Source of the DNA: a virus
Lineage: Duplodnaviria > Heunggongvirae > Uroviricota > Caudoviricetes
Virus record (IMG/VR): IMGVR_UViG_2909309443_000007
DNA length: 26,071 nt
Direction: 5' to 3' (one strand)
Shown here: positions 1 to 26,071 of the stretch, piece by piece
Layout of the letters: every line of letters starts with the position of its first letter
How positions within the stretch are numbered: position 1 is the first letter of the stretch
Translations under genes and position numbers: made by a program
Notes under the pieces: generated by a model
The model's database searches: none
The model's input: only the letters and a program-made list of their open reading frames with translations
Told to the model about the DNA's origin: nothing

Positions 1-267
1 TTACTCTGCAGGTGAAGTCGGCCACTCAATATCAGGTGCGGTTGATGTATCAACACGGTTCAGCAACACCCGATACTTCTTCCAGGCTTCCAGCAACGAG
101 TTTTCTTCCTCCGTTGCGATCTCCAGATCTACAGCATCCTGAAGTGGCGCAATATGCTCACTGAATTCCTGGATGTAGAACTGTGTGGTGACGGTCTTCC
201 AGCCATTCGGCTCCTGCTGTATCGAAGCATACCAGGCTATTTCAATATCGCTATGCTGCGGCAGCAT
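1..267 (-). CDS. Tail fibre assembly protein C-terminal-domain ORF (88 aa)
   Basis: C-terminal half (…[47 protein letters not shown]) matches the recalled lambda Tfa C-terminus. The N-terminus is unrelated. AAGGGG Shine-Dalgarno before the ATG and an in-frame stop just upstream. Confidence 0.6.
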
Positions 268-323
268 TTAACCCCTTGTAATTCATCGCCATAATTGATT
301 TAATTCATAAACAAAACTATAAC

Positions 324-992
324 ATGGTGAAATTAATGAAAAAAAACACACATGATGGGGCTAAAATTTACACACCACTTACCCTAAAGCTTTATGACTG
401 GTGGGTTTTGGGAGTATCAAATCGTCTTGCATGGGGATGTCCTACAAAGGAACACCTTCTTCCACACTTTCTGGAACATTTAGGTAACAACCATCTGGAT
501 ATTGGTGTTGGAACTGGGTTTTACCTTACTCACGTACCTGAGAGTAGTCTGATATCTTTAATGGATTTGAACGAAGCTAGCCTGAACGCGGCATCTACAA
601 GGGCTGGGGAATCAAAAATTAAACATAAAATTAGCCATGATGTTTTTGAACCTTATCCCGCGGCGTTACATGGTCAATTTGATTCCATTTCCATGTTTTA
701 CCTTCTTCACTGCCTGCCTGGAAATATATCTACAAAAAGCTGTGTAATACGCAATGCTGCGCAGGCCTTAACTGACGATGGAACTCTATACGGAGCCACA
801 ATTCTTGGCGATGGAGTTGTGCACAATAGCTTCGGTCAAAAACTGATGCGCATTTACAATCAGAAAGGCATCTTTTCAAACACAAAAGATTCCGAAGAAG
901 GCTTAACACATATACTCTCAGAGCATTTCGAGAATGTTAAAACCAAGGTTCAAGGTACTGTAGTAATGTTTTCCGCTTCAGGGAAAAAATAG
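324..992 (+). CDS. Class I SAM-dependent methyltransferase, substrate unknown (cargo gene)
   Basis: 222-aa ORF with a motif-I-like LDIGVGTG and overall class I methyltransferase character. AT-rich relative to the flanks. True start may be the ATG at 336. Confidence 0.6.
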   Translation: MVKLMKKNTHDGAKIYTPLTLKLYDWWVLGVSNRLAWGCPTKEHLLPHFLEHLGNNHLDIGVGTGFYLTHVPESSLISLMDLNEASLNAASTRAGESKIKHKISHDVFEPYPAALHGQFDSISMFYLLHCLPGNISTKSCVIRNAAQALTDDGTLYGATILGDGVVHNSFGQKLMRIYNQKGIFSNTKDSEEGLTHILSEHFENVKTKVQGTVVMFSASGKK

Positions 993-999
993 CATCCAA

Positions 1000-1032
1000 C
1001 CGCAGCACGTTCTTGCTTAAGACGTGCTGCGG
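1000..1032. terminator. Perfect 11-bp-stem hairpin downstream of the methyltransferase gene (possible terminator, no clear U-tract)
   Basis: CCGCAGCACGT-tcttgcttaag-ACGTGCTGCGG read directly from the sequence. Confidence 0.4.
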
Positions 1033-1069
1033 CATAATCCCAATGATTACTCCCTGACAGGGTTCGTAG

Positions 1070-1141
1070 GCCACTCAATATCAGGTGCAGTTGATGTATC
1101 AACACGGTTCAGCAACACCCGATACTTTTTCCAGGCTTCCA
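1070..1141. repeat. Direct repeat of the tfa 3' end (copy of 20..91, 2-3 mismatches)
   Basis: About 72 bp near-identical to the 3' end of the tfa-like ORF at 1..267. It abuts the truncated pin gene. Confidence 0.75.
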
Positions 1142-1178
1142 CCACCAGCACGACAAGATGCCGCATACAGTGACCCAG

Positions 1179-1373
1179 TCAGTCCAGTTTCCAGACAACT
1201 AGTGCGTCACCTTTTTGAAGGCGCTTTAAAGCACGTTTTAATCCAGGTCGGCCTGTCCTTGTTCCGCTTAATTTATCTTCAAATATTTGTTCACATCCTG
1301 CACAAACAAGAGCGTTTCGTTGCAGGTCTGTATTCTGGTCATTTGTTGATACCCTTACATAGCCAATCAGCAC
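1179..1373 (-). pseudogene. pin: Serine DNA invertase (Pin/Gin/Hin family) N-terminal remnant, 64 codons
   Basis: VLIGYVRVSTNDQNTDLQRNALVCAGCEQIFEDKLSGTRTGRPGLKRALKRLQKGDALVVWKLD matches recalled Pin N-terminus, then TGA. Sequence after the stop is the duplicated tfa 3' end. GTG start with GGGAGA Shine-Dalgarno. Confidence 0.75.
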
Positions 1374-1427
1374 GCTGAATCTCCCGTCCAAAAGCACAAA
1401 TCATGCCATGCAGGCCAGAAACGGCCA

Positions 1428-1453
1428 TTATCTAAAACCTCGGTTTACAGGAA
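1428..1453. promoter_or_regulatory. Invertase crossover site (gix/hix-like), site 1
   Basis: Reverse complement TTCCTGTAAACCGAGGTTTTAGATAA matches the recalled gix consensus at 25 of 26 positions. Lies between the pin remnant and the silent tail-fibre segment. Confidence 0.7.
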
Positions 1454-2437
1454 ACGGTAAGTCAGGCTTCTGGCGCATTACAGAAAAACCAGAACGGCGC
1501 AGATATTCCAGGAAAAGATACCTTCACCAAAAATATTGGTGCCTGCCGCGCATATAGCTCATGGCTGAATATTGGTGGCGATAGTCAGGTCTGGACAACC
1601 GCGCAATTTATTTCGTGGCTGGAGAGTCAGGGGGCATTTAACCATCCTTACTGGATGTGCAAAGGCTCATGGGCTTATGCAAATAATAAGGTCATTACAG
1701 ATACAGGTTGCGGAAATATTTGTCTTGCAGGTGCTGTGGTGGAAGTTATTGGCACTCGCGGCGCAATGACCATACGCGTTACTACGCCGAGCACGTCCAG
1801 CGGTGGCGGAATTACTAACGCTCAATTCACTTATATTAATCATGGTGATGCTTACGCTCCTGGCTGGCGACGAGACTACAACACGAAAAACCAGCAGCCT
1901 GCATTTGCTTTAGGGCAAACAGGACGCAGGGTCGCAAATGATAAAGCTGTTGGCTGGAACTGGAATAGCGGTGTTTATGATGCAGATATCAGTGGTGCAT
2001 CGACATTAATCCTCCACTTCAATATGAATGCGGGGAGTTGCCCTGCTGTACAGTTCCGCGTGAATTACAGGAACGGCGGTATTTTTTATCGTTCAGCGCG
2101 TGATGGTTATGGCTTTGAAGCTAACTGGTCAGAGTTTTACACCACAACACGCAAACCCTCTGCGGGGGATGTTGGTGCATATACGCAGGCAGAATGTAAC
2201 TCAAGGTTTATTACAGGTATTCGCCTTGGCGGTCTGTCATCTGTTCAGACATGGAAAGGCCCCGGCTGGTCTGACAGGTCAGGTTATGTCGTTACGGGTT
2301 CAGTTAACGGAAACCGTGATGAATTAATTGATACAACTCAGGCAAGGCCAATTCAGTATTGCATTAATGGGACGTGGTATAACGCGGGAGTATTTAACGA
2401 TGATGCACTTAAAAAACATTACTGCTGGCAACCCTAA
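1436..2437 (+). CDS. Silent alternative tail-fibre C-terminal segment (Sv'-like), no start codon of its own
   Basis: Reading frame opens inside site 1 and runs without stops to 2437. Would be fused in frame to the Stf constant part only after inversion. Confidence 0.6.
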   Translation, partial: NLGLQETVSQASGALQKNQNGADIPGKDTFTKNIGACRAYSSWLNIGGDSQVWTTAQFISWLESQGAFNHPYWMCKGSWAYANNKVITDTGCGNICLAGAVVEVIGTRGAMTIRVTTPSTSSGGGITNAQFTYINHGDAYAPGWRRDYNTKNQQPAFALGQTGRRVANDKAVGWNWNSGVYDADISGASTLILHFNMNAGSCPAVQFRVNYRNGGIFYRSARDGYGFEANWSEFYTTTRKPSAGDVGAYTQAECNSRFITGIRLGGLSSVQTWKGPGWSDRSGYVVTGSVNGNRDELIDTTQARPIQYCINGTWYNAGVFNDDALKKHYCWQP

Positions 2438-2933
2438 AACAAAAGAGCAATACCAGCTAACAAAGCAATTTAACATCAAATGGCTTTATTCAGATGATGG
2501 AAAAAACTGGTATGAGGAACAAAAGAATTTCCAGCCAGACACTTTGAAAATGGTCTATGACCATAACGGCGTTATTATTTGTATTGAAAAGGATGTTTCA
2601 GCAATTAATCCAGAGGGTGCAAGCGTCGTTGAATTACCTGATATTACAGCAAATCGCCGGGCTGATATTTCGGGGAAATGGATGTTCAAAGATGGCGTAG
2701 TGATAAAGCGAACTTATACCGAGGAAGAGCAGAGGCAACAAGCGGAAAATGAAAAGCAAAGCCTGTTGCAACTTGTCAGGGATAAAACCCAGCTATGGGA
2801 CTCACAGCTACGGCTGGGCATCATTTCCGACGAGAATAAACAAAAATTAACCGAGTGGATGCTCTATGCGCAGAAAGTCGAATCTACAGACACTTCCGGC
2901 CTGCCAGTAACGTTTCCCGAACAACCAGAATGA
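2400..2933 (+). CDS. tfa: Alternative tail fibre assembly protein (tfa')
   Basis: N-terminus [22 protein letters not shown] is homologous to the minus-strand tfa at 2962..3489; C-terminus diverges. GGAG Shine-Dalgarno upstream. Confidence 0.7.
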   Translation: MMHLKNITAGNPKTKEQYQLTKQFNIKWLYSDDGKNWYEEQKNFQPDTLKMVYDHNGVIICIEKDVSAINPEGASVVELPDITANRRADISGKWMFKDGVVIKRTYTEEEQRQQAENEKQSLLQLVRDKTQLWDSQLRLGIISDENKQKLTEWMLYAQKVESTDTSGLPVTFPEQPE

Positions 2934-2936
2934 GAG

Positions 2937-2964
2937 AAGGCCCGCTATCGGGCCTTAATTTTTA
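2937..2964. terminator. Hairpin between convergent tfa genes, acting as a terminator for the plus-strand tfa'
   Basis: AAGGCCCG-ctat-CGGGCCTT followed by a T-run on the plus strand. Confidence 0.5.
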
Positions 2965-3489
2965 CTCTGGTTTTTGTGGCCATTCAGGATTTGCCGTATC
3001 CACACGGCTGACCAGAACACTGTAGCGTTCCCATGCTTCCAGTCGTGTGCGTTCCTCGTCTGTTGCCATATTCAGCCTGACAGCGCGTTCCAGCGGTTGG
3101 ATGACTGATTCAGCTTCGGAAAGCAATGCGGCCTTTTGTGATTCGGCCTGTTGTTGTTGCTCGTCTGCCGTATAAATCCGTTTAACCACAGCTCCGTCCC
3201 TAAACATCCACTTACCGGAATCATCAGCGCGGCGGTTGGCTGTAATATCTGGAACCTCAACGACGCTATAACCTTCAGGGTTAAGCGTGGAGGCATCTTT
3301 GGTGATGGCGACAATAATATTATTTGCATCGTAAACAATCTTTATTGTGTCTGGCTGAAAGTTTTTCACTTCCTCATACCAGTTTTTACCGTCTTCTGTA
3401 TATAACCAGATAACATCAAAATTCTTTGTTAGCTGATATTGTTCTTTTGTTTTTGGATTTCCAGACTTAATATTTTTTAAATGCTGCAT
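2962..3489 (-). CDS. tfa: Tail fibre assembly protein
   Basis: 175 aa, Mu U/lambda Tfa-like. Immediately downstream of stf on the same strand. Confidence 0.8.
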
Positions 3490-3492
3490 AAA

Positions 3493-6400
3493 TTACACCT
3501 GTACGACGTTATACCATGTGCCATTGATGTATTTTTGTATTGGCCTGAAGATGGCTTCATCATCGCCATCTACTTCACCAATGATTCTTAATCCGGTAAT
3601 TGCGTGTCCGGCTTTTTCATAACGACCACCACGCGCCATCAATTGAACAACACGCGTACCCAGGCGAACATCTTTCACATAGCGGGAATCAAAATTCCCC
3701 CAGTTGCTGGGCTGTATCTGACCGTTAACAGCAAATGTTACTGAGTTATCTGTATTTCGCTGACTATAGAAATGCCAGCCTGAATCATCACCAAGCTCTG
3801 CAACAGTTGGTCTTGATGAAGTGCCCCATAAATTAAACCCTACGTTCTTCGTGGAGTTGTTGGAGCTGGATAGCGAGAATTTTTTACTATCACCTGCCTG
3901 AATGTTTTTAAAAGCAATAGCCACTCCATTCTGAAAGCGGAATACTCGCTGACTATTAGCGTAAACATCAAGAATACCATCACCATTCTGTTTAAATCCG
4001 GTATCATTATCACCAAGAACAATTGAGTTCCCACCCAACGCGTTATTCGTGCCAAGTGCCAGCCCGCCATCAATCCTGGCACCATTACCAACAGACACAA
4101 CTCCTGTTCTTAAGTTGATGTTGAATGGCCTTAATGGCCCAATATCTCCATTTTCACCCTCATTTTCTCGTGTAGGGATGATATGCAGGTGTTCTTCAGA
4201 ACGGCGAAAAATAGCACCAAAGGATGAATTAAAAATCCTCAGTGCATTGACTGTCGATATTTTTACTTCACTGCCGAAAAGGGCTTTAACAAGAACATAC
4301 AAAGCACCCCATTTAAGATTCATCAGGTCTTTTGTTGTGGTGCCATGGCGGCTTCTCCATTTGAAATATTCATTGCCGTTGTCGCCTGTTTCAAACCACA
4401 TGTATGAATCAGTATCGCTGTCGGCATCATTTTTAAATCCAATCTTCGCCCAGTCAGTATTTCTAATCCAGGCAAGGATTGAGTCGTTTGCAAAAGTAAG
4501 CCCACCGGACAAGGTATCGCCATTCTTTTGCACGGCGTTCCTGGCCCTGTTTACCGTTTCCTGTAAACCGAGGTATTCGATAACAGCGGCAACGGTCGAT
4601 TTCGCAAGAATATCCCGCCCGACTTTTGTCAGGGTTGCCAGGCTGGCGACATCATTCCCCGTAAAATACGGAAACCTGTCTGCCGCAGTAGCAAGCCCGG
4701 CCAGCGCCGTCAGGGTGGCATCTTTCGGTTGCTTACCCGCAAGCGCGTTAGTCATGGTGGTCGCAAAATTCGGGTCGTTTCCCAGCGCCGCCGCCAGCTC
4801 GTTCAGCGTATTCAGTGCGTCAGGCGACGAGTCTACAAGTGCGGCAATCGCGGCCATCACATAAGCCGTGCTTGCGATCTGAGTATTATTAGTCCCTTTT
4901 GGCGCAGTTGGCGTTGTTGGCGTTCCGGTCAGCGCAGGACTGTTTAAAGGCGCTTTCTTGTTCGTTTCATCCATTACCGCCTTAACCGCTTTTGGTGTCG
5001 CAGCCAGCGTTTCAGACGGGCTGTTAGTGGCGCTACTGAGCTGAACTATCCCTTTTCGTGCCGTCGTTGCATCCTGAGCGGTATATTTTGCGTTAGCAAG
5101 GTCATATGCTGCCTTTACTGCCTTTGGTGTTGCCGCCAGTGACTCGGAAGTGCTGTTGGTCGCACTGCTGAGCTGAACCACACCTTTTTTCGTCGTGCTC
5201 GCATCTTCCAGAGATACGGCATCAGCAATATCCTCTGCCCGTTTTGCTGCTGTTTCGGCACGCGTTGCCGCGGATTCAGCAGCAACTTTGCTCTGAGATG
5301 CAGCCGTCGCACTGCCTGCCGCCTCTGATGCTTTCGTTGTTGCTGTCGTGGCACTACCTTTCGCTGCTGACGCTTGTCTGGTCGCCTCATCTTTTGAAGC
5401 AGACGCAGATGATGCCGATGACGCCGCTGAACCAGCGGACGATGCGGCTGCCGCCTTAGAGGAAGCAGCATTGTCTGCTGAAGTCTTTGCATTTGTTTCA
5501 GAGGTTTTTGCTGCAGAAGCAGACCTCGCTGCTGCAGTGGCTTGCTTAGTGGCTTCGCCAGCCTTCGTTGTGGCTGTTGAAGCGGATGATGCGGCGCTTT
5601 CTGCCGATTTTCCGGCGGCGGTGGCACTGGCTGAGGCCTGCCCGGCACTTGTTGACGCGGCACTGGCCGACGATGCAGCCGCTGTTTTTGAACCTGCCGC
5701 AGCTGAGGCACTCTGTGCTGCTGCCGTTTCAGAAGACTTAGCGTTTGTCTCAGACGTCTTTGCCGCCTTCGCGGAATTTCCTGCCGCCGTTGCCGAGGAA
5801 GCTGCACTACTGGCACTTGATGATGCATTCGTTTCTGATGATTTCGCTGCCTCTTTTGAGGCCGCCGCCCCCCGTGCCGAGGTGGCAGCTTCTGACGCCT
5901 TCGTGGTCGCTGTGGATGCAGAAGTGGCTGCCGATTTTTGTGATGCTGCGGCATTCGTTTCTGACGTTTTCGCGGCACTGGCGCTGGTAGCTGCCGCGCT
6001 TTTTGATGACTCTGCAGCAGCAGCACTTTTCGCTGCTTCACTGGCCTTTGTCGATGCCGTTCCTGCGCTGGAAGACGCTGACTGAGCCGACGACGCGGCC
6101 TGTCCGGCTGACGTGCTGGCTGCGCGTGCTGAGCCTGCAGCATCAGTCGCATGGGTTGCCGCCTCACGGGCTGATGTGCTGGCATCACTGGCTGACTTCT
6201 TCGCGGCTGCCGTGTTCTGTGCCACTGCGGACGCGTTACGCGCCACCTCTTCCACCATCAGTTCAAAACGGCGCAGTGCCTCCGGACGGGCATCATCCTC
6301 CGTCATGGCACCGAGAAAATCATTCAGCGTACCGGGTCGGGAATCTTCATACACGGTGATGGTCCCGGCATGTGACGGCGGGAATCCGTCCACCAACAGA

Positions 6401-6582
6401 ATAACGCTGTACTGACCGTACTCAACGTCCATGCTGTAACGCCCGGCTTCATCCGGATTTTCTGAGGCCAGCGTGTTCACCACCACCGTGGTGCTGTTAC
6501 GTTTTGCTTTCAGCTGGATTGTGCAGTTCTGTACTGGTTTTCCTGTGCCGTCTTTCAGTACACCTGAAATCTTTACTGCCAT
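3493..6582 (-). CDS. stf: Side tail fibre protein (lambda Stf-like) with a long Ala/Ser/Thr-rich shaft
   Basis: N-terminus MAVKISGVLKDGTGKPVQNCTIQLKA… matches recalled lambda Stf. Contains the LNTLNELAAALGNDP and GIVQLSSATNS motifs. Distal part lies inside the invertible segment. Confidence 0.85.
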   Translation of the reverse strand: MAVKISGVLKDGTGKPVQNCTIQLKAKRNSTTVVVNTLASENPDEAGRYSMDVEYGQYSVILLVDGFPPSHAGTITVYEDSRPGTLNDFLGAMTEDDARPEALRRFELMVEEVARNASAVAQNTAAAKKSASDASTSAREAATHATDAAGSARAASTSAGQAASSAQSASSSAGTASTKASEAAKSAAAAESSKSAAATSASAAKTSETNAAASQKSAATSASTATTKASEAATSARGAAASKEAAKSSETNASSSASSAASSATAAGNSAKAAKTSETNAKSSETAAAQSASAAAGSKTAAASSASAASTSAGQASASATAAGKSAESAASSASTATTKAGEATKQATAAARSASAAKTSETNAKTSADNAASSKAAAASSAGSAASSASSASASKDEATRQASAAKGSATTATTKASEAAGSATAASQSKVAAESAATRAETAAKRAEDIADAVSLEDASTTKKGVVQLSSATNSTSESLAATPKAVKAAYDLANAKYTAQDATTARKGIVQLSSATNSPSETLAATPKAVKAVMDETNKKAPLNSPALTGTPTTPTAPKGTNNTQIASTAYVMAAIAALVDSSPDALNTLNELAAALGNDPNFATTMTNALAGKQPKDATLTALAGLATAADRFPYFTGNDVASLATLTKVGRDILAKSTVAAVIEYLGLQETVNRARNAVQKNGDTLSGGLTFANDSILAWIRNTDWAKIGFKNDADSDTDSYMWFETGDNGNEYFKWRSRHGTTTKDLMNLKWGALYVLVKALFGSEVKISTVNALRIFNSSFGAIFRRSEEHLHIIPTRENEGENGDIGPLRPFNINLRTGVVSVGNGARIDGGLALGTNNALGGNSIVLGDNDTGFKQNGDGILDVYANSQRVFRFQNGVAIAFKNIQAGDSKKFSLSSSNNSTKNVGFNLWGTSSRPTVAELGDDSGWHFYSQRNTDNSVTFAVNGQIQPSNWGNFDSRYVKDVRLGTRVVQLMARGGRYEKAGHAITGLRIIGEVDGDDEAIFRPIQKYINGTWYNVVQV
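4558..4583. promoter_or_regulatory. Invertase crossover site (gix/hix-like), site 2, inside stf, inverted relative to site 1
   Basis: TTCCTGTAAACCGAGGTATTCGATAA on the plus strand. Encodes the YLGLQETV motif of Stf; site 1 encodes NLGLQETV in the silent segment. Confidence 0.7.
4975..5195. repeat. Imperfect tandem duplication (about 85-bp units) inside stf
   Basis: Two similar DNA blocks encoding the duplicated peptide KG(V/I)VQLSSATNS.SE(S/T)LAATPKAVKA. Confidence 0.6.
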
Positions 6583-6593
6583 ATTCACCCCAC

Positions 6594-6619
6594 AAAAAAG
6601 CCCGCCTGAACCGGCGGGC
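6594..6619 (-). terminator. Rho-independent terminator downstream of lom
   Basis: Minus strand: GCCCGCC-ggttca-GGCGGGC followed by TTTTTT. Confidence 0.55.
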
Positions 6620-6646
6620 TGTCATAACACTGTGTTACCTGGCTAA

Positions 6647-7245
6647 TCAGAATTTATAACCGACACCCACGATGAACCCGTCAGTGCGCCAGTCACCACT
6701 GCCGGAGCCTTCATAAGCAAGGTCAATGGCCACGGATTCGGTCGGGTTAAACTGCACGCCAGCCCCCACGCCAGAGACGTGTTGCTGTGGCGACCGTCAT
6801 CACTTCCGGTCAGCACATCGTGCGTTTTCCCCTTGTTGTCAGTTACGCGAAGATAATCCCCGGAGAAAGTCGACACACGGCTGTAAGCCACACCCGCCAT
6901 CGCATACGCGCTGAACCATTCATTCACGCGCACAGACGGCCCCGCCATCACGCTGAACCAGCGGTTACGCACGGAATCTTCATGCCAGCGGGTATCGCTG
7001 TAATGCGTTTTTTGCTCATCTTTGGCATTGGCATAACTGAATGACGTCACCAGCCCCAGCGTGTCCGTAAATTCATAACGGTATTTCACGTTAATGCCCT
7101 TCAGGTCATCACTGCCTGGCATATCAGTATGGGTCTGAAGATACCCGGCGCTTAGTGTGGACTGATGCTCTGCTGCGCTCGCTGGCGTACCAGCGGCAAC
7201 CAGCCAGACTACTGCGGACAGAATAACAGCACATAATTTACGCAT
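6647..7245 (-). pseudogene. lom: Lom/Ail-family outer membrane protein, frameshifted near the C-terminus
   Basis: Signal peptide and Lom-like body. The canonical C-terminus …DWRTDGFIVGVGYKF is in another frame after a C5/G5 run at about 6763-6767. Confidence 0.7.
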
Positions 7246-7269
7246 AATTACCTCTCGCTTTTCTGCAAT

Positions 7270-7293
7270 AAAAAAGGCACCATTTCTGGTGCC
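7270..7293 (-). terminator. Rho-independent terminator downstream of the J fragment
   Basis: Minus strand: GGCACCA-gaaa-TGGTGCC followed by TTTTTT. Confidence 0.55.
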
Positions 7294-7312
7294 CGTATCT
7301 GGGTTATAAAAT

Positions 7313-9163
7313 TCAGCTAATCGTGATGCCTGTAGTGGCTTTCTTCATCACCACAACCAGCAAATCGCTGATACTTGCTGTGGGATACCAGTTATTTACC
7401 AGCCATGCTGACACCGAAAACTCCAGTGTCATGTGACCGTGACCGGCAGGCATATCAATAACGCCACTGTAAATCAGCGTATTATCCAGCGCGGTACGGT
7501 TATAAATTTCAGCACCGTTTTTCCGCACTATCAGACGGCATGAGGAGTAAATATCAGTATGCTCTCTCTCATGCTTAGCGCCACTGAATGCCACCGCCGG
7601 AATAACAATCTGCCGGTCAAACGGCTGATCGTCATAAACCCTGACGGTAATGGTTCCTGATGGCCACCGCTCCGGTGCACGGGAGTCCCGGGGGAAAGCT
7701 TTGCCCACTGTTTTAACGAGATCGCCTTCAATCTGGTTGGCGGACAGTTTTCCCAGAACCCGACAGTTCTCGTTAATCGTGACGTTGTTGAGCGTCCCGG
7801 AGTTCGCATTCACGTTACCGCTGATATCGGCATTTTTCGCCGTCAGCCGCCCGTCCGGTGTCAGGGAAAATGCCGGAGGATTACCGCCGCTGGTAATGGT
7901 GGGAGCCGTCAGGCGTTTCAGGAACACTTCGTTCATGAATATCTGATCGCCCTGACCAACAAACATCGGCTTTGTGTTGCCATTCGCAGGATTAATCATC
8001 GCAATCCTGTCTGCCGCCAGCAGCACCTGACTCTGCATGCCGTCAGGGGTGTTCTCAATACCGGCACCAATACCCGCGATATAAAGGCGTCCGTCCTGCA
8101 TCTGCTGCAGCTTCACAGCCCACATGCTGTTCAGGTTATTATTTGTATCAACCTGAACCTTCTGTATCTGCTGAATTGCCGCACTCTGGTCTTCCAGTTT
8201 CTTATTGACGGTCTGTGTGATTTCATTGCTGACATCCGTAATGGATGTCCTGATTTCAGCCAGGTCAGGCGCAAGCTGACCGTTATCAATCTGCGTCCAC
8301 AGCTCCTGAGCCAGATGGGTTTTCCCTATCTCGCCTTTGAAAAAATCCAGATAGCCGGATGCGTCATCACTCGGCTGACCAACAGCCTCCACGAATGCCG
8401 ATTTGCCAACGGTGTTCACACTGCGAACGTAAAAATAATAATCATGGCCCGGTTTGATATTGATACTGGCGGCTATCCAGTACAGCGCCGTGCCAAGATA
8501 GCGGGCTGTGGTTTCAACCTGCCTGATATCCGCAATCCGCTTTTCCGAGAACCAGAACTCAAACTGTACCGTCGGATCATAAACGGCAAGATGCGGCGTG
8601 GCGGTTATCTGAAAATAGCCCGGCGTCAGCTCAATCCGCGACGGCGCTGCCGGTGCGGCAATCCGGAACGATACCGACGCCGGATCGCCCTGCTGTCCCC
8701 ATGCATTTACTGCCCGGACTGTCAGCCTGTAGTTCCCCAGAGCCAGTTGTGTGAAGCGGTAAGTGGTTTCCGTCGTCCGGGCCGTGCTGACCAGCCGCTC
8801 ACTGCCGTCATCCGCTGCCACGGTCAGGCGAAGCATAAAGCTCACCCCCTTCACCACCTTCGGCGTGTCCCAGCGGGCCAGCACCTGGTATTCCCCGCTG
8901 TCTGCGGTGACTTCGGCGGTCAGATGCTGCACTGCTGGCGGCGTGACACCATTCACCGTGCCGCTCTGGTTACCGTCAAAGTGCGCCCCGTTATCCACGA
9001 TGGCTTCTTTCTCCGGTACATGCTGCACTGCAGTGATGGCATACGTACCGTCGTCGTTCTCACGGATACTCACACAGCGGAACAGGCGCTGGCGCAGCGT
9101 CGGCAGCTTCAGCCCCCACACGCTGTACTCGGCAACGCCGTCAGGAACCCGACTCACTTTCAC
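7313..9163 (-). pseudogene. J: Host specificity protein J, C-terminal fragment of roughly 615 codons (5' half deleted)
   Basis: C-terminus …[49 protein letters not shown]… matches recalled lambda J. Upstream frame joins an L remnant out of frame. Confidence 0.8.
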
Positions 9164-9164
9164 C

Positions 9165-9239
9165 TTCCCAGAGCACCACGCTGGCCGACTGCTCCGCACG
9201 GGTGCATTCATTCAGTGTTTCCTGCCGGATATCCTGCAT
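9165..9239 (-). pseudogene. L: Tail protein L, N-terminal 25-codon remnant
   Basis: ATG overlapping the M stop (ATGA) encodes [25 protein letters not shown] as recalled for lambda L, then jumps into J. Confidence 0.6.
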
Positions 9240-9568
9240 CAGTTCACCACCTGTTCAAACTCTGCGCTGAACTCAACACGCAGCATACTGACCCGCGACG
9301 ACCATTTTGCGCAGGTCACCTTTATCTGCCGCCACTCATAAGGCGGCGTCCACAGAAAGGCTTTCCAGCCCCCGTGCTCAGCCAGAAACGACTCCAGCGC
9401 CGTGGCCTCCTCACGGGAGACAGACAGCGTCACGCTGTACGTTTTCAGGTCAGCGTTCAGCCCGGCAGGCGCTCGCTGAGAATAGCCATCACCAAAGCGC
9501 ACCTTTCTTACGGAAGGGGCCGAAGCCACATCCATACCGGGTTTCGCTTTCCAGCGGAAGGTCTTCAT
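9239..9568 (-). CDS. M: Tail tip assembly protein M
   Basis: 109 aa, near-identical to recalled lambda gpM (MKTFRWK…EFEQVVN). Confidence 0.85.
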   Translation of the reverse strand: MKTFRWKAKPGMDVASAPSVRKVRFGDGYSQRAPAGLNADLKTYSVTLSVSREEATALESFLAEHGGWKAFLWTPPYEWRQIKVTCAKWSSRVSMLRVEFSAEFEQVVN

Positions 9569-12039
9569 CGTCCACCTCCGGAGAACAGACCACCATCGCG
9601 CATCTGTGCCTGAATTTCATCACGGGCCCCCTTACGGGCCATGTCATACACTGCCTTCATCATCTGTGGACCTGGCAGACCATTCGTACCGTCGTTCTGA
9701 ATCACCACGTGATTGTTCTGATTAAAATTAATGCCTTCCGCCCGCCGCATCTGCGCCGGACTTCCGGCACCGCCCACATAACCACCTTCCGCATAGCCGC
9801 GCATCAGCCGGTAGAGATTTCCCACGCCAATCCGGCTGGTTGCCTCCTTCGTGAAGACAAATTCACCACGGTGAACAATCCCCGCTGGCTCATATTTGCC
9901 GCCAGTTCCCGTAAATCCCCCGGTCGCAAAATGGAATTTTGCCGCAGCAGCCTGAATGGCTGTACCGCCTGACACTGATGCGCCACCACCGGCAGCACCG
10001 CCAATGGCGCTGCCGATACTCCCGACAATTCCCACCATTGCCTGCTTAAGCAGAATTTCTGTCATCATGGACAGCACGGAACGGGTGAAGCTGCGCCAGT
10101 TCTGCTCACTGCCGGTCAGCATCGCCGCCATATTCTGTGCAATACCATCAAAGGTCTGCGTGGCAGCACTTTTAACCTGCGACATACTGTCCGTGGCGCT
10201 CTCTTTCCACTCACTCCAGCCTGACCTGAGGCCTGCCATCCAGCTCCCGCGAAGCTGGTCTTCAGCTGCCCAGGTCTTTTTCTGCTCTGACATGACGTTA
10301 TTCAGCGCCAGAGGATTATCGCCATACTGTTCCTTCAGGCGCTGTTCCGTGGCTTCCCTCGCTGCCTGCCGGTCAGTCAGCCCCCGGTTTTTCGCATCAA
10401 TGGCGGCCCGTTTTGCCCGTTGCTGCTGTGCGAATTTATCCGCCTGCTGTGCCAGCGCGTTCAGGTGTTCCTGATAGGTGACCTTGTCGCCAAGTGCAGC
10501 CAGCTGGCGTTTGTACTCCAGCGTCTCATCTTTATGCGCCAGCAGGGATTTCTCCTGTGCAGACAGCTGGCGACGTTGCGCCGCCTCCTCCAGTACCGCG
10601 AACTGACTCTCCGCCTTCCACAAATCCCGGCGCTGCTGGCTGATTTTTTCATTCGCTCCACTATGCTGCTCAAGCATTTTTAGTTCAGCTTGTAACGCAA
10701 GAAGAGCTGCATGTGCTCGATCTTCCTGACGCTCTCCCGCAGCGGACTGCTTCGGCTTTTTCAGCGTCGCTTCATAGTCCTTTTTCGCCGCCGCCATCAG
10801 CGTGTTGTAATCTGCCTGCAGGATTTTCCCGTCTTTCAGTGCCTTGTTCAGTTCTTCCTGACGAGCGGTATATTTCTCCAGCGGCGTCTGCAGGCGTTCG
10901 TAAGCCTTCTGCGCCTCTTCGGTATATTTCAGCCGTGATGCCTCAGACTCGGCCCAGTCCTTTGCTGCCATCTCTCTGGCCTTTTCAAGATCGGCCTGCA
11001 ACGTGGCGGCTGAAAGCCCAAGTTGCGCATTCGCTCTGTCCTCCCATGCTCCCCGGAGATTGGCAAGAAATGCTGAGGTTTTACCGCGCCGGTGGCTCCG
11101 GCTCTGATACCACTGCCATTTTTTGTCCGCCTCATCAAAAGCCTTTTCTGCTTTCTCCAGCATTCCCTGGGCAGTGTCCGGGCGACCAATATCCAGCACC
11201 GCATCCCACATGGATTTGAATGCCCGTGCTGTCCTGTCTGCCCAGGTCTCCAGCGTGCCCATGTTCTCTTTCAGGCGGAGGGTCTGGTCATCAAACCCTT
11301 TCGTTGCGGCCTCGTTCGCCGCCTGCAATGCCCCGGCTTCATCTCCGGAACGCTGCAACTGAGCAACATACGCAATCTGCTCCGCCGTCACGTTATGGAA
11401 CTGACGTGCCATCGCTGTCAGTCCCGACGTCGGGTCTGTGGTCAGCTTCCCGAAGGCTTCAGCGACCTTGTCCACCTCCACGCCGGATGCAGAGGAGAAA
11501 CGCGCCACACTCTGGCTGATCGCCTCAAACTGCTCACCACCACGCACACCGGCATTCACCAGCGCCGTCAGTGACTCGCTGGTCTGGTTAAACGTCAGCC
11601 CTGCCGCCTGCCCGGCTCTGGACAGGACCAGCATACGATCTGCCGTCAGTCCCGCCTGATTGCCGGAAAGGACCAGCGTTTTGTTGAAATCGGACAGGGT
11701 TGAGTTGCCCTGATACCAGGCATACGCCAGCGCACCGGTCGCCACCGCCAGCGAGGTGGCCCCCACCATCGGCAGGGTGATCGCACCGGCAAGCCCCCTG
11801 AACATGGGGATCATCCCGCCGAAGGAGTCCTTCACCTGACCACCCTGTTGCAGCAGGATCAGCCACGGACTTTGCCCGCCTGCAAGCTGCGTGGCCACGT
11901 CAGTGAACTGTGCAGGCAGCATACGCATGGCGGCTTTATACTGTCCGACGGAAATGGCCATTGCGGCGGCACCGGGCACCGCCGTTCTGCTGATACGGCT
12001 GAGGTTTTCAACGGCCTGCTCAAGACCTTTTATGGCCAT
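9565..12039 (-). CDS. H: Tail tape measure protein H with its N-terminus replaced by the first 29 codons of Z (in-frame Z'-'H fusion)
   Basis: MAIKGLEQAVENLSRISRTAVPGAAAMAI matches recalled gpZ N-terminus; from SVGQYKAAMRMLPAQFTD… it matches recalled gpH to the C-terminus. 824 aa, shorter than lambda H. Confidence 0.75.
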   Translation of the reverse strand: MAIKGLEQAVENLSRISRTAVPGAAAMAISVGQYKAAMRMLPAQFTDVATQLAGGQSPWLILLQQGGQVKDSFGGMIPMFRGLAGAITLPMVGATSLAVATGALAYAWYQGNSTLSDFNKTLVLSGNQAGLTADRMLVLSRAGQAAGLTFNQTSESLTALVNAGVRGGEQFEAISQSVARFSSASGVEVDKVAEAFGKLTTDPTSGLTAMARQFHNVTAEQIAYVAQLQRSGDEAGALQAANEAATKGFDDQTLRLKENMGTLETWADRTARAFKSMWDAVLDIGRPDTAQGMLEKAEKAFDEADKKWQWYQSRSHRRGKTSAFLANLRGAWEDRANAQLGLSAATLQADLEKAREMAAKDWAESEASRLKYTEEAQKAYERLQTPLEKYTARQEELNKALKDGKILQADYNTLMAAAKKDYEATLKKPKQSAAGERQEDRAHAALLALQAELKMLEQHSGANEKISQQRRDLWKAESQFAVLEEAAQRRQLSAQEKSLLAHKDETLEYKRQLAALGDKVTYQEHLNALAQQADKFAQQQRAKRAAIDAKNRGLTDRQAAREATEQRLKEQYGDNPLALNNVMSEQKKTWAAEDQLRGSWMAGLRSGWSEWKESATDSMSQVKSAATQTFDGIAQNMAAMLTGSEQNWRSFTRSVLSMMTEILLKQAMVGIVGSIGSAIGGAAGGGASVSGGTAIQAAAAKFHFATGGFTGTGGKYEPAGIVHRGEFVFTKEATSRIGVGNLYRLMRGYAEGGYVGGAGSPAQMRRAEGINFNQNNHVVIQNDGTNGLPGPQMMKAVYDMARKGARDEIQAQMRDGGLFSGGGR

Positions 12040-12050
12040 ACATCCCCCTT

Positions 12051-12306
12051 TCAGCGGCGACGGTTAACGGCAGGCGGTACGCCCCGCCCAAGCCAGAGAT
12101 GACAGCTTCCGCCATCATCCGGCGAAATCCGGTCTATCCAGAAGTTTTCCTCACCGATGGTCAGCGTGTCGCCGCGCCGCAGCTGCCGCACATCATCAGT
12201 CCGGACAAACAGGGACGGGCTGGAGCCTTCAACGCGCACGCCCTGTCCGGCATAGCTGATATTTTCAGGGTCATCAAAAACACCACGTATCACAGCACCG
12301 GACTGC

Positions 12307-12336
<30 letters not shown>
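12051..12336 (-). pseudogene. Head-tail joining protein FII, C-terminal fragment
   Basis: MGTSATMTSGEQSGAVIRGVFDDPENISYAGQGVRVEG…PPAVNRRR matches recalled lambda FII from about codon 23. Joined directly to the truncated portal frame. Confidence 0.7.
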
Positions 12337-14177
<1,841 letters not shown>

Positions 14178-14181
<4 letters not shown>

Positions 14182-14402
14182 AGGTACTGCTCCAGCGGCA
14201 ACTGCAGCGCCTGCGCAATTTTCTTCAGTTGCGCTTCTTCTTCCTGACCGATACCGTCCTGGTCAGCGATATCCAGACACAGACACAGCACATTCACAGT
14301 ATCATCAGTATCTGCAACATCAGTCAGCTGACGAAGGGCTTCAGCATTAGCAGAACGCGGTGGCGCTTCATAACGGGCGCGGATATGAAAAAGGCCCGCC
14401 AA
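14178..14402 (-). other. 74-codon ORF with no ATG, probably a 3' gene remnant at the deletion scar between the tRNA cluster and W
   Basis: Acidic C-terminus …DIADQDGIGQEEEAQLKKIAQALQLPLEQYL. Only a TTG start, lying inside a hairpin next to the tRNA. Confidence 0.25.
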
Positions 14403-14424
14403 AGCGAGCCTGGAAAAATAAGCG

Positions 14425-14501
14425 TGGCGCGTTGTACTGGATTCGAACCAGTGACCGATTGCTTAGAAGGCAATTGCTCTGTCCGGCTGAGCTAACAACG
14501 C
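14425..14501 (-). tRNA. tRNA-Arg (anticodon UCU)
   Basis: Hand-folded cloverleaf: acceptor GCGTTGT/ACAACGC, anticodon loop CTTCTAA, T-arm GGTTCGAATCC, discriminator G plus CCA. Confidence 0.85.
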
Positions 14502-14514
14502 ATAATGCAGATAA

Positions 14515-14591
14515 TGGATTGCCATCGGGGACCCGAGCCCCACACAGCCAGTTTCGAAAGCTGGCACTCTCTGTCGATGAGCTAATGGCGG
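14515..14591 (-). tRNA. Degenerate tRNA-like sequence (Arg-like anticodon UCG), possibly a pseudogene
   Basis: D-arm and overall length are tRNA-like, but the acceptor stem has two terminal mismatches, the anticodon stem has a C-A mismatch, and the T-loop is CTCGGGT rather than TTCRAAT. Confidence 0.4.
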
Positions 14592-14598
14592 TATGTGA

Positions 14599-14674
14599 TG
14601 GTGGCCCTTGCTGGATTTGAACCAGCGACCTGGCGATTATGAGTCGCTCGCTCTCACCACTGAGCTAAAGGGCC
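14599..14674 (-). tRNA. tRNA-Ile2-like (anticodon CAU; Met not excluded)
   Basis: Hand-folded cloverleaf: acceptor GGCCCTT/AAGGGCC, anticodon loop CTCATAA, T-arm GGTTCAAATCC, CCA end. Closely resembles recalled E. coli ileX. Confidence 0.8.
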
Positions 14675-14723
14675 GGGAGCAGAATAATAATGGTGCGTAA
14701 TTAATTCTGCAATCTCATCCGTT

Positions 14724-15773
14724 TCAAACGATTAAATCCTGAACTTCCCTGACTGTCTGTTCAAAACGTCCTGTCTCCAGCTCAACACCAATCGCACAAC
14801 GCCCCAGTGCCATCGCCGCTTTTACCGTTGAACCTGAACCCATAAAAAAATCTGCAACCAGGTCTCCCGGACGACTGCTCGCGTTGATTATCTGCTGCAG
14901 CATTTCTGCCGGTTTTTCGCACGGATGTTTTCCTGGATAGTACTGCACCGGTTTATGCGTCCAGACATCGGTGTACGGAACCTGCGCCGTCACACCGAAA
15001 TACCGCCGCAAATTTTTATATTCACTCAGCAGTTCCGTGTACTGCCGGTTCAGCTCACTGTATGTGCTGACCAGCTGGTGGTGTGGCTTTTCCAGTTCCC
15101 CGCGCTGATGTTTTTCTGCCGCAACACGCGCAAACAACGCCTGCAATTTGTTGTAATCACCCTCGTTCGGTAACTGCCACTGACTGGTACCAAACCAGTG
15201 CGAAGCCATGTTTTTCTTTCCGGTGGCTTCCGCTATCTGTTTTGACGTTATTCCCAGTGATTTACGCGCATCACGAAAGTAAGAAATCAGCGGGGCCATG
15301 ACGTGCTGTTTTAGCTCGCGCCCCTGTGCCACATAGCCATCATCTTTCGGGCGATACGGTCCCTGATAATGTTCTGCAAACAGAATGCGCTCTGTTGCCG
15401 GAAAATACGCCCGCAGACTTTCCTTATTGCACCCGTTCCAGCGTCCGGACGGCTTCGCCCAGATAATGTGGTTCAGCACATTAAAGCGCTCACGCATCAT
15501 GATTTCGGTGTCAGATGCCAGGCGATGACCACAGAACAGGTAAAGACTTCCGGTAGGCTTCAGTACCCGCCAGAACTGCGCCAGACACTGGTCCAGCCAT
15601 TTCAGGTAATCATCGTCGCCCTCCCACTGGTTATCCCAGCCCTCGGGCTTCACTTTAAAGTATGGCGGGTCTGTGACTATCAGATCGACAGAATTTTCCG
15701 GTAAGGTCTGGATAAACTCCAGGCAATCAGCGTTGATTAACTCACAACTGGATATTTTTACAGTATTAATCAT
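14724..15773 (-). CDS. DNA amino-methyltransferase (N6-adenine or N4-cytosine), orphan
   Basis: DPPY motif (…LIVTDPPYF) near the N-terminus and an FxGSGST AdoMet-binding motif near the C-terminus. No restriction endonuclease partner nearby. Confidence 0.8.
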   Translation of the reverse strand: MINTVKISSCELINADCLEFIQTLPENSVDLIVTDPPYFKVKPEGWDNQWEGDDDYLKWLDQCLAQFWRVLKPTGSLYLFCGHRLASDTEIMMRERFNVLNHIIWAKPSGRWNGCNKESLRAYFPATERILFAEHYQGPYRPKDDGYVAQGRELKQHVMAPLISYFRDARKSLGITSKQIAEATGKKNMASHWFGTSQWQLPNEGDYNKLQALFARVAAEKHQRGELEKPHHQLVSTYSELNRQYTELLSEYKNLRRYFGVTAQVPYTDVWTHKPVQYYPGKHPCEKPAEMLQQIINASSRPGDLVADFFMGSGSTVKAAMALGRCAIGVELETGRFEQTVREVQDLIV

Positions 15774-15922
15774 AGATCAATAAGCACTTCTCTGATAGGC
15801 TCATACCGCTTTTGCGCAAAGCAGATGGGCCTGAGGTTTGCTTGTGACCCCAACGCATGAGCAGATGGCTGGCAGGTGCCGCTAACACCCCCAGCCGCCC
15901 ATTACCACAAATTAAAAAGCCT

Positions 15923-16120
15923 TCACTGCGGAAGGCGTCTGTAACAACCGAACTGATAATCTGCCAGACCCGCCATAACAAGCTGAGTCAGTATTAACTG
16001 GCAGCGTTCGCGTGAAAGGTAAGTATTCTGCGCAATTTCCCCGACGGTCGCCGGTTCGGTGATGCTTAATTCATTAAACACCACTCTGGCGGTTTCGGTC
16101 ATATCCTGCTGTTTTAGCAT
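15923..16120 (-). CDS. Small hypothetical protein (65 aa), possible helix-turn-helix
   Basis: ORF trimmed to the ATG at 16120, downstream of the terminator hairpin. Confidence 0.3.
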   Translation of the reverse strand: MLKQQDMTETARVVFNELSITEPATVGEIAQNTYLSRERCQLILTQLVMAGLADYQFGCYRRLPQ

Positions 16121-16243
16121 GCCTTTTTCCCTTTCCCGGTTAACGTGACATACCAATACCTCTTGTCGAAAAAGCCAGCAAGCTGAAAGACCGGCATTCG
16201 CAACCACCAGCGCATTTAACGTCCTGTACCGCTTTTCGGGCAC

Positions 16244-16267
16244 AAAAAAACCCGCATAAAGCGGGTT
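16244..16267 (-). terminator. Rho-independent terminator about 85 nt downstream of the Q-like gene (tR'-like)
   Basis: Minus strand: ACCCGC-tttat-GCGGGT followed by TTTTTTT. Confidence 0.55.
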
Positions 16268-16351
16268 CTTTCAGGTGTCCATGTCTGCTATTCGCCTCGC
16301 GGTATAGCTTTGCGAAGCGTAGCTGGATTGAAACAGTTTATGCGTAAAAAA

Positions 16352-16906
16352 TCAAGACATTTTTTGAGCAAACGATTCTCGCATAGGGATGTATAGCGCA
16401 TATTCAGCAACAGCTAACCAATTAGCAATTCGCTTTTCGCATGTACTAAAACACCATTCCGGGTGCACCTCATTCAACAATTCAGCCATTTTGCGTTTAC
16501 TCATCCCCCGCCCTTCGTACCTTTGCCGCAGGATATCAATCAATCCAGGATAACGTGCAAGCGCTTTACTTATCACCCCATCAATGCGTAACGCCTCTGC
16601 ATCAGTACAGTGAGACAACCAGCTCTTCTGTCTGCCAGCGATCATCTCTCGCAAGAATGCTTCCAGCTCTGGTTTATCAATCCCTGACTCCCTGATTCTA
16701 CGCAGGGCTTCATTGATTGCGGTTTTTGTCAGTTTTTTGGATGCCAGCAACTGATTGAACATATTTCCTGGTTTGCCACCACCTATATACGACCAACGCC
16801 CCCACATCCGTAATTTCCCCTGGATCCAGACGGCTTCCAGCGTTTTTAGACGTAAATGCTCGCCGCTTTTGCCTGTAATTTCCGGGTATATCATATTTAC
16901 GATCAC
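16352..16906 (-). CDS. Putative late-gene antiterminator (Q-like), 184 aa
   Basis: Called mainly from position: directly downstream of rusA, followed by a terminator and the late region. Sequence family not recognised with certainty. Confidence 0.5.
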   Translation of the reverse strand: MIVNMIYPEITGKSGEHLRLKTLEAVWIQGKLRMWGRWSYIGGGKPGNMFNQLLASKKLTKTAINEALRRIRESGIDKPELEAFLREMIAGRQKSWLSHCTDAEALRIDGVISKALARYPGLIDILRQRYEGRGMSKRKMAELLNEVHPEWCFSTCEKRIANWLAVAEYALYIPMRESFAQKMS

Positions 16907-17268
16907 TCACTCTCAATTTTGTAAATCTTCACGCCCAGCCGCCCCCCAGGAACGCGCTGACCGCGCACAATATTGATTTCATCAAACTGCTCGTCGTCTA
17001 TGAGAAGTCCGGCATGCGTCAGCGCATCCAGTGGTGCTTTCAGGATATTGTCCAGGTCACGACGACGTTTATCCGGTGGCTCTGCAATAATCTTTATCGC
17101 CAGCCTTCCGGACAGGTTTAATTTCAGCCGCTGCTGGCGAACAATAAGCGCCACATCACGGCGATAACGCTCACCGGCTTTTGATACAAAATATGTGCTG
17201 CCACGACGTCGCCAGTAAGTGTTCACCGTTGGCGGGTAAGGCAAAACAAATTCTATGCGTTCAGTCAT
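16903..17268 (-). CDS. rusA: Holliday junction resolvase RusA
   Basis: 121 aa with the RusA-type …DKRRRDLDNILKAPLDAL… motif. Overlaps the downstream gene start (ATGA). Confidence 0.85.
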   Translation of the reverse strand: MTERIEFVLPYPPTVNTYWRRRGSTYFVSKAGERYRRDVALIVRQQRLKLNLSGRLAIKIIAEPPDKRRRDLDNILKAPLDALTHAGLLIDDEQFDEINIVRGQRVPGGRLGVKIYKIESE

Positions 17269-18252
17269 TCATGCTTTCCACTTCAGGACACCCGAATTTC
17301 TCGCGTGCATTAAAAAACGAATCAGCAACAACAGCTGGCTGCCGTGTTTTTCTTCAAAATCTTTTACCCCGGCGTGTAGTTCGCTATGGCATTTACGGCA
17401 CAGCGGAATAACAAACAAATCATCAGCCTTTGTTCCCATCCCTCCCAGTCCATGACCAATGATGTGATGCGGATCATCTGCCTGATTACCACACGTCATG
17501 CATTTCTGCGTTTTTACCCAACGCGTGTATACAGGCATCTCTTCCCGTCGTGGTTTCTGGCGCTGGAGATACTGAGCCGGTGACTCCGGATCAACGGCAA
17601 TGCTTACCACCGTCTTTTCCTGTGGCGGGTTTTGCTGGTGGGCGTGAGGCAGTAGCGCAATATTTTTTGTGCGCTGCTTCAGCATGCTGGTGGCGGTCTG
17701 CTCTCCCGGCACGATGTCGCTCTCGCGGTATACTGAGCGAATTTTTTCCGCGCGTAATCCCAGTGAACGACGTAACACCGTCTCCGGTAGTGCGTCCGCT
17801 ACGTTATTTATGGTTGCCCACCAGGATAATTCAGCCAGCGATAATTCCCGCTCCTGCGTGCCATTCATTGCGTGGCGGATGACATCAATCATCCATGCTG
17901 ACAGGTTTTGGTGAGCAAGCTGCCCGAGTGATTCGGAAGTCTGGTTACGCAGCTGGTTGTCGCAGTGCCAGCACAACACCATCGCGCCGGTACCGTAACG
18001 ATGTATGACGGTTTCACTGTGATGGTAGTCACCATGAGGCCACTGGCAGGATTTAACGTGGCGTAACAGCCAGTCAGACAATGCACCAGCACCACCAGCA
18101 GCACGAATCACCCGCTCATCGCTGAAAAATGGCAGTAATGATTTATCCTCCGCCAGCGGCTGGCGAACAGCAGGAACGACTCCGGACGGCAGACCGCGCA
18201 TGCTTTTCGGTTCCGGCTCCACCAGAACTCGAGGGTTATGAAATACCTGCAT
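17269..18252 (-). CDS. Nin-region protein with a C-terminal Cys/His (HNH/zinc-finger-like) motif, DUF968-like
   Basis: C-terminus CMTCGNQADDPHHIIGHGLGGMGTKADDLFVIPLCRKCHSELHA. Start trimmed to an internal Met; the N-terminus is uncertain. Confidence 0.55.
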   Translation of the reverse strand: MQVFHNPRVLVEPEPKSMRGLPSGVVPAVRQPLAEDKSLLPFFSDERVIRAAGGAGALSDWLLRHVKSCQWPHGDYHHSETVIHRYGTGAMVLCWHCDNQLRNQTSESLGQLAHQNLSAWMIDVIRHAMNGTQERELSLAELSWWATINNVADALPETVLRRSLGLRAEKIRSVYRESDIVPGEQTATSMLKQRTKNIALLPHAHQQNPPQEKTVVSIAVDPESPAQYLQRQKPRREEMPVYTRWVKTQKCMTCGNQADDPHHIIGHGLGGMGTKADDLFVIPLCRKCHSELHAGVKDFEEKHGSQLLLLIRFLMHARNSGVLKWKA

Positions 18253-18325
18253 GGATTCACGGCCCGGTTTTAGCACCACCAGCCCAAGTTCCGGTACCGG
18301 AACAGGTCGAAGTAATACCCGCACG

Positions 18326-18598
18326 TTACCTCCAGATGCGTTGCTGGAATGTGCGGGACGGACGCGGTGGGCGTTCGGAATAAGGGAGCCTGACATAGAT
18401 TATCCAGTGACGATAATCGAGGCTGAGGGCTTTCTTAATCTCGTATCCGCGTCTGCGGTAGTTATGAATTAGCCATTCGGCCTGTTCTTCAGTACATGGT
18501 GGGTGTTGGTACCAGTCGGTTTTAAATGCGTGTGAACGCCGCCCATGCCGGATGGCAAGGGCGGTATCAGAATTGTGAAATTTGGTTTTGTGCGCCAT
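18326..18598 (-). CDS. Hypothetical nin-region protein (about 90 aa)
   Basis: ORF trimmed to MAHKTKFHNSD… so that it starts downstream of the hok terminator. Confidence 0.35.
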   Translation of the reverse strand: MAHKTKFHNSDTALAIRHGRRSHAFKTDWYQHPPCTEEQAEWLIHNYRRRGYEIKKALSLDYRHWIIYVRLPYSERPPRPSRTFQQRIWR

Positions 18599-18670
18599 CG
18601 GTTGTCTCTGCTGGCGCAGCAGGTGCCAGTTGTTCAGGCTGGCGTGCGAATTGTAAACCAGAATGCCAGG

Positions 18671-18697
18671 AAAAAACAAAACCCGCCGAAGCGGGTT
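18671..18697 (-). terminator. Rho-independent terminator downstream of hok
   Basis: Minus strand: AACCCGC-ttcg-GCGGGTT followed by TTTTGTTTTTT. Confidence 0.55.
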
Positions 18698-18765
18698 AAG
18701 TGCGGGTGCGTTGAGGATGCCTGACTCATCAGAGGTGGCGAGGGATTTCTCCCTCACCTGGTCTC

Positions 18766-18921
18766 TTACTCCTCAGGTTCGTAAGCTGTGAAGACAGCGA
18801 CCTCCTTCTGGCCGGTTCGGATTCGTACCTCGCAGAGGTCTTTCCTCGTTACCAGTGCCGTCACTATGACGGTTAAACAGATGACGATCAGGGCGATTAA
18901 CATCGCCTTTTGCTGCTTCAT
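18766..18921 (-). CDS. hok: Hok/Gef-family type I toxin (51 aa), HokD-like
   Basis: MKQQKAMLIALIVICLTVIVTALVTRKDLCEVRIRTGQKEVAVFTAYEPEE is near-identical to recalled HokD. The longer upstream frame is consistent with an overlapping mok; an antisense Sok RNA is expected upstream but was not mapped. Confidence 0.8.
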   Translation of the reverse strand: MKQQKAMLIALIVICLTVIVTALVTRKDLCEVRIRTGQKEVAVFTAYEPEE

Positions 18922-19304
18922 AGCCTGCTTCTCCTTGCCTTTCGGCACGTAAGAGGCTAACCTAGATTTGCCGTTCATAGATTGAGCCTCAGATTAATGT
19001 TAAACGTCTTGCAGGACGCGTAACGTTAACTGGGGCTTTTCTCTATCTGCCTTTTGGTGGCATGCCTGAGACAGATAACCTCAAGCACCCGCAGTAATTT
19101 TACATAAAGGTTATGGTTCCTTTCAATAACTCAACAATTTCCCATCTAAATACTACTCATATAGTCATATAGGCTGGCGATAATTTAAAGATAAGACTCT
19201 CTCTTTTTCTCCACCACATAATGCATTACCAACGCAAAAGTTACCATGGTAATTATATCTTAACGAAAAATACCCCGCGAACATATTCTACTCAACAAAA
19301 AATT

Positions 19305-19360
19305 TTGCGTACGCATTATTCTTTGTAGTATCTTAAGTATGTAATTATTTTTTACAGGAA
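19305..19360 (+). promoter_or_regulatory. Candidate sigma-70 promoter and Shine-Dalgarno for the two-gene cassette
   Basis: TTGCGT (19305-19310), then TAGTAT about 15 nt downstream, then AGGA 10 nt before the ATG at 19370. Very AT-rich. Confidence 0.3.
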
Positions 19361-19369
19361 ATTTTTGCA

Positions 19370-20284
19370 ATGGCTAGCAAGCGCTTTTTCTTCGATTTTT
19401 ATCAATGTCACACTATAAGCACTGATACAAATGCAGGAGTTAATTCACCTGAAGCTGTTTTTTCAAAAATTTTTGAGTCATACAGCGAAGGCCGAGACAA
19501 AACTGTACGTAAAATAGGAAATAAACTAGTTGAAATGCGCTTCATGGAAAGAACCGACTATGGTTTCAGGGGAGTTATAGGAAAACACAGAACCAATAAT
19601 CTCCCTCATGTTGCTGTAGCCGGAGGTGAAGAAAGAGAAATTAAACTTGAAATCAATGAAAACTTATTAGAAAAAGCTTATTTTCATTTTTATACCCAAG
19701 ACTCAGTTTTAATAATTCAACGAAACAGACTCTGTTATGGCTGGTTGCTATTAAGTAAATATCTTTCCAACAGTTCACAAAATACAACTGTTAATCCCAT
19801 CATTCAGACCAGTAGTTTAAAGTGGTTGATGCGTAATGAAGTTCGAATCAAAACTCTAGAAATCGGTATCGCTCGGCCAAAGAATGTGCAACTATATGAG
19901 GATGTTGAACATAACTTCAACAATGCATTGATAGCCACTCTAAATGGTACTAATTCTGCCAAAGTAAATCTTACATTACGTGGGGATAGTCGTTCTGAAG
20001 ATCCTGAATCTCGCTATCTAGGTTCTCAACTAAAAAGAGCCTTTAAAGAAACACTAGAGACTTTTGAGGTTGAAAAACTTAAACTAGAAACCCAAGACAT
20101 TGAGACCGGTGTACAGCATCCTATCGATCTTGTAGCAGACAAATTAGTCTACTACACAGATGTTGAACTTGGAGGTAGGTATCCATTAGTTGGCAGCATT
20201 TGGAGCGCCTTAACTCTTGCAAAAGATAGTAAAGATGATGAATTGAAGGCATACTTTGGAGTAGCCAATCAAAGAGTTGATTAA
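19370..20284 (+). CDS. Hypothetical soluble protein (304 aa), candidate sensor component of a two-gene module
   Basis: Long ORF in an AT-rich island. No recognisable catalytic motif (no P-loop). Charged, probably helical C-terminal region. Confidence 0.55.
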   Translation: MASKRFFFDFYQCHTISTDTNAGVNSPEAVFSKIFESYSEGRDKTVRKIGNKLVEMRFMERTDYGFRGVIGKHRTNNLPHVAVAGGEEREIKLEINENLLEKAYFHFYTQDSVLIIQRNRLCYGWLLLSKYLSNSSQNTTVNPIIQTSSLKWLMRNEVRIKTLEIGIARPKNVQLYEDVEHNFNNALIATLNGTNSAKVNLTLRGDSRSEDPESRYLGSQLKRAFKETLETFEVEKLKLETQDIETGVQHPIDLVADKLVYYTDVELGGRYPLVGSIWSALTLAKDSKDDELKAYFGVANQRVD

Positions 20285-20299
20285 TTTTGGAGCGATGGT

Positions 20300-20779
20300 A
20301 TGAAAAAGGGGAAATTGATAACTTTGTACAGTTATGGTTATAATTTAGCCTCTGTTGTTTTTTGTATCATCGCATGGCCTCTTTCTGCAAAGCTAAATTT
20401 TGCACAAATTCAGCCAATCGCTTCGGCCGTTTCTACATTTTCTGGGATATTATTTGGCTTTGTTTTAGGTTCGCTTACCTTGATTGCTTCAGCTAGAGAT
20501 AATACGCTAATTAGAAATATAGGAAAAACTGGTTATTTGAAAAAACTGACCGAAGAAATGCACTCCACTATGGGATGGTTACTATCAGTTTGTATTATTT
20601 TTATCATTTTATTATTTTTCCCTGATACACTAAAGTTTAAATTCCCACTAGTAAAAGATGCCGACGAGCACACATATGCCCAACTATTACTCCAAGTGGG
20701 AATTTTTTTCCTGCTTATTACATTTAAAAAATTTTATACTACCTGGTCGCGTCTAAAGGACATAACAAGGCTCATGTGA
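20300..20779 (+). CDS. Hypothetical membrane protein (159 aa) with four predicted transmembrane helices, candidate effector
   Basis: Four hydrophobic stretches of about 18-24 residues. Starts 15 bp after the upstream stop with GGAG in the gap. Confidence 0.6.
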   Translation: MKKGKLITLYSYGYNLASVVFCIIAWPLSAKLNFAQIQPIASAVSTFSGILFGFVLGSLTLIASARDNTLIRNIGKTGYLKKLTEEMHSTMGWLLSVCIIFIILLFFPDTLKFKFPLVKDADEHTYAQLLLQVGIFFLLITFKKFYTTWSRLKDITRLM

Positions 20780-20784
20780 TATAT

Positions 20785-21174
20785 CTATAATTGCACATAA
20801 AAAGACAATCCTAACAATACTCCCATTGTAAGTTGTATATTCTTTCTTATTGTTCCATCTGAACATTTGTACCTTCGTGCTATTGTACGCAAAGATATAC
20901 CTATAACAAAATGAGCGATAATTAACTCATAGTCATCTATTCTATATTGTTTAAGCTTCAACATGCAGGTATCAATCATACGACCTTCATCGTTGCCACA
21001 CTGACGGCGTAATTTCTTACCATGAGGTACTACATCTTTATATTTATCAGCCACTTGCTGCCAGTTGATAGAACTATTTCCAGCTGCAGCCCAAGCCCCC
21101 CCAACTGTCCAAAATATCATATATATTAGCATTGCTATCCACCTTTTTTTTATATTCTTTTTTGAGGCAACCAA
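20785..21174 (-). CDS. Hypothetical protein with a sigma-70 region-4-like helix-turn-helix C-terminus
   Basis: …YELIIAHFVIGISLRTIARRYKCSDGTIRKNIQ… resembles ECF-sigma region 4. Hydrophobic N-terminus. Overlaps the upstream 82-aa ORF by about 100 nt, so a frameshifted single gene is possible. Confidence 0.4.
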   Translation of the reverse strand: MVASKKNIKKRWIAMLIYMIFWTVGGAWAAAGNSSINWQQVADKYKDVVPHGKKLRRQCGNDEGRMIDTCMLKLKQYRIDDYELIIAHFVIGISLRTIARRYKCSDGTIRKNIQLTMGVLLGLSFYVQL

Positions 21175-21310
21175 GAAGCATCCTGGCCATCGTTATTATT
21201 TCTATACTTGTAACTGATTCATAAGCATCAGGAGAAATAATCCTCCCATCACTTAATGCCCTTTCACTAAGATTTGCTATTTCCAATAATCGTTCTTTAG
21301 TTATTTCCAT
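21074..21310 (-). CDS. Hypothetical protein (about 78 aa)
   Basis: AT-rich ORF with GGAG before the second ATG. Could be the N-terminal part of a split sigma-like gene. Confidence 0.35.
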   Translation of the reverse strand: MEITKERLLEIANLSERALSDGRIISPDAYESVTSIEIITMARMLLGCLKKEYKKKVDSNANIYDILDSWGGLGCSWK

Positions 21311-21424
21311 TATTATCTCCACCGCCCTTTCGGGCGGCCTCCTGATGTTCTGAGGGTGCAGAAATCCCTCCGGTTAAGGATTAAATTTTATTTACAGTGC
21401 TGGATTTAATTATTCAGATTTGGA

Positions 21425-21700
21425 TTATGCTTTCTCTTCACTCCGGTATACAAGAATTACAACGTCACCTCTGCTAATCACGCGAGCTGGCTCTCCTGGT
21501 TCTATACTGTCAATATCGAAGGTCTCAAAAAACGCATTCATTGCCTTCTGCCGCTGCGTCTGTTTACAGCGTTTATTCCATTCTTTCAGTAACATCAGTG
21601 ACAGCCACCGCCATGAGCAGAACATGATGTAGCACCAACCAAGAAGCGCCAGCCCCGTATTGAGGGCCGTACCAATCGTCATTGTTGCGTCGATATTCAC
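21425..21700 (-). CDS. Hypothetical small membrane protein (91 aa)
   Basis: GTG-initiated ORF with a hydrophobic N-terminal segment. Confidence 0.35.
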   Translation of the reverse strand: MNIDATMTIGTALNTGLALLGWCYIMFCSWRWLSLMLLKEWNKRCKQTQRQKAMNAFFETFDIDSIEPGEPARVISRGDVVILVYRSEEKA

Positions 21701-21986
21701 TGTACCTCCTCCTGGAAAATAACTGCATGCCCCAGTTTCTCCGCCAGCGCCAGTTCTGCCTTAGCACCTGCTGACCGCTGCCAGCCTTTCAGCATGTAAA
21801 TCGCATCCACACAACGAATCATTGCCATGCAATATCCATGTAGTGCGGCTGTGTCAGCCCATCCGGAAGCACAGCCGGATTTAAAACGGTATGCCCTTCC
21901 CGTTTCAGTTCCTCTTCCGCATTGTGAAACGCCTCACGGTTGAAATTTTTATACCCGGTCATTGGACCGGCGATATAGACTCTCAC
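21697..21986 (-). pseudogene. DUF4406-like lambdoid protein, apparently frameshifted
   Basis: Hand translation gives (M)RVYIAGPMTGYKNFNREAFHNAEEELKREGHTVLNP…MDIAWQ stop, then in another frame …CVDAIYMLKGWQRSAGAKAELALAEKLGHAVIFQEEVQ. Consistent with a 1-bp deletion near 21800. Confidence 0.45.
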
Positions 21987-21988
21987 TC

Positions 21989-22411
21989 TCACGCCATCAC
22001 CTCCTGAAAATTACCCTGATAAAACGCCAGCACTCGCTGCATAACCTCACTCTTCCGGCACTCGCGACAGATTATGTTCTGACGCCTGTCGTAGCGACGT
22101 ATTTCTCCGTCAGGTAATGACCAGATAAGGTCCGGATCAACCGCAGATGGTTTCTTCAGCTTTGCCCTTGAGAGCTTTTTACGGGCATTTTGCCAGTCCT
22201 TACGCGCCTGTTCAGACGGGAATAACCCGTAACCAGAGTTGTATACATCGCCACTGGCAACCAGCTCTCTGGCCAGAACGCTCATCAGATATCTTGTTGC
22301 CCCAGTTTTAGTTTCCAGTTGTCGTAACGTCTCGCGCCCACTCTGGCGTACGAGTTCAACAACCTGCCCTTTAATTTTTTCCCGCTCTTCTTGTGTAAAA
22401 ACTTTTGCCAC
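21989..22411 (-). CDS. Hypothetical phage replication-region protein (140 aa)
   Basis: ORF immediately downstream of the replication initiator. Basic C-terminal part. Confidence 0.5.
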   Translation of the reverse strand: MAKVFTQEEREKIKGQVVELVRQSGRETLRQLETKTGATRYLMSVLARELVASGDVYNSGYGLFPSEQARKDWQNARKKLSRAKLKKPSAVDPDLIWSLPDGEIRRYDRRQNIICRECRKSEVMQRVLAFYQGNFQEVMA

Positions 22412-22451
22412 AAGTCCTCCTGAAAATTACCTCATGACCAGAAATCAACAC

Positions 22452-23528
22452 TTACCCCCTGAAGCCCGGTGGAATTTCGGTATCCGGTTCAGAAATATGA
22501 TTCACACAACGCTGGTTGTTCGTGCCGCTTACCGGGAGCAGCCAGGGGTTTTCAAAATTCCGGTCCGGTCCAAAAAACGTCGTCGCTCGCTGAACAAATT
22601 CCGTTCCCGTTTTCCCGGTAGCCGCAAGGTATCTTGCGTAACGCCTCACGCCATCCAGCATGGCCTCTGGTGACACCCCCTCGCGTAATCTGGCCTTCCA
22701 GGCACTGAAAGCGGATTTCTTCGGGTTTGCCCCAGCACGCAACGGGTATTCCCGCCAGACCTGTTCGAACACATCCGGATAATCCACTCGTCTCACAGGC
22801 TGCCCGGTGTTTTCCGTGACTACCCGATCGGCTTCCCGCTGAATGGCGGAATCGGCTTCAGGCTGCTGCAGTTGGTGTGATTGCTCCGGCCTTGCGGTCA
22901 TCACCTGCTGCACAGCGCCCGAATCGGCTTTCAGCGCATACGCTGAATCGGCTTCCGGTGTCGTGCCTGCTGGCTGACCAAGATTGACGGTCTGAACATC
23001 CCCTGCCTGGTTCGTGGCGTTTTTTACGCCATGGACCATAGTGTTTTGATCTTCTTGATCTGTATCTTTATCTGTATCTTTATCTGTCGTGACTCGTCGT
23101 GACATGTGCGTGACATTTCGTGACGCGCCGTGACAATCGCCATTTTGTTCCCGCTTTCTTTCCCTCTCTCGCTGCGCCCTCTTGCGCTCTGCAGGAGATT
23201 TTGCGGTTTGCGAAATATTGCCGTTGTCCTCTTTAAGCACCTGGCGTTTTTCCCATCCAGTGATTAAATCACCATCAAGTACCCGCCCCTGCATCGTCTG
23301 CAAAATTGAATCAATTACCTCTTCTGTCACGTCGAGCGCACTTGCCAAATCTTCTGTCGTGACATCAATGTGACCTCGCGTGACATTTCGTGACGCGCTC
23401 ACCAGGAGGTGGATATACACTGCCATCACTGTTGCAATTGACTGCCCTGACACCCTGGCAATTGTTCGCCACTTAGGGTCATTTGGCATGTCATGCCATA
23501 ATCTGAGCCAGGCGTTAGCCATACTCAC
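22452..23528 (-). CDS. Replication initiation protein (replisome-organiser/O-like) with internal origin iterons
   Basis: N-terminal domain resembles the phage replisome-organiser fold. Two iteron arrays lie inside the gene, as in lambda O. Confidence 0.65.
   Translation of the reverse strand: MSMANAWLRLWHDMPNDPKWRTIARVSGQSIATVMAVYIHLLVSASRNVTRGHIDVTTEDLASALDVTEEVIDSILQTMQGRVLDGDLITGWEKRQVLKEDNGNISQTAKSPAERKRAQRERERKREQNGDCHGASRNVTHMSRRVTTDKDTDKDTDQEDQNTMVHGVKNATNQAGDVQTVNLGQPAGTTPEADSAYALKADSGAVQQVMTARPEQSHQLQQPEADSAIQREADRVVTENTGQPVRRVDYPDVFEQVWREYPLRAGANPKKSAFSAWKARLREGVSPEAMLDGVRRYARYLAATGKTGTEFVQRATTFFGPDRNFENPWLLPVSGTNNQRCVNHISEPDTEIPPGFRG
23096..23142. repeat. Iteron array 1: five CGTGAC repeats at about 10-bp spacing
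   Basis: CGTGAC at 23096, 23106, 23117, 23127 and 23137, read directly. Confidence 0.65.
23358..23394. repeat. Iteron array 2: four (C/T)GTGAC repeats at about 10-bp spacing
   Basis: Repeats at 23358, 23369, 23379 and 23389. The 19-mer GTGACATTTCGTGACGCGC is shared exactly with array 1. Confidence 0.65.
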
Positions 23529-23593
23529 CTCTTCTGATACCGAATCTTTTTACTCACGAGTTGCCGGAAGTGATTCGATATGGCTATTATCAC

Positions 23594-24019
23594 TCAATGC
23601 ACTGCCACAGCATTTCCTGCCGGGCCACCACGGTTCATCTGATTGAAACCGGCGATTGCCACTGCGACAAAATCATCAGCGTCTCTCACCAGTCGCTCCC
23701 GCGTCTCCACCAGCTCCCGAAAATAAGCTGAACTGTGGCTGCGCATTCTGGCCACCAGCAAAGGTGGCATTGCCTTTTCGATCGCTGGTAACAACGCCTG
23801 AATTTTTTCAACTGCATCAGGGGTGTCTTTCTCTATCCAGCGGAAAATTTTCTGGGTATTGCGAGCCAGGGCTTCCGGATGGCTGTCGTCATACAGTTCT
23901 GGGAACGTCATACCCAACTCAAAATAAGCCTGGGTTATTCCAGCTGCTGGAACTTTTTCGCCATCAGGACGCGCCCAGGCATTCATCGCCATGCGGATGT
24001 GTTCATGCTTGATTTTCAT
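23594..24019 (-). CDS. YdaT-like (CII-analogue) protein
   Basis: 141 aa starting MKIKHEHI…, matching the recalled start of Rac YdaT. Sits directly downstream of the Cro-like gene. Confidence 0.55.
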   Translation of the reverse strand: MKIKHEHIRMAMNAWARPDGEKVPAAGITQAYFELGMTFPELYDDSHPEALARNTQKIFRWIEKDTPDAVEKIQALLPAIEKAMPPLLVARMRSHSSAYFRELVETRERLVRDADDFVAVAIAGFNQMNRGGPAGNAVAVH

Positions 24020-24246
24020 GAATCCCCCCCTTGGTTAGAAGGCGGATTATGATCAGAACCGGGAATGACAACCGTCGGTATGTGTAACTCATATTTGAGC
24101 GCCCCGGCAGTGACTGCCTGAATTAGCAACGCCCATTTCCACGGAACCTCTTCCCCCCACATGCTGACTGTGGTTTTTGACGTTCCTAGAACTGCGGCTG
24201 TTTTAACAACTCCGCCAAAATAGCCTAATACTTCTGATTTTTTCAT
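24016..24246 (-). CDS. Cro/YdaS-like helix-turn-helix regulator
   Basis: 76-aa ORF from MKKSEVLGYFGG… Divergent from the CI-like gene across a 91-bp operator region. Confidence 0.6.
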   Translation of the reverse strand: MKKSEVLGYFGGVVKTAAVLGTSKTTVSMWGEEVPWKWALLIQAVTAGALKYELHIPTVVIPGSDHNPPSNQGGDS

Positions 24247-24275
24247 GAGTCGCTCCATAAAACTGAACGCCAAAA

Positions 24276-24337
24276 GTTTAATAATCAAAACCAAAGAAAG
24301 TCAAGAAACAAAACCATCTGTGTTTTAAAATCAAAAC
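24276..24337. promoter_or_regulatory. Candidate operator/divergent promoter region: two 16-bp imperfect palindromes
   Basis: GTTTAATAATCAAAAC (24276-24291) and GTTTTAAAATCAAAAC (24322-24337), 14 of 16 identical. The second ends at the repressor ATG, so the repressor mRNA may be leaderless. Confidence 0.4.
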
Positions 24338-24976
24338 ATGAGCAAGCAAACAATATCTGAACGCATAACCCAACGTATGCATGCGCTAAACCTGAAAGGC
24401 AAAGACCTTGTCAATGCCACTGGCGCATCAAAAGGCTCCGTAAGTCAATGGATGAACGGTGGAGGAGCGCCGTCCTCGCGTTACATAAGTTCACTGGCAA
24501 AGATATTGAAAGTAAACGAAAATTGGCTTCTTAATGGAGGAGAGTTAAATACAGGTGATTCGCTTGATCTATCTTTACCGCCGATAAAAACGGTTCCGCT
24601 ACTATCACTTCAGCAGGCAGCAAGCTGGAGTGATTATATGAAAAATTCCTCAATAACCTCTTGTGTGCAGCTTGTCGGAGAAATCCCGGCCAATACCTTT
24701 GCAGTTGTTCTAGAGAGTGACAGTATGTCAACATCTGGTGGGGGAGTTTCCATCCCAAATGGTTCAACAGTTTTTGTTGATCCCGATCGAACCGTACAAC
24801 CAGGAAATATTGTCCTTGCCTTACCCAAAGGGACCACAACACCTGTCATTCGTAAACTGGAGATAGAAGGGCCGGATATTCTTTTAGTCCCCACGAATCC
24901 TCGCTACCCTTCAATTATGCTGGATGATCTATCTTGCATATTGGGCGTATGCTTTAAAATTCAACAAGATATTTAA
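24338..24976 (+). CDS. CI-like prophage repressor (helix-turn-helix plus S24 LexA-type autopeptidase domain)
   Basis: N-terminal XRE-type HTH (…LVNATGASKGSVSQWMNG…). C-terminal S24 signature with Ser in …ESDSMS… and Lys in …VIRKLE…. Confidence 0.8.
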   Translation: MSKQTISERITQRMHALNLKGKDLVNATGASKGSVSQWMNGGGAPSSRYISSLAKILKVNENWLLNGGELNTGDSLDLSLPPIKTVPLLSLQQAASWSDYMKNSSITSCVQLVGEIPANTFAVVLESDSMSTSGGGVSIPNGSTVFVDPDRTVQPGNIVLALPKGTTTPVIRKLEIEGPDILLVPTNPRYPSIMLDDLSCILGVCFKIQQDI

Positions 24977-25040
24977 CCAACCTCATCTATTTGATTAACT
25001 GTATGCCATCGTGGTGATGGCTTAACAGCTGCCTGCTTAA

Positions 25041-25089
25041 AATGTTTTGATAAAAAAACATTGACCTGTAAAGTTCATTTTTCTAAACT
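25041..25089 (+). promoter_or_regulatory. Candidate leftward-operon promoter with an overlapping 8-bp-arm palindrome
   Basis: AATGTTTT-gataaa-AAAACATT (25041-25062), then TTGACC (25061-25066), 17 nt, TAAACT (25084-25089). Confidence 0.4.
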
Positions 25090-25268
25090 TCATTCATTCC
25101 CTCACTCCACCCCACAGAATGCAGGGCAATACTTCGAGTTACCCGGCAGTGGTCAGGGGTTAAGTAGCCAGCCCGAGGCGTAAGAACATGACGGCAGGGT
25201 TCAACTTTAATAACTATGCAGCAGGTTTTTGTTCCGCTACCCCGGCGTTAAGGGGAAATGAGGTCAAC

Positions 25269-25421
25269 ATGGATACTATCGATCTTGGCAACAACGAATC
25301 TCTGGTGTGCGGCGTGTTTCCCAACCAGGACGGCACGTTCACCGCGATGACGTATACCAAAAGCAAAACGTTTAAAACCGAAGCTGGCGCGCATCGCTGG
25401 TTAGCAAGAAACTCTGACTGA
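25269..25421 (+). CDS. YdaF-like small protein (50 aa)
   Basis: MDTIDLGNNESLVCGVFPNQDGTFTAMTYTKSKTFKTE… resembles recalled Rac YdaF. GAGG Shine-Dalgarno upstream. Confidence 0.55.
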   Translation: MDTIDLGNNESLVCGVFPNQDGTFTAMTYTKSKTFKTEAGAHRWLARNSD

Positions 25422-25432
25422 TGAGGTTGACG

Positions 25433-26071
25433 ATGGAATTTAAAGATTTACCTACTTCAATCCAGGAGATTGCAGCACACACACTTCGTCATCGTCTGAA
25501 CGAACTTGCATTGGAATCGGTAACGAAAAAAGACACTGATAATATGGCTCGTAATGTGCGCGATGCGTTTACCGGATTGTATTTCTGTGCGTCTGTAAAT
25601 AAACACGACTCAGATAGTGTGGCAAATAAAATTGCAGAAACGACAGCGCAAAACATCAATACGAAACCAACGGAAGAAGAAATTGATCAGTTTGCTCATG
25701 ATGCTGGTTTAAAAAACAAGAAAGAAAAATCGCCATATGCGGGGAACATGTTTGTTTATGACAATCTCATCAGAATTCGTGGCGAAATTCCGGCGGAATA
25801 CCTGGCAAGAGTCCATCAGGCATTGCTTAAAAATCTGGAAACAGAATTATTTGATGGCAACACTAACGGTTTCTTCATGGTATCAGGCCTTGAGAAAGAC
25901 TGGGATGCAGAAAAACGCTGGAATGTTGCCACATGGTTATTCAGTAACAGAGCCGCTGCCCTGGAAGCTTCGGCATGTATTTGCGGCCTGTTCTTAACAG
26001 ACCACAAATATAATCTGGATGTGTACAGTTATATTTACGCTGAACACGGTCCGCTCTGGATTGACTGGTAA
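25433..26071 (+). CDS. Hypothetical early-region protein (about 212 aa)
   Basis: ORF with GAGG before the ATG at 25433. No recognisable motif. Stop codon is the last three bases of the window. Confidence 0.45.
   Translation: MEFKDLPTSIQEIAAHTLRHRLNELALESVTKKDTDNMARNVRDAFTGLYFCASVNKHDSDSVANKIAETTAQNINTKPTEEEIDQFAHDAGLKNKKEKSPYAGNMFVYDNLIRIRGEIPAEYLARVHQALLKNLETELFDGNTNGFFMVSGLEKDWDAEKRWNVATWLFSNRAAALEASACICGLFLTDHKYNLDVYSYIYAEHGPLWIDW

Follow-up and report, generated by a model that had tools for sequence, protein, structure and literature searches.

The conserved YbcY methyltransferase module of a lambdoid prophage and its probable later junction with an invertible tail-fibre cassette

The first 1141 nucleotides of the window, the whole 26,071-nt stretch of caudoviral DNA analysed here (IMG/VR record IMGVR_UViG_2909309443_000007), are the well-known YbcY cassette of lambda-like E. 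coli prophages and, as such, are ordinary. The locus very probably combines this conserved YbcY module with a tail-fibre cassette that was grafted beside it later, in a separate event that broke the invertase gene pin. The anatomy of the locus, its breakpoints, its distribution and the two orientations of the invertible segment were observed directly. The repeat-flanked methyltransferase gene belongs to a standard and very common prophage module in which nothing points to a special insertion event, and YbcY is among the most widespread cargo genes of E. coli prophages. The features of the locus are collected in Table 1.

Table 1. Features of the ybcY module and the adjoining tail-fibre cassette (positions in the window).
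Feature	Position	Strand	Remark
tfaX-like ORF, 88 aa, complete	1–267	-	last ∼60 codons correspond to the lambda-type Tfa C-terminal domain
Direct-repeat copy 1	17–95		3′ end of tfaX
Rfam IS009 (RF02111) match, candidate sRNA family	41–244	-	129.2 bits (gathering score 117); match covers the full model
AT-rich divergent promoter spacer, tfaX/ybcY	268–335	+	26.5% G+C
Candidate promoter TTAACC-16-CATAAT	268–295		promoter scan
Candidate promoter TTGATT-17-TATAAC	295–323		promoter scan
ybcY, YbcY-family class I SAM-dependent methyltransferase, 222 aa from ATG 324	324–992	+	ORF intact
Shine-Dalgarno-like GGTGA	327–331
G+C-rich hairpin between convergent ybcY and tfa	1000–1032		MFE -23.9 (+) / -28.5 (-) kcal/mol; z-scores -5.6 / -4.3
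Scar of the resident lambdoid tfa, last 29 codons and stop (ends PVRE*)	1047–1141	-	holds repeat copy 2 (1066–1144)
pin′, dead invertase gene	1142–1373	-	GTG start; catalytic-Ser motif YVRVST; TGA at codon 65 (1179–1181)
Imported Mu-G / P2-like (P88) invertible tail-fibre cassette	1183–5205		holds the invertase 5′ part and the stf C-terminal part
Left crossover site, gix/pix-type	1428–1455	+
Silent stf C-terminus	1436–2437	+
tfa′	2401–2933	+
Expressed tfa	2962–3489	-
Right crossover site, inside stf	4556–4583	-

Read along the late genes, the module runs from the 3′ end of tfa through a strong hairpin and the convergent, AT-rich ybcY with its sigma-70-type promoter spacer to a decayed tfaX, and it occupies the tail-fibre/attR end of the prophage. 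DNA that is 97–98% identical to the module, from position ∼21 or 43 to 1144, is present in the K-12 prophage DLP12 and in phages 2G7b and PhiR26_1. DLP12 matches window positions 21–1144 with 97% identity, a stretch that takes in the promoter spacer, the hairpin and the tfa-derived flank on each side. The DLP12 genes tfaD (b0561), ybcY (b0562, a pseudogene) and tfaX (b0563) have the same order and orientation as in the window. The K-12 ybcY gene is inactivated by a 2-nt deletion that takes out the ATG at window position 336, whereas the window allele is intact. K-12 tfaD runs on upstream, whereas the window tfa is reduced to 29 codons that are fused to pin′. For study of the gene, an intact allele such as that of the window is to be chosen over the K-12 pseudogene.

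The phage records that carry the module (PhiR26_1, PhiR29/30, 2G7b, ev243, PhiR68_2, Kati and Turner) come from induced or isolated lambdoid phages. Their copies of the module show 97–99% identity and are located with the side-tail-fibre genes on one side and the ompT/att end of the genome on the other. The gene order of PhiR26_1 is J-lom-stf-tfa(full)-ybcY-tfaX-hydrolase-ompT. On the fibre side, 2G7b contains a different fibre/chaperone pair and a tfa scar of ∼101–105 nt. In PhiR68_2, the breakpoint is at 1032 and the neighbours on that side are ynaE and an intact recombinase gene of the PinQ/R type. The pin′::tfa joint was absent from these YbcY-bearing phage records. Phage lambda matches only the tfa parts and has no ybcY.

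Among complete E. coli genomes, ybcY DNA was found in 3934 of 5426 (∼72%), and at least 1784 genomes have ybcY joined to a tfa that runs on. The pin′::tfa joint, retrieved with a junction-specific query, occurs in only 536 genomes. Strain AREA_R485 has it in a prophage located at trpA/ompW, and strain 504838 has it at potB. Window positions 1–1400 are covered to at least 80% in 2447 genomes, a figure that is not a count of the pin joint because the module alone (20–1144) already gives 80%.

The ybcY gene is enclosed by a direct repeat of 79 nt whose two copies (17–95 and 1066–1144) are identical at 75 of 79 positions, as determined by a repeat search and by direct count. The near-identical repeat of the tfa 3′ end described in an earlier note on this DNA was confirmed by alignment, at a length slightly greater than the roughly 72 bp given there. 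The repeat is the top repeat family within the first 4 kb, well above chance, and the similarity reaches past the stop codons if one indel is allowed (1044–1144 against the first 95 bases, 89%). Where tfa is full, the repeat measures 158 nt (window 17–174 against positions 4386–4543 of locus L012, 93.7%). The resident tfa and the tfaX fragment share a likeness of 158 nt, of which the direct repeat is the surviving 79 nt; the repeat is not an insertion signature. A target duplication of the transposon type was considered as its origin and ruled out, given a repeat length of 79–158 nt and a difference of 5–7% between the copies.

The right-hand copy is contained in the resident tfa scar, which matches the Pfam family Caudo_TAP (5e-13) at profile positions 104–130 and is identical in alignment to the 3′ end of K-12 tfaD as far as position 1141. 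The left-hand copy is contained in the ORF at 1–267, the counterpart of K-12 tfaX, which had been described as a tfa C-terminal ORF. This description applies to the Tfa-like last ∼60 codons and not to the first ∼26 codons, which are found only in carriers of the ybcY module. The ORF matches Caudo_TAP (3.5e-26) at profile positions 75–131 only, and full-length Tfa proteins align to it in tblastn only at residues 27/32–87. The reading frame is 61 aa long in K-12, 88 aa in the window and 101 aa in PhiR26_1, and in 2G7b a 7-nt deletion splits it. The ORF most probably arose by decay of an older tfa gene.

It is unlikely that the element at 1–267 is instead functional and selected beside ybcY, either as a short tail-fibre chaperone or as the small RNA IS009. 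Such a role would fit the complete ORF, its end-to-end match to phrog_2341 (1–88 of 88), a score above the Rfam gathering score for IS009, the constitutive RpoD promoter listed for K-12 tfaX (PMC3946193) and the retention of the element in all carriers seen. The variable ORF length, the deletion in 2G7b and the loss of the N-terminal, fibre-specific half of Tfa argue against it. The window segment does qualify as an IS009 member, but the match coincides with tfa 3′ coding sequence, so that membership is uninformative on RNA function. The right-hand scar also matches the IS009 model, more weakly and below the threshold (47.5 bits at 1090–1169), and one transcriptome study left out IS009 among RNAs expected to have ribosome footprints, such as those within genes.

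The ybcY gene has a G+C content of 40.8%, compared with 50.2% for the window. Its real start is probably the ATG at 336, which would yield a protein of 218 aa; this start is favoured because phrog_2132 aligns from residue 5, most homologues have 218 aa and the GGTGA sequence lies 5 nt upstream. Of the candidate promoters in the spacer, TTGATT-17-TATAAC is listed for ybcY, together with H-NS binding, in a genomic SELEX study of K-12 RpoD (PMC3946193). The hairpin downstream of ybcY lacks an adjacent U-tract, and a terminator scan returned no canonical terminator; the hairpin is possibly a bidirectional terminator. The same hairpin doubles as a recombination breakpoint in other phages, and the homology with PhiR68_2 stops at its last position, 1032.

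A moron, in the concept of Hendrix and Juhala, is an autonomous promoter-gene-terminator unit placed between conserved phage genes. The ybcY gene resembles a moron in its G+C content below that of the surroundings, its own promoter-like spacer, the hairpin after the gene, its orientation opposing the late operon and its absence from lambda, and differs from a classic moron in that the putative terminator hairpin has no U-tract. Composition and presence/absence agree with the concept, the promoter is a candidate by consensus match and by the K-12 SELEX data, and the hairpin is strong and non-canonical. The gene probably behaves as a moron, as had been proposed, and would be expressed in the lysogen.

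YbcY is a predicted class I (Rossmann-fold) SAM-dependent methyltransferase, for which SAM binding and methyl transfer are likewise predicted, consistent with the 222-aa plus-strand enzyme read from this DNA earlier. The profile-based family assignment that had been suggested as a check was run. YbcY scores 37.6 bits against Pfam Methyltransf_12 (cut-off 30), and Methyltransf_23, _25 and _11 likewise exceed their cut-offs. The match to phrog_2132, a PHROG family with no assigned function, places the protein in the YbcY family from end to end (E = 4e-156, residues 5–222 against profile positions 1–218 of 218). A cluster named class I SAM-dependent methyltransferase of E. coli, with 6589 member sequences, matches the protein at 99% identity. 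The structural model of YbcY consists of one domain of 218 aa with the seven-stranded α/β fold. The glycine-rich motif I (LDIGVGTG) is invariant in 34 homologues, and an N-terminal Trp-rich helix is invariant within the family. The synteny of the family is also observed, with ybcY convergent with tfa and divergent from the tfaX fragment in the alignment with K-12 DLP12 and 2G7b and in the annotations.

The best sequence relatives of YbcY in the PDB are juvenile hormone acid methyltransferase and UbiG, and its fold neighbours are nearly all small-molecule or lipid methyltransferases. The top Foldseek match is the bacterial phosphatidylethanolamine N-methyltransferase PmtA (8ys9), with TM values of 0.62–0.66 and 15–17% identity, a likeness at the fold level only. 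YbcY is not a PmtA by family score (15.6 bits against a cut-off of 390 for NF045882) and reaches 16.9 bits against a cut-off of 175 for RquA; all scores in the NCBIfam search were far under the family cut-offs. YbcY shares the Rossmann-type fold and SAM-binding motifs with UbiG, juvenile hormone acid methyltransferase, PmtA and phosphoethanolamine methyltransferase, but is only 13–21% identical to these enzymes and belongs to none of their families. The likeness in fold and sequence suggests that YbcY methylates not DNA but a small metabolite or a lipid.

A macromolecular target (DNA, RNA or protein), as would be expected of a methylase with an anti-restriction or epigenetic role or of an enzyme that modifies a host protein, is improbable. 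No DNA-methylase family was among the Pfam matches at E ≤ 0.01, and neither the (D/N)PP(Y/F) nor the PC catalytic motif is present in the translated protein. YbcY is a bare catalytic domain of 218 aa with no target-recognition region, its best matches in sequence and fold are the small-molecule and lipid enzymes named above, and PADLOC gave one non-significant hit. Moreover, the prophage already contains a typical N6/N4 DNA methylase gene at 14724–15773.

An HMMER scan of 1.84 billion representatives retrieved 417 clusters at E < 1e-30, whose looked-up members bear generic names only ("UbiE", "class I SAM-dependent methyltransferase"). Homologues with 56–65% identity are found in non-prophage chromosomal contexts. 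Outside prophages, members of the family stand alone in the chromosomes of Enterobacter, Yersinia and Erwinia, and no neighbour gene is common to the loci of all three. Literature searches on ybcY / b0562 and on methyltransferase morons in lambdoid phages returned no functional study; a K-12 ybcY mutant had no effect in the sole assay found, and the K-12 allele is a pseudogene. Phages 2G7b and PhiR26_1, as well as Enterobacter and Erwinia, have genes for α/β-hydrolases or esterases in the vicinity of ybcY or a homologue, which hints at a methyl-ester or methyl-amine cycle. It is a speculative and rather doubtful proposal that YbcY is a lysogenic-conversion enzyme with a host phenotype, whose substrate would be the head group of a membrane lipid or a small acidic metabolite, methylated once H-NS silencing is relieved.

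To the right of the module, the second tfa copy is fused to a truncated pin, as had been noted. In an alignment with K-12 pinE and tfaD, the pin homology ends at about codon 77 of 184 and is followed in frame by tfa; the switch occurs at 1141/1142 with a TGGA(A) microhomology (4–5 nt). The pin′ gene matches the Pfam Resolvase profile at positions 2–73 of 145 only and is 95% identical to the P88 invertase over 1183–1373. With an incomplete catalytic domain, no C-terminal helix-turn-helix and an interrupted frame, pin′ does not encode a Din-family invertase (Pin/Gin/Cin/Hin). Pin is dead, owing to the stop at codon 65 and to the illegitimate, in-frame joint that cuts it at about codon 77.

The DNA beyond the joint resembles the invertible fibre regions of other phages. 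The P2-like phage P88 is 95.4% identical to window positions 1183–3699 and 92.4% identical to 4136–5205, and the cassette is ∼94% identical to the invertible regions of Mu (G region and gin), D108 and P1/P7. The lambdoid phage PhiR26_1 matches the window only at 43–1144 and 4982–7472. Identity at the DNA level is 90–95% across the systems of Mu (G segment/gin), P1/P7 (C segment/cin), P88 and e14 (P segment/pin), and the cassette shares with them a constant S part, two inverted sets of a fibre C-terminus and an assembly gene, inverted 26–28-bp crossover sites and an adjoining Din-family invertase gene. The window differs from these systems in that a lambdoid stf gene is the recipient of the cassette and in that the invertase frame has a stop at codon 65 and breaks off at about codon 77, where it is fused to tfa.

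The distribution and the breakpoints suggest an order of events in which the pin-bearing invertible cassette, and not the methyltransferase, would be the later arrival. A Mu-G/P88-type cassette (S-U-U′-S′-invertase) would have replaced the C-terminal part of the lambdoid stf together with tfa, of which only the last 29 codons were left. One joint lies within stf homology common to both phage types (∼4982–5205), and the other is the illegitimate, in-frame joint of pin to tfa at the short microhomology. The exchange would have cost the invertase, but the crossover sites are intact and the segment still flips. Tail-fibre genes have been exchanged repeatedly at this locus, each time leaving a tfa 3′ scar of another length beside an untouched cargo gene.

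There is only a slim chance that ybcY is instead a mobile cassette that uses the tfa 3′ ends (up to 158 nt) as handles for homologous recombination, loops out as a circle and re-enters at conserved tfa 3′ ends. In favour of such mobility, the repeat is kept in every carrier examined, tfa C-terminal sequence is common to many unrelated phages, and the module is found in prophages at different chromosomal sites. However, no pair of an empty and a filled site was found, variation is always on the tail-fibre side, the non-homologous breakpoints at 1032, 1141 and ∼1166–1171 fit fibre-gene replacement better, and ybcY remains linked to tfaX and to ompT or appY in the carrier annotations. Far less probable still is the single recombination proposed in the earlier note, in which the methyltransferase was brought in, the tfa 3′ end duplicated on both sides and pin truncated together: the gene does lie between 95%-identical repeats, the right one abutting the pin breakpoint, but K-12 DLP12, PhiR26_1 and 2G7b have this gene and its two tfa-derived flanks with no pin, the joint is far rarer than either the gene or its junction with a continuing tfa, ybcY-tfaX lies close to the intact recombinase gene in PhiR68_2 (a kind of neighbourhood that the earlier note itself had named as telling against its proposal), the DNA right of the joint is a foreign Mu/P88-like block, and the ∼6% divergence of the tfa copies in full-tfa phages, compared with only 2–3% for the module between carriers, misfits a fresh duplication.

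In the grafted cassette, the crossover sites at 1428–1455 and 4556–4583 form an inverted pair with two mismatches (0 expected by chance). The orientation of the segment relative to an ST131-type locus (L014) is ambiguous because the segment of that locus holds other fibre alleles (70–80% identity). A synthetic flipped junction matched strains E8, E1648, E1654, E1739 and E1316 at 642 of 642 nt, and window positions 1–1400 are 100% identical in E8, E1648, E1654 and E1739 and 99.9% identical in E1316. Because both orientations are present in strains with identical junctions, the segment still inverts. The flipped junction in sister strains suggests that the inversion activity is supplied in trans by another invertase in the cell; prophage–prophage recombination could in principle also give rise to both orientations. 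With ∼26-bp inverted sites that bracket alternative fibre gene sets and with both orientations seen, the segment qualifies as a Din-family invertible segment, a host-range switch that keeps flipping after the loss of its own invertase.

The repeat-flanked methyltransferase gene described in the earlier note was confirmed by ORF, Pfam and repeat searches of the first 1.4 kb, with only small coordinate differences. The repeat search identified a single outstanding direct repeat (17-95 and 1066-1144; 79 nt, 95%), whose copies are identical at 75 of 79 positions by direct count. In phages with full tfa, the repeat between tfa and the tfaX fragment spans 158 nt at 93.7% identity, and just 79 nt of it are retained in the window. 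RefSeq WP_001309429.1, a 45-aa 'hypothetical protein' at 937-1074 (-), overlaps the 3' end of the methyltransferase gene (ybcY) and the adjacent hairpin and is probably a spurious call.

Coordinates and assignments of genes and ORFs in the window and in comparison loci
Feature	Locus	Coordinates	Strand	Assignment
88-aa ORF (tfaX)	window	1-267	-	Pfam Caudo_TAP profile positions 75-131, C-terminal part of tail-fibre assembly protein
222-aa ORF (ybcY)	window	324-992	+	Pfam Methyltransf_12, 37.6 bits (cut-off 30), class I methyltransferase
39-aa ORF	window	1047-1166	-	Pfam, final 27 positions of Caudo_TAP
72-aa ORF	window	1179-1397	-	Pfam, serine-recombinase catalytic domain, first half
632-aa ORF	window	7313-9211	-	Ig-like and C-terminal J domains
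Tape-measure gene	window	9565-12039
Portal gene	window	12307-13752		lambda family
N6/N4 DNA methylase	window	14724-15773	-	Pfam N6_N4_Mtase, 6.5e-45
Hydrolase-type or syntenic gene near ybcY or homologue	L002	4124-5518
Hydrolase-type or syntenic gene near ybcY or homologue	L012	1614-3098
Hydrolase-type or syntenic gene near ybcY or homologue	L005	7584-8414
Hydrolase-type or syntenic gene near ybcY or homologue	L011	4281-5813

The feature is already known as tfaD-ybcY-tfaX of the cryptic K-12 prophage DLP12 and is annotated routinely by PGAP. The K-12 reference has the identical arrangement of tfaD (b0561), ybcY (b0562, pseudogene) and tfaX (b0563), followed by appY and ompT, but its ybcY has lost the ATG at window position 336 through a 2-nt deletion. 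The methyltransferase region (268-1065) was found in 3934 of 5426 complete E. coli genomes, usually at 95-99% identity, including K-12 derivatives at DLP12. Deposited lambdoid phage genomes also carry the module, and when the window, K-12 and phage 2G7b are aligned together, the sequence is near-invariant across window positions ~44-1141. PhiR26_1 has the order J, lom, stf, full-length tfa, ybcY (convergent), a 101-aa tfa fragment, a 494-aa hypothetical protein and ompT. In 2G7b, the fibre/chaperone pair is a different one, and the tfa 3' end beside ybcY is reduced to about 101-105 nt. PhiR68_2 has the order stf, tfa, intact PinQ/R-type recombinase, ynaE, ybcY, tfaX, appY and ompT, and its homology to the window ends at 1032, within the hairpin. 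These layouts indicate that ybcY and tfaX form a stable unit and that the tail-fibre side is variable. The feature is of low interest, except for the function of so common a cargo gene.

The earlier note had also proposed that one recombination inserted the methyltransferase gene and broke the invertase gene pin. Its interpretation is borne out only in part. The single-event proposal was not supported, given that PhiR68_2 carries ybcY near an intact recombinase, an arrangement that the note itself had named as refuting, and the reverse order of events is favoured. When the minus strand of 1040-1400 is aligned with K-12 pinE and tfaD, the pin/tfa switch falls at 1141/1142, where TGGA(A) is the sole sequence common to both parents; judged from this alignment, pin'::tfa is an illegitimate, microhomology joint. 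The broken gene, pin', has a GTG start and a TGA at codon 65, and its homology reaches about codon 77 of 184 before passing in frame into the last 29 tfa codons (Pin-frame translation VLIGYVRVST, 20 letters not shown, then AWKKYRVLL...PVRE and a stop). To the right of the joint, the window is 95.4% (1183-3699) and 92.4% (4136-5205) identical to the P2-like phage P88, shows about 94% identity with the Mu G segment and gin, and resembles the P1/P7 C segments. Matches to the lambdoid PhiR26_1 cover 43-1144, stop there and resume only at 4982. The simplest reading is replacement by a Mu-G/P88-type cassette, separate from the arrival of ybcY. The cassette, comprising a fibre C-terminus, two assembly genes, an alternative fibre C-terminus and an invertase, would have been grafted into a phage that already had tfa-ybcY-tfaX, displacing the C-terminal end of the lambdoid stf together with most of tfa. 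One crossover would lie within the stf region common to both phage types (about 4982-5205), and the other would be the illegitimate joint inside the invertase gene.

A joint-specific query (1085-1265) was covered in only 536 genomes, compared with at least 1784 genomes in which ybcY is joined to a continuing tfa. The same joint is found in prophages by potB in strain 504838 and by trpA/ompW in strain AREA_R485, and these differing chromosomal sites indicate that the joint spread after arising. In the AREA_R485 prophage (locus L014, 9415-12430), the junction is 97.7% identical over window positions 20-1468 and is followed by an invertible segment with fibre/chaperone alleles just 70-80% identical to those of the window; the variable contents are swapped there, with the dead invertase and ybcY kept in place.

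The tfaX fragment reads as a decaying leftover of an older tfa. Many Tfa proteins align with its residues 27-88, lambda Tfa at about 80% identity, and residues 1-26 match only module-carrying phages. The ORF length varies across carriers (61, 88 and 101 aa), and 2G7b tfaX has a 7-nt frameshifting deletion. Its likely source is an earlier replacement event, similar in kind to that which would have produced the 29-codon scar. Rfam IS009 (RF02111) matches tfaX above the gathering score (41-244, -), and a match below threshold lies on the right-hand tfa scar (1090-1169, -). In practice, this 'sRNA' family represents tfa 3' coding sequence. One transcriptome study excluded IS009 with other RNAs expected to bear ribosome footprints, for example within genes, and a 2026 preprint places IS009 among sRNAs earlier tied to pathogenicity islands or phage sequences.

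The crossover sites of the invertible segment (1428-1455 and 4556-4583) are intact, with two mismatches between them; no such match is expected by chance. A 642-nt flipped-junction query, composed of window 1200-1441 and the reverse complement of 4170-4569, matched at 642/642 nt in strains E8, E1316, E1648, E1654 and E1739, in which window 1-1400 is 100% identical (99.9% in E1316). Strain 504838 carries the segment oriented as in the window. The presence of both orientations beside a 99.9-100% identical pin'::tfa region indicates that the segment (1428-4583) continues to invert without a functional invertase of its own. Another Din-family invertase presumably catalyses the inversion in trans, in agreement with the known cross-complementation of Din-family invertases.

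The ybcY/tfaX spacer has a G+C content of 26.5%, compared with 40.8% for ybcY and 50.2% for the window. A promoter scan identified a sigma-70-like site, TTAACC-16-CATAAT, in the spacer, which also contains TTGATT-17-TATAAC; a genomic SELEX study of K-12 gives the latter as a constitutive RpoD promoter for ybcY and reports H-NS on the spacer (PMC3946193). The hairpin (1000-1032) is far stabler than shuffled controls (z -5.6 and -4.3), lacks a U-tract and is missed by the terminator scan.

YbcY probably starts at ATG 336, since phrog_2132 aligns from residue 5 and most homologues have 218 aa. Motif I (DIGVGTG) and invariant aromatic, His and Cys residues are kept in 34/34 aligned homologues (56-90% identity), and the AlphaFold model has high confidence (pLDDT 91.8). 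All relatives returned by PDB sequence searches, namely juvenile hormone acid methyltransferase (profile E = 6e-6) and UbiG, are weak. Pfam and the translated sequence gave no DNA-methylase signature, no defence system matched and no NCBIfam family approached its cut-off. The prophage encodes a separate, typical N6/N4 DNA methylase, which argues that YbcY is not its DNA methylase. In Enterobacter, Yersinia and Erwinia, homologues with 56-65% identity each occur as a single gene on the chromosome rather than in a prophage, with no neighbour gene common to the three, and the wider family (417 clusters at E < 1e-30) bears generic names only. Our best inference is that YbcY methylates a small molecule or lipid and is cargo captured by lambdoid phages. 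An alpha/beta-hydrolase or carboxylesterase, by annotation or match, is found near ybcY or a homologue in 2G7b, Enterobacter and Erwinia, and the syntenic 494-aa gene of PhiR26_1 is annotated as hypothetical only. The hydrolase neighbour may be functionally linked, one enzyme forming a methyl ester and the other hydrolysing it, or may be there by coincidence.

Elsewhere in the prophage, 3.6 kb of the 504838 locus (L001 21168-24795) are missing at junction 9165-9167. According to the L001 annotation, these encode the J N-terminal part, tail assembly and C40 peptidase genes and most of L, and the 632-aa ORF retains only Ig-like and C-terminal J domains. A prophage with this gene content should not be able to build tails. 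The tape-measure gene lies just 267 nt from the portal gene, so the head and tail-shaft genes normally between them in a lambda-like phage seem to have been deleted, a further indication that the prophage is cryptic. Two plus-strand ORFs amid minus-strand ORFs at 19370-20779, encoding a DUF6731 protein (304 aa) and a 159-aa protein without a Pfam match, could represent a further insert of cargo or defence type.

Follow-up and report, generated by a model that had tools for sequence, protein, structure and literature searches.

A Mu-type tail-fibre inversion cassette with a decayed invertase in a defective lambdoid prophage of E. coli, probably still inverted in trans

Layout of the cassette and its recombination sites

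The window (the whole 26,071-nt stretch of DNA analysed here) belongs to a defective lambdoid (lambda-like) prophage that lies beside potB in an enterotoxigenic E. coli (ETEC) lineage. The features that concern us are the following.

1047..1140, minus strand: 3'-terminal ~30 codons of a tail-fibre assembly gene of the DLP12 tfaX type, joined in frame downstream of the invertase stub; a copy of 17-95
1141..1178, minus strand: 12 further invertase-like codons beyond the TGA, pinE-like
1179..1373, minus strand: invertase stub, gin-like (GTG start 1371-1373, 64 codons, TGA 1179-1181)
1289..1351: candidate cis enhancer (sis homologue), part of the stub; its two Fis-like 15-mers are 1337-1351 and 1289-1303
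1428..1460, plus strand: arm with the left gix-type site (26-bp site 1428-1453, core TC 1440-1441; 25/26 against Mu gix)
1442..2437, plus strand: silent, startless alternative Stf C-terminus of the Mu S' type, in frame with the site (Pfam gp37_C)
2400..2933, plus strand: tfa', the Mu U'-type assembly gene of the silent arm (Pfam Caudo_TAP, 2.2e-36; inside the 93.6% Mu match)
2962..3489, minus strand: tfa, the Mu U-type assembly gene of the arm now joined to stf (Pfam Caudo_TAP, 1e-37; Mu match)
3493..4571, minus strand: variable Stf C-terminal part now joined, inside the invertible segment (part of ORF 3493-6588)
4551..4583, minus strand: arm with the right gix-type site (26-bp site 4558-4583, core 4570-4571; 24/26 against Mu gix), inside the stf frame
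4572..6588, minus strand: constant N-terminal part of the lambdoid stf, outside the segment (Pfam phage_tail_N, 2.2e-72, and Phage_fiber_2 repeats)

The tail-fibre genes are of the lambdoid Stf/Tfa kind, in the order J - lom - stf - tfa, and their layout is that of the Mu G segment, in which a constant 5' part lies outside and two in-frame 3' parts, each with its own chaperone gene, lie inside. The intact Stf ORF (3493-6588, minus strand) reads through the site as ...VIEYLGLQETVNRA..., and the startless plus-strand frame reads NLGLQETVSQASG... from 1442 to its stop at 2437. Inverting the segment in silico gives an uninterrupted Stf with ...VIEYLGLQETVSQASG... at the join. The content of the segment is also homologous to that of Mu (S, U, U' and S'), with 93.6% DNA identity over window 1183-3491, which corresponds in Mu to the 5' end of gin, gix, S', U' and U. 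The silent arm is ~94-97% identical in nucleotides to S' of Mu, D108 and P88. The arm now joined to stf differs from Mu Sv, its Mu-like stretch being 4279-4590 only; its counterpart in the P2-like prophage of strain RM13752 is 91% identical to it. RefSeq names the constant stf part 'prophage tail fiber N-terminal domain-containing protein', and in RefSeq relatives the silent arm ends ~39 nt earlier because they have GGGG at 2386 where the window has GGG.

We scanned the whole window with the Mu site TTATCCAAAACCTCGGTTTACAGGAA, as found in an actual Mu prophage (L005), allowing at most 3 mismatches. There are exactly two matches, one on the plus strand (1428-1453, 1 mismatch) and one on the minus strand (4558-4583, 2 mismatches); 100 dinucleotide-preserving shuffles of the window gave 0 gix-type matches. 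The inverted-repeat arms around them are 33 nt each and 94% complementary. The central dinucleotide is the same at both sites (TC in the common reading); the two sites agree fully in their inner half-sites and differ at 2 positions in their outer half-sites. The window thus has the paired, inverted 26-bp sites with a common central dinucleotide that characterise a Din-family inversion system. A sequence-only reading of this DNA had proposed a Mu G-segment-type tail-fibre switch, with two inverted 26-bp gix-like sites at these positions and both C-termini in frame through the site, and the Mu alignment, the site scan, the reading frames and the in-silico inversion all agree with it.

A chimeric invertase stub

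Up to its TGA, the stub is identical to Mu gin at 186/192 nt and 62/64 amino acids. Past the TGA, the codons match e14 pinE codons 65-78 at 35/42 nt, against 21/42 nt for Mu gin. The whole is a chimera consisting of gin-like codons 1-64, the TGA, 12 pinE-like codons, and the 3' end of a tfa gene. The tfa fragment is homologous to the tfaX/ybcY module of K-12 DLP12, and it takes part in a direct repeat (17-95 and 1066-1144) that is 95% identical. RefSeq carries the stub as a 195-nt 'recombinase family protein' and the fragment as a 'tail fiber assembly protein, missing N-terminus'. The sequence-only reading had correctly described an invertase that ends after 64 codons and is followed by a duplicated tfa 3' end; it had missed the 12 pinE-like codons between the two and their in-frame run into tfa.

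The stub matches only positions 2-73 of the 145 in the Pfam Resolvase profile, and HTH_7 is absent. It keeps the region of the catalytic Ser, but helix E and the DNA-binding domain are missing. No full serine invertase (Resolvase with a C-terminal HTH_7) lies beside the segment, and tblastn of Gin and of a P2-like invertase against the whole window returned the stub only and no second invertase. Judged by its sequence, the stub is non-functional and cannot encode an active enzyme, so any inversion needs an invertase supplied in trans, as had been argued before.

A sequencing error was considered as the source of the stop and rejected, the TGA lying outside any homopolymer and being present in all relatives. 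The earlier reading would have been overturned by a full-length invertase frame at 1140-1400; what we find is the identical tfa/stub junction in 535 of 5426 complete E. coli genomes, so the stub is not an error of one assembly. The stub module occupies at least three chromosomal sites (potB, dusA and prfC). In the phage collection, no record has the junction; the best phage matches, P88, D108 and Mu, begin exactly at the stub stop codon, and their invertases are intact.

The surviving 5' part of the gene may still serve in cis. A recombinational enhancer of this kind is ~65 bp long, lies ~100 bp from a site and acts at a distance (PMC3798978), and in gin the Fis sites are within the coding region (PMC3378877). 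We placed the candidate enhancer using these two papers together with homology and a motif scan. The two Fis-like motifs are spaced 48 nt apart, with centres 96.5 and 144.5 nt from the gix core, a geometry that fits the published one (PMC3798978, PMC3378877). Their sequence is identical in Mu gin, and the P2-like invertase and the host pin have the motifs in matching positions. We infer that the two motifs form a putative cis recombinational enhancer; the stubs from three lineages have too little divergence to show selective conservation of it.

Orientation of the segment among sister strains

The junction predicted in silico for the flipped segment exists in sister strains. Over 701 nt, it is 100% identical in E8, E1648, E1654 and E1739, and 99.9% identical in E1316. 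Among genomes with the same stub, 138 have the segment flipped and 130 have it as in the window. The flipped window aligns to E8 over 8.76 kb with 0 mismatches, and, taken over all 26,071 nt, it differs from the E8 prophage by 2 substitutions and 8 homopolymer indels. The idiosyncratic deletion pattern of the window is shared at 100% with four strains only, all of them flipped. A second deletion haplotype includes E54 (unflipped) and E1316 (flipped). Both orientations on each of two haplotypes indicate at least two independent inversion events. In E8, both possible Stf ORFs are annotated as intact, 3090 nt or 2970 nt by orientation. Because the flipped window is so close to the E8 prophage, stub included, the assembly comparison places inversion after the loss of the invertase: as read from these genomes, inversion has recurred since the decay. 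The description of the switch as "frozen" in the sequence-only reading therefore does not survive.

A frozen switch could be kept by supposing that the two orientations are an ancestral polymorphism older than the invertase loss, or that they came from another prophage through homologous replacement. The stub module is indeed old and widespread, with its 535 genomes and at least three integration sites, and lambdoid prophages recombine readily, as the mosaic matches and the chimeric stub themselves show. However, both orientations are found on one specific decayed haplotype, with the same internal deletions and 2 substitutions in 26 kb, and the E54/E1316 haplotype repeats the pattern. An import would also need a donor identical both on the two flanks and inside the segment. 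Moreover, the differences between the outer half-sites remain in place, as an inversion in situ predicts. We find a frozen switch hardly credible.

The comparison of assemblies, with E8 and across the two haplotypes, indicates that the segment itself is inverted with the exchange inside the sites. The crossover maps to 1437-1460, which fits exchange at the core dinucleotide and also homologous exchange anywhere in these 24 identical bases. This resolution leaves room for RecA-dependent recombination between the 33-nt inverted repeats, with no invertase involved, and short inverted repeats do recombine at low frequency. But repeats of 24-33 nt just reach, or fall short of, the shortest substrate that RecA uses efficiently, and such events should be very rare, whereas the two orientations stand near 1:1 (138 and 130) and vary among near-identical clones. 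A longer inverted homology between the tfa genes (161 nt, 76%) has produced none of the observed junctions. In addition, nothing that the site-specific reaction requires of the sequence has been lost, and the three lineage genomes described below encode a competent enzyme. RecA-mediated inversion thus appears very unlikely, and these observations point to a site-specific exchange.

An intact Pin elsewhere in the chromosome

We examined three genomes of the lineage for pin (E1433 and E54, unflipped, and E8, flipped). Using the 3' half of an invertase gene as blastn query, we find pin genes near paoD/avs2 in all three. The sequence-only reading had suggested looking for other pin/gin genes in the host, and an intact Pin is present in 3/3 of these genomes. 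This resident Pin has 184 amino acids with a complete Resolvase and HTH_7, and it is 95% identical to e14 PinE and 78% to Mu Gin; NCBIfam gave no useful family call for it or for the methyltransferase. A small segment between two pin genes is inverted in E54 relative to E1433 and E8, and the pin genes stay put. In E1433, e14 (and hence pinE) is absent from beside icd, which is directly followed by iraM. The source genome of the window is outside the RefSeq set; its near-identity to E8 suggests that it has Pin as well.

The sites associated with the resident Pin are of the pix type (core TT), and they differ from the gix-type sites of the window (core TC) at 8/26 positions. By analogy with published work on the 95% identical e14 PinE, the resident Pin would act on gix-type sites too. 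That PinE inverts the Mu G segment is published (cited in PMC12529663).

Taking everything together, we conclude that window 1047-6588 is a Din-family cassette (Gin/Cin/Pin/Hin-type) of the Mu G kind, grafted onto a lambdoid stf. The 3.1-kb segment between the gix-type sites holds two stf arms, each with its own tfa, and inversion at the central dinucleotide would join either arm to the constant stf. Its own invertase has decayed to the chimeric stub, leaving both sites and the 5' stretch of gin, and we propose that the orphan substrate is still inverted in trans by a related serine invertase. The likeliest one is the resident 184-aa Pin, whose intact gene lies near paoD/avs2 of the same chromosome in a different prophage remnant. 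We give this account as a whole a probability of roughly 80%.

The enzyme acting in trans could be one other than the paoD-linked Pin, brought by a P2-, Mu- or P1-like phage, by a plasmid or by a transient superinfection. Candidates are plentiful: Mu, D108, P88 and P2-like prophages carry invertase genes 93-97% identical to the stub, the 3' half of some Din-type invertase is found in 3166/5426 E. coli genomes (58%, plasmids included), and the gix-type sites of the window are cognate to Gin-like enzymes. Against this stand the intact Pin of the three lineage genomes and the inversion of its own segment among them, which suggests activity. In E1620, furthermore, a 701-nt query that includes the stub matches two places only, which argues indirectly against a second close gin-like gene in that genome. 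We regard another enzyme as unlikely, and infer that the resident Pin is probably responsible.

Related systems and significance

The closest relative is the G segment/Gin system of Mu (also D108). Shared features are the gix sites, S', U' and U at ~94% DNA identity, an identically placed invertase gene that points away from the segment, an identical Fis-site region in gin, and a constant tail-fibre N-terminus outside with two C-termini and their chaperones inside. Unlike in Mu, the constant part here is a lambdoid Stf (phage_tail_N) and not Sc, one variable arm is non-Mu, the invertase gene stops after 64 codons, and the cassette resides in a defective lambdoid prophage. The P2-like segments of P88 and of the RM13752 prophage share the 5' region of the invertase and gix at 96-97% and the arms and tfa at ~91%, but they have an intact 199-aa invertase and an H-type constant part of a myovirus; the RM13752 segment has the opposite orientation relative to the invertase. 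The e14 P segment/PinE of E. coli K-12 is likewise a Din-family invertible stf/tfa cassette in a defective lambdoid prophage, but it has an intact pinE, a length of 1.8 kb and pix sites (core TT), in contrast to the gix-type sites and dead cis invertase found here.

Action in trans has precedents. According to PMC12529663 and the work it cites, the Fels-2 invertase Fin inverts the H segment of Salmonella, and PinQ, encoded in Qin, inverts the P segment of e14. These cases share with the likely one here that the invertase of one prophage inverts another locus in the same chromosome. They differ in that their targets keep their own invertases (PinE and Hin), whereas the target here has a stub and would be wholly dependent on an enzyme in trans.

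The sequence-only reading spoke of host-range switching. The prophage is heavily deleted, with J reduced to its C-terminal 632 aa, Z and H fused, and only a fragment of the portal, which makes host-range switching doubtful. With this gene content it cannot make virions by itself, and the flipping is then probably a by-product that leaves the host range of the element unaffected. Another fate is conceivable. StfE2, which is made through PinQ-driven inversion in e14, is reported to block phage adsorption (PMC12529663). By analogy, the 5' ~200 nt of the stub may be retained for the enhancer, which would keep the cassette open to any Din invertase, and the host could then use both Stf/Tfa products in a phase-variable way, to alter its surface or mask receptors against other phages. 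On this reading, a tail-fibre phase switch, domesticated and controlled in trans, would be present in ~10% of E. coli genomes. We think this quite unlikely.

The family to which the cassette belongs is well known, and the cassette is an ordinary case of it; trans action of the invertases in this family is already well documented, and nothing mechanistically new is added to the Gin/Pin/Hin paradigm. Its meaning is that a dead invertase beside an invertible segment does not imply a locked segment. Orphan cassettes stay substrates in E. coli, where most genomes carry several Din-family invertases. Assemblies of near-identical strains will differ by such inversions, with annotation calling now one arm and now the other a pseudogene, which matters to pangenome and SNP pipelines. 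The cassette also supplies a natural example for the view, recently revived, that recombinases are shared among cryptic prophages at different loci.

A Mu-type cassette on a lambdoid tail-fibre gene

The DNA belongs to a lambdoid prophage adjoining potB, of which the window is the late-gene end; the first 7 kb of the window are ~100% identical to the chromosomes of several enterotoxigenic E. coli strains (E1433, E1620, ATCC 43896 and others). Reading leftwards, with the gene order from 9211 on being J, lom, stf and the cassette, the features are:

12307-13752: portal fragment, all that remains of the portal gene, in the heavily deleted stretch 7313-13752
9565-12039: Z-H (tape measure) fusion ORF, in the same deleted stretch
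7313-9211, minus strand: J, C-terminal 632 aa only, followed by lom
3493-6588, minus strand: stf, 1031 aa
2962-3489, minus strand: tfa
2400-2933, plus strand: second tfa
1442-2437, plus strand: startless tail-fibre C-terminus, ahead of the second tfa
1179-1397, minus strand: short "recombinase" ORF, the invertase stub; beyond it, a methyltransferase gene lies between two tfa 3' fragments

A repeat search of the window returns two inverted-repeat arms of 33 nt each, 1428-1460 and 4551-4583, which are 94% complementary. Using as a query the real gix sequence from the Mu prophage of strain S17-1 (locus L005) and allowing up to 3 mismatches, we find exactly two matches in the window, 1428-1453 (1 mismatch) and 4558-4583 (2 mismatches), and none in 100 shuffles of it. 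Both gix-like sites that the sequence-only reading had placed around the segment, including the second, are thus recovered. They have the same inner half-sites and central dinucleotide, and their outer half-sites differ at 2 positions. Each tail-fibre arm can be read in frame across the site, as had been proposed, and in-silico inversion at the central dinucleotide yields an unbroken Stf frame (...VIEYLGLQETVSQASG...).

The likeness to the Mu G segment also holds. Window positions 1183-3491 are 93.6% DNA-identical to a Mu stretch that extends from the gin 5' end over gix, S', U' and U. In the other arm, likeness to Mu is confined to the neighbourhood of the site (4279-4590), and the remainder is 91% identical to an arm in the P2-like prophage of RM13752, where the segment is oppositely oriented and the prophage's own 199-aa invertase is intact. 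The best matches in the phage collection are P88, D108 and Mu; all three have intact invertases, and their match to the window starts exactly at the stub's stop codon. The stf of the window is lambdoid, with phage_tail_N and Phage_fiber_2 domains (Pfam). The cassette is thus a true Mu G-type (Din-family) switch that has been joined to a lambdoid stf gene.

Sister strains have the same prophage in differing deletion states: E1433 has J intact and is without the tape measure and portal genes, and E54 and E1316 show a third deletion pattern. The window prophage is by itself unable to assemble a virion, so host-range switching, the role first ascribed to the cassette, does not come into play for it in its present state.

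Homopolymer lengths in the window differ by a single base from those in the near-identical E8 and E1433 at 2386, 6763, 15888, 19204, 20703, 21096, 22455 and 24024. The difference at 2386 (GGG vs GGGG) makes the silent Stf arm ~13 codons longer, and the one at 6763 (C5 vs C6) frameshifts lom (6643-7245). These differences resemble the consensus errors of a long-read source assembly more than biological variation.

The invertase stub and its putative enhancer

The invertase ORF runs for 64 codons from the same GTG as Mu gin and then stops at a TGA. Pfam assigns to it positions 2-73 of the 145 in the Resolvase profile, which is only the first half of the catalytic domain, and finds no HTH_7 in the stub, in agreement with the remnant described from sequence alone. 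Codons 1-64 are identical to Mu gin at 186/192 nt and to e14 pinE at 135/192; for the 12 codons past the stop, identity is 35/42 nt to pinE and 21/42 to gin, and the frame then passes into a tfa gene for its final ~30 codons. The stub is thus a chimera, the outcome of at least two recombination events and a CGA-to-TGA change. A sequencing artefact is ruled out, since 535 of 5,426 complete E. coli genomes share the junction (at least 80% of a 421-nt junction-spanning probe covered), at no fewer than three chromosomal sites: potB, dusA (JX2) and prfC (AR434). The junction was not found among the deposited phages of the phage collection. Near prfC in AR434, the stub and the invertible cassette are kept in a prophage that has decayed further still; it has lost most of the constant part of stf, and a full-length fibre is impossible in either orientation.

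Din inversion requires a Fis-bound enhancer in cis; the Hin enhancer is ~65 bp in length, and has two Fis sites 47 bp apart, ~100 bp from one recombination site (PMC3798978). In Mu, the gin coding sequence itself contains the Fis sites (PMC3378877; Kahmann et al. 1985, cited in PMC3798978). The stub includes two Fis-like 15-mers, 1337-1351 and 1289-1303, which are 48 nt apart, have their centres 96.5 and 144.5 nt from the gix core, and have the same sequence as in Mu gin. The P2-like invertase gene and the host pin genes have Fis-like motifs at the same positions. The surviving portion of the gene is thus the one bearing the candidate enhancer, and we infer that this putative enhancer would be functional. 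For the three lineages compared, the divergence between stub sequences is too small to gauge selection.

Proposed inversion in trans

The switch had been described as frozen, and here the sequence-only reading fails. A flipped-junction query, 701 nt of in-silico inverted sequence including the tfa fragment, stub, gix and other arm, is found at 100% identity in E8, E1648, E1654 and E1739, and at 99.9% in E1316. Altogether, 138 genomes are flipped and 130 have the window's own arrangement. E8 and the flipped window have 0 mismatches over 8.76 kb, and 2 substitutions and 8 single-base homopolymer indels over all 26,071 nt. The window's deletion pattern (the J C-terminal 632 aa, Z-H fusion and portal fragment) is idiosyncratic, common at 100% only to E8, E1648, E1654 and E1739, all four flipped; on a second deletion haplotype, E54 is unflipped and E1316 is flipped. 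Given both orientations on two deletion haplotypes and the near-identity of E8, the segment has inverted at least twice after prophage decay, long after invertase loss. It is very unlikely that the two orientations are an ancestral polymorphism or imported segments, given the clone-level identity of prophages in opposite orientations. The outer half-site differences keep their place between orientations, and therefore the exchange maps within 1437-1460, an interval that fits an event at the central dinucleotide. RecA-mediated exchange in 24-33 nt is a possible but less likely route, one that fits poorly with an orientation ratio so near 1:1 and with inversion recurring among near-identical clones.

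We propose, with a probability of about 0.8, that the cassette is a Din-type substrate left orphaned with its two sites and enhancer, and that it is inverted in trans, the resident Pin, WP_000905042.1, being the most probable enzyme. The need for an invertase in trans had been anticipated and is supported. The cassette's own gene is dead, the window encodes no other, and e14 is absent at icd from this lineage. The 3' half of an invertase gene, which the stub lacks, was used in a blastn search of 5,426 E. coli genomes and has matches in 3,166 of them, with E54 among the matches listed. Other pin/gin genes, which the earlier reading suggested looking for in the host, are present: E54, E1433 and E8 each have a prophage remnant near paoD/avs2 in which two pin genes flank a small tail-fibre segment.

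L010 (pin region of E1433) 6886-9839, L009 (that of E54) and L011 (that of E8) 30512-33464: second invertible mini-segment, ~1.8 kb, e14 P-segment-like

The mini-segment is bracketed by inverted pin genes of 184 aa and 172 aa, adjoins an Avs2 anti-phage gene and a LEM-3-like GIY-YIG nuclease, and has recombination sites TTTTCATAAACCTTGGTTTTGGAGAA and TTTTCATAAATGTTGGTTTGGGAGAA. The 184-aa Pin has both Resolvase and HTH_7 complete (Pfam) and is 95% identical to e14 PinE and 78% to Mu Gin; the 172-aa copy is missing the end of the HTH domain. The small segment is inverted in E54 relative to E1433 and E8 with both pin genes unmoved, and this orientation change suggests an active invertase in the lineage. 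It is established that invertases of the Din family work in trans and beyond their own systems, as in the inversion of the Mu G segment by PinE, of the Salmonella H segment by Fin of Fels-2, and of the e14 P segment by PinQ of Qin (PMC12529663 and references cited there). The actual source may instead be another enzyme, Mu-, P2- or P1-like.

Neighbouring genes and biological meaning

Window 1-1144 includes an intact class I SAM-dependent methyltransferase gene (ORF 324-992, plus strand), flanked by two 95%-identical tfa 3' ends (repeats 17-95 and 1066-1144). The same module is at a prophage end in K-12 (DLP12 ybcY/tfaX), where the methyltransferase is a frameshifted pseudogene; JX2 and AR434 have an otherwise similar stub module without it. 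Two other groups of genes are:

14425-14674 and 14724-15773: two prophage tRNA genes with an N6/N4 DNA methyltransferase gene alongside
19370-20779: DUF6731 protein gene (304 aa) and the 159-aa gene next to it, both on the other strand from the prophage genes around them

The tRNAs are a tRNA-Arg (tct) and a CAT-anticodon tRNA, called Met by ARAGORN and Ile in RefSeq. The DUF6731 pair is beside hokD and the Q antiterminator gene, the 159-aa gene has no Pfam match, and the pair could be moron or defence cargo.

The cassette belongs to a well-known kind, common in E. coli. A phage-blocking function has been reported for StfE2 (PMC12529663). It is quite improbable, in our view, that the host would use the two Stf variants to block phages in a phase-variable way, the stub being kept for its enhancer. 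The flipping is probably neutral, a by-product.

Follow-up and report, generated by a model that had tools for sequence, protein, structure and literature searches.

A one-base frameshift in the lom gene of an ETEC prophage is probably a homopolymer consensus error

The lom gene of this prophage is interrupted, as deposited, by the loss of one base from a short run of G residues, and comparison with related assemblies indicates that the resulting frameshift is probably a homopolymer consensus error that is absent from the bacterium itself. The sequence analysed, a stretch of 26,071 nucleotides referred to here as the window, differs from its relatives in this run by a single base; the difference is private to GenBank record CP024266.1 (assembly GCA_002741515.1, an ETEC chromosome) and co-occurs with other private differences in run length. 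The cause that we infer for these observations is the consensus calling of long reads: the record would under-call a run of six G as five, which would produce an apparent change of frame after a Trp-Gly pair and append 38 unrelated residues, and in the actual strain lom would most probably be the same intact 199-residue allele that is present in all relatives. The break is easily overlooked, since the shifted frame by chance meets no stop for 38 codons, so that the gene caller reports a normal-looking protein of 200 amino acids.

The affected gene encodes an eight-stranded outer-membrane barrel of the Ail/OmpX type and lies between J and stf, flanked by a J remnant (7313-9211) and the tail-fibre gene (stf, 3493-6588, minus strand) in the order that is usual for lambdoid phages. 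Its product begins with a signal peptide that, judged from the sequence, is of the Sec type and ends ...PASA before AE. A putative ribosome-binding motif precedes the gene and terminator-like hairpins lie to either side of it (Table 1), in keeping with a small unit of its own, and a promoter scan of the region upstream of lom found no sigma-70-like promoter above threshold. The neighbouring stf carries about 350 residues of low-complexity repeats rich in Ala, Ser and Thr (...AAKSSETNA..., ...SASAAKTSETNA...), which explain the long spurious ORFs in its other frames and on the opposite strand. The Lom protein of phage lambda is a prophage-expressed product with a described link to adhesion; its over-expression protects against lambda-vir, which suggests a role in blocking adsorption (bioRxiv 10.1101/2025.02.28.640651).

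Table 1. Positions in the window of lom, its associated signals and the run-length differences from relatives
Feature	Position	Strand	Comment
lom as deposited, 200-aa ORF	6643..7245	-	From the ORF list
Homopolymer run inside lom	6763..6767	-	G5 on the coding strand, C5 on the plus strand; G6 in all relatives
Out-of-frame canonical Lom C-terminus, AGVQFNPTESVAIDLAYEGSGSGDWRTDGFIVGVGYKF + TGA stop (6649-6647)	6647..6762	-	Intact coding
Shine-Dalgarno-like GAGAGG, 5 nt upstream of the lom ATG (7245-7243)	7251..7256	-	Read from the sequence; function inferred
Terminator-like hairpin + T-run between the J remnant and lom	7275..7294	-	Consensus scan, pattern match only
Terminator-like hairpin (7/8 pairs G-C) + T-run just downstream of lom, before the tail-fibre gene	6599..6620	-	Consensus scan, pattern match only
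Run-length difference 2, frameshifts antiterminator Q after residue 71	21096..21102	-	C7 vs C6 in close relatives
Run-length difference 3, intergenic	15888..15892	.	C5 vs C6 in relatives; gene positions from a relative's annotation
Run-length difference 4, last codons of the alternative tail-fibre C-terminal ORF	2386..2388	+	G3 vs G4

Close inspection of the deposited ORF reveals two segments of different origin. Residues 1-162 follow the Ail/Lom family as far as ...NTSLAWG, at which point the protein switches to LACSLTRPNPWPLTLLMKAPAVVTGALTGSSWVSVINSD; the frameshift tail comprises 38 unrelated residues (163-200), ends ...VSVINSD and terminates at a TAG (6645-6643). The coding strand reads ...TCT CTG GCG TGG GGG CTG GCG TGC... 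across the break, the junction being TGG GGG CTG in the window and TGG GGG GCT in the relatives, so that the contraction by one base shifts the frame immediately after Trp-Gly. A reading of the sequence alone (hereafter the sequence-only reading) had located a frameshift at a C/G run in this gene, and the CCCCC found on the plus strand at that position agrees with it. The same reading had proposed that the canonical C-terminus is encoded intact but out of frame, which is also the case: a 40-residue ORF (6647..6769, minus strand) encodes (M)GAGVQFNPTESVAIDLAYEGSGSGDWRTDGFIVGVGYKF followed by a stop and thereby preserves the last 37 residues of Lom, identical in sequence to the C-terminus of the intact 199-residue allele (WP_001393473.1 / P0001) and alignable by HMMER with the ends of lambda Lom (PDB 9wso_C) and OmpX. 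Consistent with this, the Pfam Ail_Lom profile (PF06316, curated cut-off 23 bits) matches the deposited protein over positions 1-164 of 199 (345 bits, E=1.6e-103) and extends to positions 1-199 of 199 only once the frame is repaired (427 bits, E=1.3e-128). The repaired protein also matches lambda Lom (PDB 9wso chain C) with a phmmer E-value of 4.6e-50, and OmpX and Ail with E-values of ~4e-19 to 1e-18.

The damage to the deposited protein had been described as the loss of the terminal beta-strand, which understates it, since 37 residues are replaced and not the last strand alone. In the HMMER alignment the break maps to Gly110/Ala111 of OmpX, a position that we take, from the crystal structure of that protein, to be inside strand beta6. 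If so, the frameshift would remove the last part of beta6, the whole of strands beta7 and beta8 together with the last extracellular loop, and the aromatic Y-K-F signal at the C-terminus. This mapping relies on the OmpX alignment and on the OmpX structure, because a single-sequence AlphaFold model of intact Lom (mean pLDDT 39.5) was too poor to assign strands. The aromatic C-terminal strand itself, ...GVGYKF, continues the frame of the preceding barrel in all relatives and is coded only in the other frame here. Were the frameshift real, the barrel could neither close nor be recognised for insertion into the membrane, and the allele would be null.

To place the break among related alleles, we compared it with other copies of the gene. 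The exact 200-residue frameshifted protein occurs on one contig only, that of CP024266.1 with a length of 4.88 Mb, and the exact intact protein of 199 residues on 134 contigs. All 16 of the assemblies of the prophage checked other than CP024266, a set that combines short-read drafts with long-read genomes contributed by three or more other projects, carry six C in the lom run. The comparison of lom alleles in related prophages, which the sequence-only reading had suggested, thus returned the frame-restoring run of six in every independent assembly checked. Over lom and its flanks (701 bases) the missing C is the sole difference from the relatives. Six other contigs that encode the adjacent 632-residue J-remnant protein likewise have six G in lom; these contigs had been sought as possible short-read assemblies of the same clone, and none of the six represents it, since none carries a substitution at position 9152 that is private to the window.

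Among complete genomes, the closest are those of the Bangladeshi ETEC strains E1739 and E8, and the whole window was aligned to the former. An inverted tail-fibre segment was set aside in this alignment; the four positions at which its boundary repeats differ are what an inversion would leave. Outside it, six differences were found, namely four changes of one base in length and two transitions, of which one (25089) is private to E1739 and the other (9152, synonymous) is private to the window. All four length changes sit in runs of G or C, and at each of them the window is the lone outlier, both against five long-read assemblies, which stem from three or more projects, and against further loci that include short-read drafts. 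Seven runs of six or more G or C are present in the window in their ancestral state and three of them differ in length here, compared with none of 127 A or T runs of five or more. Of the four changes, three disrupt or modify ORFs that the relatives have intact: lom itself, the antiterminator gene Q, which is split into ORFs at 21074-21310 and 20785-21174 (minus strand), and the end of the alternative tail-fibre ORF. The last of these runs has four G in 13 of 13 other assemblies, and the 232-residue product of the altered ORF is on record on the CP024266.1 contig only.

The tail-fibre segment that was set aside is invertible. It spans 1428-4583, has a 33-nt inverted repeat at either end (1428-1460 and 4551-4583) and lies in the orientation opposite to that of E1739 and E8, the rest of the prophage being nearly identical. 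Inversion swaps the cassette of C-terminal fibre and assembly protein that is joined to the stf N-terminus. The enzyme responsible must be another invertase acting in trans, because the adjacent invertase is a remnant of 64-72 residues in the annotations of the relatives.

In mutation accumulation experiments with E. coli, substitutions outnumber small indels by about ten-fold in the wild type and by several-fold in mismatch-repair mutants. A tally of four homopolymer indels to a single private substitution over 26 kb is a poor fit to a real mutational history of this kind, and it is this imbalance that points to long-read consensus error. Out of the three origins proposed by the sequence-only reading (a pseudogene, a sequencing error or an on/off site), the second is accordingly the one favoured, by the private frameshift together with three other private G/C-run changes. 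The DUF4406 and Cro/CI genes of the same prophage carry frameshifts that behave differently: these are also annotated in four other assemblies (E1739, L3_E36, ATCC 43896 and 504838), which suggests that they are older, real pseudogenes, and this sharing among several assemblies is the pattern expected of such genes, unlike that of lom. Converted from E1739, their coordinates are ~21697-21992 for DUF4406 and ~24003-24246 for the cro/cI-like gene.

The identity of the source assembly is in line with a consensus error. CP024266 is bracketed by CP024262, CP024265, CP024272 and CP024277, which two papers attribute to the ETEC study of Smith et al. 2018 and describe as 'generated with PacBio sequencing'; this bracketing suggests that CP024266 may be a PacBio assembly as well. 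Residual errors in bacterial assemblies built from long reads only are mainly errors of homopolymer length (PMC8812927; PMC12007338). In addition, CP024266 is absent from the RefSeq-complete E. coli collection that we searched, and the neighbouring accession ATCC 43896 (CP024278) is present in it.

Several observations count against a consensus error. One concerns the regions of CP024266 that border the window: the left flank, 8,262 bp of core genes from purB to potB, is identical to two other assemblies, and the right flank of 5,239 bp differs from E1739 by one substitution and no indels. An assembly-wide excess of indels is thus not seen in these 13.5 kb. As the core flank, in which runs were counted, contains just one G/C run of six or more, this comparison has low power to confirm or refute an assembly-wide problem. 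A second observation concerns Q. The 78-residue Q fragment that results from the seven-base allele is found on at least 24 contigs, short-read drafts among them, which belong to a prophage lineage differing at 34-35 positions in 5 kb. In that diverged lineage the seven-base allele is, on the evidence of the sequences compared, a genuine polymorphism, and such runs do slip in nature; its existence weakens the argument that all four changes are unique to the assembly.

A third observation came from a census of run length, for which queries of 65 to 67 bases with identical 30-nt flanks were searched against complete E. coli genomes. Records with a lom run of six G number 2936; 26 have five G, 12 have seven and two apparently have eight, so that ~98.7% of the records with identical flanks (2936/~2974) carry six. 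As a control, a C6 run of the core gene phoP departs from six bases in one of 5361 records, compared with 38 of ~2970 for lom. Errors that arise at random in six-base runs are thus uncommon among accepted assemblies, and against this background the lom run is conspicuous. The gene is present in multiple copies (median 2, up to 13 per genome), and its excess over phoP possibly reflects repeats whose consensus and polishing are unreliable, relaxed selection in prophages, or sequence context. About half of the off-length lom alleles group with the batch in which they were submitted, as opposed to their lineage, the rest being scattered singletons. The batches comprise CP028110, CP028112 and CP028116; CP027548 and CP027587; CP100895, CP100981 and CP101005; CP104647 and CP104649; two FDAARGOS records; and, with seven or eight G, CP038328, CP038346, CP038366, CP038394 and CP038414. 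In strain 2013C-4974 of a CDC strain series (NZ_CP027587.1), the NCBI annotation marks lom as frameshifted, and likewise the tape-measure gene of that prophage.

The main rival explanation is a real private mutation, in which slippage during replication removed one base from the G6 run of this isolate and turned lom into a pseudogene of a decaying prophage. Its product, devoid of about two and a half barrel strands and of the C-terminal insertion signal, would not be assembled into the outer membrane. The state of the prophage is compatible with such an event. It is inserted in the potABCD operon between potB and potC, with the integrase adjoining potC and the tail-fibre end adjoining potB, and the region 7313-13752 is a patchwork of deletion remnants composed of the C-terminal 632 residues of J, a fragment of L, and fragments of the tape-measure (824 residues) and portal (481 residues) proteins. 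Capsid, terminase and lysis genes are lacking, although the versions of the prophage in the ETEC strains L3_E36, ATCC 43896 and 504838 have the full set. In a remnant already riddled with deletions an inactivating mutation would cost nothing, and this prophage also carries the older frameshifts described above. The excess of off-length lom runs over phoP fits relaxed selection, and both the genuine seven-base Q allele and the indel-free flanks likewise count in favour of a real mutation. What tells against it is the number of events needed, four independent slippages against a single substitution since the split from near-identical relatives, which is far from the mutation spectra of E. coli described above. 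Moreover, the five-G state is seen in none of the 16 related assemblies and none of the 134 contigs, and the assembly that carries it belongs to a block of long-read accessions and does not appear in the RefSeq-complete collection searched. On balance we regard a real mutation as rather unlikely; if it did occur, it would amount to ordinary pseudogenisation in a dead prophage.

Other genes of the remnant were noted in passing. Two tRNA genes lie on the minus strand (14425-14501 and 14599-14674), one a tRNA-Arg (TCT) and the other a tRNA with a CAT anticodon that is called Met by ARAGORN and Ile in the RefSeq annotation of the relatives. A hokD toxin gene (~18767-18922) and a ydaT-like gene (~23594-24019) were placed from the annotation of the relatives, with coordinates converted from E1739.

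It is very unlikely that the G6 tract is a genuine low-frequency slippage hotspot at which real five- and seven-base alleles bring about a heritable loss, and possibly regain, of Lom, the window being a true off variant. An evolved switch, in which the tract toggles a surface protein expressed by the lysogen and the isolate was caught in its off state (phase variation), appears more doubtful still. The break does fall within a mononucleotide run of a surface-protein gene, shorter (five) and longer (seven, possibly eight) alleles recur in E. coli genomes, and the run departs from its usual length more often than the phoP control does. Against this, the normal tract is just six bases long, nearly all records have that one length and no close relative varies; the off-length alleles are distributed by submission batch or as singletons, as noted; and equal changes occurred in the same assembly at an intergenic run and in Q. 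Nor is the tract conserved within the family, since phage 2G7b has GGGGAG at this place and lambda Lom has Trp-Ser-Ala instead of Trp-Gly-Ala. The on/off site of the sequence-only reading thus finds no support in the census. Were a switch nonetheless at work, it would add to the biology of prophage-encoded surface proteins such as Lom, which has been implicated in adhesion and in the blocking of lambda adsorption.

Recoding, by which a real five-G allele would still yield full-length Lom through -1 ribosomal frameshifting or transcriptional slippage, has a negligible probability: the canonical C-terminus is indeed kept intact in the -1 frame, which is equally expected of a very recent mutation or an error, but UGG GGG CUG is no X XXY YYZ slippery heptamer and its A-site codon cannot re-pair after a -1 shift, five G are short for slippage by RNA polymerase, which needs a G run of about nine or more bases, and nearly all other genomes carry an intact gene in a single frame. 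Programmed frameshifting and transcriptional slippage were both rejected from the sequence alone, on the grounds of the non-slippery junction and the short run.

A homopolymer consensus error consequently remains the preferred explanation, and its main consequence is a practical one. Users of the CP024266 assembly would score lom, the antiterminator gene Q and the tail-fibre variant as pseudogenes, all of which are probably intact, and the record deserves a quality flag in this respect.

Comparison with known systems places the gene and its break as follows. Once the frame is repaired, lom resembles lambda Lom and the Ail/OmpX/PagC family (PF06316) in its full-length match and in its position between J and stf. 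The allele of the window is a common E. coli prophage type that has diverged from lambda Lom, though it aligns over the full length, and it differs from the latter as deposited in having its last 37 residues out of frame. With the poly-G/C contingency loci of Neisseria, Haemophilus and Campylobacter it shares a mononucleotide tract that sets the reading frame of a surface protein. Contingency tracts in those genera are generally eight or more bases long. The lom tract, in contrast, has six bases, with ~98.7% of alleles at one length and no conservation across lom alleles, and because of this length and this uniformity the sequences compared identify it as something other than a contingency locus, lacking both the tract length and the frequent polymorphism of that class. 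The lom copies flagged as frameshifted in RefSeq offer another parallel, in that the five-G allele with identical 30-nt flanks is common to 26 complete genomes, but those copies lie in other prophages and other serotypes. With long-read homopolymer consensus errors the break shares, at the level of the assembled sequence, a one-base change in a G/C run that is private, has companions of the same kind and breaks genes that are intact in relatives; it differs in that the 13.5 kb flanking the window are free of such changes.

Follow-up and report, generated by a model that had tools for sequence, protein, structure and literature searches.

Cryptic lambdoid prophages and the intact relative

Defective lambdoid prophages are known from E. 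coli K-12, where they include Rac, Qin, DLP12 and e14, and from O157:H7 Sakai, with its defective Sp prophages. The element described here resembles these cryptic prophages in being fixed in the chromosome and in having lost lysis, packaging, head and tail genes by internal deletions, while regulatory and accessory genes, in this case dicB, hokD, rusA, lom and the tail-fibre genes, have been kept. Unlike the old K-12 relics, it has an intact counterpart in sister strains, integrated at the same attachment site, which allows each deletion to be mapped to the base and the deletions to be partly ordered; for the K-12 relics this is not possible.

The window, i.e. the whole analysed stretch of 26,071 nucleotides (IMG/VR record IMGVR_UViG_2909309443_000007), ends short of the host flanks, and the integration site was read from E. 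coli strains E1433, 504838 and E8. In E1433 and 504838 the element is situated between potB and potC and carries the integrase (int) and excisionase (xis) genes, and E8, as fetched, shows the potB side. The prophage of 504838 has an uninterrupted late operon (holin, nu1, A, W, B, C, D, E, FI, FII, Z, U, V, G, T, H, M, L, K, I, J, lom, stf) and served as the intact relative. The window is 100.000% identical to GenBank CP024266.1 (locus L011) over the overlapping 22,039 bp and 99.96% identical to E8; a synonymous C to T change located 15 nt past the joint described below occurs only in the window and CP024266, not in E8. The host is an enterotoxigenic-type E. coli lineage. Based on the lambda-like gene order, the chromosomal integration and the loss of particle genes, the element can be classified as a defective (cryptic) lambdoid prophage.

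Structure of the L'-'J joint

All genes around the joint are encoded on the minus strand. Gene M (9239..9568), encoding the distal tail protein of 109 aa, is present in the ORF list as an intact gene and was confirmed by Pfam (Phage_min_tail, E = 1.4e-39); its product corresponds to WP_001417644.1, the accession under which M is annotated in E8 as well as in 504838. The TGA stop codon of M (9241-9239) and the ATG start codon of L (9239-9237) share a single A. This 1-nt overlap, TGATG, is the same base for base as in lambda (13415-13445) and replaces the 'native ATGA overlap' that had been given in an earlier note on this DNA. The L' remnant (9165..9239) comprises the first 25 codons of the minor tail/hub protein L directly after M, as the note had recognized, and all 25 residues are identical to residues 1-25 of lambda gpL. 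Its ORF extends from 9239 to 9141, practically the interval 9140-9240 that had been proposed for the joint, and consists of the 25 L codons followed by seven out-of-frame codons derived from J (GESESGS) and a TGA stop at 9143-9141. In the intact relative 504838, L encodes 232 aa; in the window no functional gpL with the Phage_tail_L domain (PF05100) was found.

Three-way alignments with the 504838 prophage and lambda, together with BLAST, placed the deletion joint at 9165..9167, where the trinucleotide GAA is common to both parental sites. The join is seamless, with zero filler bases, and GAA is all that the two parents have in common at this point. The BLAST break at window 9165/9167 corresponds to a transition from 13503 to 17130 in lambda and from 9336 to 12963 in the prophage of strain 504838 (locus L003), so the breakpoint expected near 9164 had been right within 1-3 nt. 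Compared with either reference, 3,629 bp are missing, including L codons 26-232, the whole of K and I, and J codons 1-542. This supports the initial description of a deletion that removed most of L, K, I and the 5' half of J. J resumes at codon 543 (AAG, 9166-9164), and because 3,629 equals 3n+2 it does so in the +1 frame relative to L'; the proposed entry into the middle of J in a different frame was thereby borne out. The flanks match the intact relative with 100% identity over 2.1 kb on the left and 99.94% over 9.2 kb on the right, a similarity that, as judged from these alignments, lies far above chance.

A designed L'-J' fusion or a programmed frameshift was also considered and was rejected on account of the +1 frame difference, the stop of L' seven codons past the joint, and the mere abutment of the two parental sequences.

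The J' remnant

The J remnant (7313..9167, minus strand) contains J codons 543-1159 and the stop codon, and is identical in 617 of 617 amino acids to residues 543-1159 of gpJ of 504838. What is left of the protein is the end of HDIV, followed by two Ig-like (FNIII) domains, the central fibre and the receptor-binding domain. Four Pfam families were found above their cut-offs, i.e. Ig_J, Ig_J_second, Phage_Tail_Tip and Ig_GpJ_C, the last of which represents the C-terminal receptor-binding part that had been reported as retained. The remnant also matches the lambda gpJ chains of PDB entries 8iyk, 9e7m and 8xcj. Towards residues 543-1131 of lambda gpJ it shows 70% identity, distributed unevenly over the block of HDIV end and Ig-like domains (96%), the central fibre (65%) and the receptor-binding domain (41.6%). 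At the low identity of this last domain to its lambda counterpart, LamB specificity should not be assumed, and the receptor need not be LamB.

In lambda, the gpJ hub domains HDII, HDII-insertion, FNIII-A, HDIII and HDIV make up the conical tip jointly with gpL and gpI. Compared with lambda gpJ, J' is devoid of residues 1-542, which comprise HDII, HDII-insertion, FNIII-A, HDIII and most of HDIV. A beta-sandwich (483-569) that is inserted in HDIV is interrupted by the break at residue 543. The alignment that had been suggested as a check for an N-terminally complete J thus places the start of J' at residue 543. Accordingly, a Pfam search of J' for the hub domains FNIII-A_GpJ and Phage-tail_3, both present in the intact J of 504838, gave no match. 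The native start codon of J and its upstream partner genes K and I all lie inside the missing 3,629 bp. Because every hub domain is gone, J' is unable to build a tail tip.

A polypeptide from this region is a different matter. A fortuitous ORF of 632 codons (7313..9211, minus strand), found in the ORF list and its translation, starts at an ATG at 9211 inside L', right after an in-frame TGA, and encodes 15 novel codons followed by J residues 543-1159. The ATG is preceded by AGGAA, a modest Shine-Dalgarno match. The anti-Shine-Dalgarno duplex energy was calculated as -5.7 kcal/mol for ATG 9211 and -7.7 for a GTG at 9157 beside the joint, against -3.2 to -10.8 for eight annotated gene starts in the window. 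Gene callers have called the 632-aa ORF in public assemblies. On the coding strand, a consensus scan of positions 6400 to 10000, which is weak evidence, found no sigma-70-like promoter, and a hairpin with a T-run just past the J stop (7275..7294, minus strand) resembles a terminator by pattern match only. Given transcription of the late operon, a truncated J' polypeptide could thus be translated. The earlier statement that J' 'cannot be expressed as a tail-tip protein' holds for the tail-tip function, no hub domain being left, but not for expression as such, for which an ORF with an ATG exists.

J' carries no amino-acid changes relative to the intact 504838 allele, while the strains differ by about 2-3 substitutions in 9 kb. 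This identity fits recency and is read as a sign of it rather than of selection, retention by selection being the less likely reading. The adjoining lom gene is frameshifted in this window.

Other deletions in the late operon

Over its length the window is colinear with the 504838 prophage at 99.9-100% identity, apart from four clean deletions, and about 8 substitutions distinguish the shared sequence from the intact relative outside one recombinant patch in H. In comparison with lambda, colinearity extends over W-B'/FII'/Z'-H-M-L'/J'-lom-stf. The four deletions add up to 14.5 kb and took away, among others, genes for lysis, terminase, capsid, tail tube and tail-tip assembly; the lysis genes and nu1, A, C, D, E, FI, U, V, G, T, K and I are absent, and of W, B, FII, Z, H, L and J only parts are left.

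The three joints besides L'-'J are likewise located on the minus strand. At the Z'-'H joint (11953-11955; 3 nt, ATT) 2,658 bp are missing, comprising the rest of Z, the genes U, V, G and T, and the 5' end of H. The result is an in-frame fusion ORF of 824 aa (9565..12039) with a Pfam match to Minor_tail_Z in residues 3-36, followed by TMP_2. The B'-'FII joint (12339..12340; 2 nt, AC) lacks 3,425 bp, encoding the portal C-terminus, C, nu3, D, E, FI and the FII 5' end, and the flanking remnants are recognized by Pfam. The holin'-'W joint (13884..13887) lacks 4,834 bp: the first holin gene is mostly gone, the second holin gene, the endolysin gene, nu1 and A are missing, and W has lost its 5' end. 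In the BLAST alignment the two sides of this joint overlapped by 4 nt; direct inspection reduced the overlap to a perfect microhomology of 1 nt (A at 13884) within the imperfect match GG(T/C)A, and 1 nt was used in the statistics.

For a DUF6731 gene pair, a PADLOC scan returned a marginal match to RexB only (E = 0.0015).

Occurrence of the joint and public annotation

Screening of 5,426 complete RefSeq E. coli genomes revealed the L'-'J joint in four: E8, E1648, E1654 and E1739. Five further assemblies containing it were reached via the Z'-'H fusion protein and screened for the joint with a 30-mer, by which E8 was confirmed likewise; these are GCA_012388275, CP024266, GCA_000356705, a Logan short-read assembly and an ENA metagenome. 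With at least nine other assemblies carrying the joint, an assembly artefact is excluded.

RefSeq already flags L and J at this locus as truncated pseudogenes. In the PGAP/RefSeq annotation of E8 (NZ_CM180514.1), the halves of the joint are covered by ACU1HZ_RS06165 and ACU1HZ_RS06170: a 'phage minor tail protein L', incomplete and missing the C-terminus, which spans the same 75 nt as the L' remnant, and directly next to it a 'phage tail tip domain-containing protein' missing the N-terminus. This annotation marks the same joint but gives neither the deletion size and parental configuration nor the microhomology and the history.

Order of the losses

An identical Z'-'H fusion protein is encoded by five other loci (L009, L010, L014, L015 and L017) that have full-length L, K and I as well as the N-terminal hub of J, and that carry different deletions elsewhere. 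From the presence of the fusion alongside intact L, K, I and the J hub it follows that the Z-H deletion is older and that the deletions were sequential; the L-J deletion took place afterwards, in one sublineage. A single origin of all four deletions is ruled out for Z-H by the same observation.

The holin-W, B-FII and Z-H joints are common to six complete genomes, two of which (E54 and E1316) are without the L'-'J joint. E54 lacks it because an H-to-stf deletion erased that area: 8,308 bp relative to the intact prophage, with an AAG microhomology, so that M, L', J' and lom were removed. In GCA_012388275 the portal remnant has lost about 1 kb more through an additional deletion. The same prophage in strain E1433, from Morocco, has undergone independent losses, including a 205-bp deletion in L at a microhomology of 8 nt. 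Among the assemblies seen, none contained only a subset of the holin-W, B-FII and L-J joints. Taken from these comparisons, stepwise deletional decay is the observed mode for this element, with sister lineages having lost other pieces independently.

Junction microhomology and proposed mechanism

The extent of microhomology was compared with a null obtained from the same DNA with shuffled positions. Considered alone, the L-J joint gives P(>=3) = 0.058, so its 3 nt are only suggestive. The other junctions share 1, 2, 3, 3 and 8 nt. The sum amounts to 9 nt for the four junctions of the window (P about 0.011), to 12 nt for five junctions when the E54 deletion is added (P about 0.003), and to 20 nt for six with the L deletion of E1433 (P about 1e-5). 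Collectively, the six junctions are non-random in their microhomology. The junctions connect non-homologous sites, and no IS ends, att-like sites or long repeats are present at them.

End-joining in E. coli yields large deletions at microhomologies, as PMC4872102 cites from Chayot et al. 2010, and a general deletion bias has been described for bacterial pseudogenes (PMC6054270). The junctions described here resemble the deletions attributed to alternative end-joining or slippage in E. coli in being seamless joins on the kilobase scale at 1-8 nt of microhomology, with the pathway here read from the junction signature. It is proposed that L codon 25 and J codon 542/543 were brought together at GAA by a break or a replication slip, most probably through RecA-independent illegitimate recombination, either as replication slippage or as alternative end-joining. 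The join is out of frame; L' ends after seven extra codons, and J' has lost its own start together with all hub domains. In the proposed order of events, the Z-H deletion came first, the holin-W, B-FII and L-J deletions followed in the sublineage, and the H-to-stf deletion then took out the whole area in a sub-branch. The L-J deletion itself was presumably neutral and would have left a scar without a function of its own. With a probability of roughly 0.93, the L'-'J joint is the scar of a spontaneous 3,629-bp deletion within the prophage and a late step in the stepwise decay of its late operon.

Alternative explanations

Four deletions of 2.7-4.8 kb within about 26 kb contrast with only some 8 substitutions towards the intact relative outside the H patch, and the holin-W, B-FII and L-J joints always occurred together in the assemblies seen. 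Both observations would be expected if the late-operon deletions, either all four or these three, had arisen in one complex event by MMBIR/FoSTeS-like template switches or multi-break repair. However, Z-H is demonstrably older than the others, single deletions were added later in E54 and GCA_012388275, and E1433 gathered a different set of deletions independently; we regard a one-event origin as unlikely. That the joint is an artefact of assembly or sequencing, or a chimera of two resident lambdoid prophages, carries a negligible probability. E. coli genomes match the stretch in a median of 3 places and a maximum of 14, which does create a hazard of misassembly, but the identical joint is found in long-read chromosomes, drafts, short-read Logan contigs and a metagenome, and both flanks match one orthologous prophage at the same chromosomal site with 99.9-100% identity.

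A different question is whether J' has been kept for a use, which could be that of a free trimeric fibre or receptor-binding protein made from ATG 9211 or GTG 9157, or of a cassette donating receptor-binding sequence to co-resident lambdoid phages. The intact 632-codon ORF with its moderate Shine-Dalgarno match, the absence of any amino-acid change relative to the functional allele and the completeness of the fibre and receptor-binding domains point in this direction. Against this, recency alone predicts such identity when the strains differ by about 2-3 substitutions in 9 kb, the branch of E54 and E1316 deleted J' along with lom, and the frameshift in the adjoining lom argues against selection on the block. 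The consensus scan that found no sigma-70-like promoter in the interval given above, and the lack of an export signal or surface route, speak against it too, and a useful J' is considered scarcely credible. A broader version, in which J' and the neighbouring invertible tail-fibre cassette are kept together as a module, to provide a free fibre during late transcription or to act as host-range donor to co-resident or superinfecting lambdoid phages, is very unlikely. If it were true, the scar would be the edge of a domesticated host-range reservoir and not junk.

Significance for prophage decay

Read as the trace of a spontaneous intra-prophage deletion, the L-J scar is ordinary prophage decay. 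For the annotation of this locus it means that L and J should count as pseudogenes and that no induction to particle production is to be expected of the prophage. The joint also provides a handy clonal marker of the sublineage. Moreover, at least six independent deletions of this prophage can be resolved to the base at their junctions and partly put in order, which makes the prophage a useful case for the study of deletion rates and junction signatures in prophage decay in enterotoxigenic-type E. coli.

Lesions of the late operon

The deletion joint between the tail-completion gene Z and the tape-measure gene H (11953-11955) is in frame, and leaves an 824-aa Z'-'H fusion ORF on the minus strand (9565-12039), whose product consists of 36 residues of tail-completion protein Z followed by the tape-measure protein without its first residues. 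This fusion is common to lineages whose later decay took different courses, and it is the oldest lesion of the late operon.

Independent or further deletions of the same prophage, located between potB and potC, could be found in E1433, E54 and GCA_012388275. In E1433 (NZ_CM180511.1, locus positions 20251-23176) these run from the holin to E and from FII to M, with another 205 bp lost in L at an 8-nt repeat. The E54 locus carries a deletion from H to stf (locus positions 17020-17041); E1316, which also has no L-J joint, probably carries the same one. In GCA_012388275, an additional ~1 kb is gone from the portal remnant, around locus position 9500.

Comparison of the H-M-L' block with the prophage of 504838, an E. 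coli strain in which it is intact, revealed 38 substitutions, all within ~630 bp of H (11311-11944) directly after the Z-H joint and with a peak density at 11521-11569, while from 11311 to the L-J joint there were no substitutions. This patch looks like the result of recombination or gene conversion from another lambdoid tape-measure gene.

Outer-membrane protein and tail-fibre genes

Compared with WP_001393473.1, the 199-aa allele found in 504838 and in E8, a strain carrying the L-J joint, the lom gene (Ail/Lom outer-membrane protein; 6643-7245, minus strand) has a frameshift following residue 161. The last ~38 residues are replaced through the frameshift, and the Pfam Ail_Lom match of the window gene is restricted to positions 1-164 of 199. 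The resulting 200-aa form is also present in GenBank record CP024266.

The segment with the tail-fibre C-terminus and the assembly gene (1428-4583) forms an invertible cassette, flanked by inverted repeats of 33 nt each (1428-1460 and 4551-4583), which are 94% complementary. Its orientation is the same in the window and in 504838, while it is flipped in E8, otherwise 99.96% identical to the window, and in one Logan contig (from a short-read assembly), which points to an inversion that is recent or ongoing. Of the adjoining invertase gene (1179-1397, minus strand), only an N-terminal stub of the Resolvase domain (72 aa) is left; inversion of the cassette would therefore need a recombinase acting in trans.

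Accessory genes and early region

The prophage carries two tRNA genes on the minus strand downstream of a DNA methyltransferase gene (14425-14501 and 14599-14674). Beside a gene for tRNA-Arg (TCT), there is one with a CAT anticodon, which ARAGORN assigns to Met and the PGAP annotation of E8 to tRNA-Ile; it is presumably of the lysidine-modified Ile2 type.

Between the Q antiterminator gene and hokD, a two-gene insert (19370-20779, plus strand) lies antisense to the neighbouring prophage genes. Its first gene encodes a 304-aa DUF6731 protein; the product of the second, 159 aa long, matches RexB marginally in PADLOC (E = 0.0015). In size and arrangement the insert resembles the rexA-rexB exclusion pair, of which it may be a counterpart.

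Two different antiterminator-type genes (DUF1133/Q-like and Phage_antitermQ) are located on the minus strand at ~16350-16900 and ~20780-21330, approximate positions transferred by correspondence with the E8 annotation. Further prophage genes include dicB, hokD, rusA and a YdaT-family toxin gene. Together they form a mosaic of early regions resembling those of Qin and Rac, which is joined to a late operon resembling that of lambda.

Follow-up and report, generated by a model that had tools for sequence, protein, structure and literature searches.

The late region of a lambdoid prophage carries an open reading frame (ORF) of 824 amino acids that begins as gpZ and continues as gpH. A reading made from the sequence alone (hereafter the sequence-only reading) had attributed this chimera to a deletion between genes Z and H, and had considered its preserved reading frame to be unusual for a decay deletion. 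The question raised by this locus is therefore whether the chimeric gene is a scar of prophage decay, a natural gene of another type of tail module, or a product kept for a use of its own. In the current work, the window denotes the whole analyzed stretch of 26,071 nucleotides (IMG/VR record IMGVR_UViG_2909309443_000007), to which all positions refer; all features and joints described below are located on its minus strand. Here the segment between 6.5 and 14 kb constitutes the late region of a lambda-like prophage, with the order gpW-like 63-aa ORF, truncated portal gene, FII 3' fragment, 824-aa ORF, M, L stub, C-terminal piece of J, lom and tail-fibre genes.

The chimeric ORF (9565-12039) consists of Z codons 1-29 followed by H codons 61-855. 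This tape-measure fusion opens with MAIKGLEQAVENLSR..., and its N-terminus, MAIKGLEQAVENLSRISRTAVPGAAAMAI, corresponds to residues 1-29 of lambda gpZ with 28 of 29 residues being identical (K18R is the sole change), while from residue 30 onward the protein follows lambda gpH from Ser61 (SVGQYKAAMRM), with 86% identity over a BLAST alignment that covers gpH 48-853. Both halves of the protein were thus correctly recognized by the sequence-only reading. The BLAST alignment to gpH begins at fusion residue 16 (gpH 48), owing to a weak local similarity between fusion residues 16-29 and H residues 47-60. At the DNA level, similarity to lambda runs up to lambda coordinate 8063 (in Z), which in the window abuts coordinate 10719 onward (in H). 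The Pfam profile Minor_tail_Z (PF06763) is matched at positions 1-34 of 190 only (25.0 bits versus a cut-off of 23.9), a full-length Minor_tail_Z domain being absent. TMP_2 (PF06791) is near-complete (1.4e-69, profile positions 3-207 of 208) and is accompanied by Tape_meas_lam_C (PF09718; 5.2e-21), the combination that characterizes a lambda-type gpH. The native N-terminus of gpH (H residues 1-60) is missing and is replaced by the 29 Z residues.

The chimera retains the ribosome-binding site and start codon of Z, the former (AAGGGGGATGT) being located in the native FII-Z spacer (12040-12050). It had been proposed that a native overlap between the FII stop and the Z start is preserved just upstream. 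The junction is indeed native, but the FII stop (12051-12053) and the Z start (12037-12039) are separated by 11 nt rather than overlapping, as in lambda, where FII ends at 7965 and Z starts at 7977; moreover, only the 3' end of FII is native, its 5' end having been deleted.

To define the breakpoints, phage Perceval and lambda were considered as references; these are suited to establishing gene identity, but at 90-96% identity they are too divergent for this purpose and were replaced by Escherichia coli ATCC 43896, found among the best half-matches to a 201-bp query spanning the junction. This strain harbors an undeleted prophage at the same potB/potC site with the normal order FII-Z-U-V-G-T-H-M-L-K-I-J, in which integrase and excisionase genes adjoin potC. 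It shares the M and Lom proteins with the window by accession, and all blocks that the window retains match it with 99.93-100% identity. The window itself corresponds to CP024266.1, a complete E. coli chromosome, with 100% identity over the 22,039 bp covered by locus L011, on which the contig of the window reaches potB, and the prophage lies integrated between potB and potC, in line with a defective prophage; a literature search on accession CP024266 returned nothing relevant. The host lineage is E. coli, and probably ETEC as judged from strain names and sources.

When the Z-H region was aligned to this parent, the 824-aa protein proved to be identical to Z[1-29]+H[61-855] as encoded by the ATCC 43896 prophage. 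The upstream flank (window 12340-11953) equals parent FII+65 to Z+87 over 388 bp at 100% identity, and the downstream flank (window 11955-9165) equals parent H+178 to L+75 over 2,791 bp, likewise at 100%, giving no substitution in 3,179 bp. The alignments of both flanks share the bases ATT, of which one copy is retained, and there are no inserted bases. This joint (J3, 11953-11955) lies 3-5 nt from the position near 11950 that had been proposed for it, within the interval originally singled out, and the ATT encodes Ile29 in Z as well as Ile60 in H. The flanks are collinear with a single parent and free of filler, as a microhomology-mediated deletion requires. The 2,658 bp missing at J3 (886 codons) comprise the 3' 85% of Z, the genes U, V, G and T in their entirety, and codons 1-60 of H, which confirms the postulated origin of the fusion by deletion. 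Lambda has no sheath; U encodes the tail terminator, V the tube protein, and G and T encode chaperones. The suggestion that tube and 'sheath-chaperone' genes are gone consequently holds for U, V, G and T, whereas the word sheath does not apply to a lambda-like tail. The parental sites show 15 matches in the 31 nt that end with the joint, compared with a mean of 8.1 for random in-register pairs of Z and H positions (P=0.008), which places the crossover within a short stretch where similarity is higher than average.

Considering that lambdoid prophages are repeated within E. coli genomes, a mis-join of such segments during assembly could generate an artificial joint of this kind. Genomes matching the junction query mostly do so at two or more places (median 2, up to 10), and several matching prophage segments are a classic source of mis-assembly. 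The two sides of J3, however, share only 3 bp, far below the overlap used by any assembler, and exactly this joint is present in seven complete genomes as well as in numerous independent assemblies from NCBI, ENA and Logan; an assembly artefact is accordingly most improbable.

An equally improbable origin would be the natural arrangement of another tail module, i.e. an intact type of phage whose tape measure protein possesses a Z-like N-terminus. The mosaic nature of lambdoid phages would allow for it, and the weak resemblance of residues 16-29 to H 47-60, through which BLAST extends H alignments back to residue 16, lends it some appearance of support. Nevertheless, none of 50,697 phage records spans J3 at the DNA level, and a search of the phage proteins of the same 50,697 records with the first 75 residues as query retrieved none in which residues 1-15 are contiguous with H; matches that seemed to reach at least 80% coverage all begin at residue 16 and represent ordinary H genes. 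U, V, G or T were found elsewhere at none of the loci carrying the fusion, within the sequence covered per locus, and the flanks are 100% identical to a parent with the normal Z-U-V-G-T-H order. Intact relatives with this N-terminus on H and with U, V, G and T encoded elsewhere, which the sequence-only reading had named as the observation that would speak against a deletion, are consequently absent from both the 50,697 phage records and the related loci, as far as the sequence of the latter is covered.

J3 is one of four joints in the late region of the window, each of which could be mapped to the base because an undeleted sister prophage occupies the same site. At the upstream end, J1 (~13884) joins holin to W in frame with 7,541 bp missing relative to ATCC 43896 and a microhomology of 1 bp exact (3 of 4 positions matching); the lysis genes, Nu1, A (bearing IS66 in ATCC 43896) and the 5' end of W have been lost. 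The product is a holin'-'W chimera of 63 aa (13749-13940), which is annotated by PGAP as an intact head-tail joining protein. J2 (12339-12340) joins portal gene B to FII out of frame at a 2-bp microhomology (AC), with a loss of 3,425 bp that comprises the 3' end of B, C, D, E, FI and the 5' end of FII. The truncated portal gene, a 481-aa ORF (12307-13752), passes out of frame into FII and then stops, while FII persists as a 3' fragment of 289 nt (12051-12338, FII+65 onward), of which the listed 95-aa ORF begins at an internal ATG just after J2. Downstream of the fusion, M (9239-9568, 109 aa) is intact, its protein accession being identical to that of ATCC 43896 M, and is followed by J4 (9165-9167), where L is joined to J out of frame at GAA (3 bp). 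J4 lacks 3,629 bp, corresponding to most of L, the whole of K and I, and the 5' 1,625 nt of J, and leaves the C-terminal part of the tip attachment protein as a 'J fragment (7313-9164). The tail-assembly module is thereby reduced to a nonfunctional set, with U, V, G, T, K and I absent, Z, L and J fragmentary and M alone intact. In total, genes required for particle production (the lysis genes, Nu1, A, C, D, E, FI, U, V, G, T, K and I) have been deleted, which marks this element as a defective prophage.

In order to establish the sequence of these lesions, ten contigs with the exact 824-aa protein were mapped onto the ATCC 43896 parent, by which three architectures were distinguished. Type A (the window, L011-L013 and L016) contains J1, J2, J3 and J4, and L008 represents the same type with an additional 1,006-bp deletion in the portal gene. 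Type B (L009, L010 and L014) combines J3 with a deletion from holin+347 to the region preceding E (10,660 bp missing, microhomology TGT) and with another from J+2138 to stf+195 (2,278 bp missing, CGGATT), FII, L, K and I being intact. Type C (L015 and L017) combines J3 with a deletion of 14,809 bp that begins past the replication gene and ends within A (CA), and here W, B, C, D, E, FI, FII, L, K and I have been preserved intact. The sole lesion common to the three types, which have otherwise decayed independently, is J3, which is therefore the oldest lesion; as an identical 3-bp joint is very unlikely to recur, it represents the founding deletion.

The same comparison bears on the notion that the four deletions of the window stem from one catastrophic event, for example an abortive induction with fragmentation and re-joining. 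Four joints within 5 kb, together with almost no point divergence from the parent, are what such an event would leave behind. Types B and C, however, carry J3 without J1, J2 and J4, which already contradicts a common event as far as J3 is concerned, and the extra portal deletion of L008 and an extra H-stf deletion in strain E54 point to stepwise accumulation, so that a single event appears very unlikely. The later deletions of types A, B and C, although independent, have in common that the lysis genes, Nu1 and the 5' part of A were lost. By our rough estimate, such an overlap has a chance of 0.1-0.15, which is statistically not strong and no more than suggestive of selection against a prophage that would be tail-less but still lytic.

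The distribution of J3 is narrow, with the whole 201-bp query being matched in six of 5,426 RefSeq complete E. coli genomes, namely those of strains E8, E54, E1316, E1648, E1654 and E1739 (E8 and E54 are recorded from Bangladesh, the latter from diarrhoeal stool). These six strains also carry J1 and J2, and four of them carry J4, this joint being absent from E1316. In E54, a later deletion of 4,678 bp with microhomology AAG has eliminated the 22 C-terminal codons of the fusion together with M, the L'/'J joint, lom and the 5' end of stf; the fusion is now an ORF of 805 aa, which the resulting H/stf joint terminates within two codons. By exact-protein look-up, the 824-aa protein is present on at least 24 contigs of independent assemblies, a number that, as the look-up returns only exact intact copies, is no measure of how often the fusion is damaged.

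As regards the mechanism, the 3-bp ATT of J3 has by itself little weight, considering that a microhomology of at least 3 bp has a probability of approximately 0.05 per joint under random joining; the argument therefore rests on the set of nine mapped joints (four in the window and five in relatives). Their exact microhomologies are 1, 2, 3, 3, 2, 3, 6, 2 and 3 bp, with a mean of 2.8 bp versus approximately 0.67 bp expected at random. The overlaps of 4, 7, 9 and 11 bp that BLAST reports for some joints contain mismatches, and the values of 1-6 bp given here derive from an exact recount. Filler DNA, IS ends or att-like sites were found at none of the nine joints.

Taken together, the Z'-'H gene is best explained as a scar left when an integrated lambdoid prophage underwent one spontaneous deletion, i.e. 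as ordinary microhomology-mediated decay, an interpretation to which we attribute a probability of roughly 0.9. Illegitimate recombination would have paired the ATT of Z Ile29 with the ATT of H Ile60, presumably by a RecA-independent process acting at short homologies, be it replication slippage or end-joining at the 3-bp match. The 2,658 bp between the paired codons were thereby lost, generating one open frame that is provided with the Z ribosome-binding site and start, and loss of the tail terminator, tube and chaperone genes left the prophage unable to build tails. Since a phage without tube genes would be unable to spread alone, both the origin and the fixation of the deletion most likely date from the prophage state. 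Following this first lesion, three sublineages separately lost the lysis and terminase region by different deletions, and the sublineage of the window further lost B-FII and L-J. According to this reconstruction, the fusion protein is expected to have no function. In the PGAP/RefSeq annotation the scar is in fact already flagged, as both halves of the gene are annotated as partial pseudogenes.

The preserved reading frame does not call for a further explanation. The starts of Z and H are 2,565 bp (855 codons) apart in the parent, and the fusion is in frame because these two genes share a reading frame and the deletion is a multiple of three. Six gene-gene joints could be counted (J1, J2, J3, J4, the portal deletion of L008 and the type B J/stf joint), two of which, holin'/'W and Z'/'H, are in frame. 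This equals the chance rate of one third, and the assertion that an in-frame fusion is unusual for a decay deletion was not sustained. Similarly, the 824-aa ORF is still open because the deletion is recent, as indicated by the absence of substitutions from its flanks, and probably not because of selection.

It could still be argued that the in-frame protein is kept as being useful to the host, for instance as a dominant-negative tape measure that poisons the tails of superinfecting or co-resident lambdoid phages. The fusion possesses the Z ribosome-binding site and start, a near-complete TMP_2 and the C-terminal lambda tape-measure domain, apart from H' and M no late gene is retained complete in all three architectures, and the multiple matching places in most matching E. 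coli genomes indicate that partner phages would exist. The retention pattern is, however, biased by a look-up that returns intact copies only, and with this ascertainment bias and a chance that we roughly estimate at ~0.1, retention of H' and M was dropped as evidence for selection. Among the six RefSeq complete genomes, which form an unbiased set, E54 has lost the end of the fusion as well as M, and E1316 is without L'/'J. Furthermore, the in-frame rate among the joints equals chance, and the joint is confined to a narrow lineage. With zero substitutions since the event, a signal of purifying selection is impossible, and the sequence speaks neither for nor against selection on the ORF. A benefit to the host thus seems very unlikely. 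A more specific version, to which we give slightly less credence still, is that the chimera is produced from late transcription and may act as a decoy hindering tail assembly by other lambdoid phages in the cell; this would account for the survival of the fusion in three independently decaying sublineages.

The prophages of the window lineage and of ATCC 43896 are approximately 99.96% identical, whereas identity of the neighboring chromosome from potB to roxA is only 98.8% (44 mismatches in 3,641 bp), and the prophage therefore entered both backgrounds after their divergence. This arrival, by infection or recombination, took place shortly before J3 arose.

In-frame deletions in lambda H were reportedly constructed in the laboratory by Katsura and Hendrix in the 1980s, with the H N-terminus and the partner genes being kept and shorter tails being formed. 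The fusion resembles these mutants in having a shortened in-frame tape-measure ORF with the C-terminal domain, but it differs from them in that its N-terminus consists of 29 Z residues and in that it lacks the genes for tube, terminator and chaperones as partners, which means that the locus cannot make tails. A closer parallel is provided by the cryptic lambdoid prophages of E. coli that have decayed by internal deletions, such as Rac, Qin, DLP12 and the defective Sp/CP-933 elements of O157:H7. As in these, there is a chromosomal att site, a lambda-like gene order and a series of internal deletions that have eliminated morphogenesis, packaging and lysis genes but spared tail-fibre, lom, hokD, dicB and methyltransferase genes; unlike these, the window prophage is much younger, its retained blocks being 99.9-100% identical to an undeleted relative. 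The deletions themselves are similar to those formed by RecA-independent illegitimate recombination or slippage in E. coli, with precise internal loss, retention of one copy of a 1-6 bp repeat and no insert, and show no feature that sets them apart. The pattern of loss and retention is also in agreement with a survey of incomplete prophages, in which replication, packaging and release genes are preferentially lost and tail-fibre genes are enriched (PMC7744054).

In itself, the Z'-'H fusion is of little importance, since it represents textbook prophage decay, and has a modest value as a particularly clean example. Where a deletion is very recent, a long intact chimeric prophage ORF is no evidence of function, and the deletion sets of the relatives reveal the order of decay, in which tail genes were lost first and the lysis and terminase region disappeared later, on three independent occasions.

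Over the regions compared (28100-32201 of L001 and 1-8700 of L004, a locus of E. coli ATCC 43896), the prophage of the window's lineage and its sister prophage in ATCC 43896 are about 99.96% identical, and the flanking potB-pepT-roxA chromosome is just 98.8% identical between the same lineages, a difference implying, as judged from sequence identity, that the common ancestor of the prophages is younger than that of the backbone. The otherwise undeleted ATCC 43896 prophage is itself probably defective, because an IS66-family element (ISCro1) is located inside its terminase gene A (L005, a second ATCC 43896 locus, 1955-4570). The corresponding site of insertion in A has been deleted in every derivative carrying the Z'/'H deletion, and consequently the insertion may be either older or younger than the Z'/'H deletion.

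The prophage also contains a tail-fibre segment of 3.1 kb, flanked by inverted repeats of 33 nt that are 94% complementary (1428-1460 and 4551-4583 of the window). The orientation of this segment in the window is opposite to that in strain E8, another carrier of the Z'/'H joint, and is variable among further close relatives too. Since the adjoining recombinase gene is a mere remnant of 64-72 aa, the segment is presumably flipped by a different invertase acting in trans.

Two tRNA genes of the prophage are located on the minus strand (14425-14501 and 14599-14674), downstream of a DNA methyltransferase gene (14724-15773). One of these specifies tRNA-Arg(TCT), while the other, with anticodon CAT, is assigned to Met by ARAGORN and to Ile by the RefSeq annotation (PGAP). 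Elsewhere, the intergenic region that separates the DUF6731 gene from hokD differs in length by 24 bp between the window (~19066-19089) and strain E54, also a carrier of the joint.

At the holin'/'W deletion joint, the minus strand of the window (13749-13940) encodes an in-frame chimera of 63 aa composed of the first ~19 holin residues and the C-terminal 44 residues of gpW. PGAP treats this chimera as intact and names it 'phage head-tail joining protein' (WP_001393479.1). The type A relative L008 (GCA_012388275.1) carries an extra out-of-frame deletion of 1,006 bp inside the already truncated portal gene (9499-9507 of L008), which shows that decay of the prophage is still under way. Furthermore, three sublineages with the common Z'/'H joint, represented by the window, by L009/L010/L014 and by L015/L017, carry deletions of 7.5, 10.7 and 14.8 kb that arose independently, and each of these has taken out the lysis genes together with Nu1 and the 5' part of the terminase gene A. 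Killing functions may have been lost convergently in these sublineages, subsequent to the loss of the tail genes.

Follow-up and report, generated by a model that had tools for sequence, protein, structure and literature searches.

A probable argN pseudogene between two intact tRNA genes of a lambdoid prophage

The DNA analyzed here, which we refer to throughout as the window, is the 26,071-nucleotide stretch of IMG/VR record IMGVR_UViG_2909309443_000007. It is a lambdoid prophage in which the order along the minus strand is methyltransferase gene, tRNA cluster, terminator-like hairpin and DUF3927 gene. The prophage of E. coli 504838 (L003) is otherwise 99.9% identical, and relative to it the window has two deletion junctions (~13884-13887 and ~12339-12340), and missing from it are the holin/endolysin/terminase block (L003 12837-17668) and the block running from the S49 protease to the major capsid protein (L003 19216-22640). 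Because lysis, terminase and capsid genes have been lost, the window prophage is defective; the lesion in the damaged tRNA gene described below predates the gene loss, since an identical allele is found in the 504838 prophage, which is apparently complete. Elsewhere in the window, two Rfam matches exceeded their gathering scores, one to the IS009 sRNA (41-244, minus strand, 129 bits) and one to the sok antitoxin RNA of a hok/sok (hokD) type I toxin-antitoxin system (18916-19090, minus strand, 109 bits). The features of the cluster and its immediate surroundings, in the order in which they lie on the minus strand, are:

14724 to 15773, minus strand: DNA methyltransferase gene (349-aa ORF), immediately upstream of the cluster and used below as a rate benchmark
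14599 to 14674, minus strand: intact ileZ-type tRNA (CAT; tRNA-Ile2(CAU)), called by ARAGORN, Rfam 72.5 bits
14592 to 14598, minus strand: spacer 1 (TCACATA), between ileZ and the middle element, read from the sequence
14515 to 14591, minus strand: degenerate argN, a probable tRNA-Arg(UCG) pseudogene, from Rfam, ARAGORN and comparison with intact argN
14502 to 14514, minus strand: spacer 2 (TTATCTGCATTAT), between the middle element and argO, read from the sequence
14425 to 14501, minus strand: intact argO-type tRNA-Arg(UCU), called by ARAGORN, Rfam 70.1 bits
14392 to 14411, minus strand: terminator-like hairpin with T-run just downstream of argO, from a consensus scan only

The scores of the two outer tRNAs agree with the first-pass annotation, which had described the flanking tRNA-Ile(CAU) and tRNA-Arg(UCU) as well formed. 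The window ileZ is identical to the ileZ of Stx2a phage F403, and in the 100% identical locus of E. coli 504838 its counterpart is annotated as tRNA-Ile by RefSeq and the adjacent gene as a DNA-methyltransferase. Spacer 2 is likewise identical to the Stx2a-phage spacer. The window argO differs from its Stx2a-phage counterpart by one base, having A37 (window 14465, minus strand, compared with L001:3222-3298) instead of G37; A37 is common to most clusters, with G37 present in F403 and phi345, and G37 is not the usual base where a tRNA decodes codons beginning with A. In the terminator-like hairpin 6 pairs of the 8-bp stem are G-C, and TTTTC comes directly after it.

Between these two genes, the minus strand from 14591 to 14515 holds a 77-nt tRNA-shaped sequence, CCGCCAUUAGCUCAUCGACAGAGAGUGCCAGCUUUCGAAACUGGCUGUGUGGGGCUCGGGUCCCCGAUGGCAAUCCA, whose position and tRNA size had been proposed from the letters alone and were borne out by Rfam and by ARAGORN at a 95% threshold. 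The structural defects that had been flagged in it are all present: the end of the acceptor stem has two mismatches (C1·A72 and C2·A71), the anticodon stem has a C-A mismatch (C31·A39), and the T-loop reads CTCGGGT, with C54 and G58 next to a retained U55 and C56. To these we add the D-loop, ATCGACAGA, which is without G18G19 and has A18 and C19 in their place. In all, three stem pairs are broken and four conserved nucleotides are replaced; the element has neither a seven-pair acceptor stem with a paired 1:72 nor the complete elbow set of G18, G19, T54, U55, C56 and A58. Other parts of the molecule are undamaged in the window allele, namely the 7-nt anticodon loop TTTCGAA (with U33, UCG and A37), the 3' end TCCA with its encoded CCA, the D stem and the T stem.

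A permissive Rfam search spanning 14480-14620 (141 nt) aligned 14591..14518 to the tRNA model (RF00005) end to end, flagged non-standard pairs at 1:72, 2:71 and 31:39, and scored 23.7 bits (E=0.0037), short of the gathering score of 29; tRNA was the only family that Rfam found for the element. In a default run on the cluster, ARAGORN called only the flanking tRNAs at 14599-14674 (CAT) and 14425-14501 (TCT) and passed over the middle element, for which PGAP also annotates nothing. With the threshold lowered to 95% it drew a cloverleaf tRNA-Arg(tcg) at 14591..14515, and spurious overlapping calls arose only at thresholds of 70-80%. We also considered other boundaries and the complementary strand; with both strands searched, neither ARAGORN nor Rfam found a canonical tRNA beyond the two neighbors, or in particular a high-scoring canonical cloverleaf with different boundaries, which is the result that the first-pass annotation had named as telling against it. 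A stable alternative fold was rejected as well, the minimum free energy (-25.5 kcal/mol) showing no extra stability against shuffled controls (z = -0.40).

Comparison with related phage clusters, which had been suggested as a check, placed the element among known genes. In lambdoid and Shiga-toxin phages, argN is a late-region gene. The 341-nt cluster has 91-92% identity to the ileZ-argN-argO cluster found upstream of stx2 in Stx2a phage F403 (AP012529) and phage phi345 (PV189402), and in this alignment the element occupies the position of argN between ileZ and argO, with homologous spacers on either side. Over its full length it is identical to argN at 64 of 77 positions, and both have a UCG anticodon. 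Intact argN is a perfect cloverleaf. The 13 differing positions comprise 11 transitions, 8 changes being GC to AT, and they strike G18, G19, T54 and A58 and the pairs 31:39, 2:71 and 1:72; the remaining stem changes are swaps of G-C for G-U or the reverse. By part, the substitutions number 13 in the middle gene, none in ileZ, one in argO and none in the spacers. From the match, the shared slot and the shared anticodon, the tRNA resemblance of the element is not due to chance, and the element is the ortholog of argN in the Shiga-toxin-phage cluster, in a damaged form. The UCG anticodon had been read correctly, and it had also been taken as an anomaly, which it is not: intact argN of Stx phages normally has UCG, which reads CGA/CGG and not AGG, and the anticodon is therefore no sign of degeneration.

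We sought an outgroup for polarizing these changes by scanning genome contigs with the 17-nt 5' pattern; the matches were mostly due to chance and none was useful for that purpose. The scan did return two canonical alleles (one in Escherichia sp. and one on a MAG contig) and an incomplete copy on a contig that bears the label Bacillus hominis, and in Salmonella, Citrobacter and Phytobacter it found middle elements that are aberrant in other ways. We did not find ileZ and argN named together in the literature searched.

Two exact-pattern scans of IMG/VR gave 156 locus matches with the cluster, 17 of them in both scans, for ~139 distinct loci. Intact-type argN was represented by 25 distinct full-length alleles, 17 of which had no stem mismatch or conserved-base violation, and five intact alleles scored with Rfam ranged from 44.4 to 54.8 bits. 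The window element belongs to a degenerate family of eight haplotypes from 37 loci on prophage contigs, which have in common C1·A72, C2·A71, C31·A39, C19, C54 and G58. Standard pairs filled 99.4% of stem cells in the 25 intact-type alleles vs 82.7% in the eight degenerate alleles: three pairs are broken in all eight haplotypes, and four further polymorphisms also break pairs. The differences among haplotypes are mostly added damage: in standard tRNA numbering, U55 becomes C, A29 becomes T and G43 becomes A, the T stem has two G-to-A changes, and in six related loci CTA replaces CCA. None of the eight shows a change that repairs a lesion. All scores that Rfam reported for the relatives of the window element (20.9-26.4 bits) fell below gathering, three members going unreported in a 50-kb search limited to E<=10. 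ARAGORN at default called 7 of 36 loci, so the family sits at the threshold of that program.

Among 5426 complete E. coli genomes, 85 carry the degenerate allele family, including ETEC H10407; the whole cluster occurs in 3062 complete E. coli genomes, with up to 13 copies each. RefSeq places no tRNA over degenerate argN in any of the 40 matches listed, and locus views of E. coli 504838 and H10407 confirmed this. At the H10407 locus (NC_017633 1304817-1305066) the locus tags skip from ETEC_RS06620 (tRNA-Ile) to ETEC_RS06630 (tRNA-Arg), which may mean that a feature on degenerate argN was placed in an earlier annotation round and later dropped. The family was absent from 50,697 deposited phage records. 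We saw no stx downstream in any of the 29 degenerate-family loci with at least 1.5 kb of downstream sequence, whereas 18 of 76 intact-type loci have it.

The variation within the family is concentrated in the middle gene. ileZ, both spacers and argO are invariant in 37/37 degenerate-family loci, and across all eight haplotypes the middle gene has nine variable sites. When the 24 degenerate-family loci that have the methyltransferase gene in full length are compared, the middle gene has 7 segregating sites out of 77, and the leader, spacers and flanking tRNAs together have 2 out of 177 (Fisher p=0.004). The neighboring methyltransferase gene segregates at 22 of its 142 four-fold degenerate sites, and the rate in the middle gene was not different (p=0.21), a rough benchmark confounded by mosaic recombination between methyltransferase and cluster; the within-cluster comparison is independent of it. 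That recombination is indicated by discordant identities, as loci whose methyltransferase is 92% identical to that of the window have a pseudogene one base different, and loci whose methyltransferase is 99.4% identical have one that differs at four bases. For the same reason we set aside the synonymous sites of the methyltransferase as a neutral clock. With the four-fold benchmark so qualified, purifying selection on the middle gene is relaxed in comparison with its functional neighbors, and its disabling changes (three broken pairs and four conserved-base losses) have no equal in the 17 clean intact alleles, which have none.

We conclude that the window element is very probably a decaying argN pseudogene in a lambdoid prophage, an ordinary one and no new kind of RNA. 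Homology to argN, the lesions, the sub-threshold scores, the continued damaging variation and the invariance of the neighbors are all observed directly. Judging by these sequences, aminoacylation and decoding have probably been lost, and most likely no elongator-tRNA role is left. One prophage lineage would have lost selection on argN, after which point mutations, mostly GC-to-AT transitions, would have piled up; they left the acceptor stem unpaired at its end (C1·A72, C2·A71), the last anticodon-stem pair broken (C31·A39) and the tRNA without its elbow-forming bases (G18, G19, T54 and A58). Since it lies between two tRNAs under strong selection, the pseudogene is probably still co-transcribed with ileZ and argO, and it would then be released as a processing by-product. 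Several findings count against decay. The cloverleaf is largely retained, as the ARAGORN call at 95% shows, and in the window allele the D and T stems, the anticodon loop and the CCA end show no damage. The pseudogene is also old, being found beside methyltransferase genes differing by 7.6%, yet in the loci seen it was never cleanly deleted. Against simple decay there are also the spacers, whose ~21 nt have no substitutions vs 13/77 in the pseudogene (p ~0.02 by rough arithmetic); the unchanged spacers could plausibly be due to gene conversion from co-resident intact clusters, with ileZ and argO serving as the invariant flanks, or alternatively to constraint on processing sites.

The first-pass annotation had left the choice between a decaying pseudogene and an unusual functional tRNA, and the scores, the lost bases and pairs and the continuing damage favor the former. 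That the element is an unusual tRNA-Arg(UCG) still able to function despite its C·A mismatches and atypical elbow is unlikely in our estimation, although the same intact loop, stems and CCA end speak for it, some sister alleles are called by ARAGORN at default, the window allele itself is called at a slightly relaxed threshold, and the family has persisted and spread to the 85 complete E. coli genomes. C·A is moreover the mildest kind of mismatch, and all three stem mismatches of the window element are C·A. Against function, G18, G19, T54 and A58 are lost here and kept in 17/17 clean intact alleles, and every member of the family reported by Rfam is below the gathering score. A C1·A72 end is what keeps the bacterial initiator tRNA off EF-Tu, and the window element has this feature. 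Sister alleles, furthermore, lose U55, CCA and further pairs without compensation, and IMG/VR holds no allele with a compensated 5' end (TTGCCAT...). Retention of argN as a non-translational tRNA-like RNA, either as a structured spacer that lets RNase P/RNase E process ileZ and argO correctly or as a by-product acting as sponge or decoy, seems improbable to us. It would fit the probable co-transcription with two conserved tRNAs, the invariant spacers and the lack of a clean deletion in the loci seen, where the sole deletion class fuses argN to argO and destroys both; the variation rate, on the other hand, is indistinguishable from that of four-fold degenerate sites and far above that of the flanks, the fold is no better than that of shuffled sequence, Rfam matches the tRNA family only, and no conserved single-stranded motif stands out among the eight haplotypes. 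We give still less credence to the more specific proposal that decayed argN is released from the cluster transcript as a stable tRNA-like fragment and has been kept for long because of a second role, such as a processing scaffold for its neighbors or a decoy or sponge for a host factor that targets tRNAs. If it were true, the middle slot, including the Stx2e-type elements described below, would be a site of phage non-translational tRNA mimics.

It is very doubtful, finally, that the element is a recombinant of argN with another, self-matching tRNA, the mismatches marking a chimeric junction. Chimeric argN/argO genes do exist in the cluster (five loci), as do intermediates, L013 combining the CTCGGGT loop with an intact acceptor stem and L044 having one acceptor mismatch. 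The differences from argN, against this, are scattered single-base transitions along the whole gene and not one block, and lesions like those of the T-loop and D-loop would be out of place in a donor tRNA of any kind. We looked for a compensated lineage or chimeric donor by scanning for a 5' strand that matches the mutated 3' acceptor strand; the search for such a 5' end, TTGCCATTAGCTCATCG, gave only eight non-tRNA chance matches in IMG/VR, and no tRNA in IMG/VR combined a TTGCCAT 5' acceptor strand with a CCAGT anticodon-stem strand.

Decay of argN is accordingly the reading we retain, and argN would be the dispensable phage tRNA of the three, one that decays or is replaced in several independent ways, with ileZ and argO showing essentially no variation in the degenerate family or in most of the sampled clusters. 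The argN/argO fusion allele (L006, L014, L033, L046 and L107 in IMG/VR) joins a 5' argN half at the anticodon loop to a 3' argO half; one gene's worth of sequence is deleted, the acceptor stem is unpaired, and ARAGORN does not call it. Otherwise intact argN genes with an altered anticodon region also occur in IMG/VR, with UCG changed to UCU in L010 and A37 changed to G in L018, and L121 has a UUG anticodon together with a 1-nt T-arm deletion. The argN of L013 has the CTCGGGT T-loop, an intact acceptor stem and 46.5 bits, and may represent an intermediate or recombinant state; at the same IMG/VR locus ileZ is partly degenerate (L013:1881-1949, 36 bits vs the usual 72.5). In the Stx2e prophage of E. 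coli ETEC1703 (L204:330-410) the middle slot holds a PGAP 'tRNA-OTHER' with an anticodon loop of 12-13 nt and an Rfam score of 26.4 bits. Middle elements with such an oversized loop and perfect acceptor, D and T arms were seen in other lambdoid prophages as well (L205-L207, L153, L174, L145, L148 and L041, besides L204), along with decayed versions that have truncated or poly-G T-loops; in relatives from Salmonella diarizonae/arizonae, Citrobacter youngae and Phytobacter the anticodon loop is 6 nt long or unusual in some other way. For annotation, the consequence is a gap, an argN pseudogene family being unannotated in ~1.6% of complete E. coli genomes, and cluster haplotypes could mark lineages of the lambdoid late region. 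Beyond annotation the importance is little.

Three known systems bear comparison with the window element. The bacterial initiator tRNA-fMet has a C1·A72 mismatch in common with it, but the window element also has a 2:71 mismatch, an Arg anticodon and a broken elbow and is without the three consecutive G-C pairs of the anticodon stem, so that the resemblance is superficial. The argN of Stx2a_F403 and phi345 shares its slot, spacers, UCG anticodon and first 17 nt, while the window element has lost G18/G19, T54/A58, two pairs of the acceptor stem and one of the anticodon stem, scores 23.7 bits in Rfam where argN scores 54.8, and has no stx downstream, unlike the argN cluster of Stx-converting phages, which lies upstream of stx. 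Further parallels are the pseudo or unassigned tRNAs of Stx phages: a 'tRNA-pseudo' has been reported in the tRNA cluster of stx2i phages (PMC13641118), only two recognized tRNAs are given for the stx region of Stx2e phages (PMC7366253), and ETEC1703 has its 'tRNA-OTHER'. In these, as in the window, the middle member is unrecognized and the Ile tRNA and the last Arg tRNA are intact. The Stx2e-type element has perfect acceptor, D and T arms with a 12-13-nt anticodon loop, whereas the window element has a 7-nt loop with damaged stems and elbow, and the two are different alleles. The degenerate argN family is a further, apparently unannotated example of the known variation among Stx-region tRNAs, real but ordinary.

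Follow-up and report, generated by a model that had tools for sequence, protein, structure and literature searches.

What is the AT-rich stretch beside the hok gene of this caudoviricete prophage, how did it get there, and what might its genes do? The DNA analysed here (26,071 nt, IMG/VR record IMGVR_UViG_2909309443_000007, subsequently referred to as the window) had been read in a preliminary description as carrying a composite, horizontally acquired and possibly H-NS-silenced island. Its cargo was thought to be the hok toxin gene, a two-gene candidate exclusion cassette and two convergent small ORFs, one of which ends in a motif resembling sigma-70 region 4. The features discussed below are listed in Table 1.

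Composition and edges of the block

A sliding GC profile in 500-nt windows gave values of 0.33–0.40 from 19001 to 21250 and of 0.50–0.55 on both flanks, so the proposed compositional shift is real. By segment, the block has a GC content of 0.353, against 0.512 for 13884–19130 and 0.481 for 21425–26071. The cassette and the ORF pair indeed lie inside the AT-rich block, but hok does not: the region around it (18766–19130) has 47.7% GC. It is also outside the segment that varies among related prophages, and hok therefore has to be struck from the island cargo.

The edges of the block are recombination junctions common to related prophages. Homology to every related prophage with a different cassette stops at the left junction at 19100–19107, and between the same junctions the Rac-type relatives L005, L006, L007/L008 and L009 carry other cassettes, while L002 has a different gene. 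Of 5426 complete E. coli genomes, just 19 contain the full 2.8 kb. Any match to this query occurred in 4738 of them, most apparently at hok only; among the matches listed beyond the island carriers, most span just the first ~408 nt, which is the hok flank. The block is a horizontally exchanged accessory module, as had been supposed. With genomic islands it shares the compositional break and the presence/absence variation among close relatives, but not the mobility genes and flanking direct repeats: a gene and domain scan found no integrase or transposase in the block, and a search for direct repeats around it found none. An insertion of that type is thus not indicated. The junctions fall within shared genes, resembling phage mosaicism. 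Recombination between phages seems to have produced the block.

hok/sok itself is common prophage backbone. Its identification in the preliminary description was correct: the Hok peptide gene is overlapped by a sok/leader RNA region, as in type I toxin-antitoxin systems. An in-frame upstream ATG lengthens the mechanical ORF to 18978, and RefSeq annotates hokD at the near-identical locus of E. coli 504838. The host element is a decaying Rac-type prophage, with the block in its early-right (nin) region beside hok/sok. It has no lysis, terminase or head genes, and it contains further frameshifts (DUF4406, cro) and large deletions. The cassette is intact in spite of this loss of genes.

Table 1. 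Features of the window, with positions counted from its first nucleotide
Feature	Position	Strand	Basis or remark
DUF1133 Q-like gene after rusA, usual late-regulator site	16352..16906	-	phrog_753 'anti-termination protein Q-like' E 8.4e-78; gene order
Terminator-like hairpin and T run just 3' of hok, outside the island	18680..18697	-	consensus scan
hok toxin CDS, 51 aa	18766..18921	-	PF01848 E 1.8e-23; phrog_251
hok mRNA leader and sok antitoxin region	18916..19090	-	Rfam RF01794, 108.7 bits (gathering score 59)
Left recombination junction	19100..19107	.	blastn vs L002, L005, L006, L007, L009
AT-rich block	19131..21322	.	35.3% GC; contains both cassette genes with their proposed promoter region, and the Q-family gene
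Invariant 12-mer TTTTGCGTACGC, palindromic core GCGTACGC	19303..19314	+	alignment across loci
rexA-like gene, 304-aa cytoplasmic DUF6731 protein	19370..20284	+	
rexB-like gene, 159-aa four-helix membrane protein	20300..20779	+	AF2 model, PADLOC RexB model, synteny
Q core, residues 62-174 of the intact protein	20785..21127	-	PF06530 E 2.1e-26
Homopolymer splitting the 174-aa gene	21096..21102	-	G7 on the coding strand (C7 as shown); G6 in intact alleles
Foreign N-terminal module, residues 1-61, phrog_3323 type, in-frame fusion to the Q core	21128..21310	-	sequence comparison

The ORF pair and its relation to Q antiterminators

The two small ORFs (20785–21174 and 21074–21322) overlap by 101 nt, in agreement with the earlier estimate of about 100 nt. 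Both are on the minus strand, however, and are convergent with the cassette only, not with each other as had been stated. The suspicion that they are one gene split by a frameshift was well founded. In E. coli 504838, a C6 run replaces the C7 run of the window and the gene is intact (174 aa); this is the sole difference across the gene, and the extra base splits it into ORFs of 82 aa and 129 aa. Judged by its sequence, the pair is one frameshifted gene of the Q21 family of late-gene antiterminators. The downstream ORF does end in a helix-turn-helix with weak matches to sigma-70/ECF region 4 (E 0.006), because Q21-family antiterminators have a sigma-R4-like fold (bioRxiv 10.1101/651190).

The Q core ends 5 nt from the cassette stop codon. 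In addition to the Pfam family, the PDB Q21 chains 6p18/6jnx match it (E 9e-4). It is 57% identical to a 122-aa Klebsiella Q, starting at residue 3 of that protein, and 57–60% identical to the annotated Q proteins of mEp460, Stx1a, Stx2a and Klebsiella phages, over residues 62–168 only. The core is a complete short Q21-family antiterminator. Residues 1–61 are covered by none of the phage Q proteins compared, and the first ~13 codons of this module recur in E. coli 025542-1, in an unrelated gene of 138 aa that occupies the corresponding place. A scan of species-representative genomes with the alignment of the fused Q found no relatives, and the fused form seems to be confined to a minority of E. 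coli. Its dN/dS among E. coli alleles is 0.23–0.32, indicating purifying selection.

The window's Q resembles the Q21/Q933W family (PF06530) in its Pfam match, its similarity to Q21 in the PDB and its sigma-R4-like C-terminal DNA-binding motif. It differs in its 61-aa foreign N-terminal extension, in its frameshift and in its surroundings. No late promoter, terminated leader or late genes such as those for lysis follow it directly; downstream of it are the antisense cassette, hok, DUF968, rusA and the second Q-like gene. An Rfam scan found no STnc100-type leader in the window, unlike in the Klebsiella phages. Because the DUF1133 gene occupies the usual late-regulator site, the island Q is a second copy. 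The ORF pair is therefore a second, fused late-gene antiterminator copy rather than an unknown sigma-like gene, and the annotation 'Antiterminator Q family protein' in such E. coli prophages refers to this copy and not to the late regulator.

The two-gene cassette

The cassette is made up of two adjacent, co-oriented genes separated by 15 nt, and their products are within the range of RexAB-type pairs (an A protein of ~280–370 aa, then a B protein of ~140–165 aa). In its fold, the A protein is of the RexA/RdgC-like split two-domain type. In the AF2 model of its partner, helices span residues 2–30, 34–64, 79–105 and 126–158. The PADLOC RexB model matched 22 of the 25 members of the partner family (best E 5.1e-6). 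A profile-profile comparison with RexB was weak (E 0.019), in the same register, and the best structural match in BFVD had an E of 6e-3, four-helix membrane folds being generic. A 165-aa protein of phage Sbash ranked fourth among these matches, and the top BFVD matches of both cassette proteins belong to one and the same virus.

For the A protein, a sequence-level link to RexA was not found. Comparison of DUF6731 with lambda RexA by hhalign gave E values of 0.58 and 0.055 (26 or 160 sequences), and none of 26 DUF6731 members matched the PADLOC RexA model or Pfam RexA/DUF4747. A link by sequence was dropped on these grounds.

The pairing of the two genes is strict. In nine of nine distant loci (Vibrio, Photobacterium, Aeromonas, Pseudoalteromonas, Endozoicomonas, Marinobacterium, Geomonas and a Saprospiraceae MAG), the partner is directly downstream of the DUF6731 gene. 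The pair occurs in a Mu-like prophage, beside an integrase, on a plasmid-like contig and in a locus with AAA_15/21+HNH, Mrr and NERD genes. Both cassette genes are under purifying selection (dN/dS ≤0.06; 0.06 for the partner). DUF6731 comprises 787 clusters at 50% identity in a library of 1.84 billion proteins. The PADLOC models used did not call the DUF6731/partner system, and the papers searched do not mention DUF6731.

From these analogies, the cassette is probably a distant, RexAB-type relative of lambda RexA/RexB with a predicted defence activity, and the RexB matches strengthen the earlier idea of an exclusion cassette. Like lambda rexAB, it is a prophage pair coding for a cytoplasmic protein of ~280–300 aa followed by a four-helix membrane protein of ~145–160 aa, with the same intergenic gap and a partner family that matches the RexB model. 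Unlike lambda rexAB, its A protein has no detectable sequence similarity to RexA, and the cassette is neither beside the repressor nor PRM-driven; it has a putative promoter of its own and belongs to a slot beside Q. Divergent Rex-like pairs recognised by structure or weak motifs have been experimentally shown to defend, namely P. putida PP_5643/5644, mycobacteriophage Sbash gp30/31 and Gordonia phage CarolAnn gp44/43 (PMC12894663, PMC6426596). These pairs combine a DNA-binding A protein with a four-TM B protein, as predicted for the cassette, and vary in their position relative to the repressor; a 165-aa Sbash protein is among the best structural matches of the window's partner. The A protein of the window, in contrast, belongs to a separate sequence family, whose hosts are Enterobacteriaceae and marine Gammaproteobacteria. 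If the assignment is true, it adds to the Rex-like systems a third branch, unrelated in sequence to the others and found in prophages of enterobacteria and marine bacteria, and it offers a testable function for DUF6731 and its unnamed membrane partner. Kiwa (KwaA/KwaB) also combines a membrane protein with a soluble partner and uses the same Q-adjacent slot in other phages, but neither the window's proteins nor their families matched a KwaA or KwaB model in PADLOC.

An invariant 12-mer upstream of the cassette

The sequence TTTTGCGTACGC upstream of the cassette does not vary among the 8 aligned loci, which carry 5 unrelated cassettes, and it is unchanged even in E. coli islands whose sequence has diverged on both sides of it. 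One copy is present in each of 12 Q-flanked loci and in each of 73 viral contigs, and none in the 15 other loci. A proposed -35 (TTGCGT, 19305–19310) lies within the 12-mer, followed after an 18-nt spacer by a -10 (TATCTT, 19329–19334) that is 36 nt upstream of the cassette ATG. A TAnnnT-type -10 at 16–18 nt from the -35 was present in 27 of 29 distinct promoter variants. The 12-mer would thus supply the -35 of a putative sigma-70-like cassette promoter that is conserved across these loci. This promoter was not listed by a promoter scan, because its -35 matches only three of six consensus positions.

Two other readings of the element were considered. A role as Q-binding element or late promoter is doubtful: the element bound by Q21 consists of two directly repeated 8-bp subsites and is not a palindrome. 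The Klebsiella phages have a strong consensus promoter and an Rfam STnc100 match ~250–350 nt further towards the lysis genes, and no GCGTAC occurs there, around the likely late promoter that precedes the STnc100 match. In true phages the 12-mer is followed by GTTAG, which could be read as integron-like; this was rejected, since the motif lacks conservation in the islands of E. coli and an integrase is absent.

A variable slot beside Q

Positions 19369–21133 of the window align continuously (73%) with 7000–8771 of L021, a locus of a Klebsiella prophage, where Q lies between DUF968 and the lysis genes. The cassette and the Q core appear to have been imported together from a variable defence-gene slot that is found beside Q in many related phages. 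This slot spans the interval from the Q stop to GCGTACGCAAAA. Its order in the 73 viral contigs is short Q, antisense cassette, 12-mer, with the 12-mer 1.4–3.0 kb past Q. All other contigs run out less than 1.4 kb beyond Q. Counting only antisense ORFs of at least 100 aa between Q and the 12-mer, the cargo in the 73 contigs falls into 21 architectures and 42 protein families. The PADLOC matches among them include KwaB (9e-144), KwaA (1.6e-82), PD-Lambda-5_B (1.5e-92) and MTase_II (2e-86). The slot therefore has conserved flanks, variable content and known defence systems in its cargo, as prophage defence hotspots do. A comparison of DUF6731 and its partner with the other slot cassettes by hhalign was negative, except for a weak match between the partner and family F27 (E 0.003).

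Origin and possible action of the block

We consider it probable that 19107–21322 is a piece of the late-control region of another lambdoid phage, now located in the nin region of a decaying Rac-type prophage, and that it consists of a promoter with its -35 in the 12-mer, a RexAB-type cassette and a convergent, inactivated Q. Recombination would have brought the foreign segment next to hok/sok. The Q21-family gene would have come along as the conserved flank of the slot; in the window it is fused to a foreign 61-aa N-terminus, and a +1 slip in the G6 run would have inactivated it. The cassette is oriented against phage early transcription. If it acts like lambda Rex, Sbash gp30/31 and P. putida RexAB, it would most likely be expressed in the lysogen, driven by a promoter of its own. 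Its RexA-fold protein (304 aa) may then sense an infecting phage, probably via a DNA or protein-DNA intermediate, and activate the four-helix membrane partner, which would damage or depolarise the membrane so that the infection is aborted. Should the defence function fail, the block would be a mosaic accessory segment of a decaying prophage.

Some of these steps can be explained differently. The split of the Q gene might be a sequencing or assembly error, the gene being intact in the real genome. Homopolymers are a classic site of sequencing indel errors, and across the gene the window differs from E. coli 504838 by a single added C in such a run. We regard this as a serious but lesser possibility, as two further complete genomes with different backgrounds share this G7, NCCP 13717 (L010; 1 SNP) and E700025 (L027; 7 SNPs, different upstream genes), and the prophage contains the other frameshifts and large deletions mentioned above. 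The occurrence of G7 alleles in three sequence backgrounds also speaks against another proposal, in which the fused Q is not a relic but a regulator of the cassette that recognises the 12-mer over the -35 and, for example, shuts the cassette off, or loads onto RNA polymerase, during the prophage's own lytic growth. In its favour, each cassette examined lies between Q and the 12-mer (all 12 annotated loci and the 73 viral contigs), the 12-mer is invariant between diverged flanks, the fused Q is under purifying selection despite the second Q-like gene, and Q21 resembles sigma-R4, which reads -35 elements (10.1101/651190). This co-occurrence may only mirror the geometry of the slot, however. DUF6731 cassettes elsewhere work without Q or the 12-mer, and the arrangement of the Q21 binding element and the lack of GCGTAC at the likely Klebsiella late promoter are hard to reconcile with such a regulator, so we think it unlikely.

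The cassette could also serve the prophage's own biology, with the DNA-binding RexA/RdgC-like protein acting in the lysis-lysogeny switch or in recombination and the membrane protein as an accessory. Lambda RexA alone is reported to bias the bistable switch (PMC11077077; bioRxiv 10.1101/2021.04.19.439022). This explanation nevertheless seems improbable, given the strict co-inheritance of the membrane partner, the pairs on the plasmid-like contig and beside AAA_15/21+HNH, Mrr and NERD with no phage switch nearby, the sharing of the phage slot with Kiwa, PD-Lambda-5 and methyltransferase cassettes, and the intact state of the cassette in a prophage without lysis, terminase and head genes. Slightly more improbable still are two alternatives to a sensor-effector abortive-infection pair: a stabilisation module of the addiction or toxin-antitoxin-like kind, and simple superinfection exclusion, with the membrane protein barring phage DNA from entering. 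The cassette does adjoin hok/sok and its partner is a small membrane protein; in the Qin prophage of K-12, relBE occupies the place beside hokD. But a 304-aa RexA-fold protein with a dN/dS of ≤0.06 is not antitoxin-like, and the partner family matches the RexB model and no toxin model in PADLOC. The RexAB-type reading, for its part, has to contend with the missing sequence link between DUF6731 and RexA, the weak profile comparison of the partner and a position that, unlike that of lambda rexAB, is not next to the repressor gene.

The slot compared with known hotspots

The hotspots of P2 and P4 prophages are a known class for comparison (PMC9122126; bioRxiv 10.1101/2022.05.12.491691). There, too, conserved phage flanks surround variable, mostly uncharacterised cassettes that include known defence systems. 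The slot described here differs in its location, which in lambdoid phages is between the short Q and the late region with the cassettes running antisense to Q, and in that every cassette begins right after an invariant 12-mer that provides the -35 of the proposed promoter. In addition, E. coli Rac-type prophages have the slot together with a fused Q in the nin region by hok. A limited literature search found no published description of a Q-linked hotspot.

A more far-reaching idea, to which we assign a low probability, is that short-Q lambdoid phages carry an undescribed defence hotspot that works as a plug-in expression site. The phage backbone would give TTTTGCGTACGC with the -35, more than 15 unrelated cassettes would each bring a -10 and their genes, and the adjacent Q-family protein or another reader of GCGTACGC would couple cassette expression to the phage's own lytic switch. 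In that case, the island of E. coli would represent a regulated slot copied in portable form and not a random recombinant. If true, this coupling would keep abortive-infection cargo from killing the phage's own burst. The interval from the Q stop to the 12-mer offers sharp anchors for the mining of new defence systems, including unannotated pairs of a soluble and a membrane protein. Several of the slot cassettes are uncharacterised pairs of this kind, among them DUF6731/RexB-like and NA37/TM.

Composition and junctions of the AT-rich block

The preliminary description had claimed an AT-rich island, and a 500-nt sliding profile bore this out, with a GC content of 0.33–0.40 at 19001-21250 versus 0.50–0.55 on both sides. 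The segment 19131-21322, which holds a putative promoter region, a two-gene cassette and a gene of the Q21 family of late-gene antiterminators (Q), has 35.3% GC, compared with 51.2% in the prophage DNA to its left (13884-19130) and 48.1% to its right (21425-26071). Since the hok/sok locus (18766-19130) has 47.7% GC, the discontinuity is real but starts after hok. A search of 5426 complete E. coli genomes with the query 18700-21500 gave a match somewhere in 4738 of them, but at least 80% of the query was held by only 19; among the matches listed beyond the island carriers, most span just the first ~408 nt. The AT-rich block is thus rare cargo adjoining hok, which had been counted as part of the island and is instead common prophage backbone outside it.

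Junctions were mapped by blastn of the window against related prophages. On the left, homology ends at 19100-19107, the upstream end of hok/sok, in all prophages whose content differs at this place. On the right, it restarts at 20815-20849, in the last 10–21 codons of the Q-family gene, in four prophages with other cassettes (L005, L006, L007 and L009), and at 21273, in the first codons of that gene, in E. coli 025542-1 (L002), which is without a Q-family gene. Because of these two restart points, the block consists of two nested modules, the cassette and the Q-family gene. Variable content between shared junctions, together with the rarity of the block, upholds its description as an acquired accessory block. 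Neither flanking direct repeats nor mobility genes were found at the block, which looks like a product of phage mosaic recombination rather than transposition. Human stool is the source of almost all DUF6731-island carriers among the genomes listed, with ATCC 43896, South and East Asian strains and the "E####" series among the carriers; this suggests a lineage-restricted distribution.

A frameshifted second Q gene

The small ORFs 20785-21174 and 21074-21322 both lie on the minus strand and overlap by 101 nt. They had been described as convergent, which they are solely with the plus-strand cassette. The suggestion that they are one gene split by a frameshift proved correct: in the near-identical sister strain E. 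coli 504838 the Q-family gene is a single coding sequence of 174 aa, and at 21096-21102 the window reads C7 where that strain has C6. The G7 allele is also present in NCCP 13717 and E700025, on different backgrounds, and therefore reflects a slip or a homopolymer error that happened more than once. Other Q alleles read GGGGAGC, without a long run. A dN/dS of 0.23–0.32 among E. coli alleles indicates that the fused Q is not a long-dead pseudogene.

The downstream ORF matches Phage_antitermQ (PF06530, E 2.1e-26). It had been noted as sigma-region-4-like, and weak matches to ECF sigma factors were indeed seen; the resemblance is explained by the Q21/Q933W (PF06530) fold, which resembles region 4 of ECF sigma factors (bioRxiv 10.1101/651190), but the gene encodes a Q antiterminator. 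Residues 62-174 share 57% identity with a 122-aa Klebsiella Q, starting from its residue 3, and 57–60% with the annotated Q of mEp460, Stx1a, Stx2a and Klebsiella phages. Residues 1-61 are covered by none of these compared proteins and are assigned to a different family of phage proteins (phrog_3323); the first ~13 codons of this module also begin an unrelated 138-aa gene in L002. Residues 62-174 are a complete short Q, fused to a foreign N-terminus. Elsewhere in the window, a DUF1133 protein also has a weak match to phrog_79, to which the island's Q belongs; this suggests that DUF1133 is a Q-type antiterminator family (Table). The two ORFs together make up the prophage's second Q gene, which is fused and frameshifted.

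A variable slot behind an invariant 12-mer

In the aligned upstream regions of eight cassettes of five unrelated types, the 12-mer TTTTGCGTACGC is invariant and lies 50–75 nt before the first start codon. It is found once in each of 12/12 Q-flanked cassette loci (L001, L005-L010, L021, L022, L025-L027) and in 0/15 other loci, which include all DUF6731 loci outside this slot. In the window it forms the centre of an imperfect palindrome with 20-nt arms. We also scanned IMG/VR with a short-Q alignment and kept the best 80 of 456 relatives (L028-L107). The 12-mer occurs once, 1.4–3.0 kb after Q, in 73 of these best 80 contigs; those without it end less than 1.4 kb after Q. It precedes every cassette located between it and the short Q, and is kept even where both flanks differ.

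Counting only antisense ORFs of at least 100 aa, the slot between the Q stop and GCGTACGCAAAA is hypervariable in these contigs, with 21 architectures and 42 protein families; pairs of a soluble and a membrane protein make up seven architectures (44 loci). PADLOC models strongly matched some of the pooled slot proteins, as KwaB (9e-144) and KwaA (1.6e-82) of Kiwa, PD-Lambda-5_B (1.5e-92), type II methyltransferases (2e-86) and NsnA (5.6e-46). Many slot proteins are unannotated, including soluble plus membrane pairs of 308+182, 273+169, 343+179 and 317+192 aa. By these features the slot is a defence hotspot, one in which half of the putative promoter stays constant. One recurring cassette combines an NA37 (YejK-like nucleoid-associated) protein of 350–390 aa with a 405–477-aa protein whose C-terminus bears transmembrane helices. 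E. coli prophages and Klebsiella phage P7641 both carry it in this slot. No PADLOC model matches it; the two proteins are candidates for a still uncharacterised defence pair.

The 29 distinct promoter variants compared share the layout TTGCGT, a spacer of 16–18 nt and TAnnnT, and 27 of them match the -10 consensus at 4/6 or more positions. As conservation stops ~5 nt past the 12-mer, inside the spacer, the backbone would supply the -35 and each cassette its own -10 of a putative cassette promoter. We also considered the 12-mer as a Q-binding element. In Klebsiella phages, an Rfam STnc100 match and a near-consensus promoter (in L021, TTGACG, 17 nt, ATAAAT, before the match) lie ~250–350 nt further towards the lysis genes, and the STnc100 region probably corresponds to the terminated late-promoter leader of these phages. 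Because this promoter is the better late-promoter candidate and GCGTAC was absent from its vicinity, we do not propose such a role for the 12-mer. Just beyond the 12-mer, true phages have a conserved stretch of ~55 nt followed by a hairpin and T run pointing towards the late genes, neither kept in the E. coli islands; this region may act as a terminator that stops early read-through, or it may be a small RNA.

Table. Coordinates of features in the window and in related loci
Feature	Position	Remarks
hok ORF	18766-18978	HOK_GEF E 1.8e-23
hokD, 51 aa	equivalent of 18766-18921	RefSeq annotation in near-identical genome
sok/leader family	18916-19090	Rfam
12-mer TTTTGCGTACGC	19303-19314	palindromic core GCGTACGC
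Putative -35	19305-19310	
Putative -10	19329-19334	
DUF1133 Q-like gene	16352-16906	after rusA, usual place of late regulator; phrog_753 "anti-termination protein Q-like" E 8e-78
Lambda-type portal gene	12307-13752	adjoins late-region DNA at ~13884
gpZ N-terminus/tape-measure fusion	9565-12039	
Shortened J	7313-9211	
tRNA genes, - strand	14428-14501; 14602-14674	tRNA-Arg, tRNA-Ile annotated in 504838
Ail/Lom gene	6643-7245	PF06316 E 1.6e-103
NA37 cassette	L005 1615-3970; L007 1992-4455; L025 (P7641) 4839-7200	
NA37 + 405-aa pair		counterpart in Klebsiella phage P7641
308-aa gene		counterpart in mEp460
STnc100 matches	L021 (Klebsiella prophage) 6406-6610; L025 7602-7790; L030 (viral contig) 8162-8366, 8656-8834	Rfam; between slot and holin
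~55-nt stretch	L021 6850-6928; L025 7273-7350; L026 5800-5873	true phages

Origin of the block

Window 19369-21133, from the cassette start codon through the whole Q core, forms one 73%-identical alignment with a Klebsiella prophage in which the order is DUF968, Q, antisense cassette, 0.9 kb intergenic region, holin and lysozyme, and in which the Q beside the cassette is the sole Q. Other E. coli slot cassettes have counterparts just downstream of the short Q in real phages (Table). The fused Q gene occurs in only 60/5426 E. coli genomes, and an antisense cassette follows it in all five classes inspected. For the E. coli island, the best reading is a copied Q-adjacent phage slot: recombination would have brought the slot into the nin region of Rac-type prophages, where Q would have become fused to the 5' end of a resident gene. 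The cassette sits in this transplanted slot.

A RexAB-type cassette

The preliminary description had proposed an exclusion cassette. For the 159-aa membrane protein (B), four long helices are predicted, and the RexB model of PADLOC matches 22/25 members of its family (best E 5.1e-6). The profile-profile alignment of the B and RexB families is weak (E 0.019), in the same register (TM2 and central loop). In BFVD, the top matches of B and of the 304-aa DUF6731 protein (A) both come from one uncultured siphovirus, and rank 4 for B is a 165-aa protein of phage Sbash. Sbash gp30/gp31 form a Rex-like defence (PMC6426596). Sequence-level links between A and RexA were absent. The cassette is a remote RexAB relative with a putative defence role.

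The partner gene directly follows DUF6731 in 9/9 distant loci tested (Vibrio, Photobacterium, Aeromonas, two Pseudoalteromonas, Endozoicomonas, Marinobacterium, Geomonas and a Saprospiraceae MAG). Their contexts include a Mu-like prophage, the neighbourhood of an integrase, a plasmid-like contig and a locus with AAA_15/21+HNH, Mrr and NERD genes. Between the cassette and its Klebsiella copy dN is 0.13–0.14 and dS is saturated, giving a dN/dS of at most 0.06. A profile search of 1.84 billion representative proteins yielded 787 clusters at 50% identity. DUF6731 and its partner form an autonomous module under selection.

State of the prophage

The prophage is heavily deleted and decaying. Over 13884-26071 the window shares 99.96% identity with E. 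coli 504838. That strain retains holin and endolysin genes at the place where the window, between late region and portal gene, lacks lysis and terminase genes; J is shortened and gpZ is fused to the tape measure (Table). DUF4406 (21697-21992) is split into ORFs of 57 and 43 aa, is "frameshifted" in 504838 (RefSeq) and is intact in NCCP 13717. A cro-like gene is frameshifted and so marked in 504838 as well. The Rex-like cassette has stayed intact and does not differ from its copies in other strains, which fits retention for host benefit.

Two tRNA genes separate a DNA methyltransferase gene from the late region. An Rfam IS009 sRNA match of 129 bits is located at 41-244, close to the left end of the window. 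Among the tail genes, the gene for an Ail/Lom outer-membrane protein is another classic lambdoid moron.

Follow-up and report, generated by a model that had tools for sequence, protein, structure and literature searches.

A DUF6731 gene pair antisense to the late genes of an E. coli lambdoid prophage, a probable diverged relative of the RexAB phage-exclusion system

What is the role of two closely coupled plus-strand genes that occupy an AT-rich island of a lambdoid prophage? The pair lies in a stretch of 26,071 nucleotides (hereafter the window) from a virus of the Caudoviricetes (IMG/VR record IMGVR_UViG_2909309443_000007), and a first-pass annotation had likened it to rexA and rexB of phage lambda. 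RexAB was the first abortive-infection system to be described, and the mechanism of its activation is still unresolved. Our analysis largely supports the proposed likeness: the model of the first protein (A) has a RexA-type fold, the second protein (B) shows a remote relation to RexB, and the two are strictly paired. The reading that we consider probable is that the cassette constitutes a diverged RexAB-type two-component phage-exclusion module, an independently transcribed accessory insert or 'moron' in the nin/Q region of the prophage.

Gene A extends from 19370 to 20284 on the plus strand and encodes 304 amino acids; gene B, on the same strand, extends from 20300 to 20779 and encodes 159. 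The spacer of 15 nt between them (20285 to 20299) holds a GGAG ribosome-binding site at 20289-20292, which implies that the genes are coupled in translation as well as in transcription and agrees with the tight coupling proposed earlier. The minus-strand neighbours are hokD (18766-18921) on the left and a gene of the Q antiterminator family (20785-21322), convergent with the cassette, on the right, with replication-region genes further to the right; the earlier placement between hok and the replication region thus stands. The island as such has 36% GC; over positions 19201-21200 the GC content is 0.34-0.37, as compared to 0.50 for the window as a whole and 0.52-0.56 for the flanks. ORFs, GC profile and neighbours are therefore all in line with the description of an AT-rich two-gene island on the plus strand, antisense to the prophage operons. 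In the window the Q gene has a surplus C at 21096 that shifts its frame, whereas strain 504838 has an intact CDS of 174 amino acids. In the annotation of that strain the cassette belongs to a lambdoid prophage whose integration site adjoins potC; it has hokD on one side and an 'antiterminator Q family' gene on the other, and is antisense to the genes of the early-right and late operons. RefSeq labels A as 'DUF6731 family protein' and B as 'hypothetical'. Considering the orientation antisense to the early-right and late operons, expression of the cassette is expected in the lysogen.

The AT-rich intergenic region upstream of A (18980 to 19369, plus strand) is the presumed promoter region of the cassette and carries an AGGA Shine-Dalgarno motif at 19356-19359. 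A consensus scan of this region found no plus-strand promoter site and no enrichment over shuffled sequences, and no terminator could be assigned in a scan of the locus, again with no enrichment over shuffles. As to the start at 19305 that was given earlier, both ORFs are where the first-pass annotation had placed them, but the extra 65 nt upstream of A are without a convincing promoter. Across A, B and Q (19369-21133) the DNA is 73% identical between E. coli and Klebsiella. The identity begins exactly at the ATG of A, and the region upstream is not conserved between the two. The shared DNA indicates that A, B and Q move as a block. Moreover, homologues of A and B are conserved down to 24-42% identity and are still adjacent across several phyla, for which reason we regard both as real genes and have rejected a reading as chance ORFs. 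The cassette DNA was found at an identity of at least 99% in 19 of 5,426 complete E. coli genomes, always on the chromosome, and all 19 are human isolates. The E. coli carriers include human enterotoxigenic isolates.

Gene B encodes a predicted four-helix inner-membrane protein, presumably an ion channel or otherwise membrane-damaging effector, that matches phrog_8552. Its topology was derived from hydropathy, from charge counts under the positive-inside rule and from the helices of an AlphaFold2 model (pLDDT 79, pTM 0.70). The model has long helices at residues 3-30, 34-64, 79-105 and 126-158 and a short helix in the loop; the Kyte-Doolittle profile agrees, with three strong hydrophobic segments and a weaker one, the weaker being the fourth helix (KD 1.54). 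The four membrane helices that had been proposed for the 159-aa protein are thus reproduced, and the model describes B as a four-helix membrane protein with both termini in the cytoplasm and a cytoplasmic central loop. The cytoplasmic placement of the loop follows from its charge (+5/-3) by the positive-inside rule. The loop, residues 65-88 (ARDNTLIRNIGKTGYLKKLTEEMH; codons 20492 to 20563, plus strand), is the most conserved stretch of the B family, with N68, L70, N73, T77, G78, Y79, L80 and H88 invariant or nearly so. The same topology, with cytoplasmic termini and central loop, is predicted for lambda RexB and Sbash gp31 (PMC6426596). In the equivalent loop of Sbash gp31 the substitutions R70A and D73A abolish defence (PMC6426596). 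The loop that is essential in Sbash gp31, which is also central and cytoplasmic, corresponds to the part of the B family that is best conserved.

How is B related to RexB? A BLASTP comparison of B with lambda RexB gave no match, and the Pfam RexB model (PF15968) matched neither B nor its 25 family members. The PADLOC RexB model gave an E-value of 1.5e-3 on B and matched 22 of the 25 family members, the best at 5e-6; lambda RexB itself, as positive control, scores 9e-61 with this model. Since unrelated membrane families (e.g. cytochrome b561) also reach about 1e-3 on B, stronger tests were sought. The family was widened, through an exhaustive profile search against 1.84 billion representatives, to a superfamily of 155 proteins, nearly all of 135-160 aa. 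PADLOC RexB was found at E<=1e-3 in 63 of the best 150 of these (best 6e-8), and was the only defence model to recur both among the 25 family members and among the best 150 superfamily proteins, of which Pfam RexB matched one. By hhalign, the superfamily aligned to a family of 17 lambda-type RexB proteins with a probability of 80% (E 1.4e-5); the alignment covers the end of helix 1, helix 2 and the loop after it. The B-family profile alone reached only 5% with lambda RexB, in a register identical to that of the superfamily alignment. A cleaned superfamily HMM recognises 15 of the 17 lambda-type RexB proteins and scores lambda RexB at 19.4 bits versus -6.1 for the reversed sequence; the maximum among shuffled sequences was 14.3 bits, and none of the 4,000 (2,000 shuffled globally, 2,000 in local blocks) reached the lambda RexB score. 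In addition, a bridging protein (P0115) scores 8e-14 with the B profile and 6e-9 with lambda RexB and has a weak Pfam RexB match on record. On these profile comparisons B is a remote homologue of RexB, at the level of a superfamily and below the curated thresholds.

The alignment pairs the loop of B with the RexB loop SRTRRLAKIREYGYM, and more specifically the SLTLIASARDNTLIRNIGKTGYL of B with the ALTFLIGSRTRRLAKIREYGYM of RexB. The segment after the second helix that the first-pass annotation had noted as loosely resembling RexB is indeed there: LIASARDNTLIRNIGKTGY occupies residues 61-79 of B, LIGSRTRRLAKIREYGY is present in lambda RexB, and the profile alignment puts both in register. A Foldseek search with the model of B against the viral predicted structures of BFVD returned nothing significant, and lambda RexB was outside the top matches. 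At rank 6 for B stood a Sbash protein of 165 aa (TM-score 0.56), the length encoded by Sbash gene 31. As B and gp31 have no sequence similarity, this resemblance is taken as generic. The PADLOC candidate PDC-M18, from a P4 hotspot, was also considered and rejected, since its match is weak and does not recur; A does not match it, and B gave E-values of 0.0066 and 0.035 to PDC-M18B, with 5 and 3 of the 25 family members matching.

Protein A has no hydrophobic segment, in line with its earlier description as soluble, and is presumably the cytoplasmic, DNA-binding sensor or activator. It matches the Pfam domain DUF6731 over its full length (47.6 bits versus a cut-off of 27; residues 1-268 of 304), as do all 27 members of the A family, and it also matches phrog_7651, of unknown function. 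The sequence libraries returned these two only. No mention of DUF6731 was found in the literature searched. Neither A nor its 27 family members gave any match to the RexA models of Pfam and PADLOC at E<=10, and searches with A and its family in the PADLOC and NCBIfam models and in the PDB gave no sequence match. In the same model libraries lambda RexA, as positive control, scores 1e-96 and 1e-108. The hhalign comparison of the A family with lambda RexA, made with shallow alignments, gave a probability below 1%. The RexA side of this comparison consisted of one or two sequences, the phage collection containing only 4 divergent RexA proteins; with lambda RexA joined by a second, 44% identical RexA whose locus has the canonical order cI-rexA-rexB, the result stayed at noise level. 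The UniRef label 'DUF4747', carried by one A homologue, was rejected: none of the members matches Pfam DUF4747, and lambda RexA now matches PF15969 only. DUF4747 was earlier reported in RexA and gp30 (Gentile 2019).

The fold provides another kind of evidence. A was modelled by AlphaFold2 from the family alignment and without templates (pLDDT 74.8, pTM 0.70, with residues 170-240 at about 55-67). Foldseek found nothing significant for this model in the PDB, the weak top matches being the kinetochore proteins Iml3 and CENP-N. In structure comparison RexA led all other proteins of this fold class by a margin above 4 Z units, with 164 of the 304 residues of A aligned. RdgC, a recombination-associated DNA-binding ring protein, scored far below RexA; it is, moreover, a solitary housekeeping gene without membrane partner, whereas A is paired with B. 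As predicted, then, A has the two-domain, RdgC-like fold of RexA, and a common ancestry of A and RexA is likely, supported by the modelled fold and not by a sequence-level signal. Since sequence similarity to RexA is undetectable in A, the link depends on a model of medium confidence.

The relation between A and B is reflected in their genomic context. Homologues of both occur on the same contig in at least 10 cases, and in Photobacterium and Vibrio their locus tags are consecutive. A scan of species-representative genomes revealed 12 A loci, in Pseudocitrobacter, Photobacterium, Aeromonas, Pseudoalteromonas (two), Endozoicomonas, Marinobacterium, Stenotrophomonas, Nitrosomonas, Sulfuritalea, Geomonas and a Saprospiraceae MAG. 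An HMM-confirmed B directly follows A in all 11 that could be evaluated, i.e. those that do not run off the end of a contig. The same order is found at the loci of Klebsiella, Marinobacterium, Photobacterium and V. vulnificus. It extends to distant relatives: a DUF6731 gene lies immediately before those of the B-like proteins P0115 and P0196, the partner of P0108 (321 aa) matches the A HMM at 1e-32, and P0230 is preceded by a 343-aa gene that is itself downstream of a divergent HTH pair. A and B thus form an obligate pair, whatever the phylum and in mobile elements that are unrelated. A search of viral contigs with a single protein returned near-identical prophages only.

The elements that carry the pair are diverse, and they bear on what the pair might do. 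In Klebsiella lambdoid prophages the cassette lies antisense between Q and the holin gene, in a Mu-like prophage it precedes the lysis genes, and in Photobacterium and V. vulnificus relatives are carried by non-phage islets with a serine recombinase. The nearness of holin and lysis genes in the Klebsiella and Marinobacterium prophages, together with the adjacent hok/sok addiction locus in E. coli and the toxicity of leaky RexABpp co-expression (PMC12894663), could be taken to mean that B is a toxin-like or holin-like protein and A its antidote or regulator, in an addiction or lysis-timing module that does not sense phages. We consider this highly improbable. In the lambdoid prophages the cassette lies antisense to the operon for lysis, and it occurs outside phages as well; A has the fold of a DNA-binding clamp (RexA/RdgC) and not of a known antitoxin; and in the characterised Rex-type systems A activates B rather than neutralising it. 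The readings as lysis cassette and as toxin-antitoxin pair were indeed rejected on orientation and context.

Among 50,697 phage records a relative of A was present in one, Pseudomonas phage AUS531phi. Here a cro-like gene on the minus strand is followed on the plus strand by a CI-type repressor gene, A (298 aa, 2e-59) and a B-type gene (2.5e-33). The pair thus directly follows cI, which is the layout of the lambda immunity region, and a similar layout is found in L026. In the E. coli prophage the repressor gene is about 4 kb away, so that the earlier statement that the cassette does not adjoin the repressor is correct. Lambda rexAB is located downstream of cI, whereas the cassette is located in the nin/Q region, convergent with Q; being away from cI, it cannot be transcribed together with it from pRM. 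The position of the AUS531phi and L026 relatives in immunity regions would suit A as a RexA-like modulator of the lysogeny/lysis switch of the resident prophage, with B as accessory, instead of a defence against other phages; so would the behaviour of lambda RexA, a DNA-binding protein that biases the bistable switch without the help of RexB (PMC11077077). Such a role seems improbable, given the 4 kb between pair and repressor in the nin/Q region, the relatives in serine-recombinase islets that have no such switch, and the retention of B in 11 of 11 loci, which argues that a two-protein function is under selection.

Several observations weigh against the RexAB-type reading: A has no RexA sequence signal and its model is of medium confidence, B fails the Pfam RexB model and its own-family profile reaches only 5%, unrelated membrane families come close to the PADLOC RexB value, Foldseek gave nothing significant for either protein, the scans yielded no promoter or terminator, and the cassette does not lie by the repressor gene. 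One might then ask whether the likeness is a matter of convergence, with A a DNA-binding protein of the RdgC/Iml3 type and of unrelated function, and B a generic four-helix membrane protein. The missing sequence signal between A and RexA, the occurrence of the RexA fold in functionally different proteins, the commonness of four-helix bundles and the non-significant Foldseek results are compatible with that explanation. We nevertheless give it a very slim chance, as no other protein of the fold class comes within 4 Z units of RexA, the match of B to RexB survives the shuffling controls, and pairing, order, spacing and the cI-adjacent relative all reproduce rexAB. In fact, lambda rexA and rexB are separated by the same 15 nt and stand in the same order. 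The relation of the cassette to RexAB is thus one at the level of fold or superfamily: sequence similarity of A to lambda RexA (PF15969) is undetectable, and B stays below the curated thresholds of the RexB model (PF15968). Because the cassette fails both the Pfam and the PADLOC definitions, PADLOC would not call it.

The RexAB-like systems described so far number only five by one recent count (PMC12894663), to which Sucellos is to be added. The pairs of the actinophages Sbash (gp30/gp31), CarolAnn (gp44/gp43) and Butters (gp30/gp31) combine a soluble with a four-TM protein, as the cassette does, and those of Sbash and Butters are away from the repressor, as in E. coli. At 372 aa Sbash gp30 is larger than A (304 aa), and comparison of the A and B profiles with gp30 and gp31 (HMM and hhalign) remained at noise level. 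In prophage P1 of P. putida the pair RexABpp (PP_5643/PP_5644) is near a CI-like repressor, and over-expression of its A leads to a B-dependent arrest and to membrane permeabilisation, leaky co-expression of the two being toxic (PMC12894663). RexBpp is longer than 181 aa and its homology to RexB is undetectable, whereas B is shorter (159 aa) and has a remote RexB signal.

The closest fit by description is Sucellos (SclA/SclB), a cassette of the chromosomal integron of Vibrio cholerae with a RexAB-like predicted structure and no Rex Pfam match (bioRxiv 10.1101/2024.07.02.601686). Both of its genes are required, infected cells die early, SclB is a predicted pore, and the integron cassette is provided with a promoter of its own (bioRxiv 10.1101/2024.07.02.601686). 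Compared in this way, by description, Sucellos and our cassette are both two-gene systems that are RexAB-like by structure and outside the Rex Pfam models. The cassette could accordingly be a member of the validated Sucellos system and hence be essentially known, instead of a separate RexAB-like lineage. Sucellos is described as an abortive system of a sensor and a pore-forming membrane effector, which is close to what we propose for the cassette. Sucellos occurs in Vibrio and in enterobacterial prophages, as do the A and B families, which add Photobacterium; in addition, a Nitrosospira phage has a Sucellos call by DefenseFinder 2, and the A family has a member in Nitrosomonas. On the other hand, Sucellos homologues found by plain blastp are mainly from V. 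cholerae and often from Salmonella, and no homologue of A or B from either was found in a search of 5.8 billion proteins or in the scan of species-representative genomes. This absence suggests that the cassette, if related to Sucellos, belongs to a different subfamily, and we regard membership of Sucellos as possible but doubtful.

For the diverged RexAB-type module a mechanism can be outlined by analogy with lambda RexAB, Sbash gp30/31, RexABpp and Sucellos. Dimeric A would bind DNA non-specifically in the lysogen and would sense either a replication or recombination intermediate of the invader or a phage protein. Activated A would then engage the central loop of B, and B would oligomerise or open to form a cation-permeable pore, with collapse of the membrane potential and of ATP, so that the infected cell would arrest or die before the invading phage completes its cycle. 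A DNA-sensing A that triggers a depolarising B is, in short, what we infer from these systems. Speculatively, the converging lytic transcription may dampen the cassette upon induction of the prophage. A further-reaching proposal, which we consider unlikely as a whole, is that DUF6731 proteins and their RexB-like partners form a distinct cross-phylum clade of RexAB type, apart from lambda Rex, Sucellos and RexABpp and missed by defence finders, in which the Q-convergent placement serves as a safety switch against self-induction. The hosts of such a clade would include Gamma- and Betaproteobacteria, Desulfobacterota and Bacteroidota. Antiterminated late and early-right transcription would cross the cassette in antisense, silencing the suicide module when its own prophage is induced.

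The principle is not new, since structure-level homologues of RexAB that defend are already known in RexABpp (PMC12894663) and Sucellos (bioRxiv 10.1101/2024.07.02.601686). The link of DUF6731 and its membrane partner to RexA/RexB suggests a possible function for a domain so far uncharacterised. It also indicates that the curated models catch close relatives of lambda only: the PADLOC Rex models and the Rex Pfam models, the latter being those relied on by Gentile 2019 and by the Sucellos authors, miss the DUF6731 lineage. The E. coli cassette is a tractable example, and the conserved cytoplasmic loop of B suggests specific mutants. Comparison of such distant RexAB-type pairs could show which features of the interface between sensor and channel are essential.

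The two genes of the Rex-like pair, gene A (a DUF6731 protein with a RexA-type fold) and gene B (a four-helix membrane protein remotely related to RexB), are separated by 15 nt, a spacing identical to that between rexA and rexB in lambda. The lambda genes (positions 826-2115 of the lambda sequence L002) are AT-rich, with a GC content of 0.41 versus 0.45 in the adjoining cI. Canonical RexA itself is rare: of 50,697 phage records, only 19 encode it, and in 15 of these the protein is at least 99% identical to that of lambda.

The cI-rexA-rexB layout of lambda is matched in the Pseudomonas phage AUS531phi (MN585195). There, a DUF6731 homologue together with a B-type gene of 118 aa directly follows a CI-type repressor gene (2958-5144 of locus L044), and this pair runs divergently from a Cro-like gene. 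Both genes are annotated as hypothetical, and the annotated 5' end of the B-type gene may be too short. Within the Vibrionaceae, the carriers of the A-B pair are small islets with large serine recombinases, as found in Photobacterium sanctipauli (8001-14691 of L003) and Vibrio vulnificus (5195-12915 of L031). The latter islet, which contains a DprA-like gene and encodes a Mob_Pre relaxase as well, adjoins a truncated Mg-chelatase/ComM-type gene that is likely its integration target.

Directly left of the upstream region of the cassette lie the minus-strand hokD toxin ORF (18766-18921) and a match to the sok antitoxin RNA (18916-19090, minus strand; Rfam, 108.7 bits). Thus, a type I toxin-antitoxin locus neighbours the Rex-like pair, and the two share one accessory cluster of the nin region. 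On the other side, the cassette adjoins a minus-strand Q-family antiterminator gene (20785-21322) that is broken by a 1-nt insertion, an extra C at 21096, into ORFs of 82 and 129 aa, as judged from its unbroken 174-aa counterpart in E. coli strain 504838. Either the split gene is a pseudogene in the strain of the window, or the extra base reflects a sequencing error in a homopolymer. Farther left, the usual position is occupied by another Q-like gene (DUF1133).

Positions 13884-26071 of the window are collinear with the strain 504838 locus at 99.96% identity, whereas the left part (10118-13884) is rearranged and segments of the morphogenesis region match scattered, non-contiguous places. The late region of the prophage is therefore mosaic from strain to strain. 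Two prophage-borne tRNA genes (14428-14501 and 14602-14674, both minus strand), annotated as Arg and Ile in strain 504838, are located upstream of the lysis genes. An IS009 match (Rfam, 129 bits; 41-244, minus strand) lies at the left end of the window, a position that is tail-gene territory in the related strain 504838.

Members of the B superfamily gave scattered weak matches to the PADLOC candidates PDC-M18B, PDC-M53B and PDC-M67B, and a distant A-like protein of 321 aa matched PDC-M67A weakly. Together, these matches suggest that certain unnamed two-gene PADLOC candidates may constitute additional RexAB-like lineages.

Follow-up and report, generated by a model that had tools for sequence, protein, structure and literature searches.

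The stretch of DNA analysed here (hereafter 'the window': 26,071 nucleotides of the Caudoviricetes virus record IMGVR_UViG_2909309443_000007 in IMG/VR) carries two groups of short, helically phased direct repeats within the coding sequence of a single replication gene. Their position raises the question of whether that gene houses the origin at which its own product acts and, if so, what each group contributes. A preliminary description of the window had drawn a parallel with the origin of phage lambda, which lies inside gene O. From a comparison of this gene with its relatives, we conclude that the region from 23008 to 23394 is probably, and with good confidence, the replication origin of this lambdoid prophage, located inside the gene of its own initiator and working by the mechanism proposed below.

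Results

The initiator gene and its product

All copies of the repeats fall within an open reading frame on the minus strand (22452–23528), in agreement with the earlier placement of both groups inside coding sequence. The ORF finder assigned this frame a GTG start at 23528, but translation probably begins at the ATG at 23522, where AGAGG precedes the codon and where the homologues all begin with the residues MAN. The product is a full-length match to PHROG 3729, 'replication initiation protein' (E 1.5e-255), and bears the NCBI name 'phage replisome organizer', so its description as a replication initiator holds. The gene is 99.6% identical to the replication protein gene of Escherichia phage Tritos. 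It directly follows genes of the CI, Cro and CII-like types, and no helicase or loader gene comes after it in the window; Tritos, in which the genes are ordered alike, likewise has none. The genes and coding regions concerned are:

22452–23522, minus strand: replication initiator gene (356 amino acids), with the whole candidate origin inside it
23229–23522, minus strand: coding region of the N-terminal domain (residues 1–98), modelled as helices in winged-helix-like order plus a beta hairpin
22455–22850, minus strand: coding region of the C-terminal domain (residues 225–356), moderately DnaT-like, with the tail SEPDTEIPPGFRG
24338–24976, strand opposite to the initiator: CI-like repressor
24016–24294: Cro-like gene
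23594–24019: CII/YdaT-like gene
21989–22411: DUF977/Ren-like gene, downstream of the initiator

No Pfam domain scored above threshold in the window initiator. An AlphaFold2 model built from a 38-sequence alignment is confident for the N-terminal domain (residues 1–98, pLDDT mostly above 90), which comprises helices 4–11, 16–25 and 29–45, a loop (46–55), helices 56–63 and 67–77, and a beta hairpin (78–88). A basic helix (110–126), a disordered linker (130–223) and a confidently modelled helical C-terminal domain (225–316) follow. When the model was compared with the PDB using Foldseek, the matches were weak (E 0.3 or worse) and all were to winged-helix regulators, a result that supports the winged-helix fold class and does not point to a family. 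On the basis of the model and these matches we presume that the N-terminal domain is a winged-helix domain and the reader of the repeats (referred to below as iterons).

The same domain gave sub-threshold matches to two profiles from Gram-positive replisome organizers. For PF09681 the score was 13.4 bits, against a cut-off of 23.3, with an alignment covering 118 of the 121 profile positions and with 5 of 38 members matching at E<10; for TIGR01714 it was 16.2 bits against a cut-off of 49.8. A distant relation to the N-terminal domain of the Gram-positive proteins is possible.

For the C-terminal domain, we regard a likeness to the primosomal protein DnaT as moderate, judging from a match of the tail and one profile comparison. 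In a phmmer search with the window sequence alone, only the 23-residue tail matched the tail of E. coli DnaT (E 0.0017), and its NCBIfam DnaT match (E 0.0014) lies far below the cut-off. An hhalign comparison of window-type C-terminal domains with DnaT residues 8–97 returned a probability of 92.9% (E 3.6e-7, 74 columns). A stronger value for DnaT (E 2e-8) came from a profile that included PF17948-type members, which helped the score, and an HMM of window-type proteins searched against the PDB found no DnaT match and nothing else.

Two phased arrays and an adjacent A+T-rich tract

The repeats and the elements next to them occupy the following positions:

23358–23394, minus strand: array 2, promoter-proximal (gene nucleotides 129–165); on the gene strand GTCACG, GTCACG, GTCACA, GTCACG, spaced 10, 10 and 11 bp; encodes residues 43–55 (ASRNVTRGHIDVT)
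23326–23331, plus strand: single inverted iteron, 33 bp downstream of array 2 (gene nucleotides 192–197)
23088–23134, minus strand: array 1 (gene nucleotides 389–435); five exact GTCACG, spaced 10, 10, 11 and 10 bp; encodes residues 130–145, the first residues of the disordered linker
23040–23087, minus strand: tract rich in A+T and skewed to purines, immediately following array 1; reads GATAAAGATACAGATAAAGATACAGATCAAGAAGATCAAAACAC on the gene strand and encodes DKDTDKDTDQEDQN
23008–23038, no strand assigned: imperfect palindrome or hairpin of 13 pairs with a 5-nt loop, just beyond the A+T-rich tract

Read on the plus strand, exact CGTGAC hexamers of array 1 start at 23088, 23098, 23109, 23119 and 23129 (spacings of 10, 11, 10 and 10 bp). 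The preliminary description had the count and the spacing of these five copies right, but its interval of 23096–23142 lies 8 bp off and leaves out the first copy; the actual interval is 23088–23134. Its location for the second cluster stands, although that cluster does not consist of four CGTGAC copies: three are exact (23358, 23379 and 23389), and the fourth, TGTGAC at 23369, keeps the GTGAC core. The arrays share an exact 21-mer (GCGTGACATTTCGTGACGCGC, at 23108 and 23378), longer than the 19-mer previously given, and they are offset from one another by 260 bp in register, as had been estimated. DNA between them does encode a highly basic stretch (SPAERKRAQRERERKREQ), as also described, but most of the intervening DNA encodes the folded N-terminal domain.

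In 300 shuffles of the window that preserved dinucleotide composition, the longest run of a hexamer at 10–11 bp spacing was two copies in 298 and three in the remaining 2. The observed run contains five CGTGAC copies, and no other such run is present in the 26 kb window. Because the shuffles never exceeded three copies, chance can be excluded as the source of the phased repeats. At least three helically phased direct repeats beyond chance expectation are a general attribute of iteron origins, and here 5+4 copies occur at 10–11 bp.

In the AlphaFold model, array 2 codes for the end of the helix spanning residues 29–45 and for the loop that follows it (46–55), while the inverted iteron encodes the turn residues D-V-T between helices 56–63 and 67–77.

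The tract that follows array 1 has a GC content of 0.38, compared with 0.52–0.64 in its flanks, and contains a 12-bp sequence repeated three times in tandem as well as two GATC sites. Low GC content at this position is a property of the family: the 36 nucleotides past the last iteron are GC-poorer than the DNA encoding the N-terminal domain in 85 of 87 relatives, with a median GC of 0.33 for the tract versus 0.56 for that coding DNA and a purine content of 0.75 on the gene strand, and the low-GC tract is kept even in hosts at 64% GC. Its composition makes the tract a candidate DNA unwinding element, and thus the A+T-rich element generally found beside the repeats of an iteron origin is, by composition, present here. 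The palindrome beyond it is partly conserved (in relatives L001, L003 and L004) and may be part of the origin. A scan for promoters and terminators found nothing above chance except this hairpin. No DnaA boxes were found near the candidate origin; the window as a whole contains two matches (2.5 expected), both elsewhere.

Conservation of position and iteron class across relatives

We collected the DNA of related genes from genomes, metagenomes, sequenced phages and IMG/VR, obtaining 208 genes (105 non-redundant) from phages and prophages of Gamma-, Beta- and Alphaproteobacteria, with identities down to 37% (Ralstonia phage Firinga). An initial scan of IMG/VR yielded 80 near-identical E. coli prophages that added no diversity, and was repeated with distant queries.

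About nine in ten of the 105 non-redundant genes carry a phased array at the linker position, and most relatives also carry one at the loop position; both arrays hold their positions down to 37% identity. Neighbouring iterons within arrays lie 10 bp apart in 290 cases across the family and 11 bp apart in 57. Where arrays differ in length, they do so by 7 codons (21 bp, or two iterons); no smaller step would preserve frame and helical phase together.

The iterons of the family fall into five classes: GTCACG, GTAACG(CA), C/GGAACGC, GCAACG and GTGACG. Genes were scored for class at both sites when they contained exact NNACG motifs with at least three phased copies at site 1 (the linker) and at least two at site 2 (the loop), a definition that applied to 79 of the 105. 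The same class was present at both sites in 70 of these 79 (15, 37, 5, 8 and 5 genes, respectively, for the five classes in the order given above); of the other nine, eight have no site 2 and one is ambiguous, leaving no clear case of discordance. Under permutation, 24.3 ± 3.3 concordant genes would be expected, and the highest value in 10,000 permutations was 37. The inverted copy behaves in the same way in Firinga, where an inverted third copy at the matching place follows the class of that phage, GCAACG (GACGTTGCA).

About ten lineages lack array 2 but have array 1 and the A+T-rich tract. Because of these lineages we consider array 1 together with the tract to be the core of the candidate origin and array 2 to be accessory, and dispensable at least there.

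The distance between the arrays, taken from the last iteron of site 2 to the first of site 1, ranges from 158 to 271 bp and leaves no stable remainder at 10.25–10.5 bp per turn. Because the phasing of one array relative to the other varies, we do not propose a fixed loop geometry between them.

Selection on the DNA at both arrays

The codons of array 2 that overlap the iteron core are nearly invariant in the GTCACG class. Across 13 diverged genes of this class, TCA (Ser), GGT (Gly) and CAC (His) are used in 13 of 13, as is GTC (Val) at each of two positions, while GCG is used in 12 of 13 and ACG (Thr) in 12 of 13 at each of two positions. The valine codon at the inverted copy is GTG in all 12 of 12 genes of this class. 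Equally conserved residues flanking array 2 use three to five codons. The genes in which the array 2 codons are frozen come from both Beta- and Gammaproteobacteria, and in their flanking codons synonymous change has reached saturation.

Copies of the hexamer are found in each of the three reading frames, and the repeats therefore do not correspond to a peptide repeat or a peptide period. The loop peptide itself is wholly different from one class to the next (for example SRNVTRGHIDVT, SNATERGRTQ and TATQGNADATRGNV). When the protein alignment was searched for columns that vary with iteron class, the only ones to emerge were those that array 2 encodes and a lineage-specific segment (residues 100–106), and no independent determinant of specificity was found. 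Taken together, the concordance of classes and the frozen synonymous codons indicate selection on the DNA itself at both arrays.

Modular inheritance of the N-terminal domain and the arrays

Among relatives, the N-terminal domain is joined to varied C-terminal domains (the type found in the window, the Pfam DnaT domain, or Phg_2220_C), and the next helicase or loader gene likewise varies, being DnaC-like, lambda-P-like or DnaB-like; a relative from Yersinia (L004), for example, has a lambda-P-like gene downstream. The N-terminal domain and the arrays are always inherited together. This combination of a constant N-terminal domain and repeats with a variable C-terminal domain and loader fits an origin-specific N-terminal module, and we infer that this domain reads the iterons, one copy per turn and on one face of the DNA.

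Discussion

A proposed mechanism of initiation

The comparative support for an origin at this locus is strong: the arrays keep their positions, their classes switch together, their synonymous sites are held, and an A+T-rich tract adjoins array 1. Read in the direction of the gene, the proposed origin would comprise the four iterons of array 2, then the single inverted copy, some 230 bp of coding sequence, the five iterons of array 1 and a purine-skewed A+T-rich tract of about 45 bp. We propose that the winged-helix N-terminal domains bind each array head to tail on one side of the helix, one iteron being occupied per turn, and that array 1, once loaded, destabilises the neighbouring A+T-rich tract. 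Through the tether of the disordered linker, the DnaT-like C-terminal domain would then engage the opened strand and bring in the host DnaB-DnaC; such direct use of the host proteins is suggested by the DnaT-like domain and the lack of a phage loader. Array 2 would serve as an accessory site for the same initiator, and would most likely boost or regulate firing by bridging to array 1. Each of these steps (binding, melting, looping and helicase recruitment) is predicted from the features described above.

In the structural model, loop 46–55 packs against the wing. This raises the doubtful idea that the roughly 40 nucleotides of array 2 are both bound by the initiator and code for a loop that helps to read them. 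Were this the case, a single change would alter the binding site and its reading element together, which would account for the rise of five specificity classes in a domain that is otherwise nearly constant.

Alternative explanations for the repeats

A possible, though less favoured, reading is that array 1 and the A+T-rich tract make up the whole origin and that array 2 is regulatory, not an origin element. Bound at array 2, the initiator might block transcription of its own gene (autoregulation), or the array might act in copy control through origin pairing or titration of the initiator, as in iteron plasmids. Array 2 sits 130–170 nucleotides into the initiator coding region, where transcription must cross it, and inverted or palindromic copies that resemble an operator occur near array 2 only (GACGTGACA in the window, and either GCAACGTTGC or GTGACGTCAC among the Firinga group); the lineages that have array 1 and the tract without array 2 also agree with such a role. 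Against these points, the two arrays share orientation, spacing and class, as expected for the parts of one nucleoprotein complex. A regulatory role is moreover compatible with that of an origin enhancer: the two are not exclusive, and the sequence separates neither from the other.

That another protein of host or phage binds the repeats, in packaging, partition, recombination or transcriptional control, strikes us as improbable. Binding by the initiator is itself deduced, and no residue outside the iteron-encoded loop tracks the class, which leaves some room for another protein; yet the arrays travel with the N-terminal domain whatever the C-terminal domain, neighbouring genes or host (from Alpha- to Gammaproteobacteria), a single protein family contains all five classes, and a position at the linker next to an A+T-rich tract is the standard layout of an origin. 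Least probable of all, in our judgement, is that the repeats lack a function at the DNA level and are a by-product of a peptide motif (SRNVT, RVTT) or of gene conversion. Similar peptides are indeed encoded at the two sites (ASRNVTRGH and ASRNVTHMSRRVTT), and the exact 21-mer that they share could reflect a recent conversion. The analysis of codons and frames largely refutes this explanation, however: a hexamer found in three frames cannot owe its 10–11 bp period to a peptide, synonymous positions are fixed while flanking codons are saturated, and the complete difference of the loop peptide between classes indicates that the protein tolerates any sequence there.

Comparison with known origins

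The overall design is of a known kind, an iteron origin inside an initiator gene. The parallel with lambda is sound as regards layout, in that iterons at the linker are followed by an A+T-rich tract; it does not extend to membership of the O family or to the structure of the iterons. As in lambda, the proposed origin lies within the initiator gene at the linker between the two domains, here a presumed origin-binding N-terminal domain and a C-terminal domain proposed to recruit the helicase, and the gene follows cro and cII, its transcription starting at the rightward early promoter. Lambda also has a palindrome beyond its A+T-rich tract, and one is seen here at 23008–23038. The lambda iterons, however, are inverted repeats of about 18–19 bp, about two helical turns apart. 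The lambda record annotates four iterons inside O, each of 18 bp, at 20–24 bp from start to start. Lambda thus has a single array of 18-bp iterons, whereas the window has direct repeats of 6–8 bp at every turn in two arrays about 230 bp apart, the second of which lies within the coding sequence of the DNA-binding domain and has no lambda counterpart. A P-type loader gene is directly downstream of O; its place is taken here by the DUF977/Ren-like gene. The window protein gave no match to PF04492 (lambda O itself scores 123 bits), and hhalign of the family profile against O returned a probability of 0.2%, results that rule out a relative of lambda O.

Phage SPP1 has an origin (oriL) of comparable construction within gene 38, where the sequence coding for the origin-binding protein G38P contains direct repeats and an A+T-rich unwinding element (PMC6316719). 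Some relatives of the window protein carry the C-terminal Phg_2220_C domain of G38P, while the N-terminal domain of G38P has no detectable similarity to that of the family (hhalign, 0.15%). The second set of sites in SPP1, oriR, is located about 13 kb away (PMC6316719), in contrast to a second array within the same gene here.

In the SaPI elements, the winged-helix domain of Rep reads penta- or hexanucleotide iterons that form two groups together with an A+T-rich region (PMC9371898). Unlike the arrangement in the window, that region lies between iteron groups of opposite direction, the origin is downstream of rep instead of inside it, and Rep is itself a helicase. Two separate clusters of the same iteron, as found here, also occur in satellite phage P4 (ori and crr). 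Both P4 clusters consist of one short iteron bound by the alpha protein, and the second is a required helper in cis; they are kilobases apart, and alpha is a primase-helicase.

Winged-helix proteins that occupy tandem direct repeats at every helical turn, all from the same side of the duplex, are familiar among regulators such as PhoB and OmpR. SaPI Rep shows this geometry on hexanucleotide iterons (PMC9371898). Iteron plasmids differ from the window in having iterons of about 17–22 bp, one per two turns and outside the rep gene, with initiators unrelated to this one. In these plasmids (RK2 TrfA, pPS10 RepA and F RepE), phased direct repeats beside an A+T-rich element are bound by winged-helix initiators, which also engage one strand of the opened element (PMC4081077, PMC10602881). 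The locus analysed here departs from known systems in its protein, which is not of the O type and has an organizer-like N-terminal domain that scores below threshold, in its short direct repeats at every turn, and in a second, co-evolving array within the coding sequence of the DNA-binding domain.

Prevalence and implications

A search of 5426 complete E. coli genomes placed the region from 23030 to 23530 in 2078 of them, at up to six places in each and with O157 prophages included. In a library of 1.84 billion proteins, the family defined by the N-terminal domain comprises 1981 cluster representatives (50% identity) at E<=0.001, and only 25 records in the phage collection carry this domain. 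We found no paper or experiment on the origin of this family among open-access papers and bioRxiv preprints. This type of origin would therefore be very common in E. coli prophages and yet unstudied.

Array 2 offers a clear natural case of a predicted protein-binding DNA element that is kept within the coding sequence of a folded domain, and since synonymous recoding can destroy it, its role is directly testable. The pairing of an origin-binding domain with a DnaT-like domain, in a phage that has no loader of its own, suggests an unstudied route for recruitment of the host helicase. Ectopic copies of the lambda origin are known to block cognate phages (PMC3349717, PMC4488673). For the present family, the five iteron classes would provide a simple sequence rule to predict which phages, whether co-resident prophages or newly incoming, could act on one another's origins by firing or titrating them.

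Palindromic sequences at the initiator-gene arrays

In several relatives that share the N-domain (the presumed iteron reader), the final iterons of array 2, the promoter-proximal array, combine with an inverted copy to form a perfect palindrome, GTCACGTGAC, GCAACGTTGC or GTGACGTCAC. The palindrome sequence tracks the iteron class, i.e. which of the five iteron sequences found among relatives is present at both arrays of the gene. Its position differs between two sets of records:

Gene nt 149–158: array 2 palindrome in L012, L018 and L038
Around gene nt 165–175: array 2 palindrome in L034, L224 and L240

These palindromes hint that array 2 may be bound by a dimer or may act somewhat like an operator.

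A different inverted repeat is found in the window itself, directly past the A+T-rich tract (23040–23087):

23008–23038: imperfect palindrome or hairpin, 13 pairs with a 5-nt loop

L001, L003 and L004, which have in common an ‘NTLVHGEK’ segment in the linker, show a resembling stem (GGCG-loop-CGCC plus an outer stem). The hairpin may correspond to the palindrome to the right of the AT-rich region of lambda; alternatively, it may be an antisense terminator.

In four relatives that possess the N-domain (L024, L025, L026 and L036), neither site carries a recognisable iteron array. Any origin that they have is therefore located elsewhere or relies on a motif that has diverged. One of these, L024 from Serratia, carries an unrelated insertion after the N-domain.

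Genes adjoining the initiator and elsewhere in the window

Relatives sharing the N-domain (as in L001, L003, L004, L034 and L039) have a DnaC/IstB-like, lambda-P-like or DnaB-like gene directly 3′ of the initiator gene. No helicase or helicase-loader gene follows the initiator in the window or in Escherichia phage Tritos, and its place in both is occupied by a gene of the first type in the following list of window genes:

21989–22411, minus strand: DUF977/Ren-like gene
19370–20284, plus strand: DUF6731 protein gene (Pfam E 2e-12)
20300–20779, plus strand: small membrane protein gene (weak RexB match, PADLOC E 0.0015)

The latter two form an opposite-strand insert (19370–20779) adjoining the Q antiterminator gene (20785–21174); the insert may be a RexAB-like abortive-infection moron. 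A DUF4406 protein (21697–21992, minus strand) is apparently split into two overlapping ORFs (21819–21992 and 21697–21828), probably reflecting a frameshift or a pseudogene. Two further minus-strand genes lie in the late-early region: 14724–15773, for a DNA methylase (PF01555), and 17269–18396, for a DUF968/HNH-like protein of the same type as YdfU annotated in Tritos.

Module exchange and co-resident copies

Some N-domain family members (proteins P0199 and P0202) end in a Phg_2220_C domain (PF09524), as does SPP1 G38P (gene 38, L247:179–949). Origin-binding and helicase-recruiting modules have thus been shuffled between Gram-negative and Gram-positive phages.

Complete E. coli genomes hold up to six copies of the origin and N-domain region in a single genome, and initiators and origins of the same class could therefore cross-react among co-resident prophages.
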